A DNA stretch of 64,000 bases from an archaeon. GTDB lineage: Archaea; Nanobdellota; Nanobdellia; Woesearchaeales; SM23-78. The stretch covers positions 134,155 through 198,154 of the forward strand of contig JAZDMG010000007.1 of NCBI GenBank assembly GCA_043801165.1. The letters are read 5' to 3'. Both the position numbers and the translations under genes were made by a program. This document shows, one piece after another, positions 1 through 64,000 of this stretch (positions are counted from its first letter, which is position 1; each line of letters starts with the position of its first letter). The notes beneath the pieces were generated by a model, which worked only from the letters and a program-made list of their open reading frames with translations, was not told the origin of the DNA and searched no databases.

Positions 1-1865
1 GCCACCTTAATCAAGAAATCATTCTTGTCAAGCACCATATCTGCGCCGTTGATAAGTATCCTGAACTCATAATCAGACTCAAGCTTCGAAAGGGTCCATT
101 CATGGCTGATAAGCTCATGGTCCAATGAGACCCTGATGTTCTGCGGCTGGCTGCCTGACCTGCGCCTCATGGTTATCACCACCTCACCAGCCTGGCCATA
201 ATTAATTGTCTCAGGATAGGAAAGGTTCGATATATCAATCAGCGGCTTGTCCTGGACATCAATCACTAGGTAATATTCGTTGTCGACAAGGCTATTCTCT
301 GTCTTAAAGGTGAGGGTCTTGACACCCAGGGTCTCGAACTTAGTCACATAGTTGAAATTCGCAGCCTTGAACTCACCTATGCTTGCCAGAGAGCAATTCT
401 GCTCCAAACATACCTTGAGCTGCTCCAGCGGAGTGCTCCCGTTGTTCTTCACCAGGCAATTGACCCGCACAGATTCTGACAGGAACAGCTCCTCCTTGTC
501 AGAGCTGCAGCTTATCAAAAGCTTGTCAGCGTAGGGCTTTGCCGGCTTAAGCTGCTCTATCAATGTCTGCATATACTTCTCAGAGAATACCTTTCCGTCC
601 CGGCTGGCCTTGAAGCTGCCAGAAGCCTCTTCTCCCCGAGAATTTCTCACCTTGAGAGGGAAAGTATAGGTGAATGAAGGGTCAAGCCCTGGGCTGACTC
701 TCACGAGCCAATAAAGCCTCTTCTCTTGGAGAGGTGCCAGCCAGAAATCTATGCTCGGCTCGCTGATAATCTCCATCTCAGTCACCTTCGAGATGAAAAG
801 CTCCCCGGCGACATAATAATCCTCGAGATTCTTCACAGTGGCTATGACAAGATTGTATGATCCGAACCCAACCTCTGCTTTCTTCATCTCCAGCTTTATG
901 TCAACTACAGGCTCAACCCGGTAATCCTTGCCGATGACAGCCACGCTTGATTCAAGAGGGCCAGGGACCATCTCCCCGCCATTGCCCCTCGTGGTGTAGT
1001 CAACGCTGGTCTCCCTTGCATCAGCAGTGGCTCTCAGCTTTATGTGGGTGGCATCGATGTAGCCAAGCTCCTTGTATGTGACATCAAAAGGCACCCAGCC
1101 ATAGCCTGGAAAGTAAACCTCTGCCCAGCCATGGGGGCCCCAGCCGTCGTTCTGCAGGTTGATATTAGAGTAAGATATCCCTGTGACGAACCTAGCAGGT
1201 ATGCCTACGCTCCTGCACATTGAGATAAAAAGGCTTGTGAGCTCATCGCACACTCCTCTCCTGTTGATCATCACCCAGCTGGCCTTCTGCGACGCGTCTG
1301 CTGTCATCGATGTGAGATTGTACTCCACATTGTCCTCGACCCACTCTGCAAGCTTAGAGGTGGCTGAGAAAAGGTCATAGTCGCCTTTCACAAGGCTGGA
1401 GGCCAATGACTTTATGTCATCATTGACATCTATTATCTCCTGAGGCTTCAGATAGCCTGCTATCTCAGGATCAAGATCCTTGATCGGGAAAGGCACTTTC
1501 TTAGTGACCTTCAGGAACTCGTTCTTGGTGGTGAGCTTCGCAGTCTCCTTCAGCTCAAAGCTGTTCTGGCTCGGGCTATCCCACCTAAAGAAAAAGCCAT
1601 CTCCTTCCTTGAAATCAGCCATCGGCTCAGTGGTTATGGATTCAACTATCTGACGGTAATCATCCACAGGATACCATGCCAATGTCGCAGTCACCTGGCT
1701 GAGATAGAAATCACTGCTGACAGGCCTCACCTTAAGGTCGTTTGAGATGTCAAGCCTGAGATTGAGAGCATGATAACTGAACAATGCATCATCCCTCGCA
1801 GCAAGGGCTAAAGACGATAGGAGAAAAAACACCAGAAGATACAAGAATCCTTTATTACCAGCCAT
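1..1865 (-). CDS. Transglutaminase-like domain protein with N-terminal signal/anchor; C-terminus lies beyond the window edge
   Basis: Minus-strand frame opens at ATG (top-strand cat 1863-1865). The parts I translated by hand (about 1050-1865 and 1-119) have no stops. It is absent from the ORF track because it runs off the edge. N-terminus MAGNKGFLYLLVFFLLSSLALA is hydrophobic. Core GVCDELTSLFISMCRSVGIPARFV ... GWGPHGWAEVYFPGYGWVPFD fits the transglutaminase Cys/His/Asp core. Confidence 0.7.
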   Translation of the reverse strand, partial: MAGNKGFLYLLVFFLLSSLALAARDDALFSYHALNLRLDISNDLKVRPVSSDFYLSQVTATLAWYPVDDYRQIVESITTEPMADFKEGDGFFFRWDSPSQNSFELKETAKLTTKNEFLKVTKKVPFPIKDLDPEIAGYLKPQEIIDVNDDIKSLASSLVKGDYDLFSATSKLAEWVEDNVEYNLTSMTADASQKASWVMINRRGVCDELTSLFISMCRSVGIPARFVTGISYSNINLQNDGWGPHGWAEVYFPGYGWVPFDVTYKELGYIDATHIKLRATADARETSVDYTTRGNGGEMVPGPLESSVAVIGKDYRVEPVVDIKLEMKKAEVGFGSYNLVIATVKNLEDYYVAGELFISKVTEMEIISEPSIDFWLAPLQEKRLYWLVRVSPGLDPSFTYTFPLKVRNSRGEEASGSFKASRDGKVFSEKYMQTLIEQLKPAKPYADKLLISCSSDKEELFLSESVRVNCLVKNNGSTPLEQLKVCLEQNCSLASIGEFKAANFNYVTKFETLGVKTLTFKTENSLVDNEYYLVIDVQDKPLIDISNLSYPETINYGQAGEVVITMRRRSGSQPQNIRVSLDHELISHEWTLSKLESDYEFRILINGADMVLDKNDFLIKV

Positions 1866-1979
1866 GCTGCTCAAAGAAGGTCAGGGCTGCTTTTTAATGT
1901 TTTCTATCAAATCAACCAAAACCTTTTAAAACGACAGGATTTTCATCCATATAAGGATTAGCATAAACCAGACTTTGAT

Positions 1980-2094
1980 GCCACGGTCGCTTAGCCTGGT
2001 ATAGCGCAGACAGAAGAAGGAATCCTTCTTTTGGCGTAAGATGGGTAATCCTGTTCTCGTACGAGAATCCTCGGTTCAAATCCGAGCCGTGGCG
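1980..2094 (+). tRNA. Intron-containing tRNA, tentatively Thr(GGU)-like; isotype not secure
   Basis: Acceptor GCCACGG (1980-1986) pairs with CCGTGGC (2087-2093); discriminator G2094. D arm is GCT-TAGCCTGGTAT-AGC. T arm is CTCGG-TTCAAAT-CCGAG (2070-2086). Sixty-three nt lie between position 26 and the T stem where about 22 are expected. Best hand solution: anticodon stem CAG (2007-2009) + GA (2040-2041) pairs with TCCTG (2049-2053), loop TGGGTAA (2042-2048), giving a 30-nt insert at 29/30 (2010-2039) with a 10-bp internal hairpin (2011-2033). TTCTCGTACGAGAATC (2054-2069) is either a long variable arm or a variable loop plus an 11-nt insert. Confidence 0.75.
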
Positions 2095-2161
2095 CTCAGC
2101 GCAGCGAGCGCCAGACGGCTCGGGCCAGAAACGCAGTGTTTCTGAGCCCCGGGCCGTGGCG
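2095..2161 (+). other. Structured tRNA trailer ending in a 9-nt duplicate of the tRNA 3' end
   Basis: GCCGTGGCG occurs at 2086-2094 and again at 2153-2161. Between the copies are two hairpins: GGCGCTC/GAGCGCC (2091-2097 / 2106-2112) and CAGAAAC/GTTTCTG (2126-2132 / 2138-2144). Confidence 0.5.
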
Positions 2162-2182
2162 TAATACTCTTTAGAAGAACCT

Positions 2183-2632
2183 TTGAAGCTGATTGATATG
2201 TGGAGCCTGACCCAAGCCTTGATATTTGTGTCATCAGCTCTTCTGATAACAGTGGTCTGGGTGAAGGTCAGCGGGATCTACAAATACCGAGGGAAAAATT
2301 ATTATGTTTTTGGACTCAATCTTTTTCCATTGGTCTCATGGACCCTCGGCCTGGTGCTGATGAGGATTCTTTACGACGCCATCGACCATCCTTACAAATT
2401 CATCATCATCTGCTTTTGCTATTGGCTTATCCTGCCCTCACTAGAATATGTTGGCTATCATTGCTTCGGCATGCGCTTGACCTGCGATTACCCTGGCCTG
2501 TGGAAATCTGACCTGATGCATGCACCTGCCTATTCCAAGGCTTATTATTTATTAATCGGGCCAGCTTATCTCCTCATGACCAATGGCTTAATTATTGAGC
2601 TTGTGAAGATGGGCCTATTGACAGGAGCTTGA
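2183..2632 (+). CDS. Hypothetical multi-pass membrane protein
   Basis: 149-aa ORF with several hydrophobic segments. It starts at TTG 2183; ATG 2198 (MWSLTQ...) is an alternative start. No motif recognised. Confidence 0.5.
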   Translation: MKLIDMWSLTQALIFVSSALLITVVWVKVSGIYKYRGKNYYVFGLNLFPLVSWTLGLVLMRILYDAIDHPYKFIIICFCYWLILPSLEYVGYHCFGMRLTCDYPGLWKSDLMHAPAYSKAYYLLIGPAYLLMTNGLIIELVKMGLLTGA

Positions 2633-2666
2633 TTATGAGAATTCTGCTAATACGCGGCCTTATCAA

Positions 2667-3143
2667 CTAAGGCGAGTATATCTGAGAATCATGATGATTG
2701 CCGCCTTTTGATGAGGTGACAAGGATATGAGTGCCTATGATCGTTGACAAATCCTGGATAGAAGGCCGCTCCATAAAAACACCCTTCATTTCATTACCTG
2801 TCCTTACACTCTCGAACCTCTCAGCAGTGCTCGGGTCATATCCCTGCTTGAGCAAGAAAGATTTTATGCTCAGAGGAGAAGGAATCATGTGATTAGTGGC
2901 ATACGGGAGGCCCACATGAAACCACAGATCACGTTTCTCCATGTGGATCATCACAAGCGCGCCATAGGTCTCATTCTCCTTGAGCCAACGATAGGTGTTC
3001 ATGAAACGCTCCACACGATCCTTCTCTTGATTGAGAATTTGCAATAGAGGTTCCTGAGACAGAGTGTACTTGCGTGCATCTATCTCCGCCACAATAACTT
3101 TCCATAGCGGGTCTTTCTTCGTGATTTTAGACATTTTATCCAT
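2667..3143 (-). CDS. Hypothetical protein
   Basis: 158-aa ORF with ordinary composition and no competing ORF. No motif recognised. Confidence 0.5.
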   Translation of the reverse strand: MDKMSKITKKDPLWKVIVAEIDARKYTLSQEPLLQILNQEKDRVERFMNTYRWLKENETYGALVMIHMEKRDLWFHVGLPYATNHMIPSPLSIKSFLLKQGYDPSTAERFESVRTGNEMKGVFMERPSIQDLSTIIGTHILVTSSKGGNHHDSQIYSP

Positions 3144-3290
3144 TGAAGTGCTAACTGATATATAAATGTTACTATTTATTAGGGATGACTATTTGATGAT
3201 AACTGGCTGTGATAAGATAACGACCTGACAGGCATTCATAGAATATCATCATTCACTAACTTTAAATAATGATATCGACCAGCAAGAGCT

Positions 3291-3716
3291 ATGATAAGGA
3301 CACATTCTTTCAAAGTCAATGCACAGGGAAGGTGCGAGCTAATCAACATAACAGACAAGGTCGAAGGGTTCTTGAAGCAGAGCGGGCTGAAGGAAGGCTC
3401 TGCATTGGCCTTCTGCCAGCACACCACTGCCTGCATCATAATAATGGAGCACGAGCCTGGCCTGATAAAGGACACAAAGGATTTCTTCAGCAGGATAATA
3501 CCCGATGACGACTACCACCACAACAGGCTGAACAATGACGACAACGGCAAGAGCCATCTCGCAGCCACCCTGCTGAACCAGAGCCTGACAGTGCCTTTCA
3601 TCGACGGGAAACTAGCCCTCGGCAGGTGGCAGAGCATAGTCTTCGCTGACTTCGACACAAAGCCGAGAGAACGGTCTGTCATCGTGCAGCTCAACGGCGA
3701 GCCAGGGAAGAAGTGA
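3291..3716 (+). CDS. YjbQ/UPF0047 family protein (secondary thiamine-phosphate synthase-like)
   Basis: 141 aa. ELINITDKV...LAFCQHTTACIIIMEHEPGL..D...HLAATLLNQSLTVPFIDGKLALGRWQSIVF resembles the UPF0047 family pattern. Confidence 0.8.
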   Translation: MIRTHSFKVNAQGRCELINITDKVEGFLKQSGLKEGSALAFCQHTTACIIIMEHEPGLIKDTKDFFSRIIPDDDYHHNRLNNDDNGKSHLAATLLNQSLTVPFIDGKLALGRWQSIVFADFDTKPRERSVIVQLNGEPGKK

Positions 3717-3804
3717 ATCAGAAAACTATCCGTTCTCGTTCTTCAGAAGAGGATTATTAACGTAACCTTTTTAAACAACCGTGGATAACTCGAGGGATAC
3801 CAAT

Positions 3805-4000
3805 AGCGGGGTAGGGCAGAACGCGTCTATCCCAAAAGATTAGGCGAGTGCCCAACTAGGAGTGCCCGTCGAATGGATAAGAAAAGTCTTATCTGTGCGG
3901 AAGGCTCATAAAAGAGAAACACTCTTAGAGAGACCCGGAGGTCGGTGGTTCAAATACAACATGTTCGGAAGAACTGTTGATGAAAGTCCACCCCCCGCTA
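3805..4000 (+). tRNA. Initiator tRNA-Met (CAU) interrupted by four putative introns
   Basis: AGCGGGG (3805-3811) pairs with CCCCGCT (3993-3999), giving A1:U72; discriminator A4000. Anticodon loop is CTCATA (3905-3910) + A3933, with CAT at 3907-3909. Anticodon stem is TCG (3869-3871) + GG (3903-3904) pairing with CCCGG (3934-3938). Variable loop is AGGTC. T arm is GGTGG-TTCAAAT (3944-3955) with CCACC at 3988-3992. D stem is GGGC (3814-3817) / GCCC (3864-3867). Removing the inserts gives a 77-nt cloverleaf. Confidence 0.8.
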
Positions 4001-4574
4001 TTGTTTTTTTTCTTGAGGGTTTTTTAGTGAAAGCATCCAATCCATTCATCTTTCTAATGTTTAAATACCAGGAGCCATCACAATTTGGGCCTGAAAGCCT
4101 GGAATGTATATCTATTGAGTCTAACATCTCCTTGGCATCTTTTAATCCTTTTTGGTTCATAGACTTAATGCGAATCGTGTTTCTTCCTTTTGGAAGATAA
4201 CCTTCGTCATGAGAAAAGCTTTTAATCCACTCCAGTTTAATCGATTTTTCAGCTGTTTTTATAAGCGAAGGGATTCTCCATTCCCGAGTGCCATATTTAT
4301 TAAAGCTGAGAAGAACTTTTGCAATCCTTATGCTTTTAACAACAACTTTTTGGTGTTGCGGAAAATAACTCGTCTTAACCCCAAAAAGTGCATTCATGTC
4401 TTTTCTAAAAGAATCTATTAGGTCTTTATTTGAATTGAAGTAGCATATCTCAGCCCTATTTTTACGGTCTTTTTCTGAAGTCTTGTATGAATATAGACCA
4501 CCATCTCCACAAAGATGAGCGTGAATCCTAGCGAACAACGCCAGTCTCTCTCCAGAAAACGTAATCAGGTCCAT
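3906..4574 (-). CDS. LAGLIDADG homing endonuclease (two-motif type)
   Basis: 222 aa with LFARIHAHLCGDGGLY and EWIKSFSHDEGYL, the two LAGLIDADG-type motifs. The last 95 nt of the ORF run antisense through the 3' part of the tRNA-iMet gene. Confidence 0.8.
   Translation of the reverse strand: MDLITFSGERLALFARIHAHLCGDGGLYSYKTSEKDRKNRAEICYFNSNKDLIDSFRKDMNALFGVKTSYFPQHQKVVVKSIRIAKVLLSFNKYGTREWRIPSLIKTAEKSIKLEWIKSFSHDEGYLPKGRNTIRIKSMNQKGLKDAKEMLDSIDIHSRLSGPNCDGSWYLNIRKMNGLDAFTKKPSRKKTIAGGGLSSTVLPNMLYLNHRPPGLSKSVSLL
4001..4016 (+). terminator. Oligo-T tract after the tRNA
   Basis: ttgtttttttttcttg follows the discriminator base directly. Archaeal terminators are T-tracts. Confidence 0.5.
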
Positions 4575-4594
4575 GTCATATAGCTTATAACGCC

Positions 4595-4629
4595 GATTAA
4601 TATCCTTTGCGTCGAGATGTCCAGTGCTA
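4595..4629 (+). promoter_or_regulatory. Conserved TATA-linked core module (short copy)
   Basis: gattaatatcctttgcgtcgagatgtccagtgcta. It is nearly identical to 22386-22419 and shares GCGTCGAG.TGTCCAGTG with six other copies. Confidence 0.6.
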
Positions 4630-4666
4630 AGAAAACATTAATAAACAGCAAAATCAAAGCAAATCA

Positions 4667-5017
4667 ATGTCCATCAAGCTCAAACTCAAAGACATCAAGA
4701 AAGACCTGGAGAACCACATCAAGCTCTTCAAGGCGATCTATGGCGACAGGAGGACTCCTCGCATGGCGAAGTTCTGCCTCTGGGGCGCGATGATATACCT
4801 GACAAGCCCGATCGACCTGATCCCTGACTTCATACCGATATTCGGACAGCTCGACGACATCATAATGATACCAGGCCTGATATTCCTGGCGATAAAGCTG
4901 ATACCGAAGGAAGTCTACAAGGAGCACCACGACAGGATAATGCCTCGCACCAAAGGCAAAAGACCTGCTGGCAAGGGAAAAGCATTAAAGACAAGCCGTT
5001 CCACTTCTAGAAAATGA
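4667..5017 (+). CDS. DUF1232 (YkvA-like) membrane protein
   Basis: [23 protein letters not shown] is the DUF1232 signature. An A/T box at 4637-4645 lies 22 nt upstream of the ATG. Confidence 0.75.
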
Positions 5018-5943
5018 TGTATCCGAAGCTCAATGGAAAAGCCATCCTCGCCCCGATGGCAGAGGTGAATGACCCTGCCTTCAGGATGCTCTGTAAGGAA
5101 TATGGCTGCGCACTTGTCTTCTCTGAGATGATCAGCGCCCCTGCGATAGCGAGGAGGAATGCCGCCACCATACACCTGATAGACACTTCTGAGAAAGAGA
5201 GGCCTTTCGGCATACAGCTGTTCGGCCAGGATCCTGAGAGCATCGCAAAGGCAGCTTTGTTCGTCGAGAAGGAGTTCAGGCCTGACGTCATCGATTTCAA
5301 TCTCGGCTGCCCTGCGAGAAAGATAATGAAGCAGGGATCTGGCTGCGCTTTGTTGCTGCGGAAGAACAGGATCAGGGATATCGTGGCTGCCTGTGTCAAG
5401 GAGCTGCACACTCCGTTCACTGTCAAGCTTCGCAGCGGTATGGACAGCAACAGGATAGTCGCTGTCGAGATAGCTAAGATCTGTGAGGAGGCAGGAGCAT
5501 CTGCGATAACTGTGCATCCAAGGACCATGGTGCAGGCCTACAGCGGAAAGGCAGACTGGAGCCTGATAAAGAAAGTCAAGGAAGCTGTCAGTGTGCCTGT
5601 CATAGGCAACGGAGACATATCGTCGCCAGAGGATGCTGAGCGGATGATGAGAGAGACTGGCTGCGACTACGTCATGCTAGGCAGGGCTGCTATGAAGAGC
5701 CCATTGATATTCAGGCAGATAAACGACCATCTGGAAGGCAACTACAGCAAGGTTGATGACTCTGCCCGCATCAAGATGATAAAACGCTATCTTGAGCTTG
5801 CTGAAGCTCATAAGACGAATGTTGTCAGGGTCAAATTGCATTGCCAGCATTTCACTGTCGGCATGAAGGGAAGCGCTGCTATGAGGGACAAAATAAGCAA
5901 GGTAAAGGATGTGGATTCCTTAAGGCAGATAATCGGTGTCTGA
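5014..5943 (+). CDS. dus: tRNA-dihydrouridine synthase
   Basis: 309 aa. [15 protein letters not shown]...GIQLFG...[11 protein letters not shown]...TVHPRT...GNGDI is the Dus/FMN TIM-barrel pattern. Confidence 0.9.
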
Positions 5944-5989
5944 AGCAGCACATCATTCGCTAGGTTCTAGAAAGATTTATATAAGCAAA

Positions 5990-6742
5990 ATGCAGAAGAA
6001 GGCTTATATGATTAAAAAAATACTTTTGATCTTAGCGATATGCAGCATCCTCATGATCCAGGGATGCGCAAGGACAGACCTTATAACTATCAGATTAACA
6101 AATGATAATCTTTCGCAGAATATAGACGCTCTGGTAAAATTAAGCGTGGTGCTGGAACAATATCCTCAATATCCTTTCTTGGTCAATACGGCTGATGACG
6201 CTTATGAAGTGATCGTCCGTTTCAGCCCAAAGGACCGCGATTCAGCGATTACTTTCTTTGAGCAGCTCATAAAGGAGAAGACTATCGAAGGGAAAATAGG
6301 AGAAACTGCGGTCTACTCTGGTGAGGACATAGCCTATATCTGCAGGTCTACCGAATGCTCAAGCCCAATCACAGATGGCTCTGAGGATGAAGTCGGCTGC
6401 CAACAGGCTGACACCAATTGGTCATGTCCATTCCATTTCTCAATACAGATAAGTCCTGAAGCAGCAAAGAGGACAAGCGAAGCCACACAAAATCTTTCTG
6501 TGGTCAATAAGGATGGTAAAGAGTATCTTGAAAAAGATTTAGCGTTGTATATTGATGGGAATCTTATCGAATCATTCTTGCTAGGCGCTGAGCTGAAGGG
6601 AAAAGAGATACAAGAGATAGGAATAACCGGGTCGGCGACAGGAAGGACAGAATCAGAAGCCAAGAAAGCTTCCCTGGATAAGATGATGTTCCTTCAGAAC
6701 TCTTTGACCGTCTTCCCGGCAAAGATAGAGATAAAAAAATAA
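5990..6742 (+). CDS. Putative lipoprotein, function unknown
   Basis: The ORF-track start at 5936 is non-ATG. ATG 5990 (MQKKAY) or ATG 6008 (MIKKILLILAICSILMIQGC, lipobox-like) is more plausible. TATA-like tttatata lies at 5975-5982. Confidence 0.6.
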   Translation: MQKKAYMIKKILLILAICSILMIQGCARTDLITIRLTNDNLSQNIDALVKLSVVLEQYPQYPFLVNTADDAYEVIVRFSPKDRDSAITFFEQLIKEKTIEGKIGETAVYSGEDIAYICRSTECSSPITDGSEDEVGCQQADTNWSCPFHFSIQISPEAAKRTSEATQNLSVVNKDGKEYLEKDLALYIDGNLIESFLLGAELKGKEIQEIGITGSATGRTESEAKKASLDKMMFLQNSLTVFPAKIEIKK

Positions 6743-6827
6743 TGCTGAAGGCGTTTGTGGACCGAAATCCTCTCTCTGTGACTCATAATCCATAATCTTT
6801 AAAAGCAAGCATTTTTTCTTCCTTTGC

Positions 6828-7685
6828 ATGGGATTTTTCACCAATGCTGTCAAGACGACCATATTGCTAGCGCTGCTGACTGCGCTCGTGCTTTGGATAG
6901 GCAATCTGCTGGGCGGCACTTCTGGATTGATTGTCGCCTTCGTCTTTGTCATGGTGATGAACTTCGTGATGTTCTGGTGGAGCCACAGGATAGTGCTTTG
7001 GATGTACAAGGCAAAGGAATTGCCCCAGGGCCACAGGGCTCGTAAGCTTGTGCGTGAGATTGCCAGCAGGGCAGGGCTTCCGATGCCAAAGGTCTACATC
7101 ATCGAGAGCGGAACTCCAAATGCTTTCGCCACAGGACCTACTCCTAAGAGGGCTGCTGTCGCTGTGACCAACAGCATACTTGATCTTCTTGATGACAATG
7201 AACTCAGGGGAGTCTTGGCCCATGAGATGAGCCACGTAAGGAACCGTGATACGTTGATACAGACCATCGCTGCTGTGATGGCAGGAGTTATTTCTTATGT
7301 TGCTACGATGGCCCGCTGGGGAGCGATGTTCGGAGGATTTGGCGGAGATGATGATCGAGGCAATGGATTCCTGGAACTCCTTGTCCTGGGCATACTTGCT
7401 CCTTTGATTGCTCTTCTGCTCCAGCTTGCCCTGTCAAGGACCCGCGAGTATTTTGCTGATGAGAGCGCTGCAAAGCTTTTGCATGACGGAAAAGGCCTTA
7501 GCTCTGCCTTGAAGAAGCTTGAGAAAGCCAATGCAGACCATCCTTTCAGGAAAGGAGAGGGAAGCCCTGCGACTGCTCCATTGTTCATCGTGAATCCTTT
7601 CAGGGGCAGCTTCATATTCCAGCTCTTCAGCACTCATCCTCCAATCATCAAGAGGACTGCTAAGCTTGACAGCATGAGGTTCTAG
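6828..7685 (+). CDS. htpX: HtpX-type M48 zinc metalloprotease
   Basis: 285 aa with an N-terminal TM pair, HEMSHV zinc motif, and NAFATG and FSTHPP motifs. Confidence 0.9.
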   Translation: MGFFTNAVKTTILLALLTALVLWIGNLLGGTSGLIVAFVFVMVMNFVMFWWSHRIVLWMYKAKELPQGHRARKLVREIASRAGLPMPKVYIIESGTPNAFATGPTPKRAAVAVTNSILDLLDDNELRGVLAHEMSHVRNRDTLIQTIAAVMAGVISYVATMARWGAMFGGFGGDDDRGNGFLELLVLGILAPLIALLLQLALSRTREYFADESAAKLLHDGKGLSSALKKLEKANADHPFRKGEGSPATAPLFIVNPFRGSFIFQLFSTHPPIIKRTAKLDSMRF

Positions 7686-7730
7686 TTTTCTCTAACAAGC
7701 TTTTTAAACAGCTAAGCTAAACATACTGCA

Positions 7731-8375
7731 ATGATAATCGGCGGAATTGATGAGGCAGGGAGAGGGCCGGCCATAGGGCCTTTGGTGATGGCGATAGCAT
7801 GCATCGACCCAAAGGACGAGGATAAGCTCAAGAAGCTTGGAGTGAAAGACTCAAAGCTATTGACTCCTGAGCAGAGGGAGAGGATGCTGCCTGAGATCAG
7901 GAAGCTCTGCAAATTAGATATTGTCAAGATACTTCCTGAAGAGGTTGATTCTGCTGTATTGAGCGATGAGACAAACCTCAATTGGCTTGAGGCAGACCAT
8001 GCTGTCATGATGCTTAACAAGATGAGGCCTGACAAGGCATTCATAGACTGCCCCAGCACCAACCAGAAGGCATACAAGGATTATATCGTATCAAGGCTTA
8101 AGTACAAGCCAGAGCTTGTGGTCGAGCACAAGGCAGACTATAAGTACGTCATTGTCGGGGCTGCCAGCATAGCCGCAAAGGTGACAAGGGACCATGAGAT
8201 CTCTGAGCTCAAGAAGAAGTACAATGTTGATTTCGGCAGCGGCTATCCGTCTGATCCAAAGACTGCCCAGTTCATAAAAGATAATAGGGGTAAGTATCCT
8301 TTCTTCAGGAAGAGCTGGGCCTGCTGCAGGGAATCGCCTGAGAGTGGAGTGCAGAAGAAGCTTAGCGGGTTCTGA
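7731..8375 (+). CDS. rnhB: Ribonuclease HII
   Basis: MIIGGIDEAGRGPAIGPLV...DSKLLTP...ADYKYVIVGAASIAAKVTRD. Confidence 0.9.
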   Translation: MIIGGIDEAGRGPAIGPLVMAIACIDPKDEDKLKKLGVKDSKLLTPEQRERMLPEIRKLCKLDIVKILPEEVDSAVLSDETNLNWLEADHAVMMLNKMRPDKAFIDCPSTNQKAYKDYIVSRLKYKPELVVEHKADYKYVIVGAASIAAKVTRDHEISELKKKYNVDFGSGYPSDPKTAQFIKDNRGKYPFFRKSWACCRESPESGVQKKLSGF

Positions 8376-8378
8376 TAT

Positions 8379-9194
8379 ATGAGATTAAGCAAGGCCAAGA
8401 AAGCTCTTATCATCATCTTTGTACTGGCCCTTGTCATTTTCATGAACTCACGGTGCGCAAGCTACAAAATAACCCATACGTACATAGAGCAGATAAGGCC
8501 TGAGCTGATGCCAGGCGACATTGTTGTCGAGAGGACTGAGTGGCGCCTATCGAACTTTCTCTATCCGGGATTCTGGAAGCACTCATTCATATACACAGGG
8601 ACATTATCTGAGATGGATGGATATTTCAATGGCAGCAAAGTGATCAATGGCTCTGTCTCAGCATACCTCCGAGAGAACATGCCTGAGGTGTATGAAAAAT
8701 ATACCAAGAGCTACGGAGATTATGAAGCTAACATGATAGAGTCAAAGCACTTCCATGTCAGGATAGGCCCGATAGAGGACTATGCGCAGTCAGACTATAT
8801 CGGAGTCATGAGACCGAAGCTTTCAAAGGACGCCAAGCTAAGGGCTGTATTGAAGGCCTTGAGCTTCTCAGGAAAATTCTATGATCTCCTGTTCGATTAT
8901 TCTGACAACAGCACAATCGCATGCTCTGAAGTGGTATATTTTCCCTACAGCAAGAACTATTCTGAAGGAGGGCTTGACCTTAAGCTGGCGAAGGTCCTGT
9001 GGACAGAGGCATTATTGCCCAATGACCTTGTCAGGAAGTATGAGCTTGAGATTGGCGAAGAAGGAGAGCTTGATTTCGTCCTTTTCATCGACAGCGACAA
9101 GGAAAACCTGACAAGAGTAGATGATAAGATTGCCTTCATGAAGTCGTGGCAGAGGGAATCAATCACAATGGTATATGCCTCCTGCTATAAATGA
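8379..9194 (+). CDS. Hypothetical membrane-anchored protein (weak resemblance to YiiX-type permuted papain fold)
   Basis: 271 aa with an N-terminal TM. PGDIVV...W.HSFIYTG gives only a weak family hint. Confidence 0.5.
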   Translation: MRLSKAKKALIIIFVLALVIFMNSRCASYKITHTYIEQIRPELMPGDIVVERTEWRLSNFLYPGFWKHSFIYTGTLSEMDGYFNGSKVINGSVSAYLRENMPEVYEKYTKSYGDYEANMIESKHFHVRIGPIEDYAQSDYIGVMRPKLSKDAKLRAVLKALSFSGKFYDLLFDYSDNSTIACSEVVYFPYSKNYSEGGLDLKLAKVLWTEALLPNDLVRKYELEIGEEGELDFVLFIDSDKENLTRVDDKIAFMKSWQRESITMVYASCYK

Positions 9195-9289
9195 TGACTA
9201 TTTCTAGGTTGGACAGGCAGTCGTAAACTATATAAATAACCCATTTGTCTAGTCCGATAGTATAAGTTCATGCTAAGAGGGTGATTTCA

Positions 9290-11920
9290 ATGGCAAAGAA
9301 GAAATTCGTCTATTATTTCTCAGAAGGAGATAAGTCAATGAAAGAATTGCTTGGCGGCAAAGGCGCTAATCTTGCTGAGATGACCAAGCTGGGGATTCCT
9401 GTCCCTCCGGGATTTACCATCACAACTGAAAGCTGCGCCTATTACAGCAAGGAGAAGAAATGGCCTGCTGAGCTCGAGGGAGAGATCAAGAAGAGCATCG
9501 AGAGGCTTGAGAAGGAGATGAAGGCAGCCTTTGATGACAAGAAGAACCCATTGATGGTCTCTGTCAGGAGCGGTGCTGCTTCTTCGATGCCCGGGATGAT
9601 GGACACGATATTGAATCTAGGGATTAATGATTCTACTGTTCTTGTCATGGCTGAGAAGTCAGGCAATGAAAGATTCTCCTGGGATTCCTATAGGCGATTC
9701 ATACAGATGTTCGGAGACGTCGTAATGGGCGTTGAGCATAGGCTCTTCGAGGAAGTCATGGAGAACGCGAAGGAGACCAAGGGAGTCAAGTATGACACTG
9801 ACCTTGATGCCTCTGACATGAAAAAGATAGTTGAGAAGTATAAGGCTGTTGTGAAGAAGCATGCTGGCAAGGACTTCCCGCAAAAGCCATGGGATCAACT
9901 GAAATTGTCGATTAACGCTGTGTTCGACTCATGGAACAACGAACGAGCGATAACCTACAGGAAATTAAACCACATACAGGGATTATTGGGGACTGCTGTT
10001 AATATCCAGGCGATGGTCTTCGGAAACATGGGAGAGACGTCAGGCACAGGAGTATGCTTCTCAAGGAACCCGTCAACAGGAGAGAATGCTTTCTACGGAG
10101 AATACCTGATGAACGCCCAGGGAGAGGATGTTGTCGCAGGCATAAGGACGCCATTGCACATCAATGAGCTGAAGAAGAGCATGCCCAAGCAATACGCTGA
10201 GCTTGTCAAGATAAGGGATGACCTTGAGAAGCACTACAAGGACATGCAGGACATGGAGTTCACGATACAGGAAGGAAAGCTGTACATGCTGCAGACACGT
10301 AACGGAAAAAGGACTGCACAGGCAGCCGTCAAGATAGCAGTCGACATGGTAAAGGAGAAGCTCATCGACGAGAAGACAGCAATCCTTCGCGTCAACCCTG
10401 AACAGCTTGACCAATTATTGCACAAGACCATTGATCCTGTGGCCAGGAAAAAAGCAAAGCTGATAGCCAAAGGCCTGCCTGCATCGCCAGGAGCAGTAGT
10501 CGGAAGCATCGTGTTTAACGCTGAGAGAGCTGTTGAGCTCGCTGAACGCGGAGAGAAACTGGTGTTGGTAAGGACAGAGACAAGCCCAGAAGACATCAAG
10601 GGAATGAACGCAGCACAGGGAATACTGACTGCCCGCGGAGGAATGACTTCCCACGCAGCAGTTGTCGCCCGAGGAATGGGCAAATGCTGCGTAAGCGGAT
10701 GCAGCGAGATAAAGGTGAAAGAGGAAGAGAAGAAACTGCTGATCAGTGGAGTGATATACAATGAAGGAGACTTCCTGACACTTGACGGTTCAACTGGAGA
10801 AGTGTTTGAAGGAAAGATACCATTGGTCGATCCTTCACTTAGCGGAGACTTTGGTGTGCTTATGAAATGGGCTGACAGCTATAGAAAACTGAAAGTCAGG
10901 ACCAACGCAGACACACCGAACGATGCCCGCGTCGCAAGAGGATTCGGAGCAGAAGGAATTGGCCTTTGCAGGACTGAGCACATGTTCTTCGAGGGCGACA
11001 GGATAAAAGCAGTGCGAGAGATGATTGTTGCCTCTGACCTTGGCGGAAGAAGAATTGCCCTTGCTAAGCTATTGCCTATGCAGAGAGGAGACTTCATAGG
11101 GTTATTTACTGAGATGAAAGGATTGCCTGTCACCATCAGATTGCTTGACCCTCCTTTGCATGAATTTTTACCTCATGAAGAGGAAGACATCGTTGAGCTG
11201 GCTGCTGAGATGAAGATATCTGTTGAAAAGATAAAATCCAAGATCGAAGAGCTGCATGAGTTCAACCCAATGCTAGGACATCGAGGATGCAGGTTGGGGA
11301 TAATATTCCCTGAGATATCTGAGATGCAGGCAAGGGCCATCTTTGAAGCTGCTGCTGAAGTGAAGAAGAAAGGCATCGACGCCAAGCCAGAAGTAATGGT
11401 TCCTTTGGTCGGGATTGTCCGCGAGCTTAAATTGCAGAAGGACTTGATCATCAGAGTGGCTGAAGAAGTTATGAAAGAGAAGAAAGTCAAGATAGAATAT
11501 ACTATCGGGACGATGATAGAGGTGCCCAGGGCAGCCATCACTGCTGACGAGATAGCTACTGAAGCTGATTTCTTTTCTTTCGGGACCAATGACCTGACCC
11601 AGATGGGATTAGGGCTTTCTAGGGATGACGCTGGAAAGTTCCTTGGCAAATACGTTGACATGGGAATATATGCGCGTGACCCATTCCAAGCTTTGGACCA
11701 AGCTGGCGTTGGTGAGCTGATGAAGATAGCAGTGGCCAAGGGAAGGAAGGTAAAGCCTAAGCTGAAATGCGGAATATGCGGAGAGCACGGAGGAGAGCCA
11801 TCCTCGGTTGAGTTCTGCCATCGCATCGGACTGGATTATGTAAGCTGTTCACCTTACCGAGTGCCTATCGCACGGCTGGCTGCTGCTCATGCGGTGCTGA
11901 AAGAAGCCAAGAAGAAGTAG
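9290..11920 (+). CDS. ppdK: Pyruvate, phosphate dikinase
   Basis: [25 protein letters not shown] (phospho-His loop), the C-terminal PEP-utilising TIM-barrel motif [11 protein letters not shown] and [12 protein letters not shown] 9290 is preferred over GTG 9281. Confidence 0.95.
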
Positions 11921-11955
11921 AGCATCTTGTTAAAATTATTTATTTTTCTGGTTTT

Positions 11956-11998
11956 ACAGGGAATTTGAGACTGATTACTATGAGACTGAATCAAATTC
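11956..11998 (+). repeat. Hairpin repeat family, copy M
   Basis: acaggGAATTTGA-(22 nt)-TCAAATTC. It lies between the convergent ends of ppdK and the RHH gene, and its 3' arm overlaps the last codons of 11978..12214. Confidence 0.7.
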
Positions 11999-12214
11999 TT
12001 TTCGCATGGATTGCTCTATCCTTGCGCTCATGTTATAGCCTTTCTCCCTGCATAGCTTCTGGAATCTCGAAGCCACAGCCTTGTCAACTGTGAAGTTCAT
12101 CCTGGTCTTGGTCCTGATCTTCTTGGTCTTCTCGAACTCCATCAAAGTCTCGAACATGGTCTTGTCGTTCTTGGCTATATCTTTCGCTATCCTAATGAAC
12201 TTGCTTGATTGCAT
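11978..12214 (-). CDS. RHH-type antitoxin partner of Doc
   Basis: 78 aa. The C-terminal MNFTVDKAVASRFQKLCREKGYNMSARIEQSMRKE fits strand-helix-helix. It overlaps the Doc gene by 23 nt. Confidence 0.6.
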   Translation of the reverse strand: MQSSKFIRIAKDIAKNDKTMFETLMEFEKTKKIRTKTRMNFTVDKAVASRFQKLCREKGYNMSARIEQSMRKEFDSVS

Positions 12215-12542
12215 CCTTGATCAACTCCTCTATCCTGTTTATGCTTGTTATGTTCTTGAGGATTATGCTCTTTATCAGCTTGACTATCCGGTCGTCATAG
12301 GTCTTGCATCCCTCATACTCGGCGTAGGCTTTTATCAGCAACGCGGTGGTCCTCTTGTTGCCTTCCTCAAAGACATGGTCTAATAGTATAGCCCTTGTGA
12401 GCCAGGCCAATGCCTTGGTCCAGTTCTCGGTCTTCTTGGCATAGCCTAGTGCGAACTCAAGGCTTGCCTCGTTGTGAAGCGTTCCTGTGTCGAACTCCTG
12501 GTTCAGGCATACGATATCCTTCTTTGAAAGCACAAATCTCAT
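12192..12542 (-). CDS. Fic/Doc family toxin
   Basis: HVFEEGNKRTTALL matches the Fic/Doc motif H.F.(D/E)GN.R. Confidence 0.8.
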   Translation of the reverse strand: MRFVLSKKDIVCLNQEFDTGTLHNEASLEFALGYAKKTENWTKALAWLTRAILLDHVFEEGNKRTTALLIKAYAEYEGCKTYDDRIVKLIKSIILKNITSINRIEELIKDAIKQVH

Positions 12543-12547
12543 TTTAA

Positions 12548-12575
12548 ATACACATTTGTGTGTATAAATGTGTAT
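12548..12575. promoter_or_regulatory. Operator-like repeats in the Doc operon promoter
   Basis: ATACACA (12548-12554) and TGTGTAT (12559-12565) form an inverted repeat. A direct copy TGTGTAT sits at 12569-12575, interleaved with A/T boxes. Confidence 0.35.
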
Positions 12576-12633
12576 TGATATTTAAATGTTATTGATTTTC
12601 CGAGACGATGTCTCGGAATTGTTGGATTACACC

Positions 12634-12668
12634 TATTTAAATAGGCTGCGCCGAGCTGTCCAGTGAGC
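12634..12668 (+). promoter_or_regulatory. Conserved TATA-linked core module, copy A
   Basis: tatttaaataggctgcgccgagctgtccagtgagc. Confidence 0.6.
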
Positions 12669-12769
12669 ATATGCCTTATCAGGGGATCTTATGGATGGCA
12701 AATACATTTATAAGCAGATACAGGCTCTCAGGATCATAAACAGTGTAATGATGTTTATGCAGGTGCAAC

Positions 12770-13159
12770 ATGCGAGAATTTAATAAAACAGGCAGTTTTG
12801 GAAGAAGAGACTCTGATGGTCCTAAAAGAAGAAGCTACGGCAGGTCAGAGAGCCGCGATTTTGACAGGCCCAGCAGGCCTGAAGGAAGATTTGACGGGCC
12901 CAGAAGCAGGAATACAGGGCTTGAGCTGCATAAAGCAGTCTGTGCTAAATGCGGCGAGAGCTGCGAAGTCCCATTCAGGCCATCAAATAACAAGCCTGTC
13001 TATTGCCGGGAATGCTTCAAAAAGAACGAAGGCAGCAGATTTGAGCCAAGAGAAAAGCCCAATGACCGCCCAGAAGCCAGAGCCAACCCTTCCCCTGATG
13101 AATTTGAGAAGATCAACAGGAAGCTAGACAGGATAATGAAATCATTGAATATCGAATGA
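12770..13159 (+). CDS. CxxC-x17-CxxC zinc-ribbon protein with Arg/Asp/Gly-rich N-terminus
   Basis: CAKC-(17 aa)-CREC counted by hand. The flanks are low-complexity and basic. Confidence 0.7.
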   Translation: MREFNKTGSFGRRDSDGPKRRSYGRSESRDFDRPSRPEGRFDGPRSRNTGLELHKAVCAKCGESCEVPFRPSNNKPVYCRECFKKNEGSRFEPREKPNDRPEARANPSPDEFEKINRKLDRIMKSLNIE

Positions 13160-13185
13160 TCATTCTTTTTAATGTTATTTCTATG

Positions 13186-13227
13186 CCAGGGAATTTGAAT
13201 TGAGTTCTTACGAAGCGCGTCAAATTC
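13186..13227 (+). repeat. Hairpin repeat family, copy L
   Basis: ccaggGAATTTGA-(21 nt)-TCAAATTC, between convergent gene ends. Confidence 0.7.
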
Positions 13228-13230
13228 AGA

Positions 13231-13455
13231 TCAAAACTTCTTTCCAGTCTCGGACTTTATCTTTTTATTGAAGTCCTCGACGTCCTGCTTCGTGAGCTTG
13301 CTCTTCTCCAGAAGCTCTTTTTTATTTCGTCCTAATTCTATGAATAGGAGCTCTGGCGCCAAAGGCTCAATGCTTTCTGAGAACAATAGCTCTGCAGACT
13401 TTCCTCTTGCTAGGAGCGCTGCGAACAATACATTGGCATCGACGACCACTTTCAT
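13231..13455 (-). CDS. Truncated PIN-like toxin (74 aa)
   Basis: MKVVVDANVLFAALL is a PIN N-terminal acidic motif. The ORF stops well short of a full PIN domain. The upstream gene abuts it as TGA-ATG. Confidence 0.5.
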   Translation of the reverse strand: MKVVVDANVLFAALLARGKSAELLFSESIEPLAPELLFIELGRNKKELLEKSKLTKQDVEDFNKKIKSETGKKF

Positions 13456-13695
13456 TCATTTCAGACCTGGAAATTTCTTCTTGTATTGCCTGTGCATAGA
13501 AGAAGAGAGCTTGTCGGCCATCTTTTTTGCGTCTGCTTCAGTCAATTTGCTCTTAGACACTATTGACTTGAACATGGAAAGCGCCGTGATCTTCTCCCGT
13601 ATCGCCTCCCTTGCTACAGCAGACCAATTTATGTATTCCAACTCATCCATCTCCTTCTTCAAATCCTCAGGCACTGACAACGTTATTGTCGGCAT
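13456..13695 (-). CDS. Putative antitoxin
   Basis: 79 aa. MPTITLSVPEDLKKEMDEL...WSAVAREAIREKI is RHH/VapB-like. It lies directly upstream of the PIN-like ORF. Confidence 0.55.
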   Translation of the reverse strand: MPTITLSVPEDLKKEMDELEYINWSAVAREAIREKITALSMFKSIVSKSKLTEADAKKMADKLSSSMHRQYKKKFPGLK

Positions 13696-13786
13696 AGTCT
13701 TACCTCCGCATTCAAATATTTAAAACTGTGTAAACAGCGTAAATATTTAAATGTTTTGGCTCGATAATAATTACTGATAAGCTTAG

Positions 13787-13837
13787 CTTAAATAGGCTGC
13801 GTCAGGCCGTCCAGTGAGACCTGTGGTCATTTAGGGG
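13787..13837 (+). promoter_or_regulatory. Conserved TATA-linked module, copy B (long form, followed by a collapsed hairpin remnant)
   Basis: cttaaataggctgcgtcaggccgtccagtgagacctgtggtcatttagggg, followed by gaattgtcggaag, which matches the hairpin flanks with the hairpin interior missing. Confidence 0.6.
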
Positions 13838-13923
13838 AATTGTCGGAAGAATTTCGGAATCAAGATGGTCTTTGCGAAAATCGTTGGCCTGATTATATGA
13901 AGATGCTCTCTTATCTATGATGC

Positions 13924-14337
13924 ATGACCCGATACTATATCGATGCCTGCGTCTGGAGAGACTACTTCGAGGATAGGCGTGACAATCTCAGGCCATTGGG
14001 AGAATGGGCATTCCAGCTGCTGAGGAAGATAGTCGATGAAGAGGATGTTGTTGTTATCAGCGATAACCTGCTCAACGAGTTCAGGAAATATTATGATGAG
14101 GAAAAGATCATCAGGATGCTCAGCATAATTCCGGAAGAGCTAATCCTCAGGGTGAATGATGAAAGCCGGCAGCTGCTAGAAGCCAGGGAGCTGAGCAAGA
14201 AGTTCAGCATACACCGGTCAGATGCGTTGCATCTGGCCCTGGCATTGCTTAATGATGCGGTGCTAGTGACTAGAGATGCTCATTTCAAGGAGCTGAAGAA
14301 TGAGTATGATATCTGTGCGCCGGAAGAACTAATCTAA
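13924..14337 (+). CDS. PIN-domain toxin (VapC-like)
   Basis: MTRYYIDACVWRDYFED... with late-domain acidic residues (SDALHLALA, TRDAHF). Paralogue of 25976..26401. Confidence 0.75.
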   Translation: MTRYYIDACVWRDYFEDRRDNLRPLGEWAFQLLRKIVDEEDVVVISDNLLNEFRKYYDEEKIIRMLSIIPEELILRVNDESRQLLEARELSKKFSIHRSDALHLALALLNDAVLVTRDAHFKELKNEYDICAPEELI

Positions 14338-14592
14338 TTTGACCCCTAACCTTTTGGCTGTCTCGTTAAAGACCATCTCTCCGACTTCTTCCTCACTGAG
14401 CTTGCATTTGCTCTTCAAAGTGCCCTTTGCCGCGGCAAGCTTTGCGATGATCTCATCCTTTTCCAAACGGGAGAGCCTTGACCTTATGGCGTCCCTTATG
14501 AACTCGGTGCGAGTGCTGAAATTATGCTTCTTTAAGACTGAGTCGATGTTCTTTAGCATCTGCTCATCAAGCTTCAGGGAGATAACTTCCAT
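14329..14592 (-). CDS. CopG/RHH-family protein (antitoxin-like), convergent with the PIN gene
   Basis: MEVISLKLDEQMLKNIDSVLKKHNFSTRTEFIRDAIRSRL. ATG 14592 is preferred over the track start 14613. Paralogue of 25717..25998. Confidence 0.7.
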   Translation of the reverse strand: MEVISLKLDEQMLKNIDSVLKKHNFSTRTEFIRDAIRSRLSRLEKDEIIAKLAAAKGTLKSKCKLSEEEVGEMVFNETAKRLGVKLD

Positions 14593-14593
14593 G

Positions 14594-14620
14594 GTAATAC
14601 TTAGTATATACAAAGTAATA
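14594..14620 (-). promoter_or_regulatory. Operator-like TATTAC repeats
   Basis: gtaata occurs at 14594-14599 and 14615-14620 (21-nt spacing) flanking the palindrome gtatatac, between TATA-like tttaaatat and the ATG. Confidence 0.35.
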
Positions 14621-14667
14621 TTTAAAGGTTGCGGCGGGGAAGACGGAAGGATTGCGTACCGAGAATC

Positions 14668-15426
14668 CTACAATTTCATCCTGTTGAAAGCCCAGGTCCC
14701 TACCGCTATCAGCACTAGGTCAAAGCCGAGGATGATTAATAAGTTTGAGATGAATGACATTGATGATGCGTGGATTATTATGCTTCTAAGGCCATCGACT
14801 GCATAGGTGGCTGGGTTTATGTGTGTGAGGATCTGCATCCAGTGGGGAAGCTTGTCCAATGGATAAAGAGCTCCTGACAACAGGAATAATGGGTATACTG
14901 CGAAGCTTGCCACCAGGCCGAATCCTTCTGGGCTCTCCATGAAAGAGCCGATTATTAATCCAAGGCTGACAAGGCCAATCGCTAATACGAATAGCATTAC
15001 TATTGTCAATAGGAAGCTGGCTACTGTGAACGGTATGCCAAGGAATATGCCTATCACCATGAGGATTCCTGCTTGGACTAAAGAGTCTGTCATGCAGCCG
15101 AGGACTTTTCCGAAAAAGATTGTGGTTCTTGAGAGAGGAGTGACCAGCACTCCTTTGAGGAAGTCGACTTTCTTATCCCAGACAAGATAGGCTCCGTTGA
15201 ACAATGAGCTGAAGATTATGGTCATGGCAAGGAAGCCTGGGAATATGAAATATTCATAGTTGCCTGGCATGGTGGTGATAGATCCTACTCCTTTGCCGAA
15301 GATGAAGTACCAGAACAGCGGGAGGAATAGGGCTGAAATGATCCTGCTTTTCTCTCTTAGGAATACCTTTATCTCCCTGTACCATATGGCGTATATTCCC
15401 TTTGCGATCTTTCTTGCTTTGCTCAT
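14668..15426 (-). CDS. ABC-2 type transporter permease
   Basis: 252 aa with six hydrophobic segments. It overlaps the upstream ATPase gene by 4 nt. Confidence 0.8.
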   Translation of the reverse strand: MSKARKIAKGIYAIWYREIKVFLREKSRIISALFLPLFWYFIFGKGVGSITTMPGNYEYFIFPGFLAMTIIFSSLFNGAYLVWDKKVDFLKGVLVTPLSRTTIFFGKVLGCMTDSLVQAGILMVIGIFLGIPFTVASFLLTIVMLFVLAIGLVSLGLIIGSFMESPEGFGLVASFAVYPLFLLSGALYPLDKLPHWMQILTHINPATYAVDGLRSIIIHASSMSFISNLLIILGFDLVLIAVGTWAFNRMKL

Positions 15427-16388
15427 TTTCCTGCGTTGGTATATGTCCTTAACTGCTCTATCAAGCCGCCTTCCTGCTCCCTTATCTCATGGCCTGTGTA
15501 TTTCAAGAAGACGTCGTTGAGGTCTGGAGAATGGATGTCAACTGAATCCACCTCACCTGCTACTTGTAATAGCTTTTGAAGGTTCTTCGCTGAATTTTCC
15601 ACTGTTAGCTGTAAAGAGTTCTCTGACTTAATGATCTTTTTTACGAATGGTAATGATTTCAATTGGTCTATCCTGAGATTTTTTCCTTTGAGGATGATTA
15701 CGTCTCCCTTCATGGCTTTCTTTAGGTTCTCAGGAGAGTCCAAGGCGATGATTTTTCCATGGTCGATTATGGCTATCCTGTCGCACAAGTTTTCTGCCTC
15801 TTCCATGTAATGGGTTGTCAATATTATCGTCATGTTCATGGTCTTTGCCAATAGCTCAATGTATTTCCAGATGCGATTTCTTGTTTGAGGGTCTAATCCT
15901 AGGGTTGGCTCGTCTAGGAAGAGGATTTCTGGCTGGTGCAATAGTCCTCTTGCTATCTCCATCCTGCGCCTCATACCGCCTGAATACTTCTTGACTATAT
16001 CGTTCTTCCTTGGCTTGAGGTCGACTAGCTCTAAGACTTCGTCTATCTTCTTGTCTATGAGCTTTAACGGGATGTCATACATCAATGCGTGGAGCTTAAG
16101 ATTCTCGTAGCCGGTTAGCAATTCATCTGAACTAGGGTCCTGGAAGACCATACCGACAGACTCACGGACCTTGGCAGGGTCTTTGGTGACGTCGAAGTTG
16201 TTTACTGAGGCTTTGCCTGAAGTTGGCTTCAAGAGAGTTGAGAGCATCATCAAGGTTGTTGTCTTTCCAGCTCCGTTAGGGCCCAGAAGACCGAAGATCT
16301 CGCCCTTCTTGATGCTGAAGCTGATCTTATTCACAGCTGTTAATTTATCGTACTTCTTAGTGAGATTAACGATACGGATAGCGTCCAT
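15423..16388 (-). CDS. ABC transporter ATP-binding protein
   Basis: Walker A GPNGAGKTT, signature SGGMRRR, Walker B ILFLDEP. ATG 16388 (MDAIRIVNL) is preferred, because the track start 16457 runs into repeat copy D. Confidence 0.9.
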   Translation of the reverse strand: MDAIRIVNLTKKYDKLTAVNKISFSIKKGEIFGLLGPNGAGKTTTLMMLSTLLKPTSGKASVNNFDVTKDPAKVRESVGMVFQDPSSDELLTGYENLKLHALMYDIPLKLIDKKIDEVLELVDLKPRKNDIVKKYSGGMRRRMEIARGLLHQPEILFLDEPTLGLDPQTRNRIWKYIELLAKTMNMTIILTTHYMEEAENLCDRIAIIDHGKIIALDSPENLKKAMKGDVIILKGKNLRIDQLKSLPFVKKIIKSENSLQLTVENSAKNLQKLLQVAGEVDSVDIHSPDLNDVFLKYTGHEIREQEGGLIEQLRTYTNAGK

Positions 16389-16443
16389 TGAGCTGAGAAA
16401 GAACGAAGGGGTTTTTAAAGGTATTGAAGCTGAAATCAGTTGA

Positions 16444-16487
16444 CAGGGCTTTCGCACATCAGCTCTTACGAGGAAGAAGGCGAAAGC
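16444..16487 (+). repeat. Hairpin repeat family, copy D
   Basis: caggGCTTTCGC-(24 nt)-GCGAAAGC. Confidence 0.7.
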
Positions 16488-16499
16488 TGTAGGATTAGA

Positions 16500-17507
16500 T
16501 TATTCCAGCAGCCTATTGAGGCTCTGCCTCAGCTCATCCTTATCTGGCAGATAAAGCTTGTATTTTGAGGCGAATATCTGCTTATTATCCTCTGGCAAAG
16601 TGTATCTCACAACAGACTCTTTCTTGTCTGCGCACAGGAGGATTCCCACGGTCGGATTTTCCTCTTTTGATCTCAGTTCCCGGTCATAATAGTTCACATA
16701 CATCTGCATCTGCCCCAGGTCCTTATGGGTGAGCTTTCCGACCTTCAGGTCTATCAGCACAAAACATCTCAAAATCCGGTTATAGAACACCAAATCCACG
16801 AAAAAATGCTCTGAGTCCAAAGTCATCCTCTGCTGCCTTCCGACAAACATGAACCCTCTCCCAAGCTCAAGCAGGAACTTCTGCAGATGATCAATCAGCT
16901 TCTGCTCCAGTTCGCTCTCTGAGTATTTGCTTGATTCCTCAAGACCTAGGAATTCAAGGACATAAGGGTCTTTTATCAGGTCACCGGCCTTTTCTGTGAC
17001 CCGCCCCTTTTTCGAAAGCTCCAAGACCCCTTTCTTGTCCTTGCTCAAAGCGATCCTATGGAATAACATTGAGTTTATCTGCCTATCCAGCTCCCTGACA
17101 GACCACCTATCCCGGATGCATTGCTTTTCATAAAATGACCTCTCTAGGCTATCATCTAACCTTAAAAACAGCATGTAATGGCTCCAGCTCAATTCGTCAG
17201 ACACTGTCTGCCGATTCGGATAATTCAGATAGAACCTGCGCATATCAAGGATGTTTCTTATGCTAAAACCTTTACCATGGCGCAAGCTTAAATCCTTAGA
17301 TAAGTTGGCTAGAAGCTGAGAGCCATACTCTGCCCGCTCTTTGCCACCCTGCTCGTACTCTATGATTATTTTTCCTATTTCCCAATAGGTCCTGACAAGG
17401 ATGGAGTTGACTGCAGTGGCTGCCTGCTTCCTGCCATCCTCCAGCAAGACGCCTATGGAATCGACTAATGAACCATAACCCGTGCTCTTTACCGGAGGCT
17501 GTTTCAT
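16500..17507 (-). CDS. DUF1016/YhcG-like PD-(D/E)xK nuclease family protein
   Basis: FVDLVFYNRILRCFVLIDLKVGKLTHKDLGQMQMYVNYY resembles the YhcG nuclease core. ATG 17507 lies 25 nt from the TATA at 17532-17538. Confidence 0.7.
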   Translation of the reverse strand: MKQPPVKSTGYGSLVDSIGVLLEDGRKQAATAVNSILVRTYWEIGKIIIEYEQGGKERAEYGSQLLANLSKDLSLRHGKGFSIRNILDMRRFYLNYPNRQTVSDELSWSHYMLFLRLDDSLERSFYEKQCIRDRWSVRELDRQINSMLFHRIALSKDKKGVLELSKKGRVTEKAGDLIKDPYVLEFLGLEESSKYSESELEQKLIDHLQKFLLELGRGFMFVGRQQRMTLDSEHFFVDLVFYNRILRCFVLIDLKVGKLTHKDLGQMQMYVNYYDRELRSKEENPTVGILLCADKKESVVRYTLPEDNKQIFASKYKLYLPDKDELRQSLNRLLE

Positions 17508-17530
17508 GATCAATTGACTAGAAGGATGCG

Positions 17531-17581
17531 CTTAAATAGGCTGCGCCAGGCTGACTAGTGAGACCTGTGGTTATTTACGGG
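17531..17581 (+). promoter_or_regulatory. Conserved TATA-linked module, copy C (long form)
   Basis: cttaaataggctgcgccaggctgactagtgagacctgtggttatttacggg. Confidence 0.6.
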
Positions 17582-17643
17582 ACTTAGGGAAGACCGAAGC
17601 CACAGCGAAGATCGCAGTGGCGATGGCTAACTGAACCTTTCGG

Positions 17644-17688
17644 CAGGGCTTTCGCAGTTGATTCTCACGAAGAGGGCGAAAGCGGAAG
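17644..17688 (+). repeat. Hairpin repeat family, copy C
   Basis: caggGCTTTCGC-(20 nt)-GCGAAAGCggaag, 62 nt downstream of module copy C. Confidence 0.7.
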
Positions 17689-17764
17689 GATTCACAGATT
17701 CTTGGATATTATTCCGAAAAATCCTTGGCCGGTTATATTAATGAGCTTCTGCCCGCAGTTCTTT

Positions 17765-18304
17765 ATGCTTGATGAGCGAAGAGTAAAGGAAGCGAAAAGC
17801 AGCATGGCTGCTTATTTGGCTGACGGCCTCATAAAGAAAAATATTTTCAAGCAGATCATCTTTGACACTTACCTGCGGAATCACAGGGAATCTTTGCGGC
17901 TGGCTGCCTATGTCCATGAAAAAAAGCTTTCTTGCCTCTGGACTGTTGTCATAAGCTATTATTCTATGTTCTACATGGCTAACGCAGTGCTTTATGCTTT
18001 CGGCTACAAAGTAGGTGATTCGCGGGCGCACAGGGTGACTGCTGACGCGCTGATATGCTTTGTCCGTGAAAAGCTCAGGGGTTCGCTTTTGGAATGCTAT
18101 GAAGAAGCCATGGAAGAAGCTTTGGAGATGGCTGGCGCAAGGGCTGATGAGATCATATCCTCATTTGACAAGGAGCGGAAGAAGCGCTCTGAGTTCCAGT
18201 ATGAGACCTCTGAAGACCTGAAGGAGAGCAAGGCCTCTACTTCCCTCCATAGGGCTGAGGAGTTCGCAGTTGAGATGAACCGGCTGCTGAAGAGTTCTTT
18301 ATGA
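17765..18304 (+). CDS. HEPN-domain protein
   Basis: A helical protein. YYSMFYMANAVLYAFGYKVGDSRAHRVTADAL is HEPN-like. ATG 17765 follows the A/T box ttatatta (17733-17740). The track start at TTG 17702 overlaps the repeat. Confidence 0.55.
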   Translation: MLDERRVKEAKSSMAAYLADGLIKKNIFKQIIFDTYLRNHRESLRLAAYVHEKKLSCLWTVVISYYSMFYMANAVLYAFGYKVGDSRAHRVTADALICFVREKLRGSLLECYEEAMEEALEMAGARADEIISSFDKERKKRSEFQYETSEDLKESKASTSLHRAEEFAVEMNRLLKSSL

Positions 18305-18358
18305 AAACATTTATATATTATTACTAATATGTAATAGTATTATTATATAAAGGTAATA

Positions 18359-18925
18359 ATGATGGGTCCCCTGCTGAAGATATTAAGGTTCTTTATCGAG
18401 AATAAAGGACAGGCCAGCATCAACGCGTTGGCTGGAAAGCTAGGGATGAACTACAGGATAGCCTATTATGGGGTGAAAGAGCTTGAGAAAGAAGGGTTGA
18501 TCGCTGTCAAAAGGCTTGGGAACTCAAACCAATGCAGCCTAAGCTACGGGTTCAACGACAAGGTCTTGCTGGTTGAGAATATGAGGAAAGAAGAATTATT
18601 GAAGAATACTGACATAAGCATAATCAATGACCAGCTGGAAGATGTCGAAAATCCGCTCTTCATATGCCTGGTGTTCGGATCCTATGCTTCTTCTAAGCAG
18701 AAGAAGAATTCTGACATAGACATCTGCGTGATAGCAGAAGAGAAAACTTCGGAAGAAGTGAAAAGAGCCATAAGAGGCCATCCTGTCAAGACGCACATAC
18801 TGGCTTTCACGCCGCGAGAGTTCAAGGCGATGATGAAAACAACAGAAGAAAACGTAGGAAAAGAGATCAAAAGGATGAATGTGATACTCAACGGAACAGA
18901 AGAATACTACCGGATGAACAGGTGA
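18359..18925 (+). CDS. wHTH-fused minimal nucleotidyltransferase (MNT), partner of HEPN
   Basis: LVFGSYASSKQKKNSDIDICV is the GS-x(n)-DxD nucleotidyltransferase motif. The N-terminal part is winged-helix-like. Confidence 0.7.
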   Translation: MMGPLLKILRFFIENKGQASINALAGKLGMNYRIAYYGVKELEKEGLIAVKRLGNSNQCSLSYGFNDKVLLVENMRKEELLKNTDISIINDQLEDVENPLFICLVFGSYASSKQKKNSDIDICVIAEEKTSEEVKRAIRGHPVKTHILAFTPREFKAMMKTTEENVGKEIKRMNVILNGTEEYYRMNR

Positions 18926-19820
18926 GGAGGAGGAGCGAGCCTTCAATCAATCCCAACAGCGATACAGGCTCGGAGGAAGCCCATAGCGGTCCAAAGGGTG
19001 CGTCCAGAATCTCTTGAAAAAATAAAATTATGTTGTGGGCTATTGCTCTGCAATAGGCCTCTGCGCGCTGCGCAGAGATCTTGTGGCTAGCGATGCTAGC
19101 CCCAAATTTAGTTTTTATCGCTTTGAAAACAGATTCAACCATTTCTCTGCGATAATATCTTCTATGATGAACATATTTTTGGTTTTCTCTACGTAAAGTA
19201 TGATTTTTATTTCTACTTCTGCCTTTATTTCGCATGGGAATGCAAGCAGTTATTCCTTTGCTTGCGCAATATTCATGCAACCAATTAGCGTCATATCCTT
19301 TATCTGCCACAAGCCATTTGGCTTGTGGACTTCGTTTGAGCAAGTATTTTGCATCTCGAATATCGTGAGCTTTCTTTGCTCTTAGACGCAAAGCTAAGAT
19401 TTTCTTGGTTTTGGTATCGACGACAATGCTCAGTTTAAGGGGTATTTCCACCGGATAAGGTCTGTCGATGCGTCGATAATAGTATGGGCTGGGCAAAGAA
19501 CGACTCATGCCAGTGCCATCAATTGCCAAGATGTAGCTTTTTTTGTCTGCAGTAGCAGACAAAACTCTTTGCCAAAGATTTAACGGTATGCGATTCATAG
19601 CATACCACAAACCAGATTTGCTGGCGCACTTAACTCCAAGACCGCGAAGCATTCTAGTTATCCGACGATAACCTTGCTTGCATTCTTGTTTTAGAACAAG
19701 TGCTAAAAGATGATGTTTTAGCTCATATTTCTTTGGTCCAAAATGGTGTAGCCATCTTGGCATGCCTAAGCGTCTCAGGAGACGCTTAAATTTATTAATT
19801 AGTCTTTCTTCTTTAGCCAT
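18888..19820 (-). CDS. DDE transposase
   Basis: AIDGTG, VADKGYD and REMVESVFKAIK fit a DDE triad pattern. The reading frame has no stop inside the IS and runs through the left IR into flanking DNA. Confidence 0.8.
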   Translation of the reverse strand: MAKEERLINKFKRLLRRLGMPRWLHHFGPKKYELKHHLLALVLKQECKQGYRRITRMLRGLGVKCASKSGLWYAMNRIPLNLWQRVLSATADKKSYILAIDGTGMSRSLPSPYYYRRIDRPYPVEIPLKLSIVVDTKTKKILALRLRAKKAHDIRDAKYLLKRSPQAKWLVADKGYDANWLHEYCASKGITACIPMRNKGRSRNKNHTLRRENQKYVHHRRYYRREMVESVFKAIKTKFGASIASHKISAQRAEAYCRAIAHNIILFFQEILDAPFGPLWASSEPVSLLGLIEGSLLLLTCSSGSILLFR

Positions 19821-19902
19821 TGGGCGAACACCTCAGATGTTTGCCCCCCAGCTAGCCTAACGGCTAGCTGGCTTATTAAATTTTTAGATTCTGGACGCAC
19901 CC
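18996..19902 (-). mobile_element. IS element (IS4/IS5-like DDE transposase) with 17-bp terminal inverted repeats and 9-bp target duplication
   Basis: GGGTGCGTCCAGAATCT at 18996-19012 is the reverse complement of 19886-19902. CGGTCCAAA flanks both ends (18987-18995 and 19903-19911). Confidence 0.85.
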
Positions 19903-19947
19903 CGGTCCAAAGGAAAATTTATAAACTCTTTAACTTTAACACAATGC

Positions 19948-20439
19948 GTGGGATTAAATTCAATCATCAAATTTAAGAAAAAAACACCGGATTGGTGGAT
20001 TTTAACTCTATTGCCTCTTCTTCTCATACTTTCTGTTTCTGTGATAAGTTATTTTACTAATGGGATTTACACCGCATTATCCGCGTTTATCGAACAGATC
20101 TTAACGTTTAGTTTTGTCTTAAGTAGCACAGATCTGGCATTACGTTCAAAAATAGTAAAAGAAGATAAGCGTTCGAGATTACCTCCAATAATACCATTGA
20201 TTCTGGCTTTTATAATATTTATTATTTATGTTGCGTTAATTGATACTATTACGGCTCGATTTTCAAAAGACGTTATTTACTGTGTATTCGTATTAATAAC
20301 AATTATTATTGGTTATGCATCAATTATCTTGTATAACAACAATCCTTACAGTGATCCTTTTGAGCCGAATCCTGTAGAAGAGAAAATTGGTCAAGAAGAA
20401 GCAGACATGAAAAGATTTGAATTTGGAGATAAACAATGA
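19948..20439 (+). CDS. Small four-helix membrane protein, unknown function
   Basis: 163 aa, GTG start, four hydrophobic segments. Its stop overlaps the start of the next gene (ATGA at 20436-20439). Confidence 0.55.
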   Translation: MGLNSIIKFKKKTPDWWILTLLPLLLILSVSVISYFTNGIYTALSAFIEQILTFSFVLSSTDLALRSKIVKEDKRSRLPPIIPLILAFIIFIIYVALIDTITARFSKDVIYCVFVLITIIIGYASIILYNNNPYSDPFEPNPVEEKIGQEEADMKRFEFGDKQ

Positions 20440-21548
20440 ATTCGAATGAAGAGAAGTGGTTAGAAATATCTGTAATGGAGATTGAACAGCCTATTGGGAA
20501 ATTCTATATCGGAAAAGCTTTGGCCAACGATGTTACCAGAATCTGTTCTGCTGATAAAAGACAAAAAGTTATAAATGACGAGCTAGATGCTTACATAGGA
20601 ATTCAAAGACAACTAAATGAGGCTAGAAAAAAAGAAATTGAAAAATTTGTTTTAACCGAAGATGCTAGTTTTCCTAGTTCTGTTGTTCTTGCTGTTAAAG
20701 AAGGGGCATACGAATACGACAATGAGAGAAAAATTATTAAGATTAAAGAAGATAGAAAATCATGCAACATACTCGATGGTCAACACAGATTATCCGGATT
20801 TCCTGCAAACACCGAGAATAAATTTGAGCTTATCCTAACTATCTTTCCGGAACTTGATTTAGAATATCAAAGTTATCTTTTCTCAGTTATTAATACTCGC
20901 AGCACTAGAATTAATCCATCTTTAGCTCAAGATTTATATGCTTTCTCAAAAGTCGACACGCCTGAACGATTAGCTCACAGAATCGCTAGAGTTTTTAATA
21001 AAACTGAAGAAAATCCTTGGTTCATGAGATTGAAACTTCTTGGTATGAGCGACGGTAATAAAAATGCTATTTTATCACAAAGTACATTTACTAAATATAT
21101 TGTTGAATTGATATCAAGAAAAGAGGACACATATCAAATCAGAGATGTTCTGAAGAGAAACAACAATAAGAGAAAAGCTCTTAAAGACTTCAAATCTCAT
21201 GGTCCGCTTTGGGATAAATACATTAACGGTGAAGATAAATATATTTATGATTTATTAAAATGTTATTTTATTGCGGCAAAGCAAAAATTCCAAGATAACT
21301 GGGGAGATCATAACAGCATCATTACAAAAACAACAGGTTACGCTGCATTAATGAATGTATTGAAATATTTATTGAAAAGGGAATTGCCAAACGAACCCGA
21401 TGTTGGTTATTTCAAAAAGTATTTTGATAATATCCCCGACCCGATTATTGAGAGATTAGACAGTGAGCATTATACGCCGGGTCAAGTAGGAGAAAGTGAT
21501 CTTCAAAAAGATATTTTAAAAGGAATGGGATTTGAGAAAGGTAATTGA
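20436..21548 (+). CDS. DGQHR-domain (DndB-like, ParB/Srx-fold) protein
   Basis: NILDGQHRLSGF, with D of DGQHR at codon 114 (nt 20775), and the upstream GIQRQLNEARKKEI motif. Confidence 0.8.
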   Translation: MNSNEEKWLEISVMEIEQPIGKFYIGKALANDVTRICSADKRQKVINDELDAYIGIQRQLNEARKKEIEKFVLTEDASFPSSVVLAVKEGAYEYDNERKIIKIKEDRKSCNILDGQHRLSGFPANTENKFELILTIFPELDLEYQSYLFSVINTRSTRINPSLAQDLYAFSKVDTPERLAHRIARVFNKTEENPWFMRLKLLGMSDGNKNAILSQSTFTKYIVELISRKEDTYQIRDVLKRNNNKRKALKDFKSHGPLWDKYINGEDKYIYDLLKCYFIAAKQKFQDNWGDHNSIITKTTGYAALMNVLKYLLKRELPNEPDVGYFKKYFDNIPDPIIERLDSEHYTPGQVGESDLQKDILKGMGFEKGN

Positions 21549-21581
21549 TTTTAATCTCTTTTCTGATTAGTTGAAAGGAGC

Positions 21582-22364
21582 TTATTTTATATGCGCGTTC
21601 ATCTCTTCAAATCTTTGTTTAGTTAAGTTTAGGAATTCTTTTTCTTTCTCGATTCCAATATATTTTCTTCCTAGCGAGCACGCAACAACGCCAGTCGTTC
21701 CCGAGCCATTAAAGGGGTCTAGAATATAGTCTCCTTCATTAGAGCTGGATGCGATTATTCTTTTCAACAATTCAATCGGCTTCTGAGTTGGATGTGCTCC
21801 GCATTTCTTCTCGCTCATAGGAGTTAAAGGAATATGCCAAATGCTTCGCATTTGCTTTCCTTTCGGGCTTATCTTATCATCCCATTCTTTCATTTCTTTG
21901 TAGTGGAAGATGTGCTTCGCGTCCTTTTCTTTCCTGGCCCAGATTATCGTTTCGTGAGTATGAGCAAAGCAACGACAAGCGAGATTTGGAGGAGCATTGG
22001 GTTTATACCAAGTAATATCATTCAGAATGTGAAAACCCAACGATTGTAAAGCATAGCCCACCTGATAAATGTTATGCGGCGTTCCAGAAATCCAGATCGT
22101 TCCGTTCGGTTTCAAAACACGTCGACACTCCTTTATCCAGCTATAGGTAAATTCAAAATCCTTCTCGAATCCTTTTGATTTATCCCAATCTCCTTTATCT
22201 ACGCAAACCACTTTGCCAGCTTTGCAAGAAATGCCACCGTTTGAGAGGTTATAAGGAGGGTCGGCGAATATTGTGGTTATTGATTCACTTTTTATTTTTG
22301 GAAGCAGCTCTAAACAATCGCCATGCAAGAGAGTAATGTCTTCATCCTTATGATAAACAGTCAT
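21582..22364 (-). CDS. Beta-class DNA methyltransferase, probably N6-adenine
   Basis: N-terminal IFADPPYNL catalytic motif and C-terminal ILDPFNGSGTTGV SAM motif, in beta-class order. Confidence 0.85.
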   Translation of the reverse strand: MTVYHKDEDITLLHGDCLELLPKIKSESITTIFADPPYNLSNGGISCKAGKVVCVDKGDWDKSKGFEKDFEFTYSWIKECRRVLKPNGTIWISGTPHNIYQVGYALQSLGFHILNDITWYKPNAPPNLACRCFAHTHETIIWARKEKDAKHIFHYKEMKEWDDKISPKGKQMRSIWHIPLTPMSEKKCGAHPTQKPIELLKRIIASSSNEGDYILDPFNGSGTTGVVACSLGRKYIGIEKEKEFLNLTKQRFEEMNAHIK

Positions 22365-22385
22365 TCTCTATCAATTCATGACCTT

Positions 22386-22419
22386 GTTTATATTCTTTGC
22401 GTCGAAATGTCCAGTGCTA
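22386..22419 (+). promoter_or_regulatory. Conserved TATA-linked core module (short copy)
   Basis: gtttatattctttgcgtcgaaatgtccagtgcta. Confidence 0.6.
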
Positions 22420-22489
22420 TTATACAAAAAACGGAATATTCTCGTAAAAAGCGAAAATATTATTAACTTTGAGGCATAACATTTTATTA

Positions 22490-23125
22490 ATGACTGAAAA
22501 CTACACAGAAGGCATGAACTATCAAAAGATGCTGGATGTAATAAAGAAGTTAGAATTCGATAAAAAGAAAACCATCTATAAAGAGGTAAATGTTGAAGTG
22601 TATCTAATCAGACCTTCAGAATTGCCCAAACGATTAAAAAACAAATATGATGCTAGTAAAAATTTCCAAATCTGGTTAAAAGAAGATGAAAGAGAGTTCA
22701 AACCGAACCATTTAAGATTAATGATTGATTTGAATCTTAGAGCAAGATCAAGACCTGACTTGAAAAAAGACCTTCTGAAAGCATTCGATAACATATTCTA
22801 CGGAAATGACCCTCTTAAAGAAGTTCAGAAATTATCCTTGGAGAAATTCGAGCATTATCTGAATTCGATCAAAGTAATCGCTGTACTGATGCAGCTCTTT
22901 TTGATTGAACAGGATTTCAATTACATAAAAGACAGTAAATTTGAACCCAAAACGCTATTTTTTCAAGGATGGATTAGAGAATTCATAGACAGTCCAAAAG
23001 AAATCGATAATATGTGCATGAGCGTTTGCAATGGACAACCGCCAAAGATACAATATACTGATAAAGAAAATGGAAAACATAAGAAATACGAAAAAGATCT
23101 AAAACCATTGTGGTATTTGAATTAA
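22490..23125 (+). CDS. Hypothetical protein between two methyltransferase genes (candidate restriction endonuclease; unproven)
   Basis: 211 aa from ATG 22490. An A/T box at 22456-22466 lies 24 nt upstream. No nuclease motif could be assigned with confidence; the call is positional only. Confidence 0.5.
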   Translation: MTENYTEGMNYQKMLDVIKKLEFDKKKTIYKEVNVEVYLIRPSELPKRLKNKYDASKNFQIWLKEDEREFKPNHLRLMIDLNLRARSRPDLKKDLLKAFDNIFYGNDPLKEVQKLSLEKFEHYLNSIKVIAVLMQLFLIEQDFNYIKDSKFEPKTLFFQGWIREFIDSPKEIDNMCMSVCNGQPPKIQYTDKENGKHKKYEKDLKPLWYLN

Positions 23126-23955
23126 TAATTAGTTACTACAACCTCGTTGATTTCTCCACGACCTTCTGCTTTAGAATTAATCATTCTTCTTGCTTTGACA
23201 GTGTGAATTTTAAAATCAGCGTAAATTTCTTTTATTAGTTTTGTATCGCTGTTGCTTTCCATACAGAAGCATCCTTTTTCTGATAGTTTTCTGAAGATTT
23301 CAGCCAGTTTTTTCTGGTCTTTTTCTACAAAATTGTCTTTTGTATATGTCGTGAAGCTCGGTTTCGCATCCAAAGGATGATAAGGCGGGTCAAAATATAC
23401 AAAATCCCCTTCTTTAGCCAAATCAGCAATCTTTTCAAAAGACATTACCTTGATCGTTACGTTTTTTAGAAGTTCAGCGATTCTTCTTAGTTTATCTTCT
23501 TGGACGACATCCGGATTCTTGTAGTCACCCATAGGAACGTTAAATTGATTCTTAGAATTTACTCTATACAATCCATTAAAACAGGTTCGATTTAGATAAA
23601 TAAATCTGGCGGCTCTTTCCAATAAAGGCAAATCGTTTGGGCTGACACTTCTTATTTCATAATAATATTCTTTTCCGTCAGCCAAATGATATTCTTTGTG
23701 TTGCTTTAGCTCTACGATAAGCCGTTCTACATCGGTTTTGATAACATTGAACGCATTAATAAGCTCCTCGTTAGTATCTGAGAGAAAAACCTCTTTTGGT
23801 TTTAAATTTTGAATAACGAAGAAGGCCACAGCTCCGCTTCCTACAAACGGCTCAAAGTATCTATTAAATTTCTTTGGAAAGAGAGGCTTAAACTGCTCGA
23901 TAAGCTGCTGCTTCCCACCAGCCCACTTTACAAAACGCGGAATATCCTCACCCAT
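23122..23955 (-). CDS. Dam-type (alpha-class, D12) N6-adenine DNA methyltransferase
   Basis: The N-terminal WAGGK...EPFVGSGAV SAM motif precedes YFDPPY. Confidence 0.85.
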   Translation of the reverse strand: MGEDIPRFVKWAGGKQQLIEQFKPLFPKKFNRYFEPFVGSGAVAFFVIQNLKPKEVFLSDTNEELINAFNVIKTDVERLIVELKQHKEYHLADGKEYYYEIRSVSPNDLPLLERAARFIYLNRTCFNGLYRVNSKNQFNVPMGDYKNPDVVQEDKLRRIAELLKNVTIKVMSFEKIADLAKEGDFVYFDPPYHPLDAKPSFTTYTKDNFVEKDQKKLAEIFRKLSEKGCFCMESNSDTKLIKEIYADFKIHTVKARRMINSKAEGRGEINEVVVTNY

Positions 23956-24017
23956 ATTCGAAGAATAAGCGGGTTTTATTTAAATATCTTACACTATTGC
24001 AGAGTCAGATAGTATCT

Positions 24018-24066
24018 CCCGAATTCGCCCTTCTGTCTCGTAAGATTCTTTTTGGCGAATTCCCTG
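24018..24066 (-). repeat. Hairpin repeat family, copy E
   Basis: Top strand cccGAATTCGCC-(24 nt)-GGCGAATTCcctg. Confidence 0.7.
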
Positions 24067-24080
24067 CTTTTCCGTCAAAC

Positions 24081-24132
24081 GCCGTAAATTCTCACAGGTC
24101 GCACTGGACATCTATGCGTAGCCTATTTAAAT
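24081..24132 (-). promoter_or_regulatory. Conserved TATA-linked module, copy E (long form)
   Basis: The reverse complement reads atttaaataggctacgcatagatgtccagtgcgacctgtgagaatttacggc. Confidence 0.6.
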
Positions 24133-24153
24133 CAGTGATTCTAATCCTATTTT

Positions 24154-24357
24154 ATGATAATAAGACAAACAAATCCGGAAAGAAAAACTCCAAGGGCGAT
24201 GTGGCATCATGGCACTTGTATGAGATGTAATGAAAGGACTGTTTTGGTTTTGCATTTTGGTTACGACACTTCGCCTGAGTTTTGCTATCAAATTTGCGAG
24301 AAATGCTTGAAAGAGCATCTTCCATTGATTAATCAAAAAATAGGTGTGTTGTATTAA
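24154..24357 (+). CDS. Small CxxC...CxxC zinc-ribbon-like protein
   Basis: 67 aa with CMRC and CEKC. The ATG lies 22 nt downstream of the palindromic TATA at 24124-24132. Confidence 0.4.
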   Translation: MIIRQTNPERKTPRAMWHHGTCMRCNERTVLVLHFGYDTSPEFCYQICEKCLKEHLPLINQKIGVLY

Positions 24358-24433
24358 ATTTCACGGAGAATTTTTATACGATAAACAAAAGATTTATATT
24401 CATTGTTTCAATTTAATTAAAAGAGGGAGAGGC

Positions 24434-25252
24434 ATGATTCGTAAGTCTTTACTTTATAAGAGCAGCGTGGAGTACGCTGACTTCTGCATCAATCATGTTG
24501 AAGGCTGTTCTCACGGGTGCACTTTTCCTTGTTATGCTATGATGATGGCCAAGCGCTTTGGCAAGATCAAGTCTTATTCTGACTGGATTAAGCCGAAAGT
24601 GGTCGAGAATGCTCTTGAGCTTCTTGATAAGGAGATCCCTAAGTACAAGGACCAGATAAAGTTTGTCCATCTCTGCTTCTCAACCGATCCTTTCATGTAT
24701 GGCCATGATGAGGTCAAGGATATGACTTTGAAGATCATTGAGCGCCTGAACAAGGACAATATAAGATGCACTGTGCTCACTAAGGGGGTCTATCCGAAAG
24801 AATTGGCAGATACAAAGAAGTATGGTCTGAATAATGAGTACGGCATCACCTTGGTCTCTCTTAATCAGGATTTTAAGCGCAGCTTTGAGCCTTTCGCAGC
24901 TTCTTACGAGCAAAGGATAAAATCGTTGAAGCGTTTGAGCGATGTCGGTCTTAAGACTTGGGTCAGCATGGAGCCTTATCCTACTCCGAACCTTGTCAAT
25001 CAAAATCTGAAGAAGATTCTTGAAAAAATCTCATTTGTCGACAAGATAGTCTTTGGAAAGCTCAATTATAACGTCAAGACTAGCTTGTTCAAGGACAACG
25101 CTACTTTCTATGAAGGCTGCGCGCAGACAGTGATTGATTTCTGCAAGAAAAAAGGAATAGATTATCATATCAAGTTCGGAACTCAAACCAGATTCGATAA
25201 GGCAACAGCTTCTTTGTTCAAGAAGAAGTGCGAAATAATAGTTCAAGTGTAA
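24434..25252 (+). CDS. Radical-SAM-like protein (SplB/COG1533-like) with an atypical Cys spacing
   Basis: EGCSHGCTFPCYA gives C-x3-C-x3-C, read directly from the DNA at 24503-24529. ATG 24434 is preceded by gagggagagg. Confidence 0.6.
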   Translation: MIRKSLLYKSSVEYADFCINHVEGCSHGCTFPCYAMMMAKRFGKIKSYSDWIKPKVVENALELLDKEIPKYKDQIKFVHLCFSTDPFMYGHDEVKDMTLKIIERLNKDNIRCTVLTKGVYPKELADTKKYGLNNEYGITLVSLNQDFKRSFEPFAASYEQRIKSLKRLSDVGLKTWVSMEPYPTPNLVNQNLKKILEKISFVDKIVFGKLNYNVKTSLFKDNATFYEGCAQTVIDFCKKKGIDYHIKFGTQTRFDKATASLFKKKCEIIVQV

Positions 25253-25277
25253 GCGTCAGCTTCTTATTAAGTCATCG

Positions 25278-25322
25278 CCCGAATCCGCCCTTCGGGTTTG
25301 ATTGCGCCTGGCGGATTCCCTG
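25278..25322 (-). repeat. Hairpin repeat family, copy F
   Basis: cccGAATCCGCC-(20 nt)-GGCGGATTCcctg. Confidence 0.7.
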
Positions 25323-25438
25323 TCGTATGAGTCGTCTTCCCCGTCGTCGTCTTCTTTTACCAACATTTAAAAGCTCGCCCGCTTTCCTTTTTGTCTGGCC
25401 AGGATTCTGTTTTTTCCTGTTCGGGAGTCGTGTTTTTT

Positions 25439-25630
25439 ATGAAAGGATCTGTGAAGTTTTTCAGCGAGAGTAAGCATTTTGGCTTTATTTTGGGCGAGGA
25501 TGGCCAGGAGTATTTTGTCCACGGTTCAGGCATCCTTCCGGGCAATAGTATCACCAAGGAAGACCAGGTGGAGTTCGAGACCGAAGCCGGTGACAAGGGA
25601 GTCAGGGCTATCAAGGTCAGGAAGCTTTAA
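25439..25630 (+). CDS. Cold-shock domain protein (CspA family)
   Basis: MKGSVKFFSESKHFGFILGEDGQEYFVHGS carries RNP1/RNP2-like motifs. ATG 25439 is preferred over the track start. Confidence 0.8.
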   Translation: MKGSVKFFSESKHFGFILGEDGQEYFVHGSGILPGNSITKEDQVEFETEAGDKGVRAIKVRKL

Positions 25631-25690
25631 ACTTTTTTTCTGGAATTTATTTTCGCAAATATTCCGCCTTCCTGACAGCAAACTATTTAA

Positions 25691-25716
25691 ATTACATTGT
25701 ATTACATAAGATTACA
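25691..25716 (+). promoter_or_regulatory. Three ATTACA repeats in 10-bp phase between TATA and ATG
   Basis: attaca occurs at 25691-25696, 25701-25706 and 25711-25716. Confidence 0.45.
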
Positions 25717-25998
25717 ATGGATATCATCACCATCAGGTTCCAGGAAGACATATTGAAGAAGATAGACCAAAGCATCGTAAACCATAACTTCAACTCCAGG
25801 ACTGAATTCATAAGGGAGGCTGTCAGGGACAAATTAGCAGGCCTCAGCAAGGAAGAGGCGATAGACGCTTTCCTGAGCCTGAGAGGAAAGCTCAAGGGCA
25901 GGACCAAGCCTGAAGATGATGAAAAGCTCAAATGGGCGGCAAGCAGGGAGCTGATGGCAGAATTGGATAAGCGTTTCAAGAGACCTTCTCAGGCCTAG
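25717..25998 (+). CDS. CopG/RHH-family protein (antitoxin-like)
   Basis: MDIITIRFQEDILKKIDQSIVNHNFNSRTEFIREAVRDKL. Paralogue of 14329..14592. Confidence 0.7.
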   Translation: MDIITIRFQEDILKKIDQSIVNHNFNSRTEFIREAVRDKLAGLSKEEAIDAFLSLRGKLKGRTKPEDDEKLKWAASRELMAELDKRFKRPSQA

Positions 25999-26401
25999 AG
26001 CTCTCGCAGATGTCAGAAAGAGCGTGGATGACGTGCTTATCCTGGGAGATCAGCACCGCTCCATGGTTTCTTGCATGGATCGCGTTGAGGCAGTCGTTGT
26101 AAGGGATTTTTCTCTTCAGGGCAAGCTCTCTTGCTTCAACATCCTCTTCCTCAGTTATCTCTATCCTGCTGAGTTTTCCCATGTGCCCGAGAAGATTGAG
26201 AAGCTCATCTATCTCTTCATGAGAATACCTTAATCTTAGCTCAATTATCAATACCTTTGAAAAGAGGATGACGTTTTTCTTTTTCAGTATCTTCACAAAG
26301 AATTCATACGCATAGCTCCCCAAAGGCCTTCCAACTAAGCTTATCCTATCCTCGTAGAAGTCTCTCCAGATGCAGGCATCGACAATATATTTCTGGCTCA
26401 T
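25976..26401 (-). CDS. PIN-domain toxin (VapC-like)
   Basis: MSQKYIVDACIWRDFYEDR... from ATG 26401. Paralogue of 13924..14337. Confidence 0.75.
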   Translation of the reverse strand: MSQKYIVDACIWRDFYEDRISLVGRPLGSYAYEFFVKILKKKNVILFSKVLIIELRLRYSHEEIDELLNLLGHMGKLSRIEITEEEDVEARELALKRKIPYNDCLNAIHARNHGAVLISQDKHVIHALSDICESSRPEKVS

Positions 26402-26488
26402 GGATTGATTTAATGATAACCTAATAATAAACTGCACTCAAAAAAAATCACAATAATTGCGAAGAGAACACAATCCTTTCGTCTTTCA

Positions 26489-26538
26489 CGTAAATAATCA
26501 CAGGTCTCACTGGACAGCTCGACGTGAGGTATTTAAAC
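26489..26538 (-). promoter_or_regulatory. Conserved TATA-linked module, copy G (long form, no hairpin)
   Basis: The reverse complement reads gtttaaatacctcacgtcgagctgtccagtgagacctgtgattatttacg. Confidence 0.6.
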
Positions 26539-26559
26539 AATTCTTGCTGATATGTTTTC

Positions 26560-27393
26560 ATGAAAAAAGACAGAGCTCTGGTGGTTTTCCAGGACAAGAA
26601 AATCAGAAGAGTCTGGCACAACGACGAGTGGTTTTTCTCAGTCATAGATGTTGTTTACGCACTAGAAGCCAGTACAATACCAAAAAGGTATTGGTCAGAC
26701 CTAAAAGTCAAGCTTTCTGAGGAAGGATTTGAAGCGTACGATAAAATCGTACAGTTGAAATTGGTGGCTGAGGACGGAAAACTCAGGGAGACCGATTGCG
26801 CCAGCACAAGGAACATGTTCCGTATAATCCAATCAATCCCCTCTCCAAAGGCCGAGCCTTTCAAACTCTGGCTGGCGAAAGTCGGTTATGAGCGCGTCCA
26901 GGAGATACAGGACCCGGAACTGGCCCACAAAAGGATTGGTGAGATCTACCGGCAGAAAGGCTATTCTGAGGAATGGGTAAGGCATCGTCTAAGCATCATG
27001 GACTTAAGGCAGGAGATGACTGAGGAATGGAAGAACCGAGATGTGAATGAAGAGCGAGAATTCGCCATACTTACAAACGAGATAAGCAAAGCAGCCTTCG
27101 GAAAGACCGTGGACGAGTACAAAGGGCTCAAAGGGCTAAAAAAGCACAACCTGAGAGACCACATGAACAGGCTTGAGCTCATATTCACATCGCTTGCAGA
27201 GGCATCGACAACAGCCATCGCAAGAGGAAAGGACGTCAAAGGTTTCAAGGAGAACGAGAAAGCCGCAAAGGAAGGTGGAACTGTCGCAGGAAACGCAAGA
27301 AAAGAGCTGGAGAAAAAATCAGGCAAACCTGTCGTCTCGAATGACAATTACCTTGATGAGCCGGAGAAGGCCAAGAGAAAGAGTCTTAGATAA
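26560..27393 (+). CDS. DinD-like protein (Bro-N-like N-terminal domain)
   Basis: FQDKKIRRVWHNDEWFFSVIDVV, plus C-terminal KGLKKHNLRDHMNRLELIFTSLAE recalled as resembling E. coli DinD. Confidence 0.6.
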   Translation: MKKDRALVVFQDKKIRRVWHNDEWFFSVIDVVYALEASTIPKRYWSDLKVKLSEEGFEAYDKIVQLKLVAEDGKLRETDCASTRNMFRIIQSIPSPKAEPFKLWLAKVGYERVQEIQDPELAHKRIGEIYRQKGYSEEWVRHRLSIMDLRQEMTEEWKNRDVNEEREFAILTNEISKAAFGKTVDEYKGLKGLKKHNLRDHMNRLELIFTSLAEASTTAIARGKDVKGFKENEKAAKEGGTVAGNARKELEKKSGKPVVSNDNYLDEPEKAKRKSLR

Positions 27394-27476
27394 AAAATTA
27401 GATATGACCAGACTATTTTGTTGGTGTCAACAAAACGATACCGACCGGTTACAAATTGTAACCAAATCAAGTTATC

Positions 27477-27520
27477 TTCCGAATCCGCCCCTCGCGCTGC
27501 TGCAGCCGGCGGATTCCCTG
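27477..27520 (-). repeat. Hairpin repeat family, copy H
   Basis: ttccGAATCCGCC-(18 nt)-GGCGGATTCcctg. Confidence 0.7.
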
Positions 27521-27548
27521 TTGTCGTCTTAGCCAAGAACAGCTCATC

Positions 27549-27608
27549 CTAGTTCAAAACAACTATCGCTACGTTAAGTATAGTGGCGAACGTCACCCGG
27601 AGAAGGTA
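27549..27608 (-). pseudogene. Relic 3' end of a second, diverged tspO allele
   Basis: Translated by hand it reads YLLRVTFATILNVAIVVLN-stop, against YLLWVSFATILNVAIVVLN-stop in the intact tspO. It is preceded by an in-frame stop, so it is a fragment only. Confidence 0.7.
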
Positions 27609-27630
27609 TCAATAAAACCACCTCTCTTCT

Positions 27631-28068
27631 CTACCGCTTAGAACCAGTCCTTTTCTCCTTGAGGATGATCAAGAGCTCTTCTGGCTTGATTATCCTTATC
27701 CCGGAGTATTCTTTCACCTTCAATAGGTGCTTGTCATTGCTTATCACGTAATCGACTTTGCCTGCCAGTGCGCATTCCAGGATCTTATTGTCATCAGGGT
27801 CTTCCTTCACGACGTCCAGCCTTGTTTCCGGCCTGACGATTGTAGATATGGACTCTATCTTCTCAACAGTCCTGTTCATTTCCAGACCTTTGCCTCTTAT
27901 CTTGTCCTTTATCTCTGGGTAATCCAGCACTTTCCTGAAATCATCAAGTATTTCCGCAGACAATACCAGCTCTGCCTCGTCGTTTTCTATCATCCTGAGT
28001 ACCTTATCAGAGTCTCCCGACCAGAATGTTGAAGAGACCAGTATGTTGACGTCAGCCGTTATTCGCAT
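27631..28068 (-). CDS. PIN-domain toxin
   Basis: 145 aa. ITADVNILVSS... and DDNKILECA...VISNDKHLL are PIN acidic motifs. Confidence 0.75.
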   Translation of the reverse strand: MRITADVNILVSSTFWSGDSDKVLRMIENDEAELVLSAEILDDFRKVLDYPEIKDKIRGKGLEMNRTVEKIESISTIVRPETRLDVVKEDPDDNKILECALAGKVDYVISNDKHLLKVKEYSGIRIIKPEELLIILKEKRTGSKR

Positions 28069-28324
28069 CCTTCTTCCTCATCCTGTGGATCATCGCCACC
28101 ACATCCGATTCTTTCAGCCCGGCTTTCCTAGCAGCTTCCTTCAGCGGTCTCGTTATATCCTCAAATGTCTCAGGGATCACTTTTTTCATCATCACAGCAT
28201 TGTCTTTTACCATGAAGAGTATCTTAGTGCCTTCCTCCAGCCCAAGTTCCTCTCTTATGCTGCTGGGTATCGCTATCTGCCCTCTTGAGCTTACGGTTCC
28301 AAGTTCTATTATCTCAGTTGCCAT
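28052..28324 (-). CDS. AbrB/SpoVT-family antitoxin
   Basis: VSSRGQIAIPSSIREELGL is the swapped-hairpin motif. ATG 28324 is preferred. A TATA-like sequence on the minus strand, about 40 nt upstream of the ATG, reads ctttaaatac. Confidence 0.75.
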   Translation of the reverse strand: MATEIIELGTVSSRGQIAIPSSIREELGLEEGTKILFMVKDNAVMMKKVIPETFEDITRPLKEAARKAGLKESDVVAMIHRMRKKDANNG

Positions 28325-28455
28325 TTCTAAACACCTCAATCTTGTTTACAAGATATATCTTGTATTTAAAGATTTCGGCAAAAAGCATGCAAGAAGAACT
28401 GATTAATAAGATGCCCTCATAAAAAAGCGTGATTTCAAAGCAAGAATCTTAAAAT

Positions 28456-28504
28456 CTTCAGAATTTGCCTTCTTCCTCGTCAGAACTGATGTGCAAATTC
28501 CCCG
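28456..28504 (-). repeat. Hairpin repeat family, copy I
   Basis: cttcaGAATTTGC-(24 nt)-GCAAATTCcccg. Confidence 0.7.
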
Positions 28505-28505
28505 T

Positions 28506-28970
28506 CTAATTCAAAACAACAATCGCCACGTTAAGAATAGTCGCAAAGCTCACCCAAAGAAGATACGGCACCAATAAATACCCAGCTTTCCTATCGACCT
28601 TGAAGAACTTCATCATGGTGACCAGTATCATCACCCATAATACGATTATCTCTACCAAGGCCCATGACGGGTTGCGGAATCCAAAGAAAATCACTGACCA
28701 TATCACGTTCAGCACCAGTTGCGCCATGAACGCCTTCATCGCCCCTCCTTCTTCCTTCCGCCATACGAGATAGAAGGCGATTCCCATCATGATAAAAAGC
28801 AAAGTCCATACTGGCCCGAACAGCCACGAAGGAGGATTAAAAACCGGCTTCGCCAAAGAAGCATACCATACAGGGATGGCTGGTGTGGTGAACAACGACC
28901 CTACTGCTCCAGCAAGTAAACAAACAACGACAGAAATGATCAGCTTAACCTCTTTTCTCACAGATACCAA
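28506..28970 (-). CDS. tspO: TspO/MBR tryptophan-rich sensory protein
   Basis: 154 aa with five TM segments. WYASLAKPVFNPPSWLFGPVWTLLF is the family signature. Confidence 0.85.
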   Translation of the reverse strand: MVSVRKEVKLIISVVVCLLAGAVGSLFTTPAIPVWYASLAKPVFNPPSWLFGPVWTLLFIMMGIAFYLVWRKEEGGAMKAFMAQLVLNVIWSVIFFGFRNPSWALVEIIVLWVMILVTMMKFFKVDRKAGYLLVPYLLWVSFATILNVAIVVLN

Positions 28971-29008
28971 TAATAAGCCTGACTATTAATACTTTGCTGA
29001 AAAGAGCG

Positions 29009-29260
29009 TCATCTCCTCTTGTAGATGCTCTTCCTGTGGCCTATGCAGGTCACGATTATCCGTGAATCAGCTATGTCAGCTATGGCCCTATAATCCCCGA
29101 CCCTCAGCTTATAGTCCGCTCTCCCTTCAAGCCTTTCAAAGAAGTGAAAAGGATCGTTCTTGGCTCGCTGAAGCTTTAAGAATATCCTCTCTCTGATCCT
29201 CTTCTCGAGCTTTTCCAGGAATCTTATGGCTTCTTCGTCTATTACCAGCTCATAGCTCAT
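29009..29260 (-). CDS. RelE/ParE-family toxin
   Basis: 83 aa. ADYKLRVGDYRAIADI...IVTCIGHRKSIY. Confidence 0.75.
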   Translation of the reverse strand: MSYELVIDEEAIRFLEKLEKRIRERIFLKLQRAKNDPFHFFERLEGRADYKLRVGDYRAIADIADSRIIVTCIGHRKSIYKRR

Positions 29261-29496
29261 AAACCTAGCCTCTTCTTGGCTTCGGCTTCTGTGAGGAATC
29301 TTCCCTTTCTTATCCTTTCCCTGGCTTTTTCTATGGCTTCGACAGTCTCTTTGCTGAGCTCAGGCTTGCTCTTCGTGTTCTTGGCTATGAACAGCAGCTT
29401 CTTCAGCACCTCATCATAGCTCTCGTTCTTGTATTCCCTGAAGGTGTCAAGCTCTGACTTTGTCCCGTCATGTATCTTTATTGTCGTCTCGCTCAT
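29257..29496 (-). CDS. Antitoxin
   Basis: Small ORF overlapping the toxin start by 4 nt. ATG 29496 is preferred. GGTATAC direct repeats lie in its promoter. Confidence 0.6.
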   Translation of the reverse strand: MSETTIKIHDGTKSELDTFREYKNESYDEVLKKLLFIAKNTKSKPELSKETVEAIEKARERIRKGRFLTEAEAKKRLGL

Positions 29497-29622
29497 AAAA
29501 AGCTCACCGTATACCACAGTATACCGAAGTATATTTAATGCTTTCTATTCTGATGGCAGCGAGGGTGATTAATATAGCCTAGCAAAAGGTTTTCGGACAG
29601 ATTCTGGAAGAAGCGATGTCTT

Positions 29623-29668
29623 CTTCCGAATCCGCCCTTCGCGTTTCTTCGTCCGGCGGATTCCCTGT
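29623..29668 (-). repeat. Hairpin repeat family, copy J
   Basis: cttccGAATCCGCC-(19 nt)-GGCGGATTCcctg. Confidence 0.7.
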
Positions 29669-29685
29669 TGTCCCTCCGCTTTCTC

Positions 29686-29737
29686 CGTAAATAACCACAG
29701 GACGCATAGGACAGCTCGACGCAGCGCTTATATAGCC
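29686..29737 (-). promoter_or_regulatory. Conserved TATA-linked module, copy J (long form)
   Basis: The reverse complement reads ggctatataagcgctgcgtcgagctgtcctatgcgtcctgtggttatttacgg. Confidence 0.55.
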
Positions 29738-29764
29738 AGCTCACCTTTTTCTCCTCGAAGCTTC

Positions 29765-30055
29765 ATGAAGTCCGAAACATTTAAATACCAGATGGTATCT
29801 AATGGTATCATGGGAGAGCAGATCAATGTCAGGCTGTCAGGGCAGATGCTCCTGAGCGCAAAGGATTATGCCAAGGCCAACGGCTTTGACAACGTGCAAG
29901 AGCTCATAAAGGAGACCCTGAGGGAAAAGCTCTTTGAGACCAGCCAGGTCTCAAGCAGGGAGCTTACGCTGATAAAAAAGCTCGTCCAGGCCAGTGAAAA
30001 AAGCGATCTCTACGGCACTGAGAAAGAACTATTCCGGAAGCTTCGGAGAAAATGA
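29765..30055 (+). CDS. RHH-type antitoxin
   Basis: INVRLSGQMLLSAKDYAKANGFDNVQELIKETLREKL. It abuts the next ORF. Confidence 0.6.
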   Translation: MKSETFKYQMVSNGIMGEQINVRLSGQMLLSAKDYAKANGFDNVQELIKETLREKLFETSQVSSRELTLIKKLVQASEKSDLYGTEKELFRKLRRK

Positions 30056-30349
30056 ATGTTCGAGCTCAAGCCAACAGACTTCTTCTTGGAGCAGACCAAT
30101 GGATTAAGCGACGAAGCAGCCAAGCTGATAGCTGAGAAGCTAAAGCTCGCAAAAATAAACCCTTTCCGCTACAAGAGGATACTAGGCCATGGGCTATTCC
30201 TGTTCAGGATTAGGTTCGAAGATAGAAACAAAGAGAAACGGGTCATCTATCTCGTGGATAAGCCATTCGTGAAGGTACTATGCATCCTTGACCGAGACAA
30301 GGAATACAAGGACCTTGAAAAATACTTGAGAAGATTAGGTTACTCATGA
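30056..30349 (+). CDS. RelE/ParE-like toxin
   Basis: 97 aa. FRIRFEDRNKEKRVIYLVDKPFVKVLCILDRDKEY fits the toxin fold pattern. Confidence 0.55.
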   Translation: MFELKPTDFFLEQTNGLSDEAAKLIAEKLKLAKINPFRYKRILGHGLFLFRIRFEDRNKEKRVIYLVDKPFVKVLCILDRDKEYKDLEKYLRRLGYS

Positions 30350-31438
30350 TATATTATAGAAATTAGTCACTACGTTGCAGCATCCGTGCAGCGCGATGTC
30401 TGTGTTCTTTATCACGAACACAGGTATCTTCCTGAGCACAGCCTCTTCCTTTGCGTGCCTGTGGAACTCTTCTACGAACTTGCTGAACGCCTTCAGCTTC
30501 TTCAGCACTATCTTGCCGTTCAAAAATAATCCTCCGTAGCATTCTGACACCAGCGCAAGGTTCTTCGCTGCCCGGGCATAGTATCTGACAAAGAGATCCG
30601 CTGTCTTTGTGCAGAGCTCATCCTTCCCGTATCCTTCATCTATCAAGTCCAGCTTCTCATCTCCTTTCGATGAATCTATCCTTTTGACCAGTCCAGTCTT
30701 CTTGACGCTTTTCCTGCTTCTCAGGAAATCATAGATGTTCGCAAATCCCCTGCCAGACAGCAATAGCTCGTATTCTGGCTGATAGCCAGCAGAGCATTTC
30801 TTCTTAAGGTATTTCAGGAGCTCCCAATCATCCTTATCATAGGGCGCGAAGTCCATGTGCCCTCCTTCTGACGGCAGAGGAACGTATAGGTGCTTTTCGC
30901 GGTTATAGTATGCTATGCTCATGCCGAGGCCTGTGCCTGCTCCTATCACAGCGAAAGTATTCCCCAGGACCCTTTCTCCGACAGTCCCGAATTCTGATTT
31001 CAATGGTATGATATCTTTCTCAAAGTCAAGATTATCCAGCCCATAGCCTATGGCCTCAAAGTCATTGATCAGTATCACATGGCCAAGAAGGGTTTTCGCA
31101 AGTATATCTGACTTCTTTATCTCAAGAGGGGCGTTGGTGAGCTTTATGTATCCTCTTTTCCTTGAGACAGGGCCTGCTGCGCTGATGCAGCACCTGCTCG
31201 CCTCGATGCCGAAGCTTTCATACGCCTGCCTGAGGATGTCATTCAATAAAAGATGGATCTCAGTTATCTCCTTGGTGGGAATCTGGTGCTTGAATATTAT
31301 GTCGTAATGCAGGTTGTCTTTCACTCCCATGATGGCAAGATAAGCTGTAGTGCCTCCCACGTCTGCGACAATGGAGAAGAACCTGTACTTTGACTTATCA
31401 AACTCAGGCCTAGGCAGGGCATACACCTCTTTTAGCAT
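30344..31438 (-). CDS. glk: Glucokinase (Glk family)
   Basis: VADVGGTTAY (ATP-binding N-terminus) and AVIGAGTGLGMS. Confidence 0.75.
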   Translation of the reverse strand: MLKEVYALPRPEFDKSKYRFFSIVADVGGTTAYLAIMGVKDNLHYDIIFKHQIPTKEITEIHLLLNDILRQAYESFGIEASRCCISAAGPVSRKRGYIKLTNAPLEIKKSDILAKTLLGHVILINDFEAIGYGLDNLDFEKDIIPLKSEFGTVGERVLGNTFAVIGAGTGLGMSIAYYNREKHLYVPLPSEGGHMDFAPYDKDDWELLKYLKKKCSAGYQPEYELLLSGRGFANIYDFLRSRKSVKKTGLVKRIDSSKGDEKLDLIDEGYGKDELCTKTADLFVRYYARAAKNLALVSECYGGLFLNGKIVLKKLKAFSKFVEEFHRHAKEEAVLRKIPVFVIKNTDIALHGCCNVVTNFYNIS

Positions 31439-31559
31439 AAATCTTTTCCTATGGAATTAAGTTTATAAATTTTCTTGTTTAGAGCTGGATAGCTTCACTT
31501 TTTTCCGCAACCCTTATTAACTCAAGCACCTATTATCCTGTTATTTCGGAGGTGTTCGT

Positions 31560-31769
31560 ATGGCAAAGGATGATAAGTGCTGCTGCGGCGGAGGCAATCC
31601 GTTCGTGGCGATACCGTCTGCATTGACAGCGATGTTCCTAGGGCTAGCAGTCCTATTGATGATATTCGCCAAGGACAGCCTGGACCTATTGGTGCCTATC
31701 ATCTGGGCGTTCGTGGTTGTCATGGTAGTGGCCATGGCTTTCGCATTCAAGGCTTCTAAGAAGAAGTAG
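31560..31769 (+). CDS. Small two-helix membrane protein with a Cys cluster
   Basis: 69 aa. ggaggtg precedes the ATG. MAKDDKCCCGGG is followed by hydrophobic helices. Confidence 0.5.
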   Translation: MAKDDKCCCGGGNPFVAIPSALTAMFLGLAVLLMIFAKDSLDLLVPIIWAFVVVMVVAMAFAFKASKKK

Positions 31770-32889
31770 CTGGCATCGCCTTTTGCATGTAGTGTCCTAT
31801 GTAGCTTGCGTATAGTTTCGCCAGGCTCTGCTGCGTGCCCTGCAGGCCTCTTCCCTCGATCAGTGCCTGCATCACGGTCCTGCGCTCATAATCTTTCACG
31901 AGCTCTTCGCCTCTTCCCTTGCGGAAGATCTCCTCGGGGCTAGATTGCGGAGTGAATCTCCTAAACTTCTCAGGATATTGCCATCCCAGCTCATTCCTTA
32001 CCTGAGTTATATAGAATAACACGCGGTCGCAGTTGATCTTCCCTCCATCATAGCACTCGACAGTCTCCCTCATCAATGCCTCTCCAACCACGTTGACAGG
32101 CAGTATCTTCACAAGCTCAAGGCATCTCTGCCTCGTCATGCCCGCAAGCTCTTTCCTGTTGGTATCAAGATAGTCCATCACCCTTATCGGTTCGCCGAAG
32201 CTTATGTAGACATGGCCTACTGGTTTCAGTATAACTTTTAATACGTCGCGCGGCTTCAGGGTCTTGGCCTTTGCCACAGACTCAAGCATGTCCTTGGCAT
32301 CCTTGACCTTTGAGTAGCTTACGGTGACAGGCACTATGTAAAGCTCAGGATCCCCTACTATAGAGCCCCTGCTTGCCTCTGTGAGATGGCTTCTCTGGAA
32401 TGCCTGCACCTGTTCAAAGCATGCCGGGTGGAACACTCCGCGCTCTCCTTTCCTGATTATGCAAGTCCTTGACCCTTCTGGGAATATCAGCATATCCTTG
32501 CCTGCCTCGAGATGCGCCTCAAGCCCCTGCACCAAAGAATCCCTAGAAGCCCTCATGCCGGCTGTTTCAGGCCTCTTCATTATGAAAGCCCCTAGCTTGC
32601 GGACCCGTCTCTGCCAAGGCTCTCCTTTCACAAGGTTGTCTCCCATGCATGCATAGGGAACAGGAAGTTTTTCACGGTAGAGGGTAGCAGGCACGGCTGT
32701 CGTCTCAAAAAGGCTGGTGTGCGTGCTTGCGTATAAAAACAAGGCCCTGCCATCGCTCTCCCTCTTCAATTCCTTGAGCTTGCCTGTCCCTTCGACATGG
32801 ATATTGGATAGCAATTTATCTCCTATGAGGACCAGGTATTTTATGACCTGGTATGTCAATCCTCGCTCAATCACCGCTTGCGCTTCCAT
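31756..32889 (-). CDS. PlsC-like glycerolipid acyltransferase family protein
   Basis: STHTSLFE (H-x4-acidic) and IFPEGSR blocks. Confidence 0.6.
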   Translation of the reverse strand: MEAQAVIERGLTYQVIKYLVLIGDKLLSNIHVEGTGKLKELKRESDGRALFLYASTHTSLFETTAVPATLYREKLPVPYACMGDNLVKGEPWQRRVRKLGAFIMKRPETAGMRASRDSLVQGLEAHLEAGKDMLIFPEGSRTCIIRKGERGVFHPACFEQVQAFQRSHLTEASRGSIVGDPELYIVPVTVSYSKVKDAKDMLESVAKAKTLKPRDVLKVILKPVGHVYISFGEPIRVMDYLDTNRKELAGMTRQRCLELVKILPVNVVGEALMRETVECYDGGKINCDRVLFYITQVRNELGWQYPEKFRRFTPQSSPEEIFRKGRGEELVKDYERRTVMQALIEGRGLQGTQQSLAKLYASYIGHYMQKAMPATSS

Positions 32890-32921
32890 ACCACTGAAGA
32901 ATGGTCATCTGCTTAAAAAGA

Positions 32922-34040
32922 TTATGGAGATTCTTCGTCCAACACCAGCTCCACAACCGCCTCCATATGAGGTGTCTGTGGGAAGAGGTCAAATAGCGCA
33001 GCGCTCTTTATCCTGTAGCTCTTGAACTTAGGCAGGTCCTTGCCTAGCTGGACAACATTGCATGAGACATAGACAATCACCTGAGGCTTCAGTTTCTTGA
33101 GCTGCTCGATGGTCTTCTCATGCATGCCGCTGCGTGGAGGATCTGTAATGACAAATAGCTCTGCTGGAAAATCAAGCTTCTTCAGCTGCATGGCATCAAG
33201 AAGGATTGCTTTTGCGTTCCTGACATCATTGTCAGCGATGTTCTTGTTGGCAGAGTCGATGCACTCCTTCACCCCTTCTAATATAGTCACTCCTTTGAAC
33301 AATGAAGCATTCACTATCCCGAAAGTGCCGACTCCAGCATACAAGTCAAGCAGATGATAGTCCTGGGTCCTGTACTGGCGAAGAAGGTTGTGGACATACG
33401 CCTGCATCTTCTCAGCCATGGCATGGTTGTTCTGGAAGAATCCCTGCGAAGAATAGCTGAAGCTCTTGCCAAGATAGTTCTGCACAAGATAATCCTCTCC
33501 CTTGACAGTGAAATGGTTGGCTGATATGCTCTGGTCAGTGTTCGCAGGCACATGGCATCCGAGCACATTCTCTGCCTTGCTCTTGCCAGCGTACTCCTTT
33601 ATGCGGGCCACTGCCTCTGACAATCTTGAAGAATCCTCATTCAGGATGATTGACACCGTGGCTCCTTCTGTGGCTGTCCTGACAACAGCATACCTGAAAG
33701 TTCCTGTGTGCTTCTTGACATCGAACCATTCAGCATCCTTGAAAAAATCCCTCAGCTCCAAAAGCAATCCATTGACTTTCTCATCAGAGATCACACAATT
33801 GTCGACATCTACTATCTTCCACCACTTGTCCTTCTCTCGGAAGCCTAGGCCTCCTTCATGGAATATGAAATCCATCCTGTTCCTATAGCCATACTCACTG
33901 CCGGAGAACACCTTTATCTCGGGGAACTTTATATGGGATATCAATAGCTTCTTCTTGTTCTCGAGCTGGAGCTCATATGGCACATGCTGGGTGGTGCATC
34001 CTCCGCACTTGCCGAAAAAAGGGCATCTTGGCTCTGTCAT
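32922..34040 (-). CDS. RumA/TrmA-family RNA (uracil-C5)-methyltransferase
   Basis: N-terminal CPFFGKCGGC, SAM motif LDLYAGVGTFG, and TDPPRSG. Confidence 0.85.
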   Translation of the reverse strand: MTEPRCPFFGKCGGCTTQHVPYELQLENKKKLLISHIKFPEIKVFSGSEYGYRNRMDFIFHEGGLGFREKDKWWKIVDVDNCVISDEKVNGLLLELRDFFKDAEWFDVKKHTGTFRYAVVRTATEGATVSIILNEDSSRLSEAVARIKEYAGKSKAENVLGCHVPANTDQSISANHFTVKGEDYLVQNYLGKSFSYSSQGFFQNNHAMAEKMQAYVHNLLRQYRTQDYHLLDLYAGVGTFGIVNASLFKGVTILEGVKECIDSANKNIADNDVRNAKAILLDAMQLKKLDFPAELFVITDPPRSGMHEKTIEQLKKLKPQVIVYVSCNVVQLGKDLPKFKSYRIKSAALFDLFPQTPHMEAVVELVLDEESP

Positions 34041-34081
34041 GAAAACAAAGAAAACGGAATTGATTTAAGAATATTACTGAA

Positions 34082-34342
34082 TCACTTATATGCATCATCA
34101 TGGTGCCTGAAGCGGAGGAACTCAACAGCTCCCTCTGCTTCGTTGATCTGGAACACTAGCACATAGCTGCCTATGTGAACCCTTCTGTTATTCTGCATAG
34201 GCCATCGCAGTGGCTTGTAGCGATGAGGGTCAAGGAGTATCTCTCTTATTTTCTTGTCTAATGCGCGGATCAGCCCAGGATCTCTCTTTTCAAGCTTCTC
34301 TAGATGCTTATCTAGCTTTTCTTTTATCTTTTTTTGGTACAT
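34082..34342 (-). CDS. RelE/StbE-family toxin
   Basis: 86 aa. RVHIGSYVLVFQINEAEGAVEFLRFRHHDDAY. Confidence 0.7.
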   Translation of the reverse strand: MYQKKIKEKLDKHLEKLEKRDPGLIRALDKKIREILLDPHRYKPLRWPMQNNRRVHIGSYVLVFQINEAEGAVEFLRFRHHDDAYK

Positions 34343-34577
34343 TCTTCAGCCCGTATCTTTCAGCCAAGCTTGTCGTCACTAAGATTGACTTCTCCTTCTC
34401 CGCCTTCCTCAGCTCTTCTATAAATTCAGGCCTCAGCTCAGGATCCTCTGAGTCTTCGATGTACTTGCTGACCAGGCATTCCACTGCCTGGCTCTTGTCC
34501 TTCAGCTGGTATTTCACTTTTATGGTGTTCAGTACCCTGTTCGTGTTCTCGCTTATGTTCAATAATGCAGTCACCAA
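34308..34577 (-). CDS. Antitoxin
   Basis: 89-aa ORF overlapping the toxin gene, with a non-ATG start near 34577. The TATA-like sequence on the minus strand upstream of the start reads tatataaataag. Confidence 0.55.
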   Translation of the reverse strand: MVTALLNISENTNRVLNTIKVKYQLKDKSQAVECLVSKYIEDSEDPELRPEFIEELRKAEKEKSILVTTSLAERYGLKNVPKKDKRKAR

Positions 34578-35084
34578 ATTAGTTCACCTAAGCCCGAATA
34601 AGTCAAGCTTATTTATATAGCTTTCCATCAGGAAGGCATGACATATTAATAAGCTGTTCCCAAGAAAAAACGTAGATTATTCAGATAAGGCCTGGCGCAT
34701 TCACCATCTTCTCTTTGGCTTCAGCCTGGCCTTTAGCTTCTCTTCCTTCTCTTCATTGAAGAGCCTGTAGGAATAATAGACCAGGAACAAAGAGAAGGCG
34801 AGGACAGGCGCCAGCACAAACCAGAAGGCATAGTCACCGAAAAGCATCCCGGCCAAAGCCAATATCCCTGAAAGCTTGAAAAGCTTCCCCCCAAGCTCAT
34901 GGGTCTTATCCCAGACGGCGTCGCTGCTCAGAGTCCAGGGAGTCCTTATGCCGATGAACCAATTCCTCTTGGCCTTGCTGATGAGCACTCCAGCGCAAAA
35001 GAACAAGGCTGCAAGGGCAGGCACCAGCAGGAGCGTCATCGAGAACATGTAGCCAAGGTTCCAGGCGATGGTCAATATATAGAC

Positions 35085-36160
35085 GGCACTGTCTTAGAAT
35101 AGATACTTTTATATATTAGTTCTTTCATGTTTGTTTGTGTGAGGTGGTTATTTATGGCTCGTCCGCGTGGAAAAATCAATGTTGTTTGCCAGAACGAAAA
35201 TTGTAATTTTTATCGAAGAGAAAAAGGAAAAGATATTGTAAAGCGCGGTAAAAACACCGCGGGGCATCAACGATATTATTGCAATCATTGCAATAAATAT
35301 CTCGTCGAGACTAAAGGCACTCCTTTGTATCAGAAAAAGCTTAGTGAGCGAAAAATTAAGGAAATATGCAAGGAACTTGTCGAGAAAAAAGGTGTTCGAG
35401 CTATTTCTCGAACACATAATATCAATAAGAATACTGTTTGCAGTTTACTTTCTGATTTGGCAAATCATGCGTTAAGCATGACAAAATATCTCGTGCATGA
35501 TTTGGGATTAGAGGCCTATGAAGTGGATGAAATATTGACTTTTGTTAAAAAAAACAAAAAAAGCTTAAGTCAGAAGCAGATACATTCCCTAAACCAAGCC
35601 AGACAGCTATTGCAACGTGCATAAAAAGAGAATCACTATTCTTTGTCGCATTTAGCATCGGTAACTGGGACCAAAACTTATTGAGATTATTGTTCAACAA
35701 GTTCGAAGATCTAGTGCAGCAGCCCGATTATAAACACAAAATCAGAATATGTTCTGACGGTAATGACGATTATACGACGGTTCTCCAGGAATATTATAAC
35801 GCTGATTGCTTGTGCTATGGTCAGAAAATCAAGACTAAAGATGGAGTGAAAATATTTCCTGCAATCAAAAGAAAGATATTCGGAAATCCGAATATCGACG
35901 ACATAAACACCAATGCTGTTGAGTGTGTGAACAGTATTTTCAGAAGTAGAATTTCAAGAATGGTGCGAAGAAGTCAATGCCATGCAAAAGACAAATACGC
36001 CATAAACGATGCGTTCGCGTTATTTCAATTTTACTGGAATTTCATGCACAAAAATGAAGAAAAACTGACGCCAGCAATTCTCGAGCATCAGGCAATGAAA
36101 GTCTGGACGTGGGGAAACTTTCTTCACGCAAAATTAAAGTATCTGAATTAAGACAGTGCC
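35085..36160 (+). mobile_element. IS1-family-like insertion sequence
   Basis: The terminal inverted repeats begin GGCACTGTCTTA (35085-35096) and end TAAGACAGTGCC (36149-36160), with about 17 of 22 positions matching. The 8-bp target duplication ATATAGAC lies at 35077-35084 and 36161-36168. Confidence 0.85.
35154..36151 (+). CDS. IS1-like transposase made by -1 frameshift (InsA-like Zn-finger/HTH part fused to a DDE part)
   Basis: The frame-0 ORF 35154..35624 has CQNENC...CNHC. A-runs lie at 35547-35563 (A8-C-A7-G). The -1 frame continues as KKKLKSEADTFPKPSQTAIATC... into the ORF ending at 36151, with SDGNDDY and NAVECVNSIFRSRI. Confidence 0.75.
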
Positions 36161-36624
36161 ATATAGACATAGAGCAGGAACACGAATATCAGGATGATGA
36201 AGCTGTCAAAATATTTCCTGAACCTATCGACATTCTCCTTCATAGGGTCAAGCATCGGCAGGTAGTGGAACAGCAGGAACATCACTATCGAGATCATGGG
36301 CATGAAGAACAAGGCCCAGAACTTGCTCATGTAGCCGTTCACCTCTCCCTGGGCGCCCCAGTGCGAAGCCATGCGGTCAGGCATCTGGTTGTAGAGCAGC
36401 ACCCCTATTATTATGGATGCAAGAATCAGGGCAAGGGCTGCTAATTCACTTTTCCTCATGAAAGATGCTTATGGGGCCTTGCCTATTAATGTTTTGCGCT
36501 TCCAAGGCCGCAGCTTCCTTTCCAACCAGGAAAGACGGATACTGACGACTGTTTTGTAACTACTGATAGGTGGCTACAAAAGCGAAAGATTTATAAATAA
36601 CATCCAACCAATAAGGGCCGAGGC

Positions 36625-37614
36625 ATGAACATGAACAAAGAAAAAACAAACCCTGATTATAGGACCCGAGGAAAGATAGGCCAGGACAGCACAGGCACAC
36701 CTATCGATGTTCCTACCGAGGATGATATCCAGCTGTTGAAGACAGTCATAGACAACAAGAACATAGCAGCGACCTATCCTGTGCAGTTCAACCTCTTCTC
36801 AAGGATTGTCACCTATGACATGCTGCTGAATGAGCATGGCCTAGTCATAGGATTCATCCCTATGAAAAAGTCAGATACGCCTGTGCTCTTCAACACAGAC
36901 CGTTTTGATTTCTTCGCAATACCAAACGCAAGCCCTGATGGCTGGAGCTCGGCCAAGCCGCTGATAAAGCAGGGAATAATGGGAACCGGCGCAGATGGTG
37001 AAAATATAGCCGGTACCAGTCTCGAGGGCTATCTCAATATTTATGGATCAAGCACAGTCAATTTCCTGATGGGCGATGAGATATTGAATAGATCATATAA
37101 CCATGGCATATCAGGCATCCTTTACAGCTCAAAATCATTCAATGACCTGCTGAAAGCAAGGGCTGAAGCCGGCTTGACTGCACAAGGATCGAGCCAGGCA
37201 ATAGACAGCCAGCTGGAGGAGAGGCTGAAGATAATATCCCATGCGAAGGGAGACAGGAAACCATATGCGAACCATACACTGACACTGAAGCTGCTCTCAA
37301 GAGAGATGGAGCTTGGTGTGACAGTCAACAGGTACGGGTCTGTGCTGGAACAGATACCGCTGAAAGACAGTCCATTCACATTCAATAAAGCCATGGGCTT
37401 CTTTGTGATACCTGAAGGCGTCCGTAACTGGAAACCGTTTTATGACCAAGTTTTCATGAGGGATAGCATAGCATACGACTCAAAGGATGTCCGTCTGATT
37501 ACCATGCAAGAAGCCGCCAAGGACAGCTATGAGCGGGCAGGTATCAGGGCATCAACCGAGACTCATGCACAGGCGAATAGATCACTTTCTGAGACCAGGG
37601 TCCTTTATAGGTAG
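36625..37614 (+). CDS. Hypothetical protein
   Basis: 329-aa ORF with ordinary composition. No motif recognised. Confidence 0.55.
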   Translation: MNMNKEKTNPDYRTRGKIGQDSTGTPIDVPTEDDIQLLKTVIDNKNIAATYPVQFNLFSRIVTYDMLLNEHGLVIGFIPMKKSDTPVLFNTDRFDFFAIPNASPDGWSSAKPLIKQGIMGTGADGENIAGTSLEGYLNIYGSSTVNFLMGDEILNRSYNHGISGILYSSKSFNDLLKARAEAGLTAQGSSQAIDSQLEERLKIISHAKGDRKPYANHTLTLKLLSREMELGVTVNRYGSVLEQIPLKDSPFTFNKAMGFFVIPEGVRNWKPFYDQVFMRDSIAYDSKDVRLITMQEAAKDSYERAGIRASTETHAQANRSLSETRVLYR

Positions 37615-37701
37615 AAAACCACAACCTTTTTATATTCTCATCTCACTAAATCGAGGGATAGAGTGAGTGCTCTAGTCATATTCATAGGGTGAGTAATAGT
37701 A

Positions 37702-40700
37702 ATGACCAGGATCAACCGGCTGATAATGAGGGGCTTCAAGTCCTTCGCCAACAAGACAGAGCTTATCTTCGGAGAGAAGTTCAACTGCATCCTAGGTCCG
37801 AACGGTTCTGGCAAGAGCAATGTTCTCGACGCGCTGTGCTTTGTCCTGGGCAAGAGCAGTGTCAAGGGCATGAGGGCAGAGAAATCAGCCAACCTCATCT
37901 ACAACGGAGGCAAGAAGAAAAACCCTCTCAAGGAGGGATCAGTCTCAATTTTCTTCGATAACAAGTCAAAGATCTTCGGGGAGGATATGCCTGAGGAGAT
38001 AGAAATCGAGAGGATAATAAAGCAGAGCGGCCAGTCCACCTACAAGATCAACGGCAAGACAAGGACAAGGCAGCAGATACTCGACCTTATGAACAGGGCG
38101 AGGATAAACCCTGACGGCTACAACATAATCCTGCAGGGAGACATCACTCACCTGATAGAGATGACTCCGCTAGAGAGGAGAGGCATCATCGAGGAGATCG
38201 CTGGCATCAACATCTACGAGGAGAAGAAGGAGAAGGCAATCAGGGAGATAACCCGTGTAGAGGAGAGGCTCAACGAGGCAGGCATCATATTGACAGAACG
38301 AGAGAGCTATCTCAAGGATCTCAAGAAAGAGCGGAACCAGGCCATGAAGTTCAAGGAGCTAAATGAGAAGATAAAGCAGAACAAGGCCACAAGCCTCCAC
38401 CGAAGGATGGAACAGAGGAAGCTTGCCAGCGGCGAGCTCGACAAGAAGATAAAAGAAAACTCTGCGAAGACCGACACCGTAAGGAAAGAGATAGAGAAGA
38501 TAAGGGAAGACATCTCAAAGAAGAAGGCAGAGATAGAGCAGATAAACAGGGAGATAGAGGAGAAAGGAGAGAAGGAGCAGGTCGCCTTGCAAAAGGAGAT
38601 AGAGAAGACAAAGGTAGATGTAGCCCTCAACAGGCAGAGGATAGGGACGATTGATTCTGAGATAAAGAAGCTCGAGGACAGGAAGACAGAGCTCGGCGAC
38701 AGCTTCAAGGAGCTCAGCGAGAAGATGGCCATGCTGGACAAGAACAAGAAAGAGTTCCAGGGCCAGATAGAAGGAAAGAACAAGGACCTCACCCTCATAG
38801 AGAAAAAAGTGCTTGAGTTCAGGAAGAAGAACAAGCTCGAAGATACACAGGACCTCGAGAACAAGTCATCTGATTTCGACAAGAAAGCAGATGAGCTCCA
38901 GGAGGAGACCCATAAGCTCAGGGAGAAGCAGCAGGAGTTCCTCAGGGAGAAGGACCGCCTTGAGCTCAAGAGCCAGAGCGTCGACGACAAGATAATGAAA
39001 GTCCTGTCGATAGAGAAGGAGAACAAGGCAGCGCTTGAGAAGCTCAAGAGCATAAAGAAGGACCTTGAGAAGAAATCATCAGAGCTCAACAGCGCATTGG
39101 ATTATGATTCTAGCCTGGCCAATCAGCTGGGCACCGCCAGGGATAGCATGCACGCGAAGAAAGAGGAAGAGTCTGGCCTGAGAGCCAGGTCTGCGAGCAT
39201 CCACGAGTCATTGGCAGGAGGCATGGCCCTCAGCAAGGTGATGGAGCTCAAGGCAAAAGGCACCATCAAGGGAATAATAGGCACGGTCTCAGAGCTGGGC
39301 CGGGTCAAGGAAGAATACGCATTGGCTCTTGAAGTATCTGCAGGCCCGAGGCTCAACAGCGTTGTCGTCGAGAGCGACGAGATAGCTGCCAAGTGCATCA
39401 AATACCTGAAAGAGAACAAGCTCGGCATCGCGACATTCCTTCCGCTCAACAAATTAAAGCCCAAGGATATCAACAACGACCTCAGGAAGGTCGACAAGAA
39501 AGGAGTGATAGGCCTCGCATTGGATCTCGTCACATTCTCAGAGAAATACCGCAAGGTGTTCGAGTATGTCTTCGGAAGCACCCTTGTTGTCGACAGCGTA
39601 GAGGTGGCAAGGAGCCTCGGCATAGGCACAGAAAGGATGGTCACACTGACAGGAGACCTCATAGAGACCAGCGGAGCGATGCAGGGAGGATTCAGGCAGA
39701 GAAGAAGAGGAGTCGGATTCCAGGACAAGGAGCTTGACGACAAGATAAAGACCCTTGAGGCAGAGATCCACGACCTTGCGAGCGTAGCCGCCAATCTCGA
39801 GGTGAAGAAGAAGAACAACGAGACAAGGATCGAGGAGCTGAGGAAGGAGAAGGCAGAGCAGGAAGGAGAGATGATAAAGCTTGAGAGGACACTGCACCTC
39901 GACTCAGCAGACCTTGACGCCAACAAGAAAGAGAAAGAAAATATAGCTTCAGAGATCAAGGTCTCAGACACAGAGCTCGAGAAGATAAGGCAGCAGCTCA
40001 TAGAGAAGAACAAGGCGCTGACAGAGCTTAAGACAGAGAAGCAGAAGATAAGGGATGAGCTCACAAGGCTCAGGAGCCCCACTCTCCTCGCAGAGCTGAA
40101 CTCATTCGAGCAGAAGAAGGCAGAGCTGAAGGAAGAGATCAGCAAGATACAGAACGAGCTCAGGACGAATGAGAGCGAGGCAAGCAAGATCCTCGGCCCG
40201 GAAGGAGAGAAGATACAGAAGATCCTCAAGCAGAACGAAAAGGAGAAAGAGGCATTCTTCAAGGAAAGGAAAGACCTCGAGTCATTGATAAAGATACAGG
40301 AAGCAGAGCTCAAGGAGAAGGAGAAGAAGCAGACAGACTTTTATTCGCAGTTCAAGTCATTGTTCAACAAGAGGACCAAGCTAAGCGACGAGGTGAGCAA
40401 GCTAGAGAGCATCATCACGCTCAAGGACAATAACATAAGAGAGAATGAGCAGAAGAGCAATGCCGTAGCATTGGAGAACGCAGGATTCAGGGCAGAGCTC
40501 TCAAGGCTCAACGAAGAGTTCAGGCAGTATGAAGGAGTCCCATTGTTCAAGGACAAGAGCGAGGAAGACATAGAGAAAGAGATCAGGCAGTTCGAGAAGC
40601 TGGTCTCTGACATAGGCGCAGTCAACATGAAAGCATTAGATATCTATGACAAGGCAGAGAAAGAATACAACGCACTCATAAAGAAGAAGGAGAAGCTAGG

Positions 40701-41202
40701 CGTAGAAAGAGAAGACGTCCTGATGATGATCAATGAGATCGAGACCAAGAAGAAAGAATTATTCCTAAGGACCTATAACGTCCTCAATGATAACTTCAAG
40801 AAGATATTCAGCAACCTCACCACCAAGGGAGATGCCTCATTTGAGCTCGAGAATGAGCAGGACCCATTCTTAGGGGGAATGACATTAAAAGTAAAGATAA
40901 CAGGCACCAAGTTCCTTGACATCAGGAGCCTCAGCGGGGGAGAGAAGACCTTGACAGCGCTGGCATTCCTATTCGCAGTGCAGGAATACGCACCAGCAAG
41001 CTTCTATGTGATGGACGAGGTAGATGCTGCTCTTGACAAGAACAATTCACAGAAACTGGCGAAGATCATCAGGAGCTACTGCACCAACGCCCAGTACGTC
41101 GTGATAAGCCACAACGACTCAATCATCAGCGAGGCAGACAACCTCTACGGAGTCAGCATGGTTGAGAACAGCGTCAGCAAGGTGACAAGCCTGAAGATCT
41201 GA
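37702..41202 (+). CDS. smc: Chromosome segregation ATPase SMC
   Basis: 1166 aa with Walker A GPNGSGKSN, long K/E-rich coiled coils, a central hinge, and C-terminal LSGGEKTLTALAF and FYVMDEVDAALD. Confidence 0.95.
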   Translation: MTRINRLIMRGFKSFANKTELIFGEKFNCILGPNGSGKSNVLDALCFVLGKSSVKGMRAEKSANLIYNGGKKKNPLKEGSVSIFFDNKSKIFGEDMPEEIEIERIIKQSGQSTYKINGKTRTRQQILDLMNRARINPDGYNIILQGDITHLIEMTPLERRGIIEEIAGINIYEEKKEKAIREITRVEERLNEAGIILTERESYLKDLKKERNQAMKFKELNEKIKQNKATSLHRRMEQRKLASGELDKKIKENSAKTDTVRKEIEKIREDISKKKAEIEQINREIEEKGEKEQVALQKEIEKTKVDVALNRQRIGTIDSEIKKLEDRKTELGDSFKELSEKMAMLDKNKKEFQGQIEGKNKDLTLIEKKVLEFRKKNKLEDTQDLENKSSDFDKKADELQEETHKLREKQQEFLREKDRLELKSQSVDDKIMKVLSIEKENKAALEKLKSIKKDLEKKSSELNSALDYDSSLANQLGTARDSMHAKKEEESGLRARSASIHESLAGGMALSKVMELKAKGTIKGIIGTVSELGRVKEEYALALEVSAGPRLNSVVVESDEIAAKCIKYLKENKLGIATFLPLNKLKPKDINNDLRKVDKKGVIGLALDLVTFSEKYRKVFEYVFGSTLVVDSVEVARSLGIGTERMVTLTGDLIETSGAMQGGFRQRRRGVGFQDKELDDKIKTLEAEIHDLASVAANLEVKKKNNETRIEELRKEKAEQEGEMIKLERTLHLDSADLDANKKEKENIASEIKVSDTELEKIRQQLIEKNKALTELKTEKQKIRDELTRLRSPTLLAELNSFEQKKAELKEEISKIQNELRTNESEASKILGPEGEKIQKILKQNEKEKEAFFKERKDLESLIKIQEAELKEKEKKQTDFYSQFKSLFNKRTKLSDEVSKLESIITLKDNNIRENEQKSNAVALENAGFRAELSRLNEEFRQYEGVPLFKDKSEEDIEKEIRQFEKLVSDIGAVNMKALDIYDKAEKEYNALIKKKEKLGVEREDVLMMINEIETKKKELFLRTYNVLNDNFKKIFSNLTTKGDASFELENEQDPFLGGMTLKVKITGTKFLDIRSLSGGEKTLTALAFLFAVQEYAPASFYVMDEVDAALDKNNSQKLAKIIRSYCTNAQYVVISHNDSIISEADNLYGVSMVENSVSKVTSLKI

Positions 41203-41244
41203 GCCGCATAATAAAATATAAATAGCTGAATAACAATCACTGGC

Positions 41245-41652
41245 ATGATGGATCTCTTGACGCAGATAAGGCCGTTCATCGTGTGCCTCATCATCATCGC
41301 AGCGCTCGACTATTTCTTCATAAAGAAGATCGCCGGGAAGATATACCTCCGCGAGCTCAATGAGTTCTCAAGGAAGAAGGATATTGCCTTCTCTCCGAGA
41401 TCAGGGCCTGCTTTTGTGATCTATCTTGTGCTCGCAGGAGGAGCCCTCAGCCTCGCCTACATGAACCTAGGCAGTACATATCTCCAGAGCCTTGGCTCAG
41501 GGGCATTGTTCGGCTTCCTCATCTACGGGTTCTATGACATGACCAACTATGCAATCCTCGCGAAATGGTCTTTCAAGCTTAGCATGATAGACATCGTCTG
41601 GGGGACCTTGCTCAATGCGTTCATGGCGGTGTTCCTGCATTGGGTCATGTGA
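41245..41652 (+). CDS. Small membrane protein (DUF2177-like)
   Basis: 135 aa with four hydrophobic segments. The family name is recalled from the YGFYDMTNYA pattern only. Confidence 0.5.
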   Translation: MMDLLTQIRPFIVCLIIIAALDYFFIKKIAGKIYLRELNEFSRKKDIAFSPRSGPAFVIYLVLAGGALSLAYMNLGSTYLQSLGSGALFGFLIYGFYDMTNYAILAKWSFKLSMIDIVWGTLLNAFMAVFLHWVM

Positions 41653-41759
41653 GACTTGACCGCAGGATAAAAAAAACAGAATCTCAACCAATGCCTCAAT
41701 GGCAATATTAATTCAATGACAATATTAATAAACCAGATTTGTTCTCAGGTAATAAAAAG

Positions 41760-42557
41760 ATGGGTGAGGATAACAAGAAAAAGAGGAAGAGGATTAATAT
41801 CCGCTTCAGCAAGACCCAATTCCACGTCGGAGATGAGGTCCTGAGGAGCGCCATCTATGAGTGTTCTGAATGCGAGAATGTTACTGCCTTCAAGAAAGGA
41901 GAGACATTCATAATATGCGATAACTGCGATGACAAGAATCCCGACCAGCACTGGTACCACACCAACGAGTTCATAAGGTTCGTGAGCAAGAACCTCAACA
42001 CCGAGTTCGAGAGGATAGAAGGCCTAGGGCTCAAAATATCTGACATCATCGCGACACTGGCAGGAAGCCTGTGGTTCGTATTCCTGCACGTCTTCTGGTT
42101 CGGCTGGTGGATCTACGTCAACTCAGGCCACGAATCATTCGGGCTGATGAACTTCGATGTCTATCCATTCGGCCTCCTCACCATGATTGTCAGCCTAGAG
42201 GCGATATTCCTATCGACCTTCATACTCATAAGCCAGAACCGGCAGTCTAACAAGAGCGAGCTCCGCGCAGAGCTTGATTATCAGACCAACCTCAACACAG
42301 AAAAGGATGTCGCAGAAGTACTCTCGATACTGAGGGATGTGCGTGAGGAAGGAAGGACTGTTGAGAACAACACATTCGAGCTCCTGCAGAAGATAGCCTC
42401 TGACCTTGACACAAAGAAAAAGAAGAGAGGAAAGAAGGTCCTGAAGCCGAAGAAAGGCAGGGAAGCCAAAATAGAGAAGAAGGTTGATGAGATCATGGAG
42501 AGCGCAGGAATAGAAGACGTATCCCCTGAAGAAGGTGAAGAGGAAGAAGAGCACTGA
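41760..42557 (+). CDS. DUF1003 membrane protein with N-terminal zinc ribbon
   Basis: CSEC...CDNC, then YPFGLLTMIVSLEAIFLSTFILISQNRQ. ATG 41760 is preferred. Confidence 0.7.
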   Translation: MGEDNKKKRKRINIRFSKTQFHVGDEVLRSAIYECSECENVTAFKKGETFIICDNCDDKNPDQHWYHTNEFIRFVSKNLNTEFERIEGLGLKISDIIATLAGSLWFVFLHVFWFGWWIYVNSGHESFGLMNFDVYPFGLLTMIVSLEAIFLSTFILISQNRQSNKSELRAELDYQTNLNTEKDVAEVLSILRDVREEGRTVENNTFELLQKIASDLDTKKKKRGKKVLKPKKGREAKIEKKVDEIMESAGIEDVSPEEGEEEEEH

Positions 42558-42586
42558 TTAGGCTGTCTGATAACCAGTCAACATCA

Positions 42587-43807
42587 TCATTTCTTATCAG
42601 CCAGAACCATCATCCCGTCAAGTATATCCTTTATGCGCTCTGCGGTCTTGTCCCAGTCAAACTCTTTCTCGACGAATTTCCTGGCGACAACAGATATCCT
42701 GCCTCTAAGCTCTTCATCGCGGGCGAGGAGCAGTATCTGCTTGGCAAGGTCATATGAATCCTTGCCTGTGAAGAACAGGCCGTTCTTCCGAGGCTTGAGA
42801 TAATCCTTGACAAACCCTACCTTGTTTGCTATGACAGGCACTCCGCAGGCCATCGCCTCCAATGTGGCGAGGCTGGTAGTCTCAGTCAGGCTGGTCAGGC
42901 AGTAGATGTCCATCGCCTGGAGATAAGGCACTACGTTGTTGGTGCTGCCCGGCAATATAACGCCTGGGACGCTGGCAAGCTTCTTCTTGATGCTGTCGAC
43001 CCCGTCGCCCACCACCAGCAGGCTCGCATGGGGATAGCTCTTGCGCACGACGATGAAAGCCCTCAGCAGGGTCATCAGGTCCTTCTCTCTCCCTAGGCGG
43101 CCATGATAGCCAATGACCAGGGCATCCTTCTCCAGGCCAAGCTTCTTCTTTGCCTCTTCCTTTTTCTCAGGAGGGGCGAATCGCTTTGTGTCGACACCGA
43201 GATGGACTACTTTCTTCGCTGTCCTGATCCTGTGCCAGGTCAGCATCTCTGCGATCCCCTGGGCAGGGACTATCAGCAGGTTGACCTTGTTATACACCCG
43301 CCTGACAAAGCTCTTGGTGATCGCGTAGGAATATGCTTTCAGGAGGTCTATTCCAACAGCCCTGGTGGCGAGCTCCCAATCGATTGAATGTATGAAAGAG
43401 ACGACCTTCTTCTTTTCACGGCGGGCAGCCCGTATCCCCATCAAACCTATTGGCCCGATGGTCTGCGAGAAGACAAGGTCTGATCTCATGACCTCGCTCT
43501 TCATGACCTTATAGGACGGTTTTGCGAATGTGAAGTCGCCCACCCTCATCTTTGACATGGGCGTCTTGACAAGCCTGAAGCTTGTTGATTTATCGACGGG
43601 CGAGGGACCCATGTCAGGAGCGATGACTGTGATGTCATAGCTGTCTTTCATCCTGGGTATGAGCTCTGCCAGGAATCGCGCGATGCCATCCCATCTGGGA
43701 AGAAAATTATCAGTCACTATCAGCAGCCTCTTCCTGCGGGCATCCTTTGCCTTTTCCCTAGGCTCAGATACCGCATTATCCTTCGGGACCATCATGCTTG
43801 TCATCAT
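42587..43807 (-). CDS. GT4-family glycosyltransferase
   Basis: 406 aa. C-terminal E...LEAMACGVPVIA is the GT-B motif. Confidence 0.8.
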   Translation of the reverse strand: MMTSMMVPKDNAVSEPREKAKDARRKRLLIVTDNFLPRWDGIARFLAELIPRMKDSYDITVIAPDMGPSPVDKSTSFRLVKTPMSKMRVGDFTFAKPSYKVMKSEVMRSDLVFSQTIGPIGLMGIRAARREKKKVVSFIHSIDWELATRAVGIDLLKAYSYAITKSFVRRVYNKVNLLIVPAQGIAEMLTWHRIRTAKKVVHLGVDTKRFAPPEKKEEAKKKLGLEKDALVIGYHGRLGREKDLMTLLRAFIVVRKSYPHASLLVVGDGVDSIKKKLASVPGVILPGSTNNVVPYLQAMDIYCLTSLTETTSLATLEAMACGVPVIANKVGFVKDYLKPRKNGLFFTGKDSYDLAKQILLLARDEELRGRISVVARKFVEKEFDWDKTAERIKDILDGMMVLADKK

Positions 43808-43823
43808 CTTCTCTCCATGCTGT

Positions 43824-44507
43824 TCATCTTACCTTGAAAAAAACTTCTGCATATCTCACATTGTTCCTTACGCCGTTGAGGGCATCCTTGATGTGCACAA
43901 GGAAAAAAAGGAAATTATTGAAGATAAGATAATTGTAGAGCGTGGCCAGGTTTATCTGGCTCTTGAAAGCCTTGAGAGCCTTCACCTTTGTATCAAAAGT
44001 CTCAGAGGTGTCGACCACGAGCTTAGGCCTGTTCCTCTTCCTGAGATTGACAAGGTGCCAAACCTCAAAGCTGTAGAGGTCTGACTTCAGGTGCATCTTC
44101 CTGTAGAGTTTCATGACGATCCTGAAGGCCGCCCTGTGGTCTGGGTGGGCATCATCAGATGAATGGGTGAAGATCCTGACAGGGTTGATCTCTGTGATTA
44201 TCTTCTCAAGGCGCCCAAAGATGCCCCTGCTCTCGAAATCCTCCTCGAGATGGGAATCCCTCAGGCCAAGGAAAGTCACTCCCTTGCCGCCGATGATCTT
44301 ATCAGCCTTCTGTGATTCCTTGACACGCTCCTTGGTTATCACCTCACGCTTGACATGAGGCCTGACTGCTTCGCCGAATGACAATATTATGGTATGGATG
44401 TCGAACCCCTCTGAGGCGTACTTGGCCATGGCGCCGCCTGCACCGATGATCTGGTCATCTGAATGGGAGCATATTACAAGAATCGCGCCCTTGCTTCTCC
44501 TGGCCAT
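43824..44507 (-). CDS. PIG-L/LmbE-family deacetylase
   Basis: VICSHSDDQIIGAGG and HPDH motifs. Confidence 0.8.
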   Translation of the reverse strand: MARRSKGAILVICSHSDDQIIGAGGAMAKYASEGFDIHTIILSFGEAVRPHVKREVITKERVKESQKADKIIGGKGVTFLGLRDSHLEEDFESRGIFGRLEKIITEINPVRIFTHSSDDAHPDHRAAFRIVMKLYRKMHLKSDLYSFEVWHLVNLRKRNRPKLVVDTSETFDTKVKALKAFKSQINLATLYNYLIFNNFLFFLVHIKDALNGVRNNVRYAEVFFKVR

Positions 44508-44564
44508 GGTGGATGATAAGCTGGCTGCTTTTAATTAGTTTTTGGTTTTGAGAAAAGAGCCGGC

Positions 44565-45353
44565 TCATACCTGCAGTTTTGAGAAGAGAAAGCTGCCGAT
44601 CAAAAGGAATACCAATGTCACAGCAGACAATACTATCAGGTTGAAAGCAGTTCCTGTGTTCACAGAGAAAACAAGGGTGTCTCTCAGGCCATCGACTCCA
44701 TAGGTCAACGGGTTGAGCTTCGCAACTATATCAATCGCCTTGGGCACTCCGCTGTTCAGAGGAAAAATTGCCCCTGAAAGAAAGAAAAGAGGCATTATCA
44801 GGAAGTTGATTATCAATTGGAACCCGTGCATGTCCTCCATGCGGGAGGCAAGGGCAGTCCCGAAGGCGGTGAACATCAATGCTATCAAGGCCATGAACAC
44901 CAATGCCAAAGGCAGCATCCATATATCAACAGGCCTGAAGCCAGCGAGCAAAGAAAGCAGGAGGACAACAACTCCCTGGAGCACAGCGACAGTGGCTCCG
45001 CCCAATGTCCTGCCGATCATTATCTTGAACCTGGAGACAGGAGCAACAAGAGTCTCCTTGAGGAAGCCGAACTGCCTGTCCCAGATTATCTCAATGCCCA
45101 TGAATGTGGCAGTGAATATGATACTCATGGCGATAATGCCCGGAGCAAGGAACTGGATGTAATCCCCGCCGCCGGCTTTCGCATATATCGGGCCAAAGCC
45201 GAATCCCAATGCGATCAGGAAAAGCAAAGGCTGGCCAAGAGAGCCTATTATCCTGGTCTTTGACCTGAGATAACGCTTCAGTTGCCTTATCCACAAAACA
45301 TAAATCACTCCCATATTGATATCTCCGAAATATGAAATCCTTCTAATGAACAT
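44565..45353 (-). CDS. ABC-2 type transporter permease
   Basis: Six hydrophobic segments. Paralogue of 14668..15426. The alternative start is ATG 45314. Confidence 0.8.
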   Translation of the reverse strand: MFIRRISYFGDINMGVIYVLWIRQLKRYLRSKTRIIGSLGQPLLFLIALGFGFGPIYAKAGGGDYIQFLAPGIIAMSIIFTATFMGIEIIWDRQFGFLKETLVAPVSRFKIMIGRTLGGATVAVLQGVVVLLLSLLAGFRPVDIWMLPLALVFMALIALMFTAFGTALASRMEDMHGFQLIINFLIMPLFFLSGAIFPLNSGVPKAIDIVAKLNPLTYGVDGLRDTLVFSVNTGTAFNLIVLSAVTLVFLLIGSFLFSKLQV

Positions 45354-45368
45354 TTATCTTCTGAACAT

Positions 45369-46205
45369 CTATCTCCTGAAAACCTTTCTCCTGAGGCGCA
45401 TGTTGTCGAGCACATTGGCCTTTTCTGACCTAATATCCCTGCCTGTCAATGATATGAAAGCATCCTCCAATGAGTTTTTCCTTGCTTTCTTCTTCAGCTC
45501 ATCAGGAGTTCCCTGGACAATAATCTTCCCGTGGTCGATTATCGCAACCCTGTCAGCGACCCTCTCAGCCTCCTCCATGTAATGCGTCGTGAAGAAGACA
45601 GTGACTCCCTCTGACTTATTGAGGCCCCTGACATATTCCCATATGTGGTTCCTTGTCTGCGGGTCAAGGCCGATGGTAGGCTCATCAAGGAAAAGTATCA
45701 CAGGATGATGGAGCAATCCCCTGGCTATCTCAAGCCTTCGCTTCATGCCGCCTGAGAAATGCTTGACAAAATCATCCTTCCTATCCCAAAGCTCGACAAT
45801 CTCCAGCAGCTGCTTTATCCTGACCTTCCTGATGTCCTTGCGCACATTGTAAAGCACACCGTGGAACTCCATGTTCTCATAGGCGGTGAGCTCATCATCA
45901 AGACTGGGATCCTGGAAGACTATGCCAAGGCTCTGCCTCACATGGGACGGATCCTTGGAAGGGTCAAAGCCATTCATAACAATAATCCCGCTGTTGGGCT
46001 GAAGCAATGTTGTGAGCATCTTTATCGTAGTTGATTTGCCTGCGCCGTTGGGGCCAAGGAAGCCGAAGATCTCTCCTCGCCTGACAGAGAATGATATGTT
46101 ATCGACTGCTACCAGAGACTTGAATCTCTTGGTGAGGCCGTTGACCTCGATGATGTTCTTGCCATTGCCATTGGCCTTGCTGGCTTTGCCATTGACGACC
46201 ATCAT
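45369..46205 (-). CDS. ABC transporter ATP-binding protein
   Basis: GPNGAGKST, SGGMKRR and ILFLDEP. Confidence 0.9.
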   Translation of the reverse strand: MMVVNGKASKANGNGKNIIEVNGLTKRFKSLVAVDNISFSVRRGEIFGFLGPNGAGKSTTIKMLTTLLQPNSGIIVMNGFDPSKDPSHVRQSLGIVFQDPSLDDELTAYENMEFHGVLYNVRKDIRKVRIKQLLEIVELWDRKDDFVKHFSGGMKRRLEIARGLLHHPVILFLDEPTIGLDPQTRNHIWEYVRGLNKSEGVTVFFTTHYMEEAERVADRVAIIDHGKIIVQGTPDELKKKARKNSLEDAFISLTGRDIRSEKANVLDNMRLRRKVFRR

Positions 46206-46299
46206 CGCATGGTGCAGGGACTAGCTTTAAAAATATTCCTATGCATCATTTTATCATTTTAGGGAAACCTTTTAAAAGCAGCCGGCTGTACTCAGGAGC

Positions 46300-46701
46300 A
46301 TGGATGAGAAAAACAAGAAGAAGCTCATACTCGACACCAACTTCCTGCTGATACCTGGGCAGTTCATGGTGGACATATTCACAGAGCTCGAGAAGGTGAT
46401 GCAGGAGCCCTATGAGCTCTGCATGGTGGAGAAGAGCCTTGACGAGCTCAAAAAATTGACTTTGACAGGCAAGGAAAAGGACCGTTTCGCGGCAAAACTG
46501 GCTGTCGTCCTGATAGGACAGAAAGACTTAAAAAGGCTTCCTTGTTCCAAGGGGGATAATAGCGTAGATGACATTATAGTCAGCTATGCAGGCAAAGATA
46601 CTTTCGTGGCCACAGAGGACAGGATCCTGAGGAGACGTCTCAAGGAGAAGGGCTCAGGGGTCATCGGGCTGCGCCAGGGAAAGTATCTGGTGGTGATATG
46701 A
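46300..46701 (+). CDS. Fcf1-like PIN-domain protein
   Basis: LILDTNFLL...VATEDRILRRRL. It sits directly upstream of rpoE', as in many archaea. Confidence 0.7.
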   Translation: MDEKNKKKLILDTNFLLIPGQFMVDIFTELEKVMQEPYELCMVEKSLDELKKLTLTGKEKDRFAAKLAVVLIGQKDLKRLPCSKGDNSVDDIIVSYAGKDTFVATEDRILRRRLKEKGSGVIGLRQGKYLVVI

Positions 46702-47309
46702 TGTTTTACAAGGTGAAGCTTAAGGACCATGTTCGTGTGAGCCCTGACAAGTTCGGGCTAGAGGTGAGACAGGCCATAATCAGCGAGGTGAAGAGCAAGT
46801 TCTCAGGATTCATATCCAAGGACTTCGGTCTGGTCATAGACGTATCAGGAGTCAGCGCAATCGGCGAGGGCATAATAATCCCCGGCGACGGAGCATCCTA
46901 CTACGATACATCGTTCGAGCTGCTGACATTTGAGCCAGAGATCCAGGAAGTGGTCAAGGGCAAGATCAAGGAGATCGCTGAGTTCGGAGTGTTCTTCTCC
47001 ATGGGGCCGATCGACGGCATGATACACATAAGCCAGACCATGAACGACTTTGTCAGCTTCAGCAAGGACAAGGTGCTCCAGGGCAAGGACGGCAAGAGAA
47101 GCCTGAAGATCAATGACCAGTGCAGGGCAAGGATAATCGCAGTATCATACAAGGACGTGGCCAACCCGAAGCTGGGGCTGACCATGAGGCAGGTGGGCCT
47201 TGGAAAAGAGGAATGGATAGAGCAGGACTTCCTGAAGGAAGGGAAGGAGCCTGAAGCCAAGGAAGAGAAGAAGGACAAAGGAGATAAGAAGAGACAAGAT
47301 AAGCAATGA
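46698..47309 (+). CDS. rpoE1: DNA-directed RNA polymerase subunit E' (Rpo7)
   Basis: N-terminal Rpo7 fold, then an S1 domain (VKGKIKEIAEFGVFFSMGPIDGMIHISQ). Confidence 0.9.
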   Translation: MMFYKVKLKDHVRVSPDKFGLEVRQAIISEVKSKFSGFISKDFGLVIDVSGVSAIGEGIIIPGDGASYYDTSFELLTFEPEIQEVVKGKIKEIAEFGVFFSMGPIDGMIHISQTMNDFVSFSKDKVLQGKDGKRSLKINDQCRARIIAVSYKDVANPKLGLTMRQVGLGKEEWIEQDFLKEGKEPEAKEEKKDKGDKKRQDKQ

Positions 47310-47327
47310 TTTTCACGAGGTGTTGAT

Positions 47328-47516
47328 ATGAGCAAGATGGTCTGCAGGACATGCAAGATATTCGTCGAGGAAGGACAGGCGTGCCCCATATGCAAGAGGA
47401 ACTCTCTCAGCAGCAGCTGGCAGGGAAGGATACATTTCATCAACGTGGAGAAATCCACCATCGCAAAGAAGATGAACGTCGAGAAGGACGGCGAATACGC
47501 CATCAAGGTAAGATAG
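47328..47516 (+). CDS. spt4: Transcription elongation factor Spt4 (RpoE'')
   Basis: 62 aa with CRTC...CPIC zinc ribbon, then SWQGRI. Confidence 0.85.
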   Translation: MSKMVCRTCKIFVEEGQACPICKRNSLSSSWQGRIHFINVEKSTIAKKMNVEKDGEYAIKVR

Positions 47517-47525
47517 GAAAGGTGA

Positions 47526-47867
47526 ATGATCATGGAATTACAGGTAATGAAGGAAGAGCATAGGCCATTGCTGAGCAGGAAAGAGATAACCGCGAGAGTA
47601 GCCTATGAGGCAGTGACTCCTAAGCGAGAAGAGATAAGGAAAGACCTGGCGCACAAGCTCAAGGTAAAGGAAGAGCTCGTGATAATCAACAGGATCAAGC
47701 CTGACTACGGCAGGCAGAGCGCCATGGTCGAAGCAAGAGTCTACGATGATGAAGCGACCCTGAGAAAATTAGAGCCCAGGTTCACACTCAAGAAGCACGG
47801 CTTCACAGTGGAAGAGAAAAAGAAGAAGGTAGCTGTGCCGGAAGAAGCAAAGAAGAAGAAAAAATAA
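47526..47867 (+). CDS. rps24e: Ribosomal protein S24e
   Basis: PLLSRKEITARVAY...TPKREEIRKDLA... and YGRQSAMVEARVYDD. Confidence 0.9.
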   Translation: MIMELQVMKEEHRPLLSRKEITARVAYEAVTPKREEIRKDLAHKLKVKEELVIINRIKPDYGRQSAMVEARVYDDEATLRKLEPRFTLKKHGFTVEEKKKKVAVPEEAKKKKK

Positions 47868-47889
47868 ATGTTACGAGGGATGATTATCA

Positions 47890-48102
47890 ATGGCAGGAAA
47901 AGATGACAAGGGAAAGAAACCAGCAGCAGGCGGAAAGCCGAAGAAGAAGGCAGCCAGCAAAGTAGGCAAGATATATGAAGTCTCAGGCAATTCTCTCAAG
48001 AGGAAGAACAAGAGCTGCCCAAAGTGCGGGACAGGGACATTCATGGCCAACCACAAGGACCGAGTGACCTGCGGCAAGTGCGGGTATACTGAGAAAAAGT
48101 AA
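47890..48102 (+). CDS. rps27ae: Ribosomal protein S27ae
   Basis: [24 protein letters not shown] zinc ribbon with a basic N-terminus. Confidence 0.9.
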
Positions 48103-48147
48103 ACTTTTTAATTTTTCTAATCATAACGGACAAATTTAATCAATGTT

Positions 48148-48981
48148 CTATCGCCAATTGGATAAAATTTCGTGTTCATGGAGATAAACTCTTTTTGCTT
48201 GATTTGGCACAAGATAATCATCCAAGATATTTCTAATTGTTGGGATTTTACAAATTAGAGCTAACTCAAGCGGAAGCCTTGGCTTGGGGCTGCTAAACAG
48301 TAAATGAATATTTTTAGCTGTGATTTTCTCATTTAACAAAGGAAGAGTCAGCCGCTCCTCTTTTGGAAGCGAATCGATTTGAATACCGCTTCTATAAAAC
48401 GCACGTTCTGCTAAGACTCCAACACCAACTGTAGCTTCCGTAATAACTTCCGTAATAAAATCGCACAATAAAGCTATTGAAGCCGCCCCAATTTTTCCCA
48501 ATAATGTTGTAAACTCGTACCTTTTAAAACTTTCAAAGCTATATTTTTTTCTTTTATATTTGTTGCAATCTGAAATATTCTTTCTTATATTATTTTTATG
48601 AGTATATGTTGCTTCTTCGCAGAAATCTTTTCCGAGATATTTTTGCATAGCATAGCTCTCTTTGAACAGTGCTTTTGCAACCAAAGGATGGCTTTCCTTT
48701 AAGATAAAAGCAGCCCTAGGCCAACCATTATTAAAATAATAAGGGAAATCTTTTTTATTATTTCTTCCAGAATCGAATTCATCTCCAGCACAAGATGACG
48801 AGATAGTATTTCTTTTGTAGGGATGAAATTCATCTCCAGCACAAGCTGACAAGACCGCGGCAGTATAATGATCGCCTTCTTCATAGAATTTATCAGATAA
48901 GGAAATAATTGCACGAATCTGCTTATCAAAGCTTTTTTCATTAATTATTATCCTCTCTTCTAATTTTAATTCCGGTTCCAT
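48148..48981 (-). CDS. Hypothetical protein (second gene of an AT-rich two-gene cassette)
   Basis: 277 aa with no motif recognised. The internal near-repeat CAGDEF is encoded by a duplicated DNA segment around 48776 and 48824. Confidence 0.5.
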   Translation of the reverse strand: MEPELKLEERIIINEKSFDKQIRAIISLSDKFYEEGDHYTAAVLSACAGDEFHPYKRNTISSSCAGDEFDSGRNNKKDFPYYFNNGWPRAAFILKESHPLVAKALFKESYAMQKYLGKDFCEEATYTHKNNIRKNISDCNKYKRKKYSFESFKRYEFTTLLGKIGAASIALLCDFITEVITEATVGVGVLAERAFYRSGIQIDSLPKEERLTLPLLNEKITAKNIHLLFSSPKPRLPLELALICKIPTIRNILDDYLVPNQAKRVYLHEHEILSNWR

Positions 48982-48997
48982 TTTTATTCCCTCATTA

Positions 48998-49570
48998 TTA
49001 ATTTAACTCCTTTGCAATCCTTTCAAGTATACTTTTCTCTTCTCTTTGAATACATTCAAGCCTTTCTATTAAACCACTTGTCTTTGTTCGCAAATCTGTA
49101 TATTTCATAATCGCATCGTAAATATTATTGGAAACATCTCTCGGGTTTATTGAATTTAGGCTATTCAAGCGATATAATGCGTTATAAGAACCTTTATCTT
49201 TACAAGGACTGCCGCTCATCCAACGATAATCAAAAGATCTCTCCCAAGATCTCTCCCTGCTATTAAAAACAGAATCTACTACCGCTTTCTGTAAGATTCT
49301 TTCAATCTCAGTGTTTCCGTAAAAATGAATAGTATACGCAAAAAAATAATCACCATCTGTAATTTCGAAGGCACTGGCATTTAGTTCCACATATGCTGAA
49401 AATTTGGAAACACTCTCAGGACTCCTCACAAGATATCTTTCCGTACCATCATTAATAGCCTGCATAGGAATTCCTTTTTCAGATAATCCATTTTTCACAG
49501 CATCCACCATATCGTCACATGGTTTTCTTGATTTTATGATTGCTCCTCTTTTGAATAATTTCATTTTCAT
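48998..49570 (-). CDS. Hypothetical protein (first gene of an AT-rich two-gene cassette)
   Basis: 190 aa with no motif recognised. It lies 16 nt upstream of the next ORF. Confidence 0.5.
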   Translation of the reverse strand: MKMKLFKRGAIIKSRKPCDDMVDAVKNGLSEKGIPMQAINDGTERYLVRSPESVSKFSAYVELNASAFEITDGDYFFAYTIHFYGNTEIERILQKAVVDSVFNSRERSWERSFDYRWMSGSPCKDKGSYNALYRLNSLNSINPRDVSNNIYDAIMKYTDLRTKTSGLIERLECIQREEKSILERIAKELN

Positions 49571-49705
49571 CCCTCCCGAAAACTCATCTAATCATAATCA
49601 CACAATCACTAATAAGTAGCACTAAGTCATCATATATCAATATTCTTACCATATTATTGTTCAAAACGCAATATTTATAAGTATTAATGTATTATTAGAC
49701 TAAAA

Positions 49706-50668
49706 ATGAGCACTCTCGACTTAAAAGACAAGAAAATACTGTATGAACTAGATTTGAATGCTCGGCAGAGCAATTCCCAGATAGCAAAGAAGGTGAGGCT
49801 TAACAAGAACACAGTCAACTACAAGATAAAACGGCTTGAGGAAAATAAGGTAATCCTCAGCTATTACGCAGTCATAGACAGCACCAAGCTAGGCTATTTC
49901 AGCTTCAGGGTCTACTTAAATTTCTTCAACACAGTCCCCATCCAAGAGAAAGAAATGATTGACTGGCTGAAAGCAAAAGGAGAAATCAGTGTCATTGGGG
50001 TGATAGAAACAATCTATGACCTTGTATTCATGTTCATGGCAAAAAACGTCTACGAATTCGACGATTTCTGGCTGGAGTTCAAAAAGAGATTCAGAAAATA
50101 CTTCTGGAATGAAAAAGTGGATGTATTCACTAAAGTCAGCCATTTCAAGAGAAAATACCTGCTTGGAAGCGAGAAGTACGAAAAATACGAGGCCATTGGC
50201 GATAACATTCCTGCAAAATACGACGAGCTAGACATAAAAATCCTCATGATGCTGACAGAAAACGCTAGAATGCCCTTAATAAACATATCCAAAAAACTAA
50301 AAGCATCACCGAGAACAATAGCCTTCAGGATGAAGCAGCTTGAAAAGAAAAGAATAATCTTGGGTTACCGAGTAAACATCAACCTGCAATCAATAGGCTA
50401 CGAGTATTATAAGATAAACATGACCCTGAATGATTTTGAAAAATACGACTCATTAATGAACTTCTCAAAAAACCACCCGAACATAATATATATAGACCGG
50501 ACTCTATCAGATCTGGATTTTGAGATTGATGTAGGAATCAAAGGAAAACCAGAACTACTAGAACTAATCAACGAAATAAAATTAAAATTCAACATCAGAA
50601 AAGTCGAAATGTACTCCTACAAAGAATACATAAAATTAGACTCGATGCCTAACTTAGTGCATAAATGA
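49706..50668 (+). CDS. Tandem-duplicated Lrp/AsnC-family transcription regulator
   Basis: Two HTH_AsnC units (LDLKDKKILYEL...SNSQIAKKV and LDIKILMMLTEN...INISKKL), each followed by an effector-domain-like segment. Confidence 0.75.
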   Translation: MSTLDLKDKKILYELDLNARQSNSQIAKKVRLNKNTVNYKIKRLEENKVILSYYAVIDSTKLGYFSFRVYLNFFNTVPIQEKEMIDWLKAKGEISVIGVIETIYDLVFMFMAKNVYEFDDFWLEFKKRFRKYFWNEKVDVFTKVSHFKRKYLLGSEKYEKYEAIGDNIPAKYDELDIKILMMLTENARMPLINISKKLKASPRTIAFRMKQLEKKRIILGYRVNINLQSIGYEYYKINMTLNDFEKYDSLMNFSKNHPNIIYIDRTLSDLDFEIDVGIKGKPELLELINEIKLKFNIRKVEMYSYKEYIKLDSMPNLVHK

Positions 50669-50719
50669 TTTAACTTTTTTCAGGCGACGCTCTGACGAGC
50701 GCCGGAAGAAACATTGTTC

Positions 50720-50761
50720 GATTTTGCCTTCGGCTCGGAAGATTCTGACGCAAAATCCCTG
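50720..50761 (-). repeat. Hairpin repeat family, copy K (the only copy outside the 12-30 kb region)
   Basis: GATTTTGCC-(21 nt)-GCAAAATCcctg, between the convergent gene ends of the Lrp gene and pncB. Confidence 0.65.
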
Positions 50762-50788
50762 GCAAGAAAAATCTGAAGAAAAAACAAT

Positions 50789-52237
50789 TCAAGAACTATA
50801 TTTTTTTAATCTCTCTTCTTTCACTTTATTGAACAGTTCCTGCAATCCTTTGCTGTAGGATACCGGTGAAGGGTGCTGTTTTCGCAGTTCTTTCATCTTC
50901 ATGGTGAGGATGCCTAATTGCTTCTCTGCATAAGGCCTTACCTCATCAACGGCAGGAATCTTTGCAGTTACCCTGCCTCTCTTAACTACTTGCTTGAGCA
51001 GGGGTGTGCCTTCAACGGGCTCATCATGTAGGCCTATGATATCTCCCAATATATTCCCATTTCTGTCAAAAGTCCTGAAAACCTGCTTCTTGGCAGGATA
51101 ATGTTCCTTGCCCCTGGAAAGTTTTATTCCATAAATTTTCTCCCCATCCTCAAAGTCAAGTTCGGATATCTTAAAGACAGCTTCTATCTCCGGCGAATCC
51201 CTGAGCTGCACAAACTGAGTGGCAGATACCAACAGGATAGGTTCACATGTCGCGATCGAGGGCTTTCTCTTCATGATATCATCTATGTAATACTCATCCA
51301 TGTTCGAGCAGACCTTGATGACCGCATCCTTAAAGCCTTCCTCATTCAGCCTTTTCCTGGCCTTGAGCGTATTCTCGTATAATGGCTGCGAGTCTATGTA
51401 TATGCCCGCAAGCTTGATCCCTTTCTTGGCAGCCTCTTTCCCTACAGTAATGGTATTTTCCAGTCCTTGGTCAAAATCATAAGTATCGACCATGAAGCTT
51501 ATGCCGATCTTTTTTGCAAAATTGGTCTTTGTCATGGCACGCATCGCTGTAAGCTCATCCTTGTATGATGATATGAAAAAGTGCTGGGCGTTAACTACAG
51601 GCTTTATGCTGTCCATGAACTTCTTATCATGGACCTTAGCCCCTATTGACAGGTATACGAGAGCATTGCCATCCCCATAAAATGACCCTGCCCTATCAAT
51701 CCTCAGGTCACTGAAAGAGAAGCTTCTCAGCCCGCCACCGACTGCAGTGATAAGATCGCCTGCTGCAAGCTTTATCCTGGCGGCCTTCGAGGTGTAGGGG
51801 ATATAAGCAGCCGCCAGATTCATCATATATACTTCCAGCAGGGAAACCTCCAGAAGAGGACCTTCAACTATTATGATAGGCTCTTTCGGGAAAAAGATAT
51901 CACCTTCAGCCATCGAGTATATATTGCCTGAAAACTTGAAGTCAAGCAGGAACCTCTCAGCGTCCTTGTCTATTATGCCGTATCTCTTTAGAAGCGCGAT
52001 GTCCTTCTTTGTGAACCTGAGATTCTTGATGTGCACTACAAGCTCTTCAAGGCCTGCAAACACAAGGAAATTCCTATTTTTAGGCATCTCCCGTACATAC
52101 AGATCAAAAGTGGCCCATGCGCTCCTGTAACGCTCATCTTTCATCCAGGCACAGATCTGGCCGAATGAATGCGTGAATTGGTTTAAAGGGAGATCACTTG
52201 GTTCAAAGAAGAACTTGCTGTAAGGATTTTTCTGCAT
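50789..52237 (-). CDS. pncB: Nicotinate phosphoribosyltransferase
   Basis: 482 aa. The N-terminal MQKNPYSKFFFEPSDLPLNQFTH...WATFDLYVRE and the central TIM-barrel-like part are recalled as the NAPRTase family pattern. Confidence 0.7.
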   Translation of the reverse strand: MQKNPYSKFFFEPSDLPLNQFTHSFGQICAWMKDERYRSAWATFDLYVREMPKNRNFLVFAGLEELVVHIKNLRFTKKDIALLKRYGIIDKDAERFLLDFKFSGNIYSMAEGDIFFPKEPIIIVEGPLLEVSLLEVYMMNLAAAYIPYTSKAARIKLAAGDLITAVGGGLRSFSFSDLRIDRAGSFYGDGNALVYLSIGAKVHDKKFMDSIKPVVNAQHFFISSYKDELTAMRAMTKTNFAKKIGISFMVDTYDFDQGLENTITVGKEAAKKGIKLAGIYIDSQPLYENTLKARKRLNEEGFKDAVIKVCSNMDEYYIDDIMKRKPSIATCEPILLVSATQFVQLRDSPEIEAVFKISELDFEDGEKIYGIKLSRGKEHYPAKKQVFRTFDRNGNILGDIIGLHDEPVEGTPLLKQVVKRGRVTAKIPAVDEVRPYAEKQLGILTMKMKELRKQHPSPVSYSKGLQELFNKVKEERLKKYSS

Positions 52238-52320
52238 AAATACACTCCATCATATCGATATAAATGTTTTTTGGTTCTATCCTTTTGGAAACCTGAGAGA
52301 AACATAGCTTCTGATTTTTT

Positions 52321-53022
52321 TCAGAGCCGGTTCCACAGCACATCAAAGTCTTTCCTGTAGCCGTCGTAGATTGACTTTTCCTCTATCTTCACCATGAAGG
52401 GCTTGTCCTTCAGCGTCAGGATGATGACTTTCCCTTCGAAGATGAATGTGGTAGCATAGTTCTCTGCCTCGGCAGGTAGGTATTTTATCTTTGCCCTGCT
52501 CATCTCTGACAATTTGGTCTTCTTCATCGACTGTGTGGCGATGATCCTGACCTTCCTGCTCCTCTCGATGTCTTTTACGACATGCATTGCGCTGAATGGC
52601 AGGCTCTGGAATATAAGTCCGGTGGCATTGATGACCGAGAGTTCCCTGCAGTCCCTTATCTCATTGAAGACCTGCCTCAGGCCGTCTTTTCCCTCAAAGA
52701 CTTCCACGCTCCTCTCGGTGGCCTGATCTCGTCTTATCTTCTTCAGCTGGCCTATGAGCTCACTGGCGATATCTTCCTTCTCCCTGATGCCTGCGAGGAG
52801 GCTGTCCGGGTTAGCCGCTGCAAATATCCTTGTGCCGTTCTTCTTTGCGTAGGTGACTATGCCTTTCTCGACGAGCTGCTGCAGGACATTATAGCAGACT
52901 GTCCTGTTGGATGATGTCTCCTTTGACAGTTGGTTGGCAGTGGCTCCGACCCTCTTGGCGAGCGCCAGGTATATCTCTGATTCCTTCTTCGAAAGCCCTA
53001 TGCGCTGGAGTTTCTCGAGCAT
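52321..53022 (-). CDS. TrmB-family transcription regulator
   Basis: MLEKLQRIGLSKKESEIYLALAKRVGATANQLSKETSSNRTVCYNVLQQLVEKGIV is a wHTH of TrmB type. Confidence 0.75.
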   Translation of the reverse strand: MLEKLQRIGLSKKESEIYLALAKRVGATANQLSKETSSNRTVCYNVLQQLVEKGIVTYAKKNGTRIFAAANPDSLLAGIREKEDIASELIGQLKKIRRDQATERSVEVFEGKDGLRQVFNEIRDCRELSVINATGLIFQSLPFSAMHVVKDIERSRKVRIIATQSMKKTKLSEMSRAKIKYLPAEAENYATTFIFEGKVIILTLKDKPFMVKIEEKSIYDGYRKDFDVLWNRL

Positions 53023-53111
53023 GAGTAGAAGAAAAGAGTTCTTGTTTAAATAGTTGTCGCAAAAGATGACAACTTAAATTAATATAGTGCTGATGATAAC
53101 ACTCCGGAGTG

Positions 53112-54023
53112 ATGAAACTAACCGCTGATAAAGATTTAAATGAAAAAAATGTACTATTTATCACTCTTGACTCATGCAGATACGACACCGCCCAAAAGGC
53201 GAATACACCGACAATAGAAGGCATTGATCAGATGCGCCAGGCATACACGCACGGAAGCTACACAATCCCTGCTCACATCGCTTTCTTTTCAGGTCATTTG
53301 CCAGCAGCTTTTGAAGAGCCAAAACAAGCATATTATTCTGAATGCATAAAACAGCTATGGCGCATAAGAACAGGCAGAGCAACAGAATCAAAACCAGCAG
53401 GAATCGAGTTGGAAGGCAACAACATTCTGGGAGGATATGAAAAACTTGGGTTTTATATTCTTGGAGCCGGAGGCGTGACCCAATTTGCAGAGAGAAGCCT
53501 ACTTAGGCAGTATTTCAAAGAGTTTCTATACTGCAGCAAAAACCTTGACGAAGAACCCCTTAATCCGAGAAAAAAACAGGAGTTCCCGTTAACTCACATT
53601 GACGAAATAGTTTCAAGGCTCAAAGGCCACGACAGATGGTTCTTGTTCATCAACTGCAATGAAACCCATTATCCCTACGACACTGGAGAAGGAGTTCCTC
53701 TAGAAATAGAAAAAACATATCTTGACCTTAAAAAAAGACTTAACCTAAGAGAGCCGGCAAACTATTCTAAATTAAACAAAGAGATTTGCGATGGACTCAA
53801 AGAGATGCAAATAAGAGCGCTGGAAAAAATTGACAAGAGGATTGAGCACCTCATTGCTGAGATTCCTAAGCAAAGAAACATATTGACTGTCATCTGCGCA
53901 GATCATGGAGAAAACTTCGGAGAAGCTTTTTGTGGCAGACAAAGATTCGGCCATCTAATCCCCACGCCTGAAGTGATGCGGGTTCCTTTAGTAATTGGTG
54001 AAATAAATGCAAAGCATAATTGA
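53112..54023 (+). CDS. Alkaline-phosphatase-superfamily protein (NPP/phosphodiesterase-like)
   Basis: ITLDSCRYD, SYTIPAHIAFFSGHLP (Thr nucleophile context) and ICADHGENFGE. Confidence 0.6.
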   Translation: MKLTADKDLNEKNVLFITLDSCRYDTAQKANTPTIEGIDQMRQAYTHGSYTIPAHIAFFSGHLPAAFEEPKQAYYSECIKQLWRIRTGRATESKPAGIELEGNNILGGYEKLGFYILGAGGVTQFAERSLLRQYFKEFLYCSKNLDEEPLNPRKKQEFPLTHIDEIVSRLKGHDRWFLFINCNETHYPYDTGEGVPLEIEKTYLDLKKRLNLREPANYSKLNKEICDGLKEMQIRALEKIDKRIEHLIAEIPKQRNILTVICADHGENFGEAFCGRQRFGHLIPTPEVMRVPLVIGEINAKHN

Positions 54024-55101
54024 TAAACACAAAATAATGAATGAAATCAAAGCAGGAAAAGAACATTTCTCACTGGATGAATTGCTCGACAAAGCTAAAG
54101 AATGCGGAGGACTCTCTGCCATTGAAACGAACGCACTATTCCAAAGAATCAATGAGGAAAACGTCGATGATGCTCTTAAAACAGCCCGGGAAGTGAAGGG
54201 AAAAACCAAAGGAAACCGAGCCGCGCTTTATACTTGCCTGTACATTTCTAATTATTGTGCCAACGCCTGCCCCTATTGCGGATATAACCGTGACAACAAG
54301 CGAATAAGCAGGATTATGCTCACACCCGCACAAATAAGGGAAGAAGCAAAAGCAATACTGCAAAGCGGAGTGACCGATGCCATAATCATCGGCGGCAGCC
54401 TTCCTGAGCATAAATACAAAAAACTGATTCTGGAAGCAACGCATATATCAAGGGAAGAAGGACTTAATCCTTGGATTGAATTTGAAAATCTCACAGTGAA
54501 TACGCTTAGAGAACTCCATGTGCAAGGAGCGAATAGTTTTGTGCTATTCCAGGAAACTTATGACCGAGAGCTTTATAGAACATTACATGCAAACAGCCCT
54601 TACAAAAAAGATTATGATATAAGATTAGAAGAAACAGAGAAAGCAGTTTATGCGGGGTTTGAAAATATTGGGATTGGTTCGCTCCTGGGTTTGAACCTAA
54701 ATTATTCATTCGAACTGCTAGGGCTCTATCATCATGCCCAACATCTGCTGAACAAAGGACTGGATGTTTGCATATCCCTGTCATCACTAAAACAAGCGCC
54801 CGGCATTAAAATAGAGAATTATGCTTTTAGTTCTATAGAGCTGGAAAAAATGTATCTCGCTTTGCGCTTGGCAATCCCAGGGGTTTCACTGTCCCTAAGC
54901 GGAAGGGAGCCCGCGCCCATTAGAAACAAACTTTTTCCAATCATAGATCATATAGGAACAGGCGGAGTACCGAATCCTGGCGGAAGAACGGCATACAGAG
55001 AAGAATATGAAAAAGGCGAGACCCAGTTCGTACTGCAAGATAAAAGAACTCCTGCTCAAATCAAAACTTATCTTAGCAAAATCGGAATTGAGGCATTATA
55101 A
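54007..55101 (+). CDS. ThiH/HydG-like radical SAM enzyme
   Basis: LYISNYCANACPYCGYN (C-x3-C-x2-C in the ThiH-type context). It overlaps the upstream gene by 17 nt. Confidence 0.7.
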   Translation: MQSIIDKHKIMNEIKAGKEHFSLDELLDKAKECGGLSAIETNALFQRINEENVDDALKTAREVKGKTKGNRAALYTCLYISNYCANACPYCGYNRDNKRISRIMLTPAQIREEAKAILQSGVTDAIIIGGSLPEHKYKKLILEATHISREEGLNPWIEFENLTVNTLRELHVQGANSFVLFQETYDRELYRTLHANSPYKKDYDIRLEETEKAVYAGFENIGIGSLLGLNLNYSFELLGLYHHAQHLLNKGLDVCISLSSLKQAPGIKIENYAFSSIELEKMYLALRLAIPGVSLSLSGREPAPIRNKLFPIIDHIGTGGVPNPGGRTAYREEYEKGETQFVLQDKRTPAQIKTYLSKIGIEAL

Positions 55102-55376
55102 CCTAAACGCAGAATATATCCTATGGTGCAACATACCGATTTCGCTCGTTGCCATAGCTGCGCACATTGGCTGGCGACAGGAGTGCTGGAGCAGAAGGTA
55201 ATGAACCAATAACAACGGGCCAATAAGCCCCAATTCTCAGCAATAGCTTCAACTCAACTGGAATCCTTAGCAAAGCATATTAATAAGGGCGCCCTATCCT
55301 AACCTAATCAGGCCTTATTCATGGCCTTTTCAGAGTGAAAATAAACCAAGAGGAAAAAAACAAGAAGGTGATTCGT

Positions 55377-57587
55377 ATGGATTTTAACAACAAGGCATTT
55401 TTCGGGACATTCATAGTAGTGCTAGCAGCCTTTGCGCTACTGATAGTCGCCTGCGAGAAGGTACCTGTCTACACAGGACCGGTAAACACAGGGACTGACC
55501 AGCCAGGTATCATTGTGACCCTGCAGCAGGGAAGCTTCCAGGAGCCGGTAATATTCGACCCTGTCAAGGATGTCAATACCAAAAGCTTCAAGACAGAGGC
55601 AGAGTTCTCTGACTTCATCAAGAGCAACGCAGCCGGAAGCAGCAACTATTATTATGGCGGCGGAAGGGGCGGAGTGATGATGGAGAAAGCATTATCATCG
55701 GTGGCAATGGACAGTGCAGGATCAGCCCCATCAGCAGCGCCTACGATGGTCAATGCAGAGGAAGGAAGCTACTCGACCACCAACAACCAGGTGAATGGAG
55801 TTGATGAGGCAGACATCATAAAGACAGACGGCAGCTACATCTACACAGTCTCAGGCAGCACAGTATATATTGTGAAGGCCTATCCTGGAGCAGATGCAGA
55901 GATCGTCTCAAGCATAAAGTTCAAGGAGCAGCCCCAGGGAATATTCATCAGCAAGGACTACATGGCTGTGTTCGGAAGCTTCTATGACCTTGACTTCTTC
56001 AAGGAGATCAACTTCAAGCCAAGGCAGGGGATGACTTTCTTCAACATCTACAGCATCAAGGACAAGGAGAAGCCAGAGCTTGTCAAGGAGTACAAGTTCG
56101 AGGGCAACTATTTCGAGTCAAGGATGACAGGAGACTACGTCTACTTTGTCACCACGACAGCGCCTGAGTTCAGGAAAGAGTACCCGACCCCATTGATGCT
56201 TGACGGGACAACCATCAAGCCGATGCCTGTCAGGGATATATACTACTTTGACATACCCTACAGCTCAGTGCAGTTCGCAAATGTGCACTCAATCAACCTA
56301 GAGAACATCGGAAGCGAGGTAAAATCAAAGTCAGTCGCTGTCGAGAACAGCCAGAACATGTACATGAACGACAAGAGCATCTTCATAACATACACAGAGT
56401 ACATCAATGAGTGGGAGCTGAGGAACAAGATAATAATCGACATGATGCAGAGCGACCTCACCGATGCTGACAAGGAGACAGTGGCAAAGATAAAGGCGAC
56501 TGACAACGAAGTCCTCTCCCAGCAGGAGAAGGAGTCGAAGATCCTCAACATAGTATACAGCTACATCAACTTCCTGACCTCAGATGAGCAGCAGGTATTC
56601 CAGGACCAGGTGGATGAGGCGCTCCAGGCAAAGCTTGATGAGTACGAGTACATGGAATACACCATCATCAACAAGATAGCGGTCGACAATGGCAACATAG
56701 ATGTCAAGGCCAATGGAAAGGTGCCTGGCCATGTGCTCAACCAATTCTCGATGGACGAGAAGGATGATGTGCTCAGGATAGCCACCACCATCAACCAGAG
56801 ATGGTCATACATCAAGGGAGAGAGCCAGAACACAGAGTCAACCAACAATGTCTTCACCCTGAACAAGGACCTGGAGATATTGGACTCGCTGAAGGGATTG
56901 GCGAAGGGAGAGAGCATACAGTCAACAAGGTTCATGGGCAACAGGTTGTACATGGTGACCTTCAGGCAGGTAGACCCATTCTTTGTCTTTGACCTGAGCA
57001 ACCCATCTGACATAAAGGAGCTTGGGAAGCTAAAGGTTCCTGGCTTCAGCAGATACCTGCACCCATACGACGAGAACACAATCATCGGCATAGGAAGGGA
57101 TGCATCTGCAGTGACAGGGCAGACAAGAGGGCTGAAGATAAGCCTCTTCGACGTCACAGATGTGGCCAATCCCAAGGAGATAGCCAAGTTCGTGACAGCT
57201 GAGAAGTATGCGCAGAGCGCAGCAGAGTACGAGCACAAGGCATTCCTGTTCAGCAAGGTAAATAACCTCTTGGTGATACCTGCCTACAGCATGGCCTACA
57301 GGGATTGCTGGGGAATAAACTGCCCGACATACCAGGAAAACGAGGACTACAACGGAGCCATGGTGTTCAACATCACGAAGACCAAGATAGAGATGAGAGG
57401 GATAATAGACCACTCGCTCGGCAGCAAGAACCAGTACTATGGTCAGTTGGTCGAGAGAAGCCTCTACATCCAGGACCTGCTCTACACCAAGTCACAGGGC
57501 CTGTTGAGAATCAACAGGATAGATGACCTGAGCAAGGTGAAGAACATAGAGTTCTCAGGGCAGAACACAGTATATCCTGTGTATTGA
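55377..57587 (+). CDS. Secreted/anchored beta-propeller-domain protein
   Basis: N-terminal TM FFGTFIVVLAAFALLIVAC. NGVDEADIIKTDGSYIYTV and the late FMGNRLYMVTFRQVDPFFVFDLSNP pattern are recalled from the Beta_propel family. Confidence 0.65.
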   Translation: MDFNNKAFFGTFIVVLAAFALLIVACEKVPVYTGPVNTGTDQPGIIVTLQQGSFQEPVIFDPVKDVNTKSFKTEAEFSDFIKSNAAGSSNYYYGGGRGGVMMEKALSSVAMDSAGSAPSAAPTMVNAEEGSYSTTNNQVNGVDEADIIKTDGSYIYTVSGSTVYIVKAYPGADAEIVSSIKFKEQPQGIFISKDYMAVFGSFYDLDFFKEINFKPRQGMTFFNIYSIKDKEKPELVKEYKFEGNYFESRMTGDYVYFVTTTAPEFRKEYPTPLMLDGTTIKPMPVRDIYYFDIPYSSVQFANVHSINLENIGSEVKSKSVAVENSQNMYMNDKSIFITYTEYINEWELRNKIIIDMMQSDLTDADKETVAKIKATDNEVLSQQEKESKILNIVYSYINFLTSDEQQVFQDQVDEALQAKLDEYEYMEYTIINKIAVDNGNIDVKANGKVPGHVLNQFSMDEKDDVLRIATTINQRWSYIKGESQNTESTNNVFTLNKDLEILDSLKGLAKGESIQSTRFMGNRLYMVTFRQVDPFFVFDLSNPSDIKELGKLKVPGFSRYLHPYDENTIIGIGRDASAVTGQTRGLKISLFDVTDVANPKEIAKFVTAEKYAQSAAEYEHKAFLFSKVNNLLVIPAYSMAYRDCWGINCPTYQENEDYNGAMVFNITKTKIEMRGIIDHSLGSKNQYYGQLVERSLYIQDLLYTKSQGLLRINRIDDLSKVKNIEFSGQNTVYPVY

Positions 57588-57617
57588 GCTTAGAAAACTA
57601 AATTTTTTATTTTTTCT

Positions 57618-58394
57618 TTATTTCTCCCTTATGAATCTCAGGACATAATGAGCCAGCTGAGCCCTGTGCCTCGGCTTTGAGAAGCTGTGGTCAGAGCCTT
57701 TTATTATCACCAATCTCTTCGGCTTATTCGCAGCATTGTACAGCTCATAGGGATCCTTGTCTGGCCTGACAGCCTCATCATTTCCGCCGTGGACAATCAA
57801 GACAGGCTTCCTGAACTTGTGCAATGACCCAAGGACATCGAGCCTGAAGAACTCATCGTAGAAAGCCTTCTTCAGCTTCTTTCCGTAGGTCCACTTACCA
57901 ATCCTATGATAGGTCATGTAACCTTTTGACCAGAAATCGCGCACCTGCTCATCTGTAAAATCATAGCGCACAGCCTCTTTCAGGTTTCCAGAGCCGCCTG
58001 TGAGTATGAGCCTGTCAATCCTCTTGTCTCTATGGGCGTAGAGCGCAGCATCTATGGCGCCGGTCGAATGGCCGAATAGCACCAGCCTCTTGAAGAGATA
58101 ATTCTTTTCCAGGAAATCAATGGCGTATTTGATGTCATCGGCCTCTTTGCTCATGAGCTTGTCCTCGAACCTGCCGTCAGAAGGCGGGCTGCCGCTGAAG
58201 CTAAATCTCAGCGCCAGGAAACCAGCTCTCTCAAGCATCCTTGCTGCTGGCGGGGCAGAATGGCCATTGCAAGATCCAGGAAAGCCATGGAGCACTATGA
58301 CTGCTGTGTCGTATCTCTTTGGCTTGTGCACAAAGCCCCTGAGCACCAATCCTTCTCTGTTCTTGAACTTGACAGGAATCTGCATGTCATCCAT
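57618..58394 (-). CDS. Alpha/beta hydrolase
   Basis: VLHGFPG and the nucleophile elbow GHSTGA. Confidence 0.8.
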   Translation of the reverse strand: MDDMQIPVKFKNREGLVLRGFVHKPKRYDTAVIVLHGFPGSCNGHSAPPAARMLERAGFLALRFSFSGSPPSDGRFEDKLMSKEADDIKYAIDFLEKNYLFKRLVLFGHSTGAIDAALYAHRDKRIDRLILTGGSGNLKEAVRYDFTDEQVRDFWSKGYMTYHRIGKWTYGKKLKKAFYDEFFRLDVLGSLHKFRKPVLIVHGGNDEAVRPDKDPYELYNAANKPKRLVIIKGSDHSFSKPRHRAQLAHYVLRFIREK

Positions 58395-58508
58395 CTGATA
58401 TGAACGATTGTTTAAATTATTTATGATTATATCATGCTTTCTATTATGCTATCCTGGCTATCTCGCCCAGCCGCAAGCTTTATAAAAATAATCCCCTTCT
58501 TCTGTCCC

Positions 58509-58895
58509 ATGACAGACTTGGTAGCATGCCTTGGAGCAGGGAAGGGCACCTGGAGCGGAGTATTGAGGCTGATGAACAGCGGAAAGTTCCAGAAGATATT
58601 TCTTGTTGTCAATGAATGGACAAGGGACAACCTGAAGATGCAGAATGAGAACCTTCACCTGGTGATAATCAATTCTGACGACAAGACAGTCAACATCAGG
58701 GACTCCATCGTCAAGCAGCTCCAGGGAAAGATAAATGACTTCGAGGTGGCTGTGAACCTTGACTCAGGCACCGGCAAGGAGCACGCGGCACTGGCCACTG
58801 CGCTCATGAGGCTCGGACTGTCACTGCGATTTGTCGTCGCAGAGAATGACGATGTAGAGGAAGTCAGCTATTCTGAGCACATAGAATTGGAGTGA
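58509..58895 (+). CDS. Hypothetical protein
   Basis: ATG 58509 (MTDLVACLGAGKG) is preferred over the track start. No motif recognised. Confidence 0.45.
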   Translation: MTDLVACLGAGKGTWSGVLRLMNSGKFQKIFLVVNEWTRDNLKMQNENLHLVIINSDDKTVNIRDSIVKQLQGKINDFEVAVNLDSGTGKEHAALATALMRLGLSLRFVVAENDDVEEVSYSEHIELE

Positions 58896-58899
58896 GTTC

Positions 58900-59652
58900 T
58901 CAATCAAGCATCACGCCAAGAAGATTATACATCGCCCTGTCAGCGACACGCACAGTGTCGTTATATGTCTTTGCCTCGAGGATGATGCAGTTGCCTCTTG
59001 AATAGACTATGTTCTTGTCGCTCAGGGTGAGCCATATCACCATCGTCTTGCTGCCAGATTGGCTGCAGGTCACAATGGGAGTCTCTGAGTTGACGCTGGC
59101 GTTCTTAGGAGGATTGATGAAGGCAGAGTGCGTGGGAACATTGAGAAGCTTATACGCCTGCCCTGTTATCTTGGCTATCTCTACGCCTGCGATCACTATC
59201 TTGTTGTCCTTGCCATCAGGATCTATGGTGATGTAGATGCTCCCGTTGTTGTCTTTCAGCGCAAAGAATTTTGCTCTGAGACCGATCTCGACAGGTATGT
59301 CCTCAAGACCCTTTGGATGATAATAAAATGGGACCCAATAGGGTTGGTTTCCTATCTGGAGCATGGTATACCAGAGGTTGTCCTGGAATACGAACTCAAA
59401 GTTATTGTATTTGTCATTCTCAAATTTTGTCTTCTTGAGATACTGCGGCACTGCCACAAGAGCCACCATGATTATTATCAGGACAGCAGTCAGGATTATG
59501 AAGCGGACCGTGTTCCTCTTCTTGGCAGCAGGCCCGCTTGCATCATCATCAGTTTCAGTCTTCACTGCTGCAAGCTTCTCTTTCTTGTCAGGCTTAGCCT
59601 TGGCTTGCCCAGCCGCTCTCTCGGCCTCTTTGGATTCACTGTTGGCTGGCAT
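58900..59652 (-). CDS. Hypothetical membrane-anchored protein
   Basis: A charged N-terminus, one TM (FIILTAVLIIIMVALVAV), then a beta-rich domain. It has the same architecture as the upstream gene. Confidence 0.55.
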   Translation of the reverse strand: MPANSESKEAERAAGQAKAKPDKKEKLAAVKTETDDDASGPAAKKRNTVRFIILTAVLIIIMVALVAVPQYLKKTKFENDKYNNFEFVFQDNLWYTMLQIGNQPYWVPFYYHPKGLEDIPVEIGLRAKFFALKDNNGSIYITIDPDGKDNKIVIAGVEIAKITGQAYKLLNVPTHSAFINPPKNASVNSETPIVTCSQSGSKTMVIWLTLSDKNIVYSRGNCIILEAKTYNDTVRVADRAMYNLLGVMLD

Positions 59653-60247
59653 TAGAAATCACTCCAGGGATAACTCCGTGGTAAGCATACAATATCCTGT
59701 CCCTCAGCCTTATGAACTCAGTGCCGCGGGCATTGAGGAATATGCAATTGTCTACCTCGACAACGCTGGTCTTGTCAGAGATGTTGAACACAACCACCGG
59801 AGTCTTGAGGGTTGCGTTGCTGCAATCAATCAAAGGAAGGTTGGCGTAGGTCTCTGAGCTCTCAAGCACTCCGCTGACAATGACCTTGCCGCCCATGTAC
59901 TGGGCAAAATCAAACCTTGCCAGCTCTATGAGCGGAAGATTATCCACGTCCTTATTTGGGTTGAATGTCAATGAGATGAAATAGGCCTCCTTGAGCCTGT
60001 TGACGGTGATGTCTGAGACATTGATATATTCGCTTTCATAGGGTAGGGTGTAGAAAGGCATCTCCTTGCCATCGACGGTGAGAAGATATTGGTTGTTATC
60101 CTGCTTGAACTTGAACTTGCCGTAGCGCAGCTCATTGCTCTGGGTGCCTATGATCACTCCAAAGACCGAGAATACCATCAGCCCTGCGATGATCAGGCTC
60201 ATCCATATCTGCTTGTTCTTCTCCTTCTTCCTTTCCCATCTGCTCAT
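59636..60247 (-). CDS. Hypothetical membrane-anchored protein
   Basis: ATG 60247 (MSRWERKKEKNKQIWMSLIIAGLMVF) is preferred over 60421, which would overlap alaS. Confidence 0.5.
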   Translation of the reverse strand: MSRWERKKEKNKQIWMSLIIAGLMVFSVFGVIIGTQSNELRYGKFKFKQDNNQYLLTVDGKEMPFYTLPYESEYINVSDITVNRLKEAYFISLTFNPNKDVDNLPLIELARFDFAQYMGGKVIVSGVLESSETYANLPLIDCSNATLKTPVVVFNISDKTSVVEVDNCIFLNARGTEFIRLRDRILYAYHGVIPGVISNASQQ

Positions 60248-60359
60248 GGCAATGAGTAGATGTGGACGGTTTAAAAAGCTTATTGAAAGTTCAGCAGCAG
60301 TGCTGATAAACCTGCCCTTATAGAAAACTTTAATAAACCAGGAAAGAATCTCAGCCATC

Positions 60360-62912
60360 ATGCTGACAGACAAGGAGCTGAAGAAGAAGTTCAAGGCAGT
60401 GGCTGGCGCAGAGCCTGACAAGTACTATGCCACCTCTGTGCTGAAGGCAGAGGGCTTCATGAGAAAGCACTGCCCGCACTGCGAGAAGCATTACTGGACA
60501 GTCCACAGGGACCAGAAGACCTGCGGGGATGCTGTCTGCAGAGGAGGGATAGACATCTTTGACAGGCCGCCTGTCAAGAAGAAGCTTGACTTCATCGATG
60601 TCTGGCTCAACTTCAGGAGATTCTTCGAGGAACGTGGTTACAAGGCAATCAAAAGGTATCCTGTCATAGCACGATGGAATCCCACTACTTATTTCACCAA
60701 CGCGTCCATTGCGGCATTCCAGCCCTATGTAATAAGCGGGGAATCAGATCCGCCTGCAAAGAAGCTTGTCATCCCTCAGTTCTGCCTGAGATTCGGGGAT
60801 GTCGACAATGTCGGAATCACAGGAAGCCATTGCACAGGATTTGTCATGATCGGCCAGCATGTCTTTGTCGAGCCAAAGGAATGGGACCAGGCAGAGTTCT
60901 TCAAGGACATATTCGATTACATCACAAAGGAAGTGGGCATACCAAAGGAAGAGCTCACGCTTCACGAGGATTCCTGGGCTGGCGGAGGCAACTACGGCCC
61001 CTGCATGGAGTTCTTCAGCAGAGGAGTGGAGCTGTTCAACCAAGTCTATATGATGTATGAGCACTCTGACCACGGAGACAAGGAGCTCCAGCTCAAGGTG
61101 CTTGACATGGGTCTTGGCATGGAAAGGGTCGCCTGGTTCAGCCAGGGAGCGATGACCATCTATGACGCAGCATTCCCAAAGATCATTGAGAAGTTGAAGA
61201 AGAGGCTGAATGTCGAGTTCGACGAAAAGCTCTACAAAAAGTTTGCTCCGCTGGCAGCCAAGCTGAACTTTGATGAGACAGATGATGTTGAGAAGCAATG
61301 GTATGATATCTCGAAGAAGATAGGCGTGCCTGTTAACGAGCTGAAGAGCAAGATCCTGCCCATGACAGCCCTCTACTCTGTGGCAGAGCACAGCAGGGCA
61401 TTATTGTTCGCGATAACCGACGGAGGATTGCCGTCAAATGTCGGAGGATACTACAATCTCAGGGTGATATTCAGGCGGGCCATGGAGTTCATAGACCAGT
61501 TCAGGTGGGAAGTCCAGCTCACTGAGATCTGCGAGTGGCATGCAGAATACCTCAAGCCGATCTATCCTGAGCTGGAGAAGAACCTTGGAGATGTCAAGAA
61601 AGTCCTGGATATAGAAAGAGAGAAATATTATCAGACCAAGAAGAAAGGAGCCCAGATGGTGGAGCAGCTTCTCAATGGTAAGAAAGATATCAATGCCCAG
61701 GTGCTTGTCGACCTCTACGACAGCCAAGGAATAAGCCCTGATCAGATAAAGGCCGAGGCTGCTAAGCAAGGCACAAAGGTCGAGGTGCCTGAGAACTTCT
61801 ATGCCCTTGTATCAGCGAAGCACGAGGGCAGCGAGCAAAAAACCCAGACAAAGAAGGAGAAGGAGCTAGACCTCAAAGGAATCCCGGCCACTGAGCCGCT
61901 TTACTTTGATTCATATGATTATGTTGATTTCGAGGCAAAAGTGCTGAAGATAATCGACCACAAGTTCGTGGTGCTTAACAGGACTGCCTTCTATCCGACC
62001 AGCGGAGGGCAGCTCCATGATAGGGGATTCATAGGAAAGGATGAGGTTGTCGAGGTATTCAAGCAAGGCAGCGTCATCGTGCATGTCATGAAAGAGCCGC
62101 CGAAGTTCAAGGAGCACGACAAGGTGCAGGGAAAGATTGACTTTGACATAAGACTGCAGCTGACCCAGCACCACTCAGCAGCGCACATCATCAACGGAGT
62201 GGCGAGAAGGATATTGGGGAACCATGTCTGGCAGGCAGGAGCATCAAAATCACTTGACAAGGCAAGGCTTGACATCACCCATTACGATTCTCTAACAAAT
62301 GAGGAGACTGCAAGGATAGAGGCTGCTGCCAATGATATAATCCAGAAGAACATCCCAATTTACAAGAGCTTCATGCCCAGGAGCATCGCAGAGGCGAAAT
62401 ACGGATTCGTCCTCTACCAAGGAGGGGCAGTGCCTGGCAGGAGCCTAAGAGTTGTATCCATCGAGGGGCTTGATGTGGAGGCCTGCGGAGGCACGCATCT
62501 CAACCTGACAGGAGAAGTAAAGATCATCAAGATACTCAAGACCAGCAAGCTGCAGGATGGCATAGTGAGGATTGAGTTCACTGCCGGAGAGGCAGCTGTC
62601 AAGACAGTGTGCGGAGAGAAGTGCATCCTGGAGGAAGCAGCCAAGCTCCTGAAAGTCAGCGAGAAGCAGCTGCCTGCAAGGGTAGAAGAGCTATTCGATA
62701 AATGGAAGAAGTCATGCAAGCTGGCGAAGGGCGGAGCAAAGCCAGGAGCAGAAGAACTGAGGGCATTGGAGCTCACGAGCAAAGCAGAATGCCATGACAG
62801 CGACGTGATAGGAAAGCTTGCTGAGATACTGAAGACCCAGCCAGAGCACGTCAACAAGACCATAGCAAGGTTCCTGAAGGAGCTGGATGAGAACAGAAAA
62901 AAACTGAGATGA
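60360..62912 (+). CDS. alaS: Alanyl-tRNA synthetase (archaeal type)
   Basis: 850 aa. The N-terminal Zn-binding CPHCEKHYW...C, a class II core, and the editing-domain HHSAAH...CGGTH motifs. TATA-like tttaataa (60334-60341) lies 19 nt upstream of the ATG. Confidence 0.95.
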   Translation: MLTDKELKKKFKAVAGAEPDKYYATSVLKAEGFMRKHCPHCEKHYWTVHRDQKTCGDAVCRGGIDIFDRPPVKKKLDFIDVWLNFRRFFEERGYKAIKRYPVIARWNPTTYFTNASIAAFQPYVISGESDPPAKKLVIPQFCLRFGDVDNVGITGSHCTGFVMIGQHVFVEPKEWDQAEFFKDIFDYITKEVGIPKEELTLHEDSWAGGGNYGPCMEFFSRGVELFNQVYMMYEHSDHGDKELQLKVLDMGLGMERVAWFSQGAMTIYDAAFPKIIEKLKKRLNVEFDEKLYKKFAPLAAKLNFDETDDVEKQWYDISKKIGVPVNELKSKILPMTALYSVAEHSRALLFAITDGGLPSNVGGYYNLRVIFRRAMEFIDQFRWEVQLTEICEWHAEYLKPIYPELEKNLGDVKKVLDIEREKYYQTKKKGAQMVEQLLNGKKDINAQVLVDLYDSQGISPDQIKAEAAKQGTKVEVPENFYALVSAKHEGSEQKTQTKKEKELDLKGIPATEPLYFDSYDYVDFEAKVLKIIDHKFVVLNRTAFYPTSGGQLHDRGFIGKDEVVEVFKQGSVIVHVMKEPPKFKEHDKVQGKIDFDIRLQLTQHHSAAHIINGVARRILGNHVWQAGASKSLDKARLDITHYDSLTNEETARIEAAANDIIQKNIPIYKSFMPRSIAEAKYGFVLYQGGAVPGRSLRVVSIEGLDVEACGGTHLNLTGEVKIIKILKTSKLQDGIVRIEFTAGEAAVKTVCGEKCILEEAAKLLKVSEKQLPARVEELFDKWKKSCKLAKGGAKPGAEELRALELTSKAECHDSDVIGKLAEILKTQPEHVNKTIARFLKELDENRKKLR

Positions 62913-62960
62913 ATTCTATAAACGATCAAGCGCGCCCACTTTGAAGATGAAGCGAGAGAA

Positions 62961-64000
62961 TTATTTTTTAAGACCAAAAAATCTCTTTCTTGAAGATGGA
63001 TTCAAATCATTTATTTCTCGTGCCTTTTCCTCAATATATTCGTAAGGCGCTTTGCAATAGTTATCGATCCAAAACCTTTTTGTAAGTTCAGTATCCCAAA
63101 TGTCATTAGTTGCATATGTCGGATTTGCGTCTAGGAAAGCTTTATTCATAGGTGCGCCAGGAAATGGAGTCAACATAGCACAATGAAGTTGCGCAATATT
63201 TTGGTAGGACAGAATGCTTTTTGCAAATGATTCTGTGTTTGCGATTGTCTCTTTTGATTCTCCTGCGGCACCAAGAATAAGACTACCTGTAATGCATATC
63301 TCTTTTTTGGTAAGCCTCTCGATAGCCTCAAAACTTGAGTCTATCGTATATCCTTCTCGCATACTTTTAAGCATGCTATTATCTCCCGAGTCAAATCCTA
63401 TGTATACGTATTTGACATTTAGCTCTCTCAAAACGTCGGCCATCTCTTCAGTAATCTCGCTACTTCTCCCATAACAGGAGAACTCTATGTCCATCAAATC
63501 TCTCGGCCTTGCATTCAATAATGCCTTAACCCGCTCAATATTTCCGGTTAGACAATCCCCATAATCCTTAAATGATTTTATTCCAATACTATCCTTTGCT
63601 TCTTTAAGATCTCTCCAGAATCTTCCCGGTGCTTGATAGGTATTAGAGGGGTAAGGTATATCGCAAAAACTGCATCCTAATTTTTCTCTCCATGCACAAC
63701 CGACGTGAGTGAATCCTTCTATAAATTTTTCAGACATTGCTGGAAATTCAGGTTTATGCTCTTCCCAGTATGATTCAAATTGCATCAAAGAAAAATTCAT
63801 ATCTGTCAATCTTGGTGGTTTTGAAGATAAGGAAACATTGTTATGCGTGATGCTCCCATCTTTTAATCGATAAAAAAGATTTTCTATATGATCCAGGCCC
63901 CGGCTCTGTTTGTGAGCCTCAACATATCTCAAGAAAGATTCTTCCCCACTATTCACTATGACTGCATCTATCGATGGTTGATTCTTTAATATCAGTTCCG
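62961..64000 (-). CDS. Radical SAM enzyme (B12-binding-domain class likely); N-terminus lies outside the window
   Basis: CSFCDIP cluster motif. The frame stays open upstream of the track start to the window edge (hand-translated ELILKNQPSIDAVIVNSGEE). Confidence 0.65.
   Translation of the reverse strand, partial: ELILKNQPSIDAVIVNSGEESFLRYVEAHKQSRGLDHIENLFYRLKDGSITHNNVSLSSKPPRLTDMNFSLMQFESYWEEHKPEFPAMSEKFIEGFTHVGCAWREKLGCSFCDIPYPSNTYQAPGRFWRDLKEAKDSIGIKSFKDYGDCLTGNIERVKALLNARPRDLMDIEFSCYGRSSEITEEMADVLRELNVKYVYIGFDSGDNSMLKSMREGYTIDSSFEAIERLTKKEICITGSLILGAAGESKETIANTESFAKSILSYQNIAQLHCAMLTPFPGAPMNKAFLDANPTYATNDIWDTELTKRFWIDNYCKAPYEYIEEKAREINDLNPSSRKRFFGLKK

Follow-up and report, generated by a model that had tools for sequence, protein, structure and literature searches.

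The 64-kb stretch of DNA analysed here, referred to as the window, comes from a Woesearchaeote, a DPANN archaeon. Between 11.9 and 30.3 kb it contains a variable island of toxin-antitoxin, restriction-modification, nuclease, Bro-N and radical-SAM genes, bordered on one side by a pyruvate-phosphate dikinase (PPDK) gene and on the other by glucokinase and tRNA-U5-methyltransferase genes. The PPDK homologues point to Woesearchaeota. Relatives with 79–80% PPDK identity have the same site without the island, and in further relatives the site is occupied by different cassettes. Leaderless genes are the norm in the window, the TATA-to-ATG distance peaking at 27–31 nt. The window contains no tRNA gene, so the repeats described below are not tRNA-derived att sites.

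The earlier note on this DNA had described four sites at which a conserved core and a hairpin are joined into a composite unit, and all four were recovered at the same positions:

Copy B, 13787–13852, plus strand: core 13787–13836, then a collapsed hairpin, GGGGAATTG joined to TCGGAAG
Copy C, plus strand: core 17531–17580, spacer of ~63 nt, hairpin 17644–17688
Copy E, minus strand: core 24131–24082, spacer of 15 nt, hairpin 24066–24018
Copy J, minus strand: core 29737–29685, spacer of 17 nt, hairpin 29667–29623

In copies C, E and J the order is TATA, core, ACCTGTGGTTATTTACGG, a spacer of 15–63 nt and the hairpin. The reading of copy B as a collapsed version was borne out and the form is recurrent, a core with the collapsed hairpin being present also in the relative L003 (84.7% identity, 72 nt), from which the 0.64-kb segment holding copy B (13228–13865) is missing. 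A remnant resembling the collapsed hairpin was also seen in copy C, directly after the part of the core called coreB and before the full hairpin. The spacer of this copy (17581–17643, plus strand) begins with this collapsed-hairpin or purine-rich remnant (GGGACTTAGGGAAGACCGAAG) and continues with an unrelated small stem.

Both parts of the composite are genuine repeat modules. An 18-mer was found five times at ≤3 mismatches compared with no occurrence in 100 shuffles, the core profile matches had E-values of 1e-14 to 1e-17 and the matches to the hairpin covariance model had E-values of 1e-9 to 1e-13. Cores and hairpins were also found in six related contigs from several lineages, and the order of core then hairpin was seen again in L002, L003, L052 and the X3 strain, contrary to what the earlier note would have taken as a refutation. 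The copies exceed the four composites: the window has 8 cores and 10 hairpins, and the covariance model gave 7 hairpins in L002 and 3 in L003. The modules are separable: four cores (A, G, K and L) have no adjacent hairpin in the window, seven of its hairpins have no adjacent core, and where both are present the spacer between them ranges from 13 to ~80 nt or entire genes may intervene. Folding the whole units as RNA gave no common structure apart from the hairpin, with z-scores of −0.6 to −3.

The cores other than that of copy B, and a second promoter module termed P2, are as follows:

4597–4629, plus strand: short core K, TATA-N13-TGTCCAGTGCTA; TATA 30 nt from the ATG (4574) of a divergent LAGLIDADG-like gene
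12636–12667, plus strand: core A, TATA-N13-TGTCCAGTG without coreB; right end of a 0.76-kb Fic/antitoxin segment (~11922–12685) absent from L003
17531–17580, plus strand: core C, TATA at 17532–17539, BRE-like CG, box TGACTAGTG, then coreB ACCTGTGGTTATTTACGG; TATA 31–32 nt from the ATG (17507) of a divergent YhcG-type nuclease gene
22387–22419, plus strand: short core L; TATA 30 nt from the ATG (22364) of a divergent DNA methyltransferase gene
24082–24131, minus strand: core E; TATA 30 nt from the ATG (24154) of a divergent operon of a 67-aa gene and a radical-SAM gene
26488–26537, minus strand: core G; TATA 30 nt from the ATG (26560) of a divergent Bro-N gene
29685–29737, minus strand: core J, variant box TGTCCTATG; TATA ~37 nt from the ATG (29765) of a divergent pair of 96- and 97-aa genes
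17711–17740, plus strand: P2, a TTCCGAAAAATCCTTGGCC box and TATA2 (TTATATTAA), the own promoter of a HEPN-like/nucleotidyltransferase pair (ATG ~17766); repeated at 13867–13898 and more weakly at 29564–29590 (minus strand)

The core combines a BRE/TATA element with 50–75 nt of upstream sequence that is conserved and includes a box at constant distance (TATA-N13-TGTCCAGTG), to which this lineage adds CCTGTG-N3-ATTTACG and a purine-rich tail. The N13 spacing is invariant among the cores and TGTCCAGTG is conserved across lineages. Among 24 motif copies from 7 loci, the core TATA lies 27–33 nt from the divergent ATG in 12 and 34–45 nt from it in 5 more. The core is also kept in the remaining 7 copies, although there the distance to the divergent gene exceeds 45 nt and that gene has its own TATA closer by. 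A BRE-like CG is conserved on the side of the core, 4–5 nt from the TATA, where the ordinary promoters of the window have their CG..A-rich stretch. An archaeal TATA is expected ~26–30 nt before the start of a leaderless gene, with the BRE just upstream of it fixing the direction. With the TATA at the leaderless spacing of the opposite gene and the BRE-like CG next to the core, transcription most likely starts in the direction of that gene and not into the core. The core would then be the BRE/TATA promoter of the leaderless gene across the TATA together with conserved upstream sequence. The Bro-N gene keeps its divergent core in the window, L002 and L052, and a pair of divergent genes in L055 has two cores between them that face each other, one per gene. 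Every same-strand gene that follows a core was read from the sequence to have its own TATA at −30. A promoter, as the earlier note had read into the composite, is really present in the core, and the modules are indeed tied to toxin-antitoxin and restriction-modification genes.

The conserved sequence of the core is most simply regarded as a shared upstream regulatory site for a putative regulator, and the fixed N13 spacing and cross-lineage conservation of TGTCCAGTG are compatible with such a protein at the box. The GvpE UAS of halophile gvp promoters is likewise a conserved sequence at a fixed distance upstream of BRE/TATA (PMC2241852). Archaeal UAS and bidirectional TATA promoters resemble the present case further in their compact divergent intergenic regions, where a symmetric TATA could yield a divergent by-product transcript (PMC2241852, PMC6640164). 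In contrast to these promoters, the same upstream sequence here serves many unrelated accessory genes, travels with them and extends over 50–75 nt.

Reading the composite the other way, the core TATA would fire rightward, maybe bidirectionally, to give a short non-coding RNA with its 5' end in coreB and the hairpin in its body, and this RNA would control toxin-antitoxin or restriction-modification genes nearby. Rightward transcription is predicted to start exactly behind the fixed-distance box, the conserved coreB would make up nucleotides +1 to +22 of the transcript, the hairpin structure is conserved with compensatory changes and two T-G wobbles lie on the small-RNA strand. The order core, hairpin, P2 and toxin-antitoxin gene recurs in L054, which belongs to another lineage. 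Bidirectional archaeal TATA boxes are known, with starts ~50 nt apart, and TBP binds symmetrically (PMC6640164). However, the BRE-like CG is on the wrong side of the TATA for rightward initiation, and relative to the opposite gene the TATA occupies the canonical −30 position. The distance to the hairpin is variable, neither coreB nor hairpin accompanies the short cores (K, L and those of L048 and L055), the small stem of coreB is broken in about half of the copies, and no oligo-T terminator was seen after the hairpin. The cores facing each other in L055 also argue against this reading. No Rfam family was matched, a gathering-threshold search of the window giving nothing and an E-value search of the island giving one chance match. 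A small-RNA gene is accordingly judged quite unlikely. The earlier note had interpreted the composite as a self-contained promoter with a short transcript; this part found no support in view of the TATA/BRE geometry, the genes' own TATAs, the spacer, the lack of oligo-T, the broken coreB stem and the independence of the modules, whereas the modules themselves, their order, the gene association and the promoter all stood. A short divergent by-product RNA from the symmetric archaeal TATA could still be made.

The ten hairpins of the window are as follows:

11957–12002, plus strand: stem GAATTTGA; 38 nt past the PPDK stop codon, overlapping the last codons of a convergent antitoxin gene
13187–13231, plus strand: after a zinc-finger gene; orthologous to L003 13131; a window-specific segment begins at its 3' foot
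16444–16492, plus strand: H1, at the 3' end of the YhcG gene and antisense to it; a window-specific ABC-transporter segment ends at or inside this hairpin, whose left half is mosaic
17644–17688, plus strand: hairpin C, CAGG, G-CTTTCGC stem, 20-nt loop, GCGAAAG-C, GGAAG; its left half matches an L003 hairpin located left of YhcG
24018–24066, minus strand: hairpin E, stem GAATTCGCC; followed by the own TATA of a Dam methylase gene
25276–25322, minus strand: H2, directly past the radical-SAM stop codon and antisense to that gene
27476–27520, minus strand: H3, after a 60-nt TspO 3'-end fragment (27549–27608), facing the Bro-N stop codon
28456–28506, minus strand: H4, immediately past the TspO stop codon, in sense orientation
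29623–29667, minus strand: hairpin J, stem GAATCCGCC; followed by the P2-like promoter of an antitoxin/ParE-RelE pair
50718–50763, minus strand: the sole window copy outside the island; past the NAPRTase stop codon, facing a convergent wHTH regulator gene

The hairpin is a stem-loop of 40–45 nt with a perfect stem of 8–9 bp and a loop of 18–24 nt. Its conserved parts are the loop (TCTKACGAGGAAGA or ...CGAAG) and the flanks (CAGG / CGGAAGAT), while the stem varies in sequence yet still pairs: 97.5% of cells are paired, 25 of them are compensatory and none of 500 shuffles was as good. Other lineages have the same loop on different stems, and the cross-lineage comparison gave 97.8% paired and 32 compensatory cells, with none of 500 shuffles as good. 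The stem classes are common to the group of the window, L002 and L003 and are different in L052, L054 and L055. The left and right halves of some hairpins have different nearest relatives, that is, they are mosaic. The L002 hairpin at 3320 has a single C-A mismatch and is more likely to be a chimera than to have suffered a point mutation, since its 3' flank also matches another hairpin class. The consensus of the kink-turn is G-A/A-G; by eye, the internal loop of the GAATCCGCC-class hairpins did not fit it.

In a purely transcriptional reading, the hairpin would be an archaeal counterpart of REP elements at 3' ends, serving between converging or back-to-back transcription units as an insulator, a weak terminator or a stabiliser of RNA. 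The core would be a promoter only, and the breakpoints described below would result from homologous recombination at dispersed repeats. Fourteen of 20 hairpins lie between a source of transcription and the 3' end of a convergent gene, and the radical-SAM, TspO, NAPRTase and zinc-finger genes have a hairpin directly past the stop codon; for the radical-SAM gene this holds in L002, L052 and L055 as well, making four lineages with the window. Many copies have AGAT after the hairpin, and in Haloferax both hairpins and a downstream AGATC motif give partial termination (PMC7237163). One large indel makes no use of the elements. On the other hand, the PPDK and zinc-finger genes already have an oligo-T terminator ahead of their hairpin, and three window hairpins lie between divergent promoters. 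Nine of the ten window hairpins are clustered in one 18-kb island rather than spread over gene ends, and the 22-kb housekeeping stretches of relatives have none. The copies of an array also lie on one strand regardless of gene orientation, as seen for all the hairpins of L002 and for the two co-oriented blocks of the window. A purely transcriptional role is therefore unlikely, though not negligible.

The arrangement of the modules and the differences between strains point to the boundaries of gene cassettes. The seven strong cores and seven hairpins of L002 alternate without exception, with a probability of ~6e-4 under random order. Three window-specific segments relative to L003 begin or end at a hairpin or core, and in three comparisons the homology between paralogous or orthologous copies ends where the core ends. 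Cassette content differs between strains that are 85–94% identical. In the X3 strain core G is followed by a hairpin 13 nt on, and an extra hairpin closes the J cassette. A recurring grammar of standard promoter end, gene or genes and structured boundary hairpin was found in at least five Woesearchaeal lineages. However, both ends of a 1955-bp strain-level indel lie in plain intergenic DNA without an element, and a truncated TspO fragment accompanies one hairpin, which indicates that illegitimate or homologous recombination is also at work in the island.

Our preferred interpretation, held with somewhat more belief than doubt, is that the composites are seams between neighbouring accessory-gene cassettes, at which a core abuts a boundary hairpin, and are not genes themselves. 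A typical cassette would consist of a core-promoter, its gene or genes and a hairpin at the far boundary, and a composite would result from direct contact between the promoter end of a cassette and a hairpin. The boundary repeats, the hairpin foremost, would probably be the places where recombination, whether site-specific or homologous, joins and separates cassettes.

The earlier note had also suggested a miniature mobile element, in which core and hairpin would transpose as a MITE-like unit and deliver a promoter. The repeats are modular, intergenic and promoter-bearing and there are presence/absence differences between strains. However, they have no terminal inverted repeats, and a search for target-site duplications at the strain-specific insertions was negative. 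The unit is never gained or lost alone, as the differing segments always include genes (window compared with L003 and with X3), core and hairpin are apart more often than together, and the core stays with its divergent gene across lineages, as for Bro-N. Transposition of such a unit is very improbable.

Cassettes separated by structured sites recall integrons. Archaeal integrons are known in Nanoarchaeota, a DPANN group in which they are mostly integrase-less attC clusters (CALINs) rich in toxin-antitoxin and restriction-modification cassettes (PMC9668308). The likeness lies in the small accessory cassettes, mainly toxin-antitoxin, restriction-modification and nuclease genes (PMC9668308), in the co-oriented hairpin sites between them with conserved structure and variable stem sequence, and in the fast turnover of cassettes between close strains at a fixed chromosomal location. 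However, no RYYYAAC...GTTRRRY stem pair exists anywhere in the island, a scan of 11.9–30.4 kb on both strands for R''/R' pairs 45–150 nt apart with paired ends giving 0 hits. The hairpins here are shorter, with perfect stems and no extrahelical bases where attC sites are imperfect, of 55–141 nt and variable in their central part, and the conserved sequence is in the loop and unpaired flanks, not at the base of the stem. Most cassettes have their own promoter module in place of a single Pc, the genes are found in either orientation with respect to the sites, and IntI was not found among the ORFs of the window, which covers 64 kb of a 237-kb contig. A canonical integron array or CALIN is highly improbable.

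The BIMEs built of REP units and the pneumococcal BOX elements are similarly modular and variably combined, with a covarying palindromic unit and conserved flanking bases; they favour the space between convergent genes and are known recombination hot spots. The present elements differ from them in their archaeal host, in that nine of the ten window copies cluster in one island where REP copies are spread genome-wide, and in that one module is a promoter. A canonical REP/BIME was rejected, as the head is CAGG and not of the GTAG type, the copies are single and co-oriented and not inverted doublets (REPINs) and the conserved loop is large at 18–24 nt. Within the window no RAYT (Y1 transposase) gene was found. 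The core shares only the 7-mer TCCAGTG with the origin recognition box (ORB), a dyad with a G-string that clusters around an AT-rich unwinding element beside orc1/cdc6. A replication-origin reading was set aside, there being no TCCAGTGGAAA dyad, no orc1/cdc6 gene in the window and kilobases between the copies. A viral origin of the repeats is likewise unsupported: among viral contigs 43 matches to a 16-mer were found, of which none fitted the core profile, and there were no hairpin matches. A scan of the genome contig collection with the core pattern gave a single chance match in a Clostridia MAG.

Several observations count against the interpretation of the composites as seams. With symmetric TBP binding, rightward initiation from the core TATA is possible, and 50–75 nt is long for an upstream site. 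Seven of the 24 cores are kept although the divergent gene is distant and has a nearer TATA. Pfam scans of the window ORFs, together with the fetched flanks, gave no integrase, Y1 transposase or other recombinase, and the ends of the 1955-bp indel are free of elements. A simple role at 3' ends makes no sense for hairpins C, E and J, which have divergent promoters on either side. The wobble evidence for a functional strand is thin, with two T-G pairs on the element strand compared with one C-A.

DPANN archaea have tiny genomes and are host-dependent, and to our knowledge it is largely unknown how they gain and shuffle their defence and toxin-antitoxin genes. As a speculation that we consider improbable but worth stating, DPANN archaea may have a cassette-exchange system of their own, integron-like but unrelated, with TATA-N13-TGTCCAGTG as the standard promoter end and a putative recombinase crossing over inside a non-attC hairpin by way of its loop and flanks, the mosaic halves being the scars. 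If the hairpin is a dedicated recombination site, the integron idea would have been invented a second time, independently. If the hairpin is regulatory only, this uncultured group would still gain its first conserved motif upstream of promoters, together with a conserved structured element. The motif and the structured element are directly usable to find accessory islands in metagenome-assembled genomes.

The core, a promoter-bearing repeat module (TATA, N13, conserved box, coreB), and the hairpin, a stem-loop repeat module of 40-45 nt, are real modules, above chance. An 18-mer that turned up in none of 100 shuffles occurred five times at <=3 mismatches, a core profile search of the window returned six long copies (E = 1e-14 to 1e-17) and two short copies, K (4597) and L (22387), and a hairpin covariance model found ten window copies (E = 1e-9 to 1e-13). 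The four sites at which an earlier note had seen both modules joined into composites were present where it put them, with the same parts.

Copy C: core 17531-17580, spacer about 63 nt, hairpin 17644-17688
Copy E, minus strand: core 24131-24082, spacer 15 nt, hairpin 24066-24018
Copy J, minus strand: core 29737-29685, spacer 17 nt, hairpin 29667-29623
Copy B: core 13787-13836, no spacer, collapsed hairpin form, GGGGAATTG|TCGGAAG

The composite form is the minority in the window, where four cores (A, G, K and L) stand without an adjoining hairpin and seven hairpins without an adjoining core.

One metagenome scan returned the contig L002, with shared genes 66-92% identical to the window and 7-9 cores and 7 hairpins within 10 kb on one strand only. 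In the relative L003, whose PPDK is 94% identical, two cores and three hairpins are present. Both modules, diverged in sequence, are present in L052, L054 and L055, loci of other Woesearchaeal lineages found via radical-SAM homologues. Neither core nor hairpin was found in L004, a 22-kb locus of a relative without the island at this site, and the locus L048 gave one short core only and no hairpin.

The TATA of window genes typically starts 27-31 nt ahead of the ATG, indicating that most are leaderless. From a core TATA to the ATG of the gene on the opposite side the distance is 30 nt (E, G, K, L), 31-32 nt (C) or about 37 nt (J). A motif search with TATA(8)-N13-TGTCCAGTG gave 24 copies at seven loci, half of them with a divergent ATG 27-33 nt off and five more with one at 34-45 nt. 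Beside the core TATA, conservation is confined to a CG facing the core, at the position where ordinary window promoters carry a CG..A-rich BRE. Since transcription in archaea takes its direction from the BRE, which sits upstream of TATA, the core promoter should fire away from the core. In agreement with this, same-strand genes downstream of cores all have their own TATA at about -30 or a Shine-Dalgarno leader, among them P2, the second promoter module (box plus TATA2), at 13892 and 17733, and TTTATTAT at 26431-26424 for a PIN gene. In L055 two cores lie face to face between divergent genes, and each is positioned at -30 relative to the gene it serves, which also agrees.

Judged from sequence, the core is thus a promoter plus conserved upstream sequence, namely a box at a fixed 13-nt distance, CCTGTG-N3-ATTTACG (window/L002/L003 lineage) and a purine-rich tail. 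The box TGTCCAGTG is invariant at five window sites:

4618-4626
12657-12665
22408-22416
24102-24110
26508-26516

The box resembles archaeal origin-recognition boxes in having the 7-mer TCCAGTG; an origin role was rejected, there being no dyad, G-string or orc1/cdc6 gene with these boxes in the window. A small stem in coreB, suggested by RNA folding, was also set aside, being disrupted in roughly half the copies. The genes served by cores (YhcG, Bro-N, RadC, radical-SAM, methyltransferase, a LAGLIDADG-like protein, toxin-antitoxin pairs and unknowns) are mutually unrelated, so the core is a portable module; the Bro-N gene retains its core in the window, L002 and L052. A 58-nt repeat in L054 (2229-2286, 3611-3668, 5912-5969) bears a P2-type box (CTTCCGAAAATC) and a TATA, precedes PIN and Fic toxin genes, and follows a hairpin once and a core once. 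Conservation across lineages thus extends to the second promoter module that copies B, C and J carry.

The predicted direction of the core promoter, away from the core, tells against the earlier suggestion that the composites are a small-RNA gene family, and no match to described RNA families (Rfam) was found. By analogy, the element strand, which reads core then hairpin, may have a role at the RNA level, since a symmetric archaeal TATA can yield divergent by-product RNA (PMC6640164) and a hairpin is capable of partial termination in Haloferax (PMC7237163).

The hairpin stem has 8-9 bp, with 97.5% of cells paired and 25 compensatory cells, a value reached in 0/500 shuffles; including other lineages (stems GCTTCCAC or GAGTTTGA) the figures are 97.8%, 32 and 0/500. 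Sequence conservation covers the two Gs that precede the stem, the loop towards its 3' side (..GARG; TCTKACGAGGAAGA in many copies) and the 3' flank CGGAAGAT. Hairpins of one array all lie on the same strand, and about two thirds are at a gene 3' end on one or both sides. A hairpin directly follows the radical-SAM stop codon in the window, L002, L052 and L055, and that of TspO in the window and L002. A plain terminator role is not the whole explanation, since three hairpins (C, E and J) are flanked by divergent promoters, and an oligo-T run already stands ahead of the hairpin that follows the PPDK gene and of that following the zinc-finger gene. Hairpin 11958 encodes in its loop and 3' arm the final seven codons and the stop (11978-12000) of a 78-aa antitoxin-like gene, so that a boundary repeat supplies part of a coding sequence.

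Window promoters are archaeal in type (TTTAAATA boxes), and the best named relatives of the PPDK protein (9281-11920) are Candidatus Woesearchaeota. By Pfam annotation, 11.9-30.3 kb is an accessory-gene island holding Fic/antitoxin, three PIN toxins with RHH or AbrB partners, ParE/RelE, a HEPN-like/nucleotidyltransferase pair, YhcG nuclease, Bro-N, a DUF5131-type radical-SAM protein, TspO, Dam and a second methyltransferase, DndB and an IS5-type transposase. The flanking PPDK and tRNA-U5 methyltransferase genes are neighbours in relatives with 79-80% identical PPDK and enclose different cassettes in others; by this comparison the interval is a hot spot for accessory genes.

Several further features were observed. 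The IS5-type DDE transposase (18888-19820) adjoins a low-GC block (34-35% vs about 46%), and 18888-23955 looks like a recent insertion splitting the element array into plus-strand and minus-strand halves. The block contains:

20436-21548: DndB-like gene
21582-22364: N4/N6 methyltransferase
22469-23125: unannotated 218-aa ORF, perhaps an endonuclease
23122-23955: Dam methylase

Two paralogous PIN genes (13924-14613, 25717-26437) each overlap a convergent RHH (CopG) gene tail to tail, as in L003 and unlike the usual co-directional antitoxin-toxin operon. The island ABC-2 transporter pair (14668-16457), missing in L003, has a paralogue at 44565-46205 among the housekeeping genes of the window, with a 104-nt stretch 70% identical (15718-15821 vs 45490-45593). 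The radical-SAM protein (24434-25252) has 70-78% identical relatives in many DPANN archaea and CPR/Patescibacteria bacteria, which suggests recent exchange across domains. An IS-like small element (35069-36176) has 44-nt imperfect inverted repeats, 75% complementary and 1020 nt apart, enclosing ORFs at 35127-35624 (InsA-type zinc ribbon) and 35681-36151. A second low-GC block (48000-50000, 35.5%) has two ORFs without Pfam matches (48148-48981, 48998-49570) and adjoins a double winged-helix regulator (49706-50668); the sole hairpin outside the island (50721-50760) is just past it.

Comparison with L003 as reference showed three extra segments in the window.

About 11922-12685: hairpin, Fic pair and core A
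13228-13865, beginning at the foot of hairpin 13188: toxin-antitoxin pair, core B and collapsed hairpin
About 14651-16440, reaching to hairpin H1 (16444..16492, plus strand): ABC transporter

Homology ends where the core ends for copies B and G against L002 and copy C against L003. Some hairpins are mosaics: that left of YhcG in L003 joins the left half of window hairpin C to the right half of H1, L003 13131 joins window 13188 (left) to 11958 (right), and L002 3320 has a GAATCCGCC-class left half with an E-class right arm and flank, which accounts for its sole arm mismatch. In the related strain in public sequencing run X3 a hairpin lies 13 nt after core G, giving a composite at the place taken in the window by a PIN gene, and an additional hairpin, lacking in the window, lies between 30332 and 30343 at the J cassette end. 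That strain also lacks window 25670-27624; this indel ends in ordinary intergenic DNA, so not all events use the elements. A 60-nt TspO 3'-end fragment (27549-27608 vs 28506-28565, 82% identical) is duplicated along with its hairpin, and fragment and hairpin recur in L002 (3346-3499) at another array position.

In L002 seven strong cores alternate strictly with seven hairpins, for which our own arithmetic gives a probability of about 6e-4 under random order. In gene orientation each unit runs core-promoter, gene(s), hairpin; a composite reading core then hairpin on the element strand would be the junction of two such units, and insertion there would pull the modules apart. Inserts of this kind include TspO, a gene of 65 aa, the zinc-finger gene and PIN with its own promoter.

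Integron arrays reported from Nanoarchaeota (PMC9668308), most of them lacking an integrase and their cassettes rich in TA/RM genes, resemble the island in cassette content and layout, but a scan of the island found no R''/R' sites, the hairpin anatomy differs and no IntI was found among the window ORFs. REP/BIME and BOX repeats are alike in modular make-up and preference for convergent gene ends, whereas the copies here are single, co-oriented and, within the window, largely island-bound, with no RAYT found in the window. The earlier note's other proposal, a miniature mobile element (MITE) delivering a promoter, fits repeated, intergenic, promoter-bearing elements, but these have no TIR or TSD and in the comparisons with L003 and X3 the core-hairpin unit never moves alone, so this proposal finds no support.

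No recombinase was seen in Pfam scans of the window ORFs, and cassettes may move by dedicated recombination at the hairpin or by ordinary recombination between dispersed repeats. On a narrow balance of probability, each composite marks a seam in a rapidly changing island of a DPANN archaeon, where an accessory cassette carrying its promoter meets a boundary hairpin.

Follow-up and report, generated by a model that had tools for sequence, protein, structure and literature searches.

Organization of the locus

The window, that is, the whole 64-kb stretch of archaeal DNA analysed here, carries 2 co-directional genes which the first-pass annotation had singled out as encoding a four-helix membrane protein and a DGQHR (DndB-like) protein. 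Both open reading frames are present, the former beginning with a GTG codon (Table 1), and, as had been reported, an ATGA at 20436–20439 joins them, the stop codon of the membrane ORF overlapping the start codon of the DGQHR gene; the translational coupling of the pair is genuine. The neighbours named earlier, namely 2 adenine methyltransferases, an unassigned gene and a radical-SAM gene, were all recovered as well. The G+C counts given for 20041–20100 (22 of 60) and 10441–10500 (33 of 60) proved exact, and in 400-nt windows the GC content is 31–37% over 19900–23900, except for approximately 42% within the N6_N4 methylase gene, with values of approximately 43–50% in the flanks. The low GC content is common to all 5 genes, and the 2-gene module, the Dam gene and the DpnA-like methylase gene share a single 4-kb island.

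Table 1. Features of the locus, with positions in the window.
Feature	Positions	Strand	Basis or remark
DDE_Tnp_1 transposase within the IS element	18888-19820	-	model match
IS element, left border of the island (context, not part of the module)	18987-19913	-	inverted repeats, target duplication
Conserved AAGGAAAATTTATAAAC element	19910-19930	+	same element at the same distance in L001
Four-helix membrane partner, 163 aa	19948-20439	+	hydropathy, family homology
DGQHR (ParB/Srx-fold) protein, 370 aa	20436-21548	+	TIGR03187, Pfam DndB, AF2 model
N6_N4 DNA methyltransferase (beta-class, CcrM/HinfI/DpnA-like)	21582-22364	-	model matches
Conserved protein, 211 aa from the likely ATG	22490-23125	+	mechanical ORF starts at 22469
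Dam-family (D12) adenine methyltransferase	23122-23955	-	DPPY motif intact
Radical-SAM gene	24344-25252	+	neighbour of the island

The IS element is delimited by perfect 17-nt inverted repeats (18996–19012 and 19886–19902), outside which lies an 11-nt direct repeat, CGGTCCAAAGG (18987–18997 and 19903–19913), in agreement with the target duplication that had been placed at 19903. The duplication ends 34 nt ahead of the start codon of the membrane protein gene and leaves the AAGGAAAATTTATAAAC element intact. This element, which includes a TATA-like TTTATAAA at 19917–19924, 24–31 nt ahead of the GTG, and has a similar counterpart upstream of the homologous gene in L090, is a putative archaeal-type promoter that may give rise to a leaderless transcript.

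Downstream of the pair, the N6_N4 methylase gene is convergent with the DGQHR gene, with a gap of 33 nt between them, and homologues of it (cluster c4) are found again close to the module at 5 related loci (L007, L010, L013, L020, and L061). The 211-aa protein is strongly conserved, and its gene, which is convergent with and overlaps the Dam gene by 4 nt, accompanies Dam at other loci; outside the window it displays no linkage to the module, and a Foldseek search of the PDB with this protein produced no match. The Dam gene of the window is inverted, 1.6 kb from the gene pair and outside its operon. Its product shares approximately 58% identity with the Dam that L003 encodes within its module operon, and 67.5% with the Dam of L094, which is paired with the 211-aa protein. 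The Dam of the window may belong primarily to the adjacent 211-aa protein.

The DGQHR protein and its membrane partner

The assignment of the 370-aa protein to the DGQHR and DndB-like families withstood searches with the respective models, with scores of 156.3 bits for TIGR03187 (cutoff 58.85) and 40.2 bits for Pfam DndB (PF14072; cutoff 29.1). Among NCBIfam models, TIGR04172, TIGR03187, and DpdB were the sole matches at E ≤ 0.01. The protein contains GIQR (ending at R58), DGQHR (residues 114–118) and FxxxN (F149–N153) motifs, all 3 of which are invariant among 45 homologues, and the DGQHR pentapeptide is exact in all 85 relatives. In the AF2 model (pLDDT 83), an N-terminal alpha/beta domain (approximately residues 8–190) carries GIQR, DASFP, DGQHR, and FxxxN and is followed by an all-helical C-terminal domain (approximately residues 215–363). 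Foldseek searches of the PDB returned a single match for the model, a weak one to the N-domain of pNOB8 ParB, and none for the C-terminal domain; the PDB sequence search gave nothing meaningful. We recognized no nuclease domain beyond the ParB fold, and the Rx4-6H motif of HEPN proteins is not conserved in the C-terminal domain. A scan of 10 longer DGQHR relatives for fusions revealed 1 pentapeptide-repeat fusion, the others being without known domains. The PADLOC models produced only remote DpdB or DndB matches for the protein and its relatives, with no DndB match for the protein of the window itself.

The four-helix character of the partner, proposed in the first-pass annotation, is borne out by hydropathy peaks at residues 16–35, 43–59, 79–101, and 109–128. 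Charge distribution predicts an N-in/C-in topology, with the acidic C-terminal tail (residues 131–163) predicted to be cytoplasmic. In alignment, the GTG start falls on the ATG with which the closest homologue begins, and comparison of the window subfamily with the bacterial partner subfamily by hhalign gave a probability of 91% (E = 1e-6). The family, comprising four-helix proteins of approximately 150–240 aa, is fast-evolving and is not covered by any model in Pfam, NCBIfam, or PADLOC. A word-index search recovered just 2 relatives of the membrane protein, and the family was recovered through synteny and HMMs. The name "accessory gene regulator B family" given to the E. coli partner in RefSeq was considered and treated as a compositional match: Pfam AgrB scores 24.0 bits on this protein against a cutoff of 23 and does not match 5 other members of the family.

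Conservation and co-evolution of the gene pair

The possibility that the membrane ORF is not conserved beside DGQHR homologues can be dismissed, for it was found at every related locus examined. In all 82–83 loci with enough upstream sequence, the DGQHR gene is immediately preceded, on the same strand, by a small homologous membrane ORF, most commonly with a gap of −4 nt (30 loci) and in most cases within about 15 nt in either direction. An iterated HMM of the upstream ORFs matched 83 of 7906 ORFs, each directly upstream of a DGQHR gene. The window conforms to the same definition of the module, a small upstream membrane ORF, through both the 4-nt ATGA overlap and family homology. The pair-bearing loci span many bacterial phyla, archaea, and the dnd islands of E. 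coli; on the Rhizobium plasmid pRphaN831b, the DGQHR protein has the RefSeq product name of TIGR04172 and is likewise preceded directly by the membrane ORF (HMM E = 1.6e-5).

Across 46 operons, the distances between DGQHR proteins correlate with those between their membrane partners (rho 0.64, Mantel p = 0.001) more strongly than with those between the Dam methylases (rho 0.29, Mantel p = 0.001). The membrane and DGQHR proteins co-evolve, and the methylase is swapped more freely. Gene overlap together with co-evolution suggests that the 2 proteins form a complex. At 50% identity, the DGQHR clade (E ≤ 1e-30) falls into 673 clusters, with members in more than 533 species-level genomes; no relatives were found in phage genomes. 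A search of the literature found no paper describing the TM-DGQHR module, and the earlier description of the pair as uncharacterized holds, given that there is no family model for the membrane partner and only remote PADLOC matches for the DGQHR protein. The pair belongs to a widespread 2-gene module, which is apparently undescribed.

Linkage to DNA-modification genes

A DNA-modification gene is located within 5 kb of the module in 71 of 80 species-level genomes, the remaining 9 loci carrying the pair without such a gene nearby. The 71 cases comprise 51 D12 (Dam-family) methylases, 4 divergent D12, 4 MT-A70, 3 N6_N4, and 9 dndC/D/E. A regulator would accommodate the chemical diversity of the marks concerned, m6A from 3 methylase classes and phosphorothioate, more easily than a direct reader would. 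The 51 Dam-family cases mostly form one tight operon with the pair, the Dam and membrane protein genes being spaced by −41 to +15 nt at some 40 loci, and the DPPY motif is intact in 52 of 55 Dam genes. Compact Dam-TM-DGQHR cassettes occur, for instance, in Pseudomonas kuykendallii (L044), Variovorax (L045), and Acinetobacter pTR3_1 (L096). No recurring fourth gene, such as an endonuclease, accompanies the Dam-TM-DGQHR cassettes, several of which sit inserted between housekeeping genes. The neighbouring genes include some of the defence-island type (type I R-M, AIPR, SduA, integrases, and toxin-antitoxin). Some loci already encode a classical endonuclease, either DpnII (L013 and L061) or of the BglII type (L009, L010, L042, and pTR3_1), and at these the module is an add-on. 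Overall, the module forms the unchanging core of modification-linked cassettes in which the modification gene is interchangeable (most often Dam, or else MT-A70, N6_N4, or dndCDE(A)).

The type of partner follows the DGQHR phylogeny, the dnd-linked proteins forming one clade. The protein of the window falls outside this clade, contrary to the earlier concern that it might cluster with dnd-associated proteins. Among its close relatives, the order is TM-DGQHR-Dam at L001, L002, L003, L005, L085, L086, and L088, with a divergent Dam in one close relative, and the window is the sole locus of the close clade in which no Dam gene immediately follows that of the DGQHR protein. Nevertheless, both of its methylase genes lie within 5 kb downstream of the pair, on the opposite strand (N6_N4 at 33 nt and Dam at 1.6 kb), and both represent the class of partner expected from the relatives rather than mere neighbours, as which they had been presented.

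The first-pass annotation further described the pair as lacking dnd and dpd partner genes. With regard to dnd this is correct throughout the 64 kb, in which HMMs of DndC, the DndE-ATPase, DndA, MT-A70, DpnII, and BglII, constructed with sequences of the related loci, gave no match, the DndD model produced just a 19-bit match to a 1166-aa coiled-coil ORF, and no ORF contains the SGGxDS PP-loop motif of DndC/QueC; the PADLOC models of dpd partners had no match among the 6 island proteins. However, the implication that the pair is partnerless is misleading.

The dnd-linked arrangement is exemplified by E. coli 55989, in the dnd island of which the related DGQHR gene is also directly preceded by a small membrane ORF. 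There, the pair follows dptFGH, with which, and not with dndBCDE, it is co-directional, and canonical dndB coexists with it; the module is therefore not simply a substitute for DndB. In Salmonella, the position next to dptFGH is occupied by DndI, a phosphorothioate-sensing ParB-fold nickase (PMC11662687). In strains 55989 and H240, a stop codon interrupts the DGQHR gene, and the other E. coli carriers, for a total of 125 complete genomes, are at least 99% identical to the 55989/H240 sequence.

Comparison with known systems

The module resembles DndB in possessing a DGQHR/ParB-Srx domain with QR, DGQHR, and FxxxN motifs and in adjoining DNA-modification genes, and a related DndB-like protein binds ATP/GTP (bioRxiv 10.1101/2025.10.10.680097). 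Unlike DndB, it has an obligate membrane partner, the window protein has no DndB-specific NCBIfam match (E ≤ 0.01), and the window contains no dnd genes. The best full-length model is TIGR04172 ("DNA phosphorothioation-associated DGQHR protein 1"), which aligns with residues 12–362, but the score of 177.8 bits is far below the 450-bit cutoff, as are those of 10 relatives (86–237 bits), and the clade of the window is linked to Dam rather than located in dnd clusters. DpdB is a DGQHR/ParB-like ATPase likewise encoded with a DNA-modification enzyme; however, its model, NF041060, scores 46.7 bits on the window protein against a cutoff of 300, and no membrane partner has been described for it.

The ParB-fold NTPases SspE and DndI are sensors of DNA modification (PMC11662687). 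In SspE/DndI/GmrSD (DUF262 DGQQR NTPase plus HNH), a ParB-fold NTPase reads modification and controls the attack on unmodified DNA, whereas the module carries DGQHR rather than DGQQR, has no fused HNH/DUF1524, and consists of a separate protein with a membrane partner. The position of DndI in Salmonella corresponds to that of the module in E. coli 55989, beside dptFGH (PMC11662687), but DndI, a DUF262-HNH protein, belongs to a different family and is retained here as a functional and positional analogue only. Kiwa, a defence complex of a membrane protein and a DNA binder that senses membrane events during phage infection or conjugation (PMC11785009), is also composed of 2 genes, for a small polytopic membrane protein (the four-helix KwaA) and a cytosolic DNA-directed protein (KwaB), but it lacks both sequence relationship to the module and linkage to methylases: the PADLOC KwaA and KwaB models match neither protein of the pair. 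PbeABCD was rejected from published descriptions as another instance of a membrane and DGQHR pair (PbeA/PbeB), being composed of an HKD-helicase, a small protein, a CxC ABC ATPase, and a DndE-like protein.

The DpnII-type cassette (DpnM Dam, DpnA, and DpnII) is similar to the window in that a Dam-family and a DpnA/HinfI-like N6_N4 methylase stand side by side, and in L013 and L061 Dam, the DpnII endonuclease, and the module occur together. In the window, both methylases are present but the DpnII HMM found no match, and the 211-aa conserved protein stands at the place expected for the endonuclease.

Proposed function and alternative explanations

Judging from gene context, TM-DGQHR probably constitutes the other half of a restriction-modification-like system, and a function of the pair in defence or DNA sensing is suggested. 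The explanation we favour, to which we give about an even chance, is that the module is a membrane-anchored, NTP-driven reader/effector acting on unmodified DNA, the non-self arm of an R-M-like system. The acidic cytoplasmic tail of the membrane partner would keep the DGQHR protein on the inner side of the membrane, where the latter would read the modification state of DNA through NTP binding and hydrolysis. Modified self DNA would release it, and incoming unmodified DNA would be nicked or blocked, or the membrane partner would be triggered as an abortive-infection effector. The R-M-like system in question would be based on Dam, with GATC as the probable site. We infer all 3 of its elements, that is, the physical interaction, the modification sensing, and the effector activity. 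In its favour we count the conservation and co-evolution of the pair, the linkage to modification genes, the gene order of the close relatives, the intact catalytic motifs, the lack of a recurring nuclease gene in the Dam cassettes, the defence-island surroundings, the arrangement in E. coli 55989, and the precedents of SspE, DndI, and Kiwa. Against it stand the failure to recognize a nuclease domain beyond the ParB fold or a PDB match to the C-terminal domain, the chemical diversity of the marks, the loci that already encode an endonuclease, the 9 loci with no modification gene nearby, the split gene of E. coli, and the position of the window Dam outside the operon.

As the foremost alternative, the DGQHR protein could control the methylase in the manner of DndB. 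The latter, which has been studied more than any other DGQHR protein, represses dndBCDE under modulation by ATP (PMC4507180, cited in PMC10853773), and whether it is a regulator or an effector is debated (PMC10853773). By this precedent, the DGQHR protein would be an NTP-modulated DNA-binding repressor that adjusts the expression or activity of the modification gene, with the membrane partner sequestering or releasing it. Such a role accords with the fact that a modification gene of any chemistry usually adjoins the module, including complete R-M systems with an endonuclease, and that, in the dnd-linked clade, canonical dndB was not encountered in the gene neighbourhoods. Yet the pair and canonical dndB occur together in E. 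coli 55989, in an orientation that ties the pair to dptFGH, pTR3_1 already encodes an HTH controller protein, some pairs have no adjacent methylase, and the DndB-specific NCBIfam models do not match the window protein; an obligate, co-evolving membrane partner (rho 0.64) is no known feature of such controllers. We consider this explanation rather unlikely.

Less likely still is a helper of the DpdB type. DpdB is described as a DGQHR/ParB-like ATPase powering preQ0 insertion by DpdA (summarized in PMC12839542). The DGQHR ATPase would, accordingly, aid the modification enzyme, for instance in DNA loading or by restricting methylation to membrane-located DNA such as that entering the cell, with no action against non-self DNA. 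This would agree with the tight operons with the methylase, with DpdB being the second-best specific model for all members, and with the adjacency of a DpnA-like methylase in the window, L013, L020, and L061. In the DpnII system, methylases of this kind act on single-stranded DNA that enters the cell. To our knowledge, however, Dam-family methylases act alone in all studied cases, the methylase (rho 0.29) has been exchanged far more readily than the membrane partner (rho 0.64), there are pairs without a nearby methylase, and the DpdB score is only 47 of the 300 bits, all of which leave the helper role improbable. Equally doubtful is the proposition that the pair is an inactive remnant at this locus, rearrangement having separated it from its original operonic Dam and the IS insertion from upstream signals, so that methylase adjacency is incidental. 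The Dam position of the close clade, directly downstream of DGQHR, is indeed missing in the window alone, the Dam of the window shares more identity with one that accompanies the 211-aa protein (67.5%) than with one from the module (58.5%), and the target duplication of the IS element stops 34 nt ahead of the start codon. Nonetheless, both ORFs are full length and intact with all invariant residues kept, the promoter-like conserved element survives the insertion, the base composition is common to the 5 genes, and both Dam-type and N6_N4 methylases are usual partners of the module elsewhere.

Implications

DGQHR/DndB-like proteins are among the least understood parts of DNA-modification systems, and a large clade of them can now be credited with an obligate, co-evolving membrane partner that is nameless in databases. 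The usual companion of this module is an ordinary Dam methylase, with no exotic modification pathway involved, and many Dam methylases that look like orphans thereby become candidates for 3-gene systems. With somewhat less confidence than an even chance would imply, we propose that Dam-TM-DGQHR and its variants represent a new, broad class of modification-guided defence, in which no classical restriction endonuclease would be needed, a membrane-tethered ParB-fold NTPase at the cell envelope telling modified self DNA apart from incoming DNA that is unmodified, and which would also be an overlooked component of enterobacterial dnd-dpt islands. The gene pair, unstudied so far, is also flagged here as part of the dnd-dpt island in E. 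coli 55989 and 124 other complete E. coli genomes.

A membrane protein gene accompanies DGQHR genes

The sequence of the window protein places it among DGQHR-domain proteins: the GIQR, DGQHR and FxxxN motifs are all there and, in the HMM searches proposed by the first-pass annotation, it scored above the cutoffs of TIGR03187 (156 bits versus 58.85) and Pfam DndB (40 versus 29); it did not classify with TIGR04172, DndB proper or DpdB. The DGQHR motif is exact in 85 of 85 proteins. The predicted model (pLDDT 83) pairs an N-terminal alpha/beta domain with a C-terminal one that is all-helical and confidently predicted, and its only structural match was a weak one to a ParB N-domain. An exhaustive profile search yielded 673 clusters (50% identity) with E ≤ 1e-30, within a wider superfamily of 4582 such clusters with E ≤ 0.001. 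A single protein of the representative library, P0181 (546 aa), is a DGQHR protein with a C-terminal pentapeptide-repeat fusion; in other proteins this fold is a DNA mimic.

For the DGQHR protein the homologue search retrieved 45 full-length relatives, for its membrane partner two, a scarcity that proved to be a problem of search sensitivity, since genomic context reveals membrane ORFs upstream of DGQHR relatives. In all contigs of the closest relatives, a homologous ORF (152-166 aa) lies immediately 5' of the DGQHR gene. When relatives were sought in one genome per species (at least 533 relatives found) and context was read in the best 80 loci, which span many bacterial phyla and archaea, every locus with upstream sequence contained a same-strand ORF reaching the DGQHR start (144-273 aa, 2-5 predicted helices); in 30 of 82 cases, the intergenic gap was -4 nt. 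An iterated HMM of the membrane ORFs matched 83 of the 7906 ORFs in all loci, each directly upstream of a DGQHR gene, and the window subfamily of these ORFs displays profile-level kinship to the main bacterial subfamily (hhalign 91%, E 1e-6). In a comparison of 46 operons, distances between DGQHR proteins correlate strongly with those between their membrane partners (rho 0.64, Mantel p = 0.001). The co-occurrence analysis suggested in the first-pass annotation thus dispels its reservation that the membrane ORF might not be conserved beside other DGQHR genes.

The family is also found on plasmids (among them Acinetobacter pTR3_1, a Bacillus thuringiensis plasmid and a Roseateles replicon), includes a Rhizobium plasmid protein named 'DNA phosphorothioation-associated DGQHR protein 1' in RefSeq, and extends to E. 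coli dnd islands. In RefSeq the membrane partner goes by 'hypothetical protein', or by 'accessory gene regulator B family protein' in E. coli; the AgrB identity was rejected, being based on a marginal Pfam match absent from other members. The partner matched no Pfam, NCBIfam or PADLOC model. PbeABCD was considered as a relative of the module and found to be unrelated.

Linkage to DNA-modification genes

The module is not an orphan but is tied to DNA-modification genes, contrary to the first-pass description of a pair without partners. Among 80 species-level genomes, a D12/Dam methylase gene lies within 5 kb of the module in 51, a divergent D12 methylase in 4, an MT-A70 methylase in 4 (three with a BglII-type endonuclease), an N6_N4 methylase only in 3 and dnd genes (DndC, DndD, DndE-ATPase, DndA) in 9; the remaining 9, two of them contigs of 2-3 kb, have no recognised modification gene. 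Most often the genes run Dam-TM-DGQHR, with -41 to +15 nt between Dam and TM; in the window's close clade the order is TM-DGQHR-Dam. The DPPY motif is present in 52 of 55 Dam genes, and DGQHR and Dam distances correlate weakly across the 46 operons (rho 0.29, Mantel p = 0.001). The partner type tracks DGQHR phylogeny: all nine dnd-linked proteins fall into a single clade, and the window protein is placed among Dam-linked relatives from archaea and candidate phyla, not with the dnd-associated clade envisaged earlier.

Clustering of the neighbours of 85 loci, with Pfam scans of cluster representatives, revealed no fourth gene recurring with the cassette. Several cassettes lie between housekeeping genes, and some loci have a complete type II system besides, namely DpnII in two (L013, L061) and a BglII-type endonuclease with a controller protein on pTR3_1. 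A DUF6996/DUF6997 protein, encoded after the module's Dam in locus L003 and again in L013 alongside DpnII, may be another Dam-linked accessory or endonuclease. In some loci, a larger second DGQHR-family paralogue (426-809 aa) adjoins the methylase besides the pair; in the two scanned, the DndB domain alone was recognised.

The dnd-dpt island of E. coli 55989 has the pair between dptH and dndE, after dptFGH, at the position of dndI in Salmonella, with a genuine dndB alongside. The pair is present in 124 other complete E. coli genomes; in 55989 and strain H240 an in-frame stop splits the DGQHR gene (pieces of 101 and 268 aa), and the other carriers match at ≥ 99% identity.

The window locus

Coordinates of the features discussed
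Feature	Location	Coordinates (strand)	Remarks
YhcG PDDEXK nuclease	window	16500-17513	
Nucleotidyltransferase with HTH domain	window	18359-18925	beside unassigned 200-aa ORF
IS target duplication	window	18987 and 19903	11 nt, CGGTCCAAAGG
IS inverted repeats	window	18996-19012, 19886-19902	17 nt, perfect
Membrane protein	window	19948-20439 (+)	163 aa, GTG start
DGQHR protein	window	20436-21548 (+)	370 aa
N6_N4 methylase	window	21582-22364 (-)	
Conserved protein	window	22469-23125 (+)	211 aa, likely start 22490
Dam	window	23122-23955 (-)	
Radical-SAM protein	window	24344-25252 (+)	
TM-DGQHR pair	L101 (E. coli 55989)	12071-13750	
DUF6996/DUF6997 protein	L003	11977-12738	
Larger DGQHR paralogue	L090	237-1859	
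Larger DGQHR paralogue	L021	503-1783	
Larger DGQHR paralogue	L031	1502-3931	
Larger DGQHR paralogue	L066	5049-7385	
Larger DGQHR paralogue	L080	4977-7277	

The earlier description of the locus stands in its details. The two ORFs share the ATGA at 20436-20439, the hydropathy peaks of the membrane protein (four, at 16-35, 43-59, 79-101 and 109-128) are in line with the four helices claimed, and the IS element is bounded by the target duplication reported at 19903. The hand G+C counts were exact (22/60 at 20041-20100, 33/60 at 10441-10500), and the low-GC island has 31-37% GC from about 19900 to 23900, except in the N6_N4 methylase gene (about 42%); the flanks are at about 43-50%. An N-in/C-in topology is predicted from the basic character of the N-terminus and of the loop at 65-79; the tail (131-163) is acidic. 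The putative promoter seems intact: AAGGAAAATTTATAAAC is located 24-40 nt before the start codon here and in the related locus L001 alike, and the IS duplication keeps it.

Downstream lie the convergent N6_N4 methylase gene, the conserved gene and the opposite-strand Dam gene, all within the same low-GC block. The window Dam shares 58% identity with the Dam within the module operon of L003 and 67.5% with that of locus L094, which is convergently paired with the 211-aa protein. The latter and the N6_N4 methylase probably travel together, since each has a close homologue on a JGI contig of identical length, 2835 nt. On the simplest reading, a methylase block took the place of the module's own Dam or rearranged it. 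The reported absence of dnd and QueC-like genes holds for the 64 kb, which contain no dnd gene and in which a motif scan found no DndC/QueC-type PP-loop protein.

The family of the 211-aa protein is very conserved (>649 homologues in archaea and bacteria, 63-92% identity); its members are all unnamed and have no Pfam domain. Its gene overlaps the convergent Dam gene by 4 nt in the window and L094/L095 and, in Haloimpatiens (L092), adjoins two N6_N4 methylases, a D12 methylase and a DpnII endonuclease. The AF2 model of the protein, a confident one (pLDDT 89), has no PDB match. The protein may be an endonuclease or an accessory of GATC systems. Of the 4-nt palindromes in the window, GATC is depleted most strongly (195 observed versus 331 expected, ratio 0.59; others, 0.68 to 1.08), consistent with GATC-specific restriction having long acted on this genome.

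The radical-SAM gene noted previously lies just beyond the low-GC block, with no counterpart near the module in other loci. Its product shows distant similarity to the PA0069/Rv2578c families and 'radical SAM mobile pair protein B', and weakly matches DUF5131 and the PADLOC candidates PDC-M41B/M30B. The island's surroundings (16500-18925 and 25700-30350) are rich in defence and toxin-antitoxin-type genes; several small paired ORFs at 25.7-30.3 kb look, from their sequences alone, like toxin-antitoxin modules. Further low-GC stretches (48001-51000, 35001-36000 and 63001-64000; 35-39% versus about 47%) suggest other acquired islands.

Possible function

In our view, the TM-DGQHR cassette most likely has a restriction-like or exclusion role, because it resembles a compact mobile unit with a methylase predicted to be active and no endonuclease, its predicted NTPase motifs are invariant and defence-island genes surround the cassettes. 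SspE and DndI, ParB-fold NTPases akin to the DGQHR protein, sense DNA modification and thereby spare self DNA (PMC11662687), and Kiwa offers a precedent for a defence complex built, likewise, from a small membrane protein and a DNA-directed partner (PMC11785009). The main rival, a DndB-like controller, would accord with the varied modification chemistries of the partners and with loci that already possess an endonuclease; the E. coli 55989 pair, which holds the Salmonella dndI position and coexists with dndB, argues for the restriction-like role. A DpdB-like helper is less likely.

Full-text literature searches turned up no paper that describes a membrane partner of DGQHR proteins or their coupling to Dam. 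The association of DGQHR proteins with DNA modification was already known; their obligate membrane partner and predominant Dam coupling are new, as, possibly, is an endonuclease-free restriction logic.
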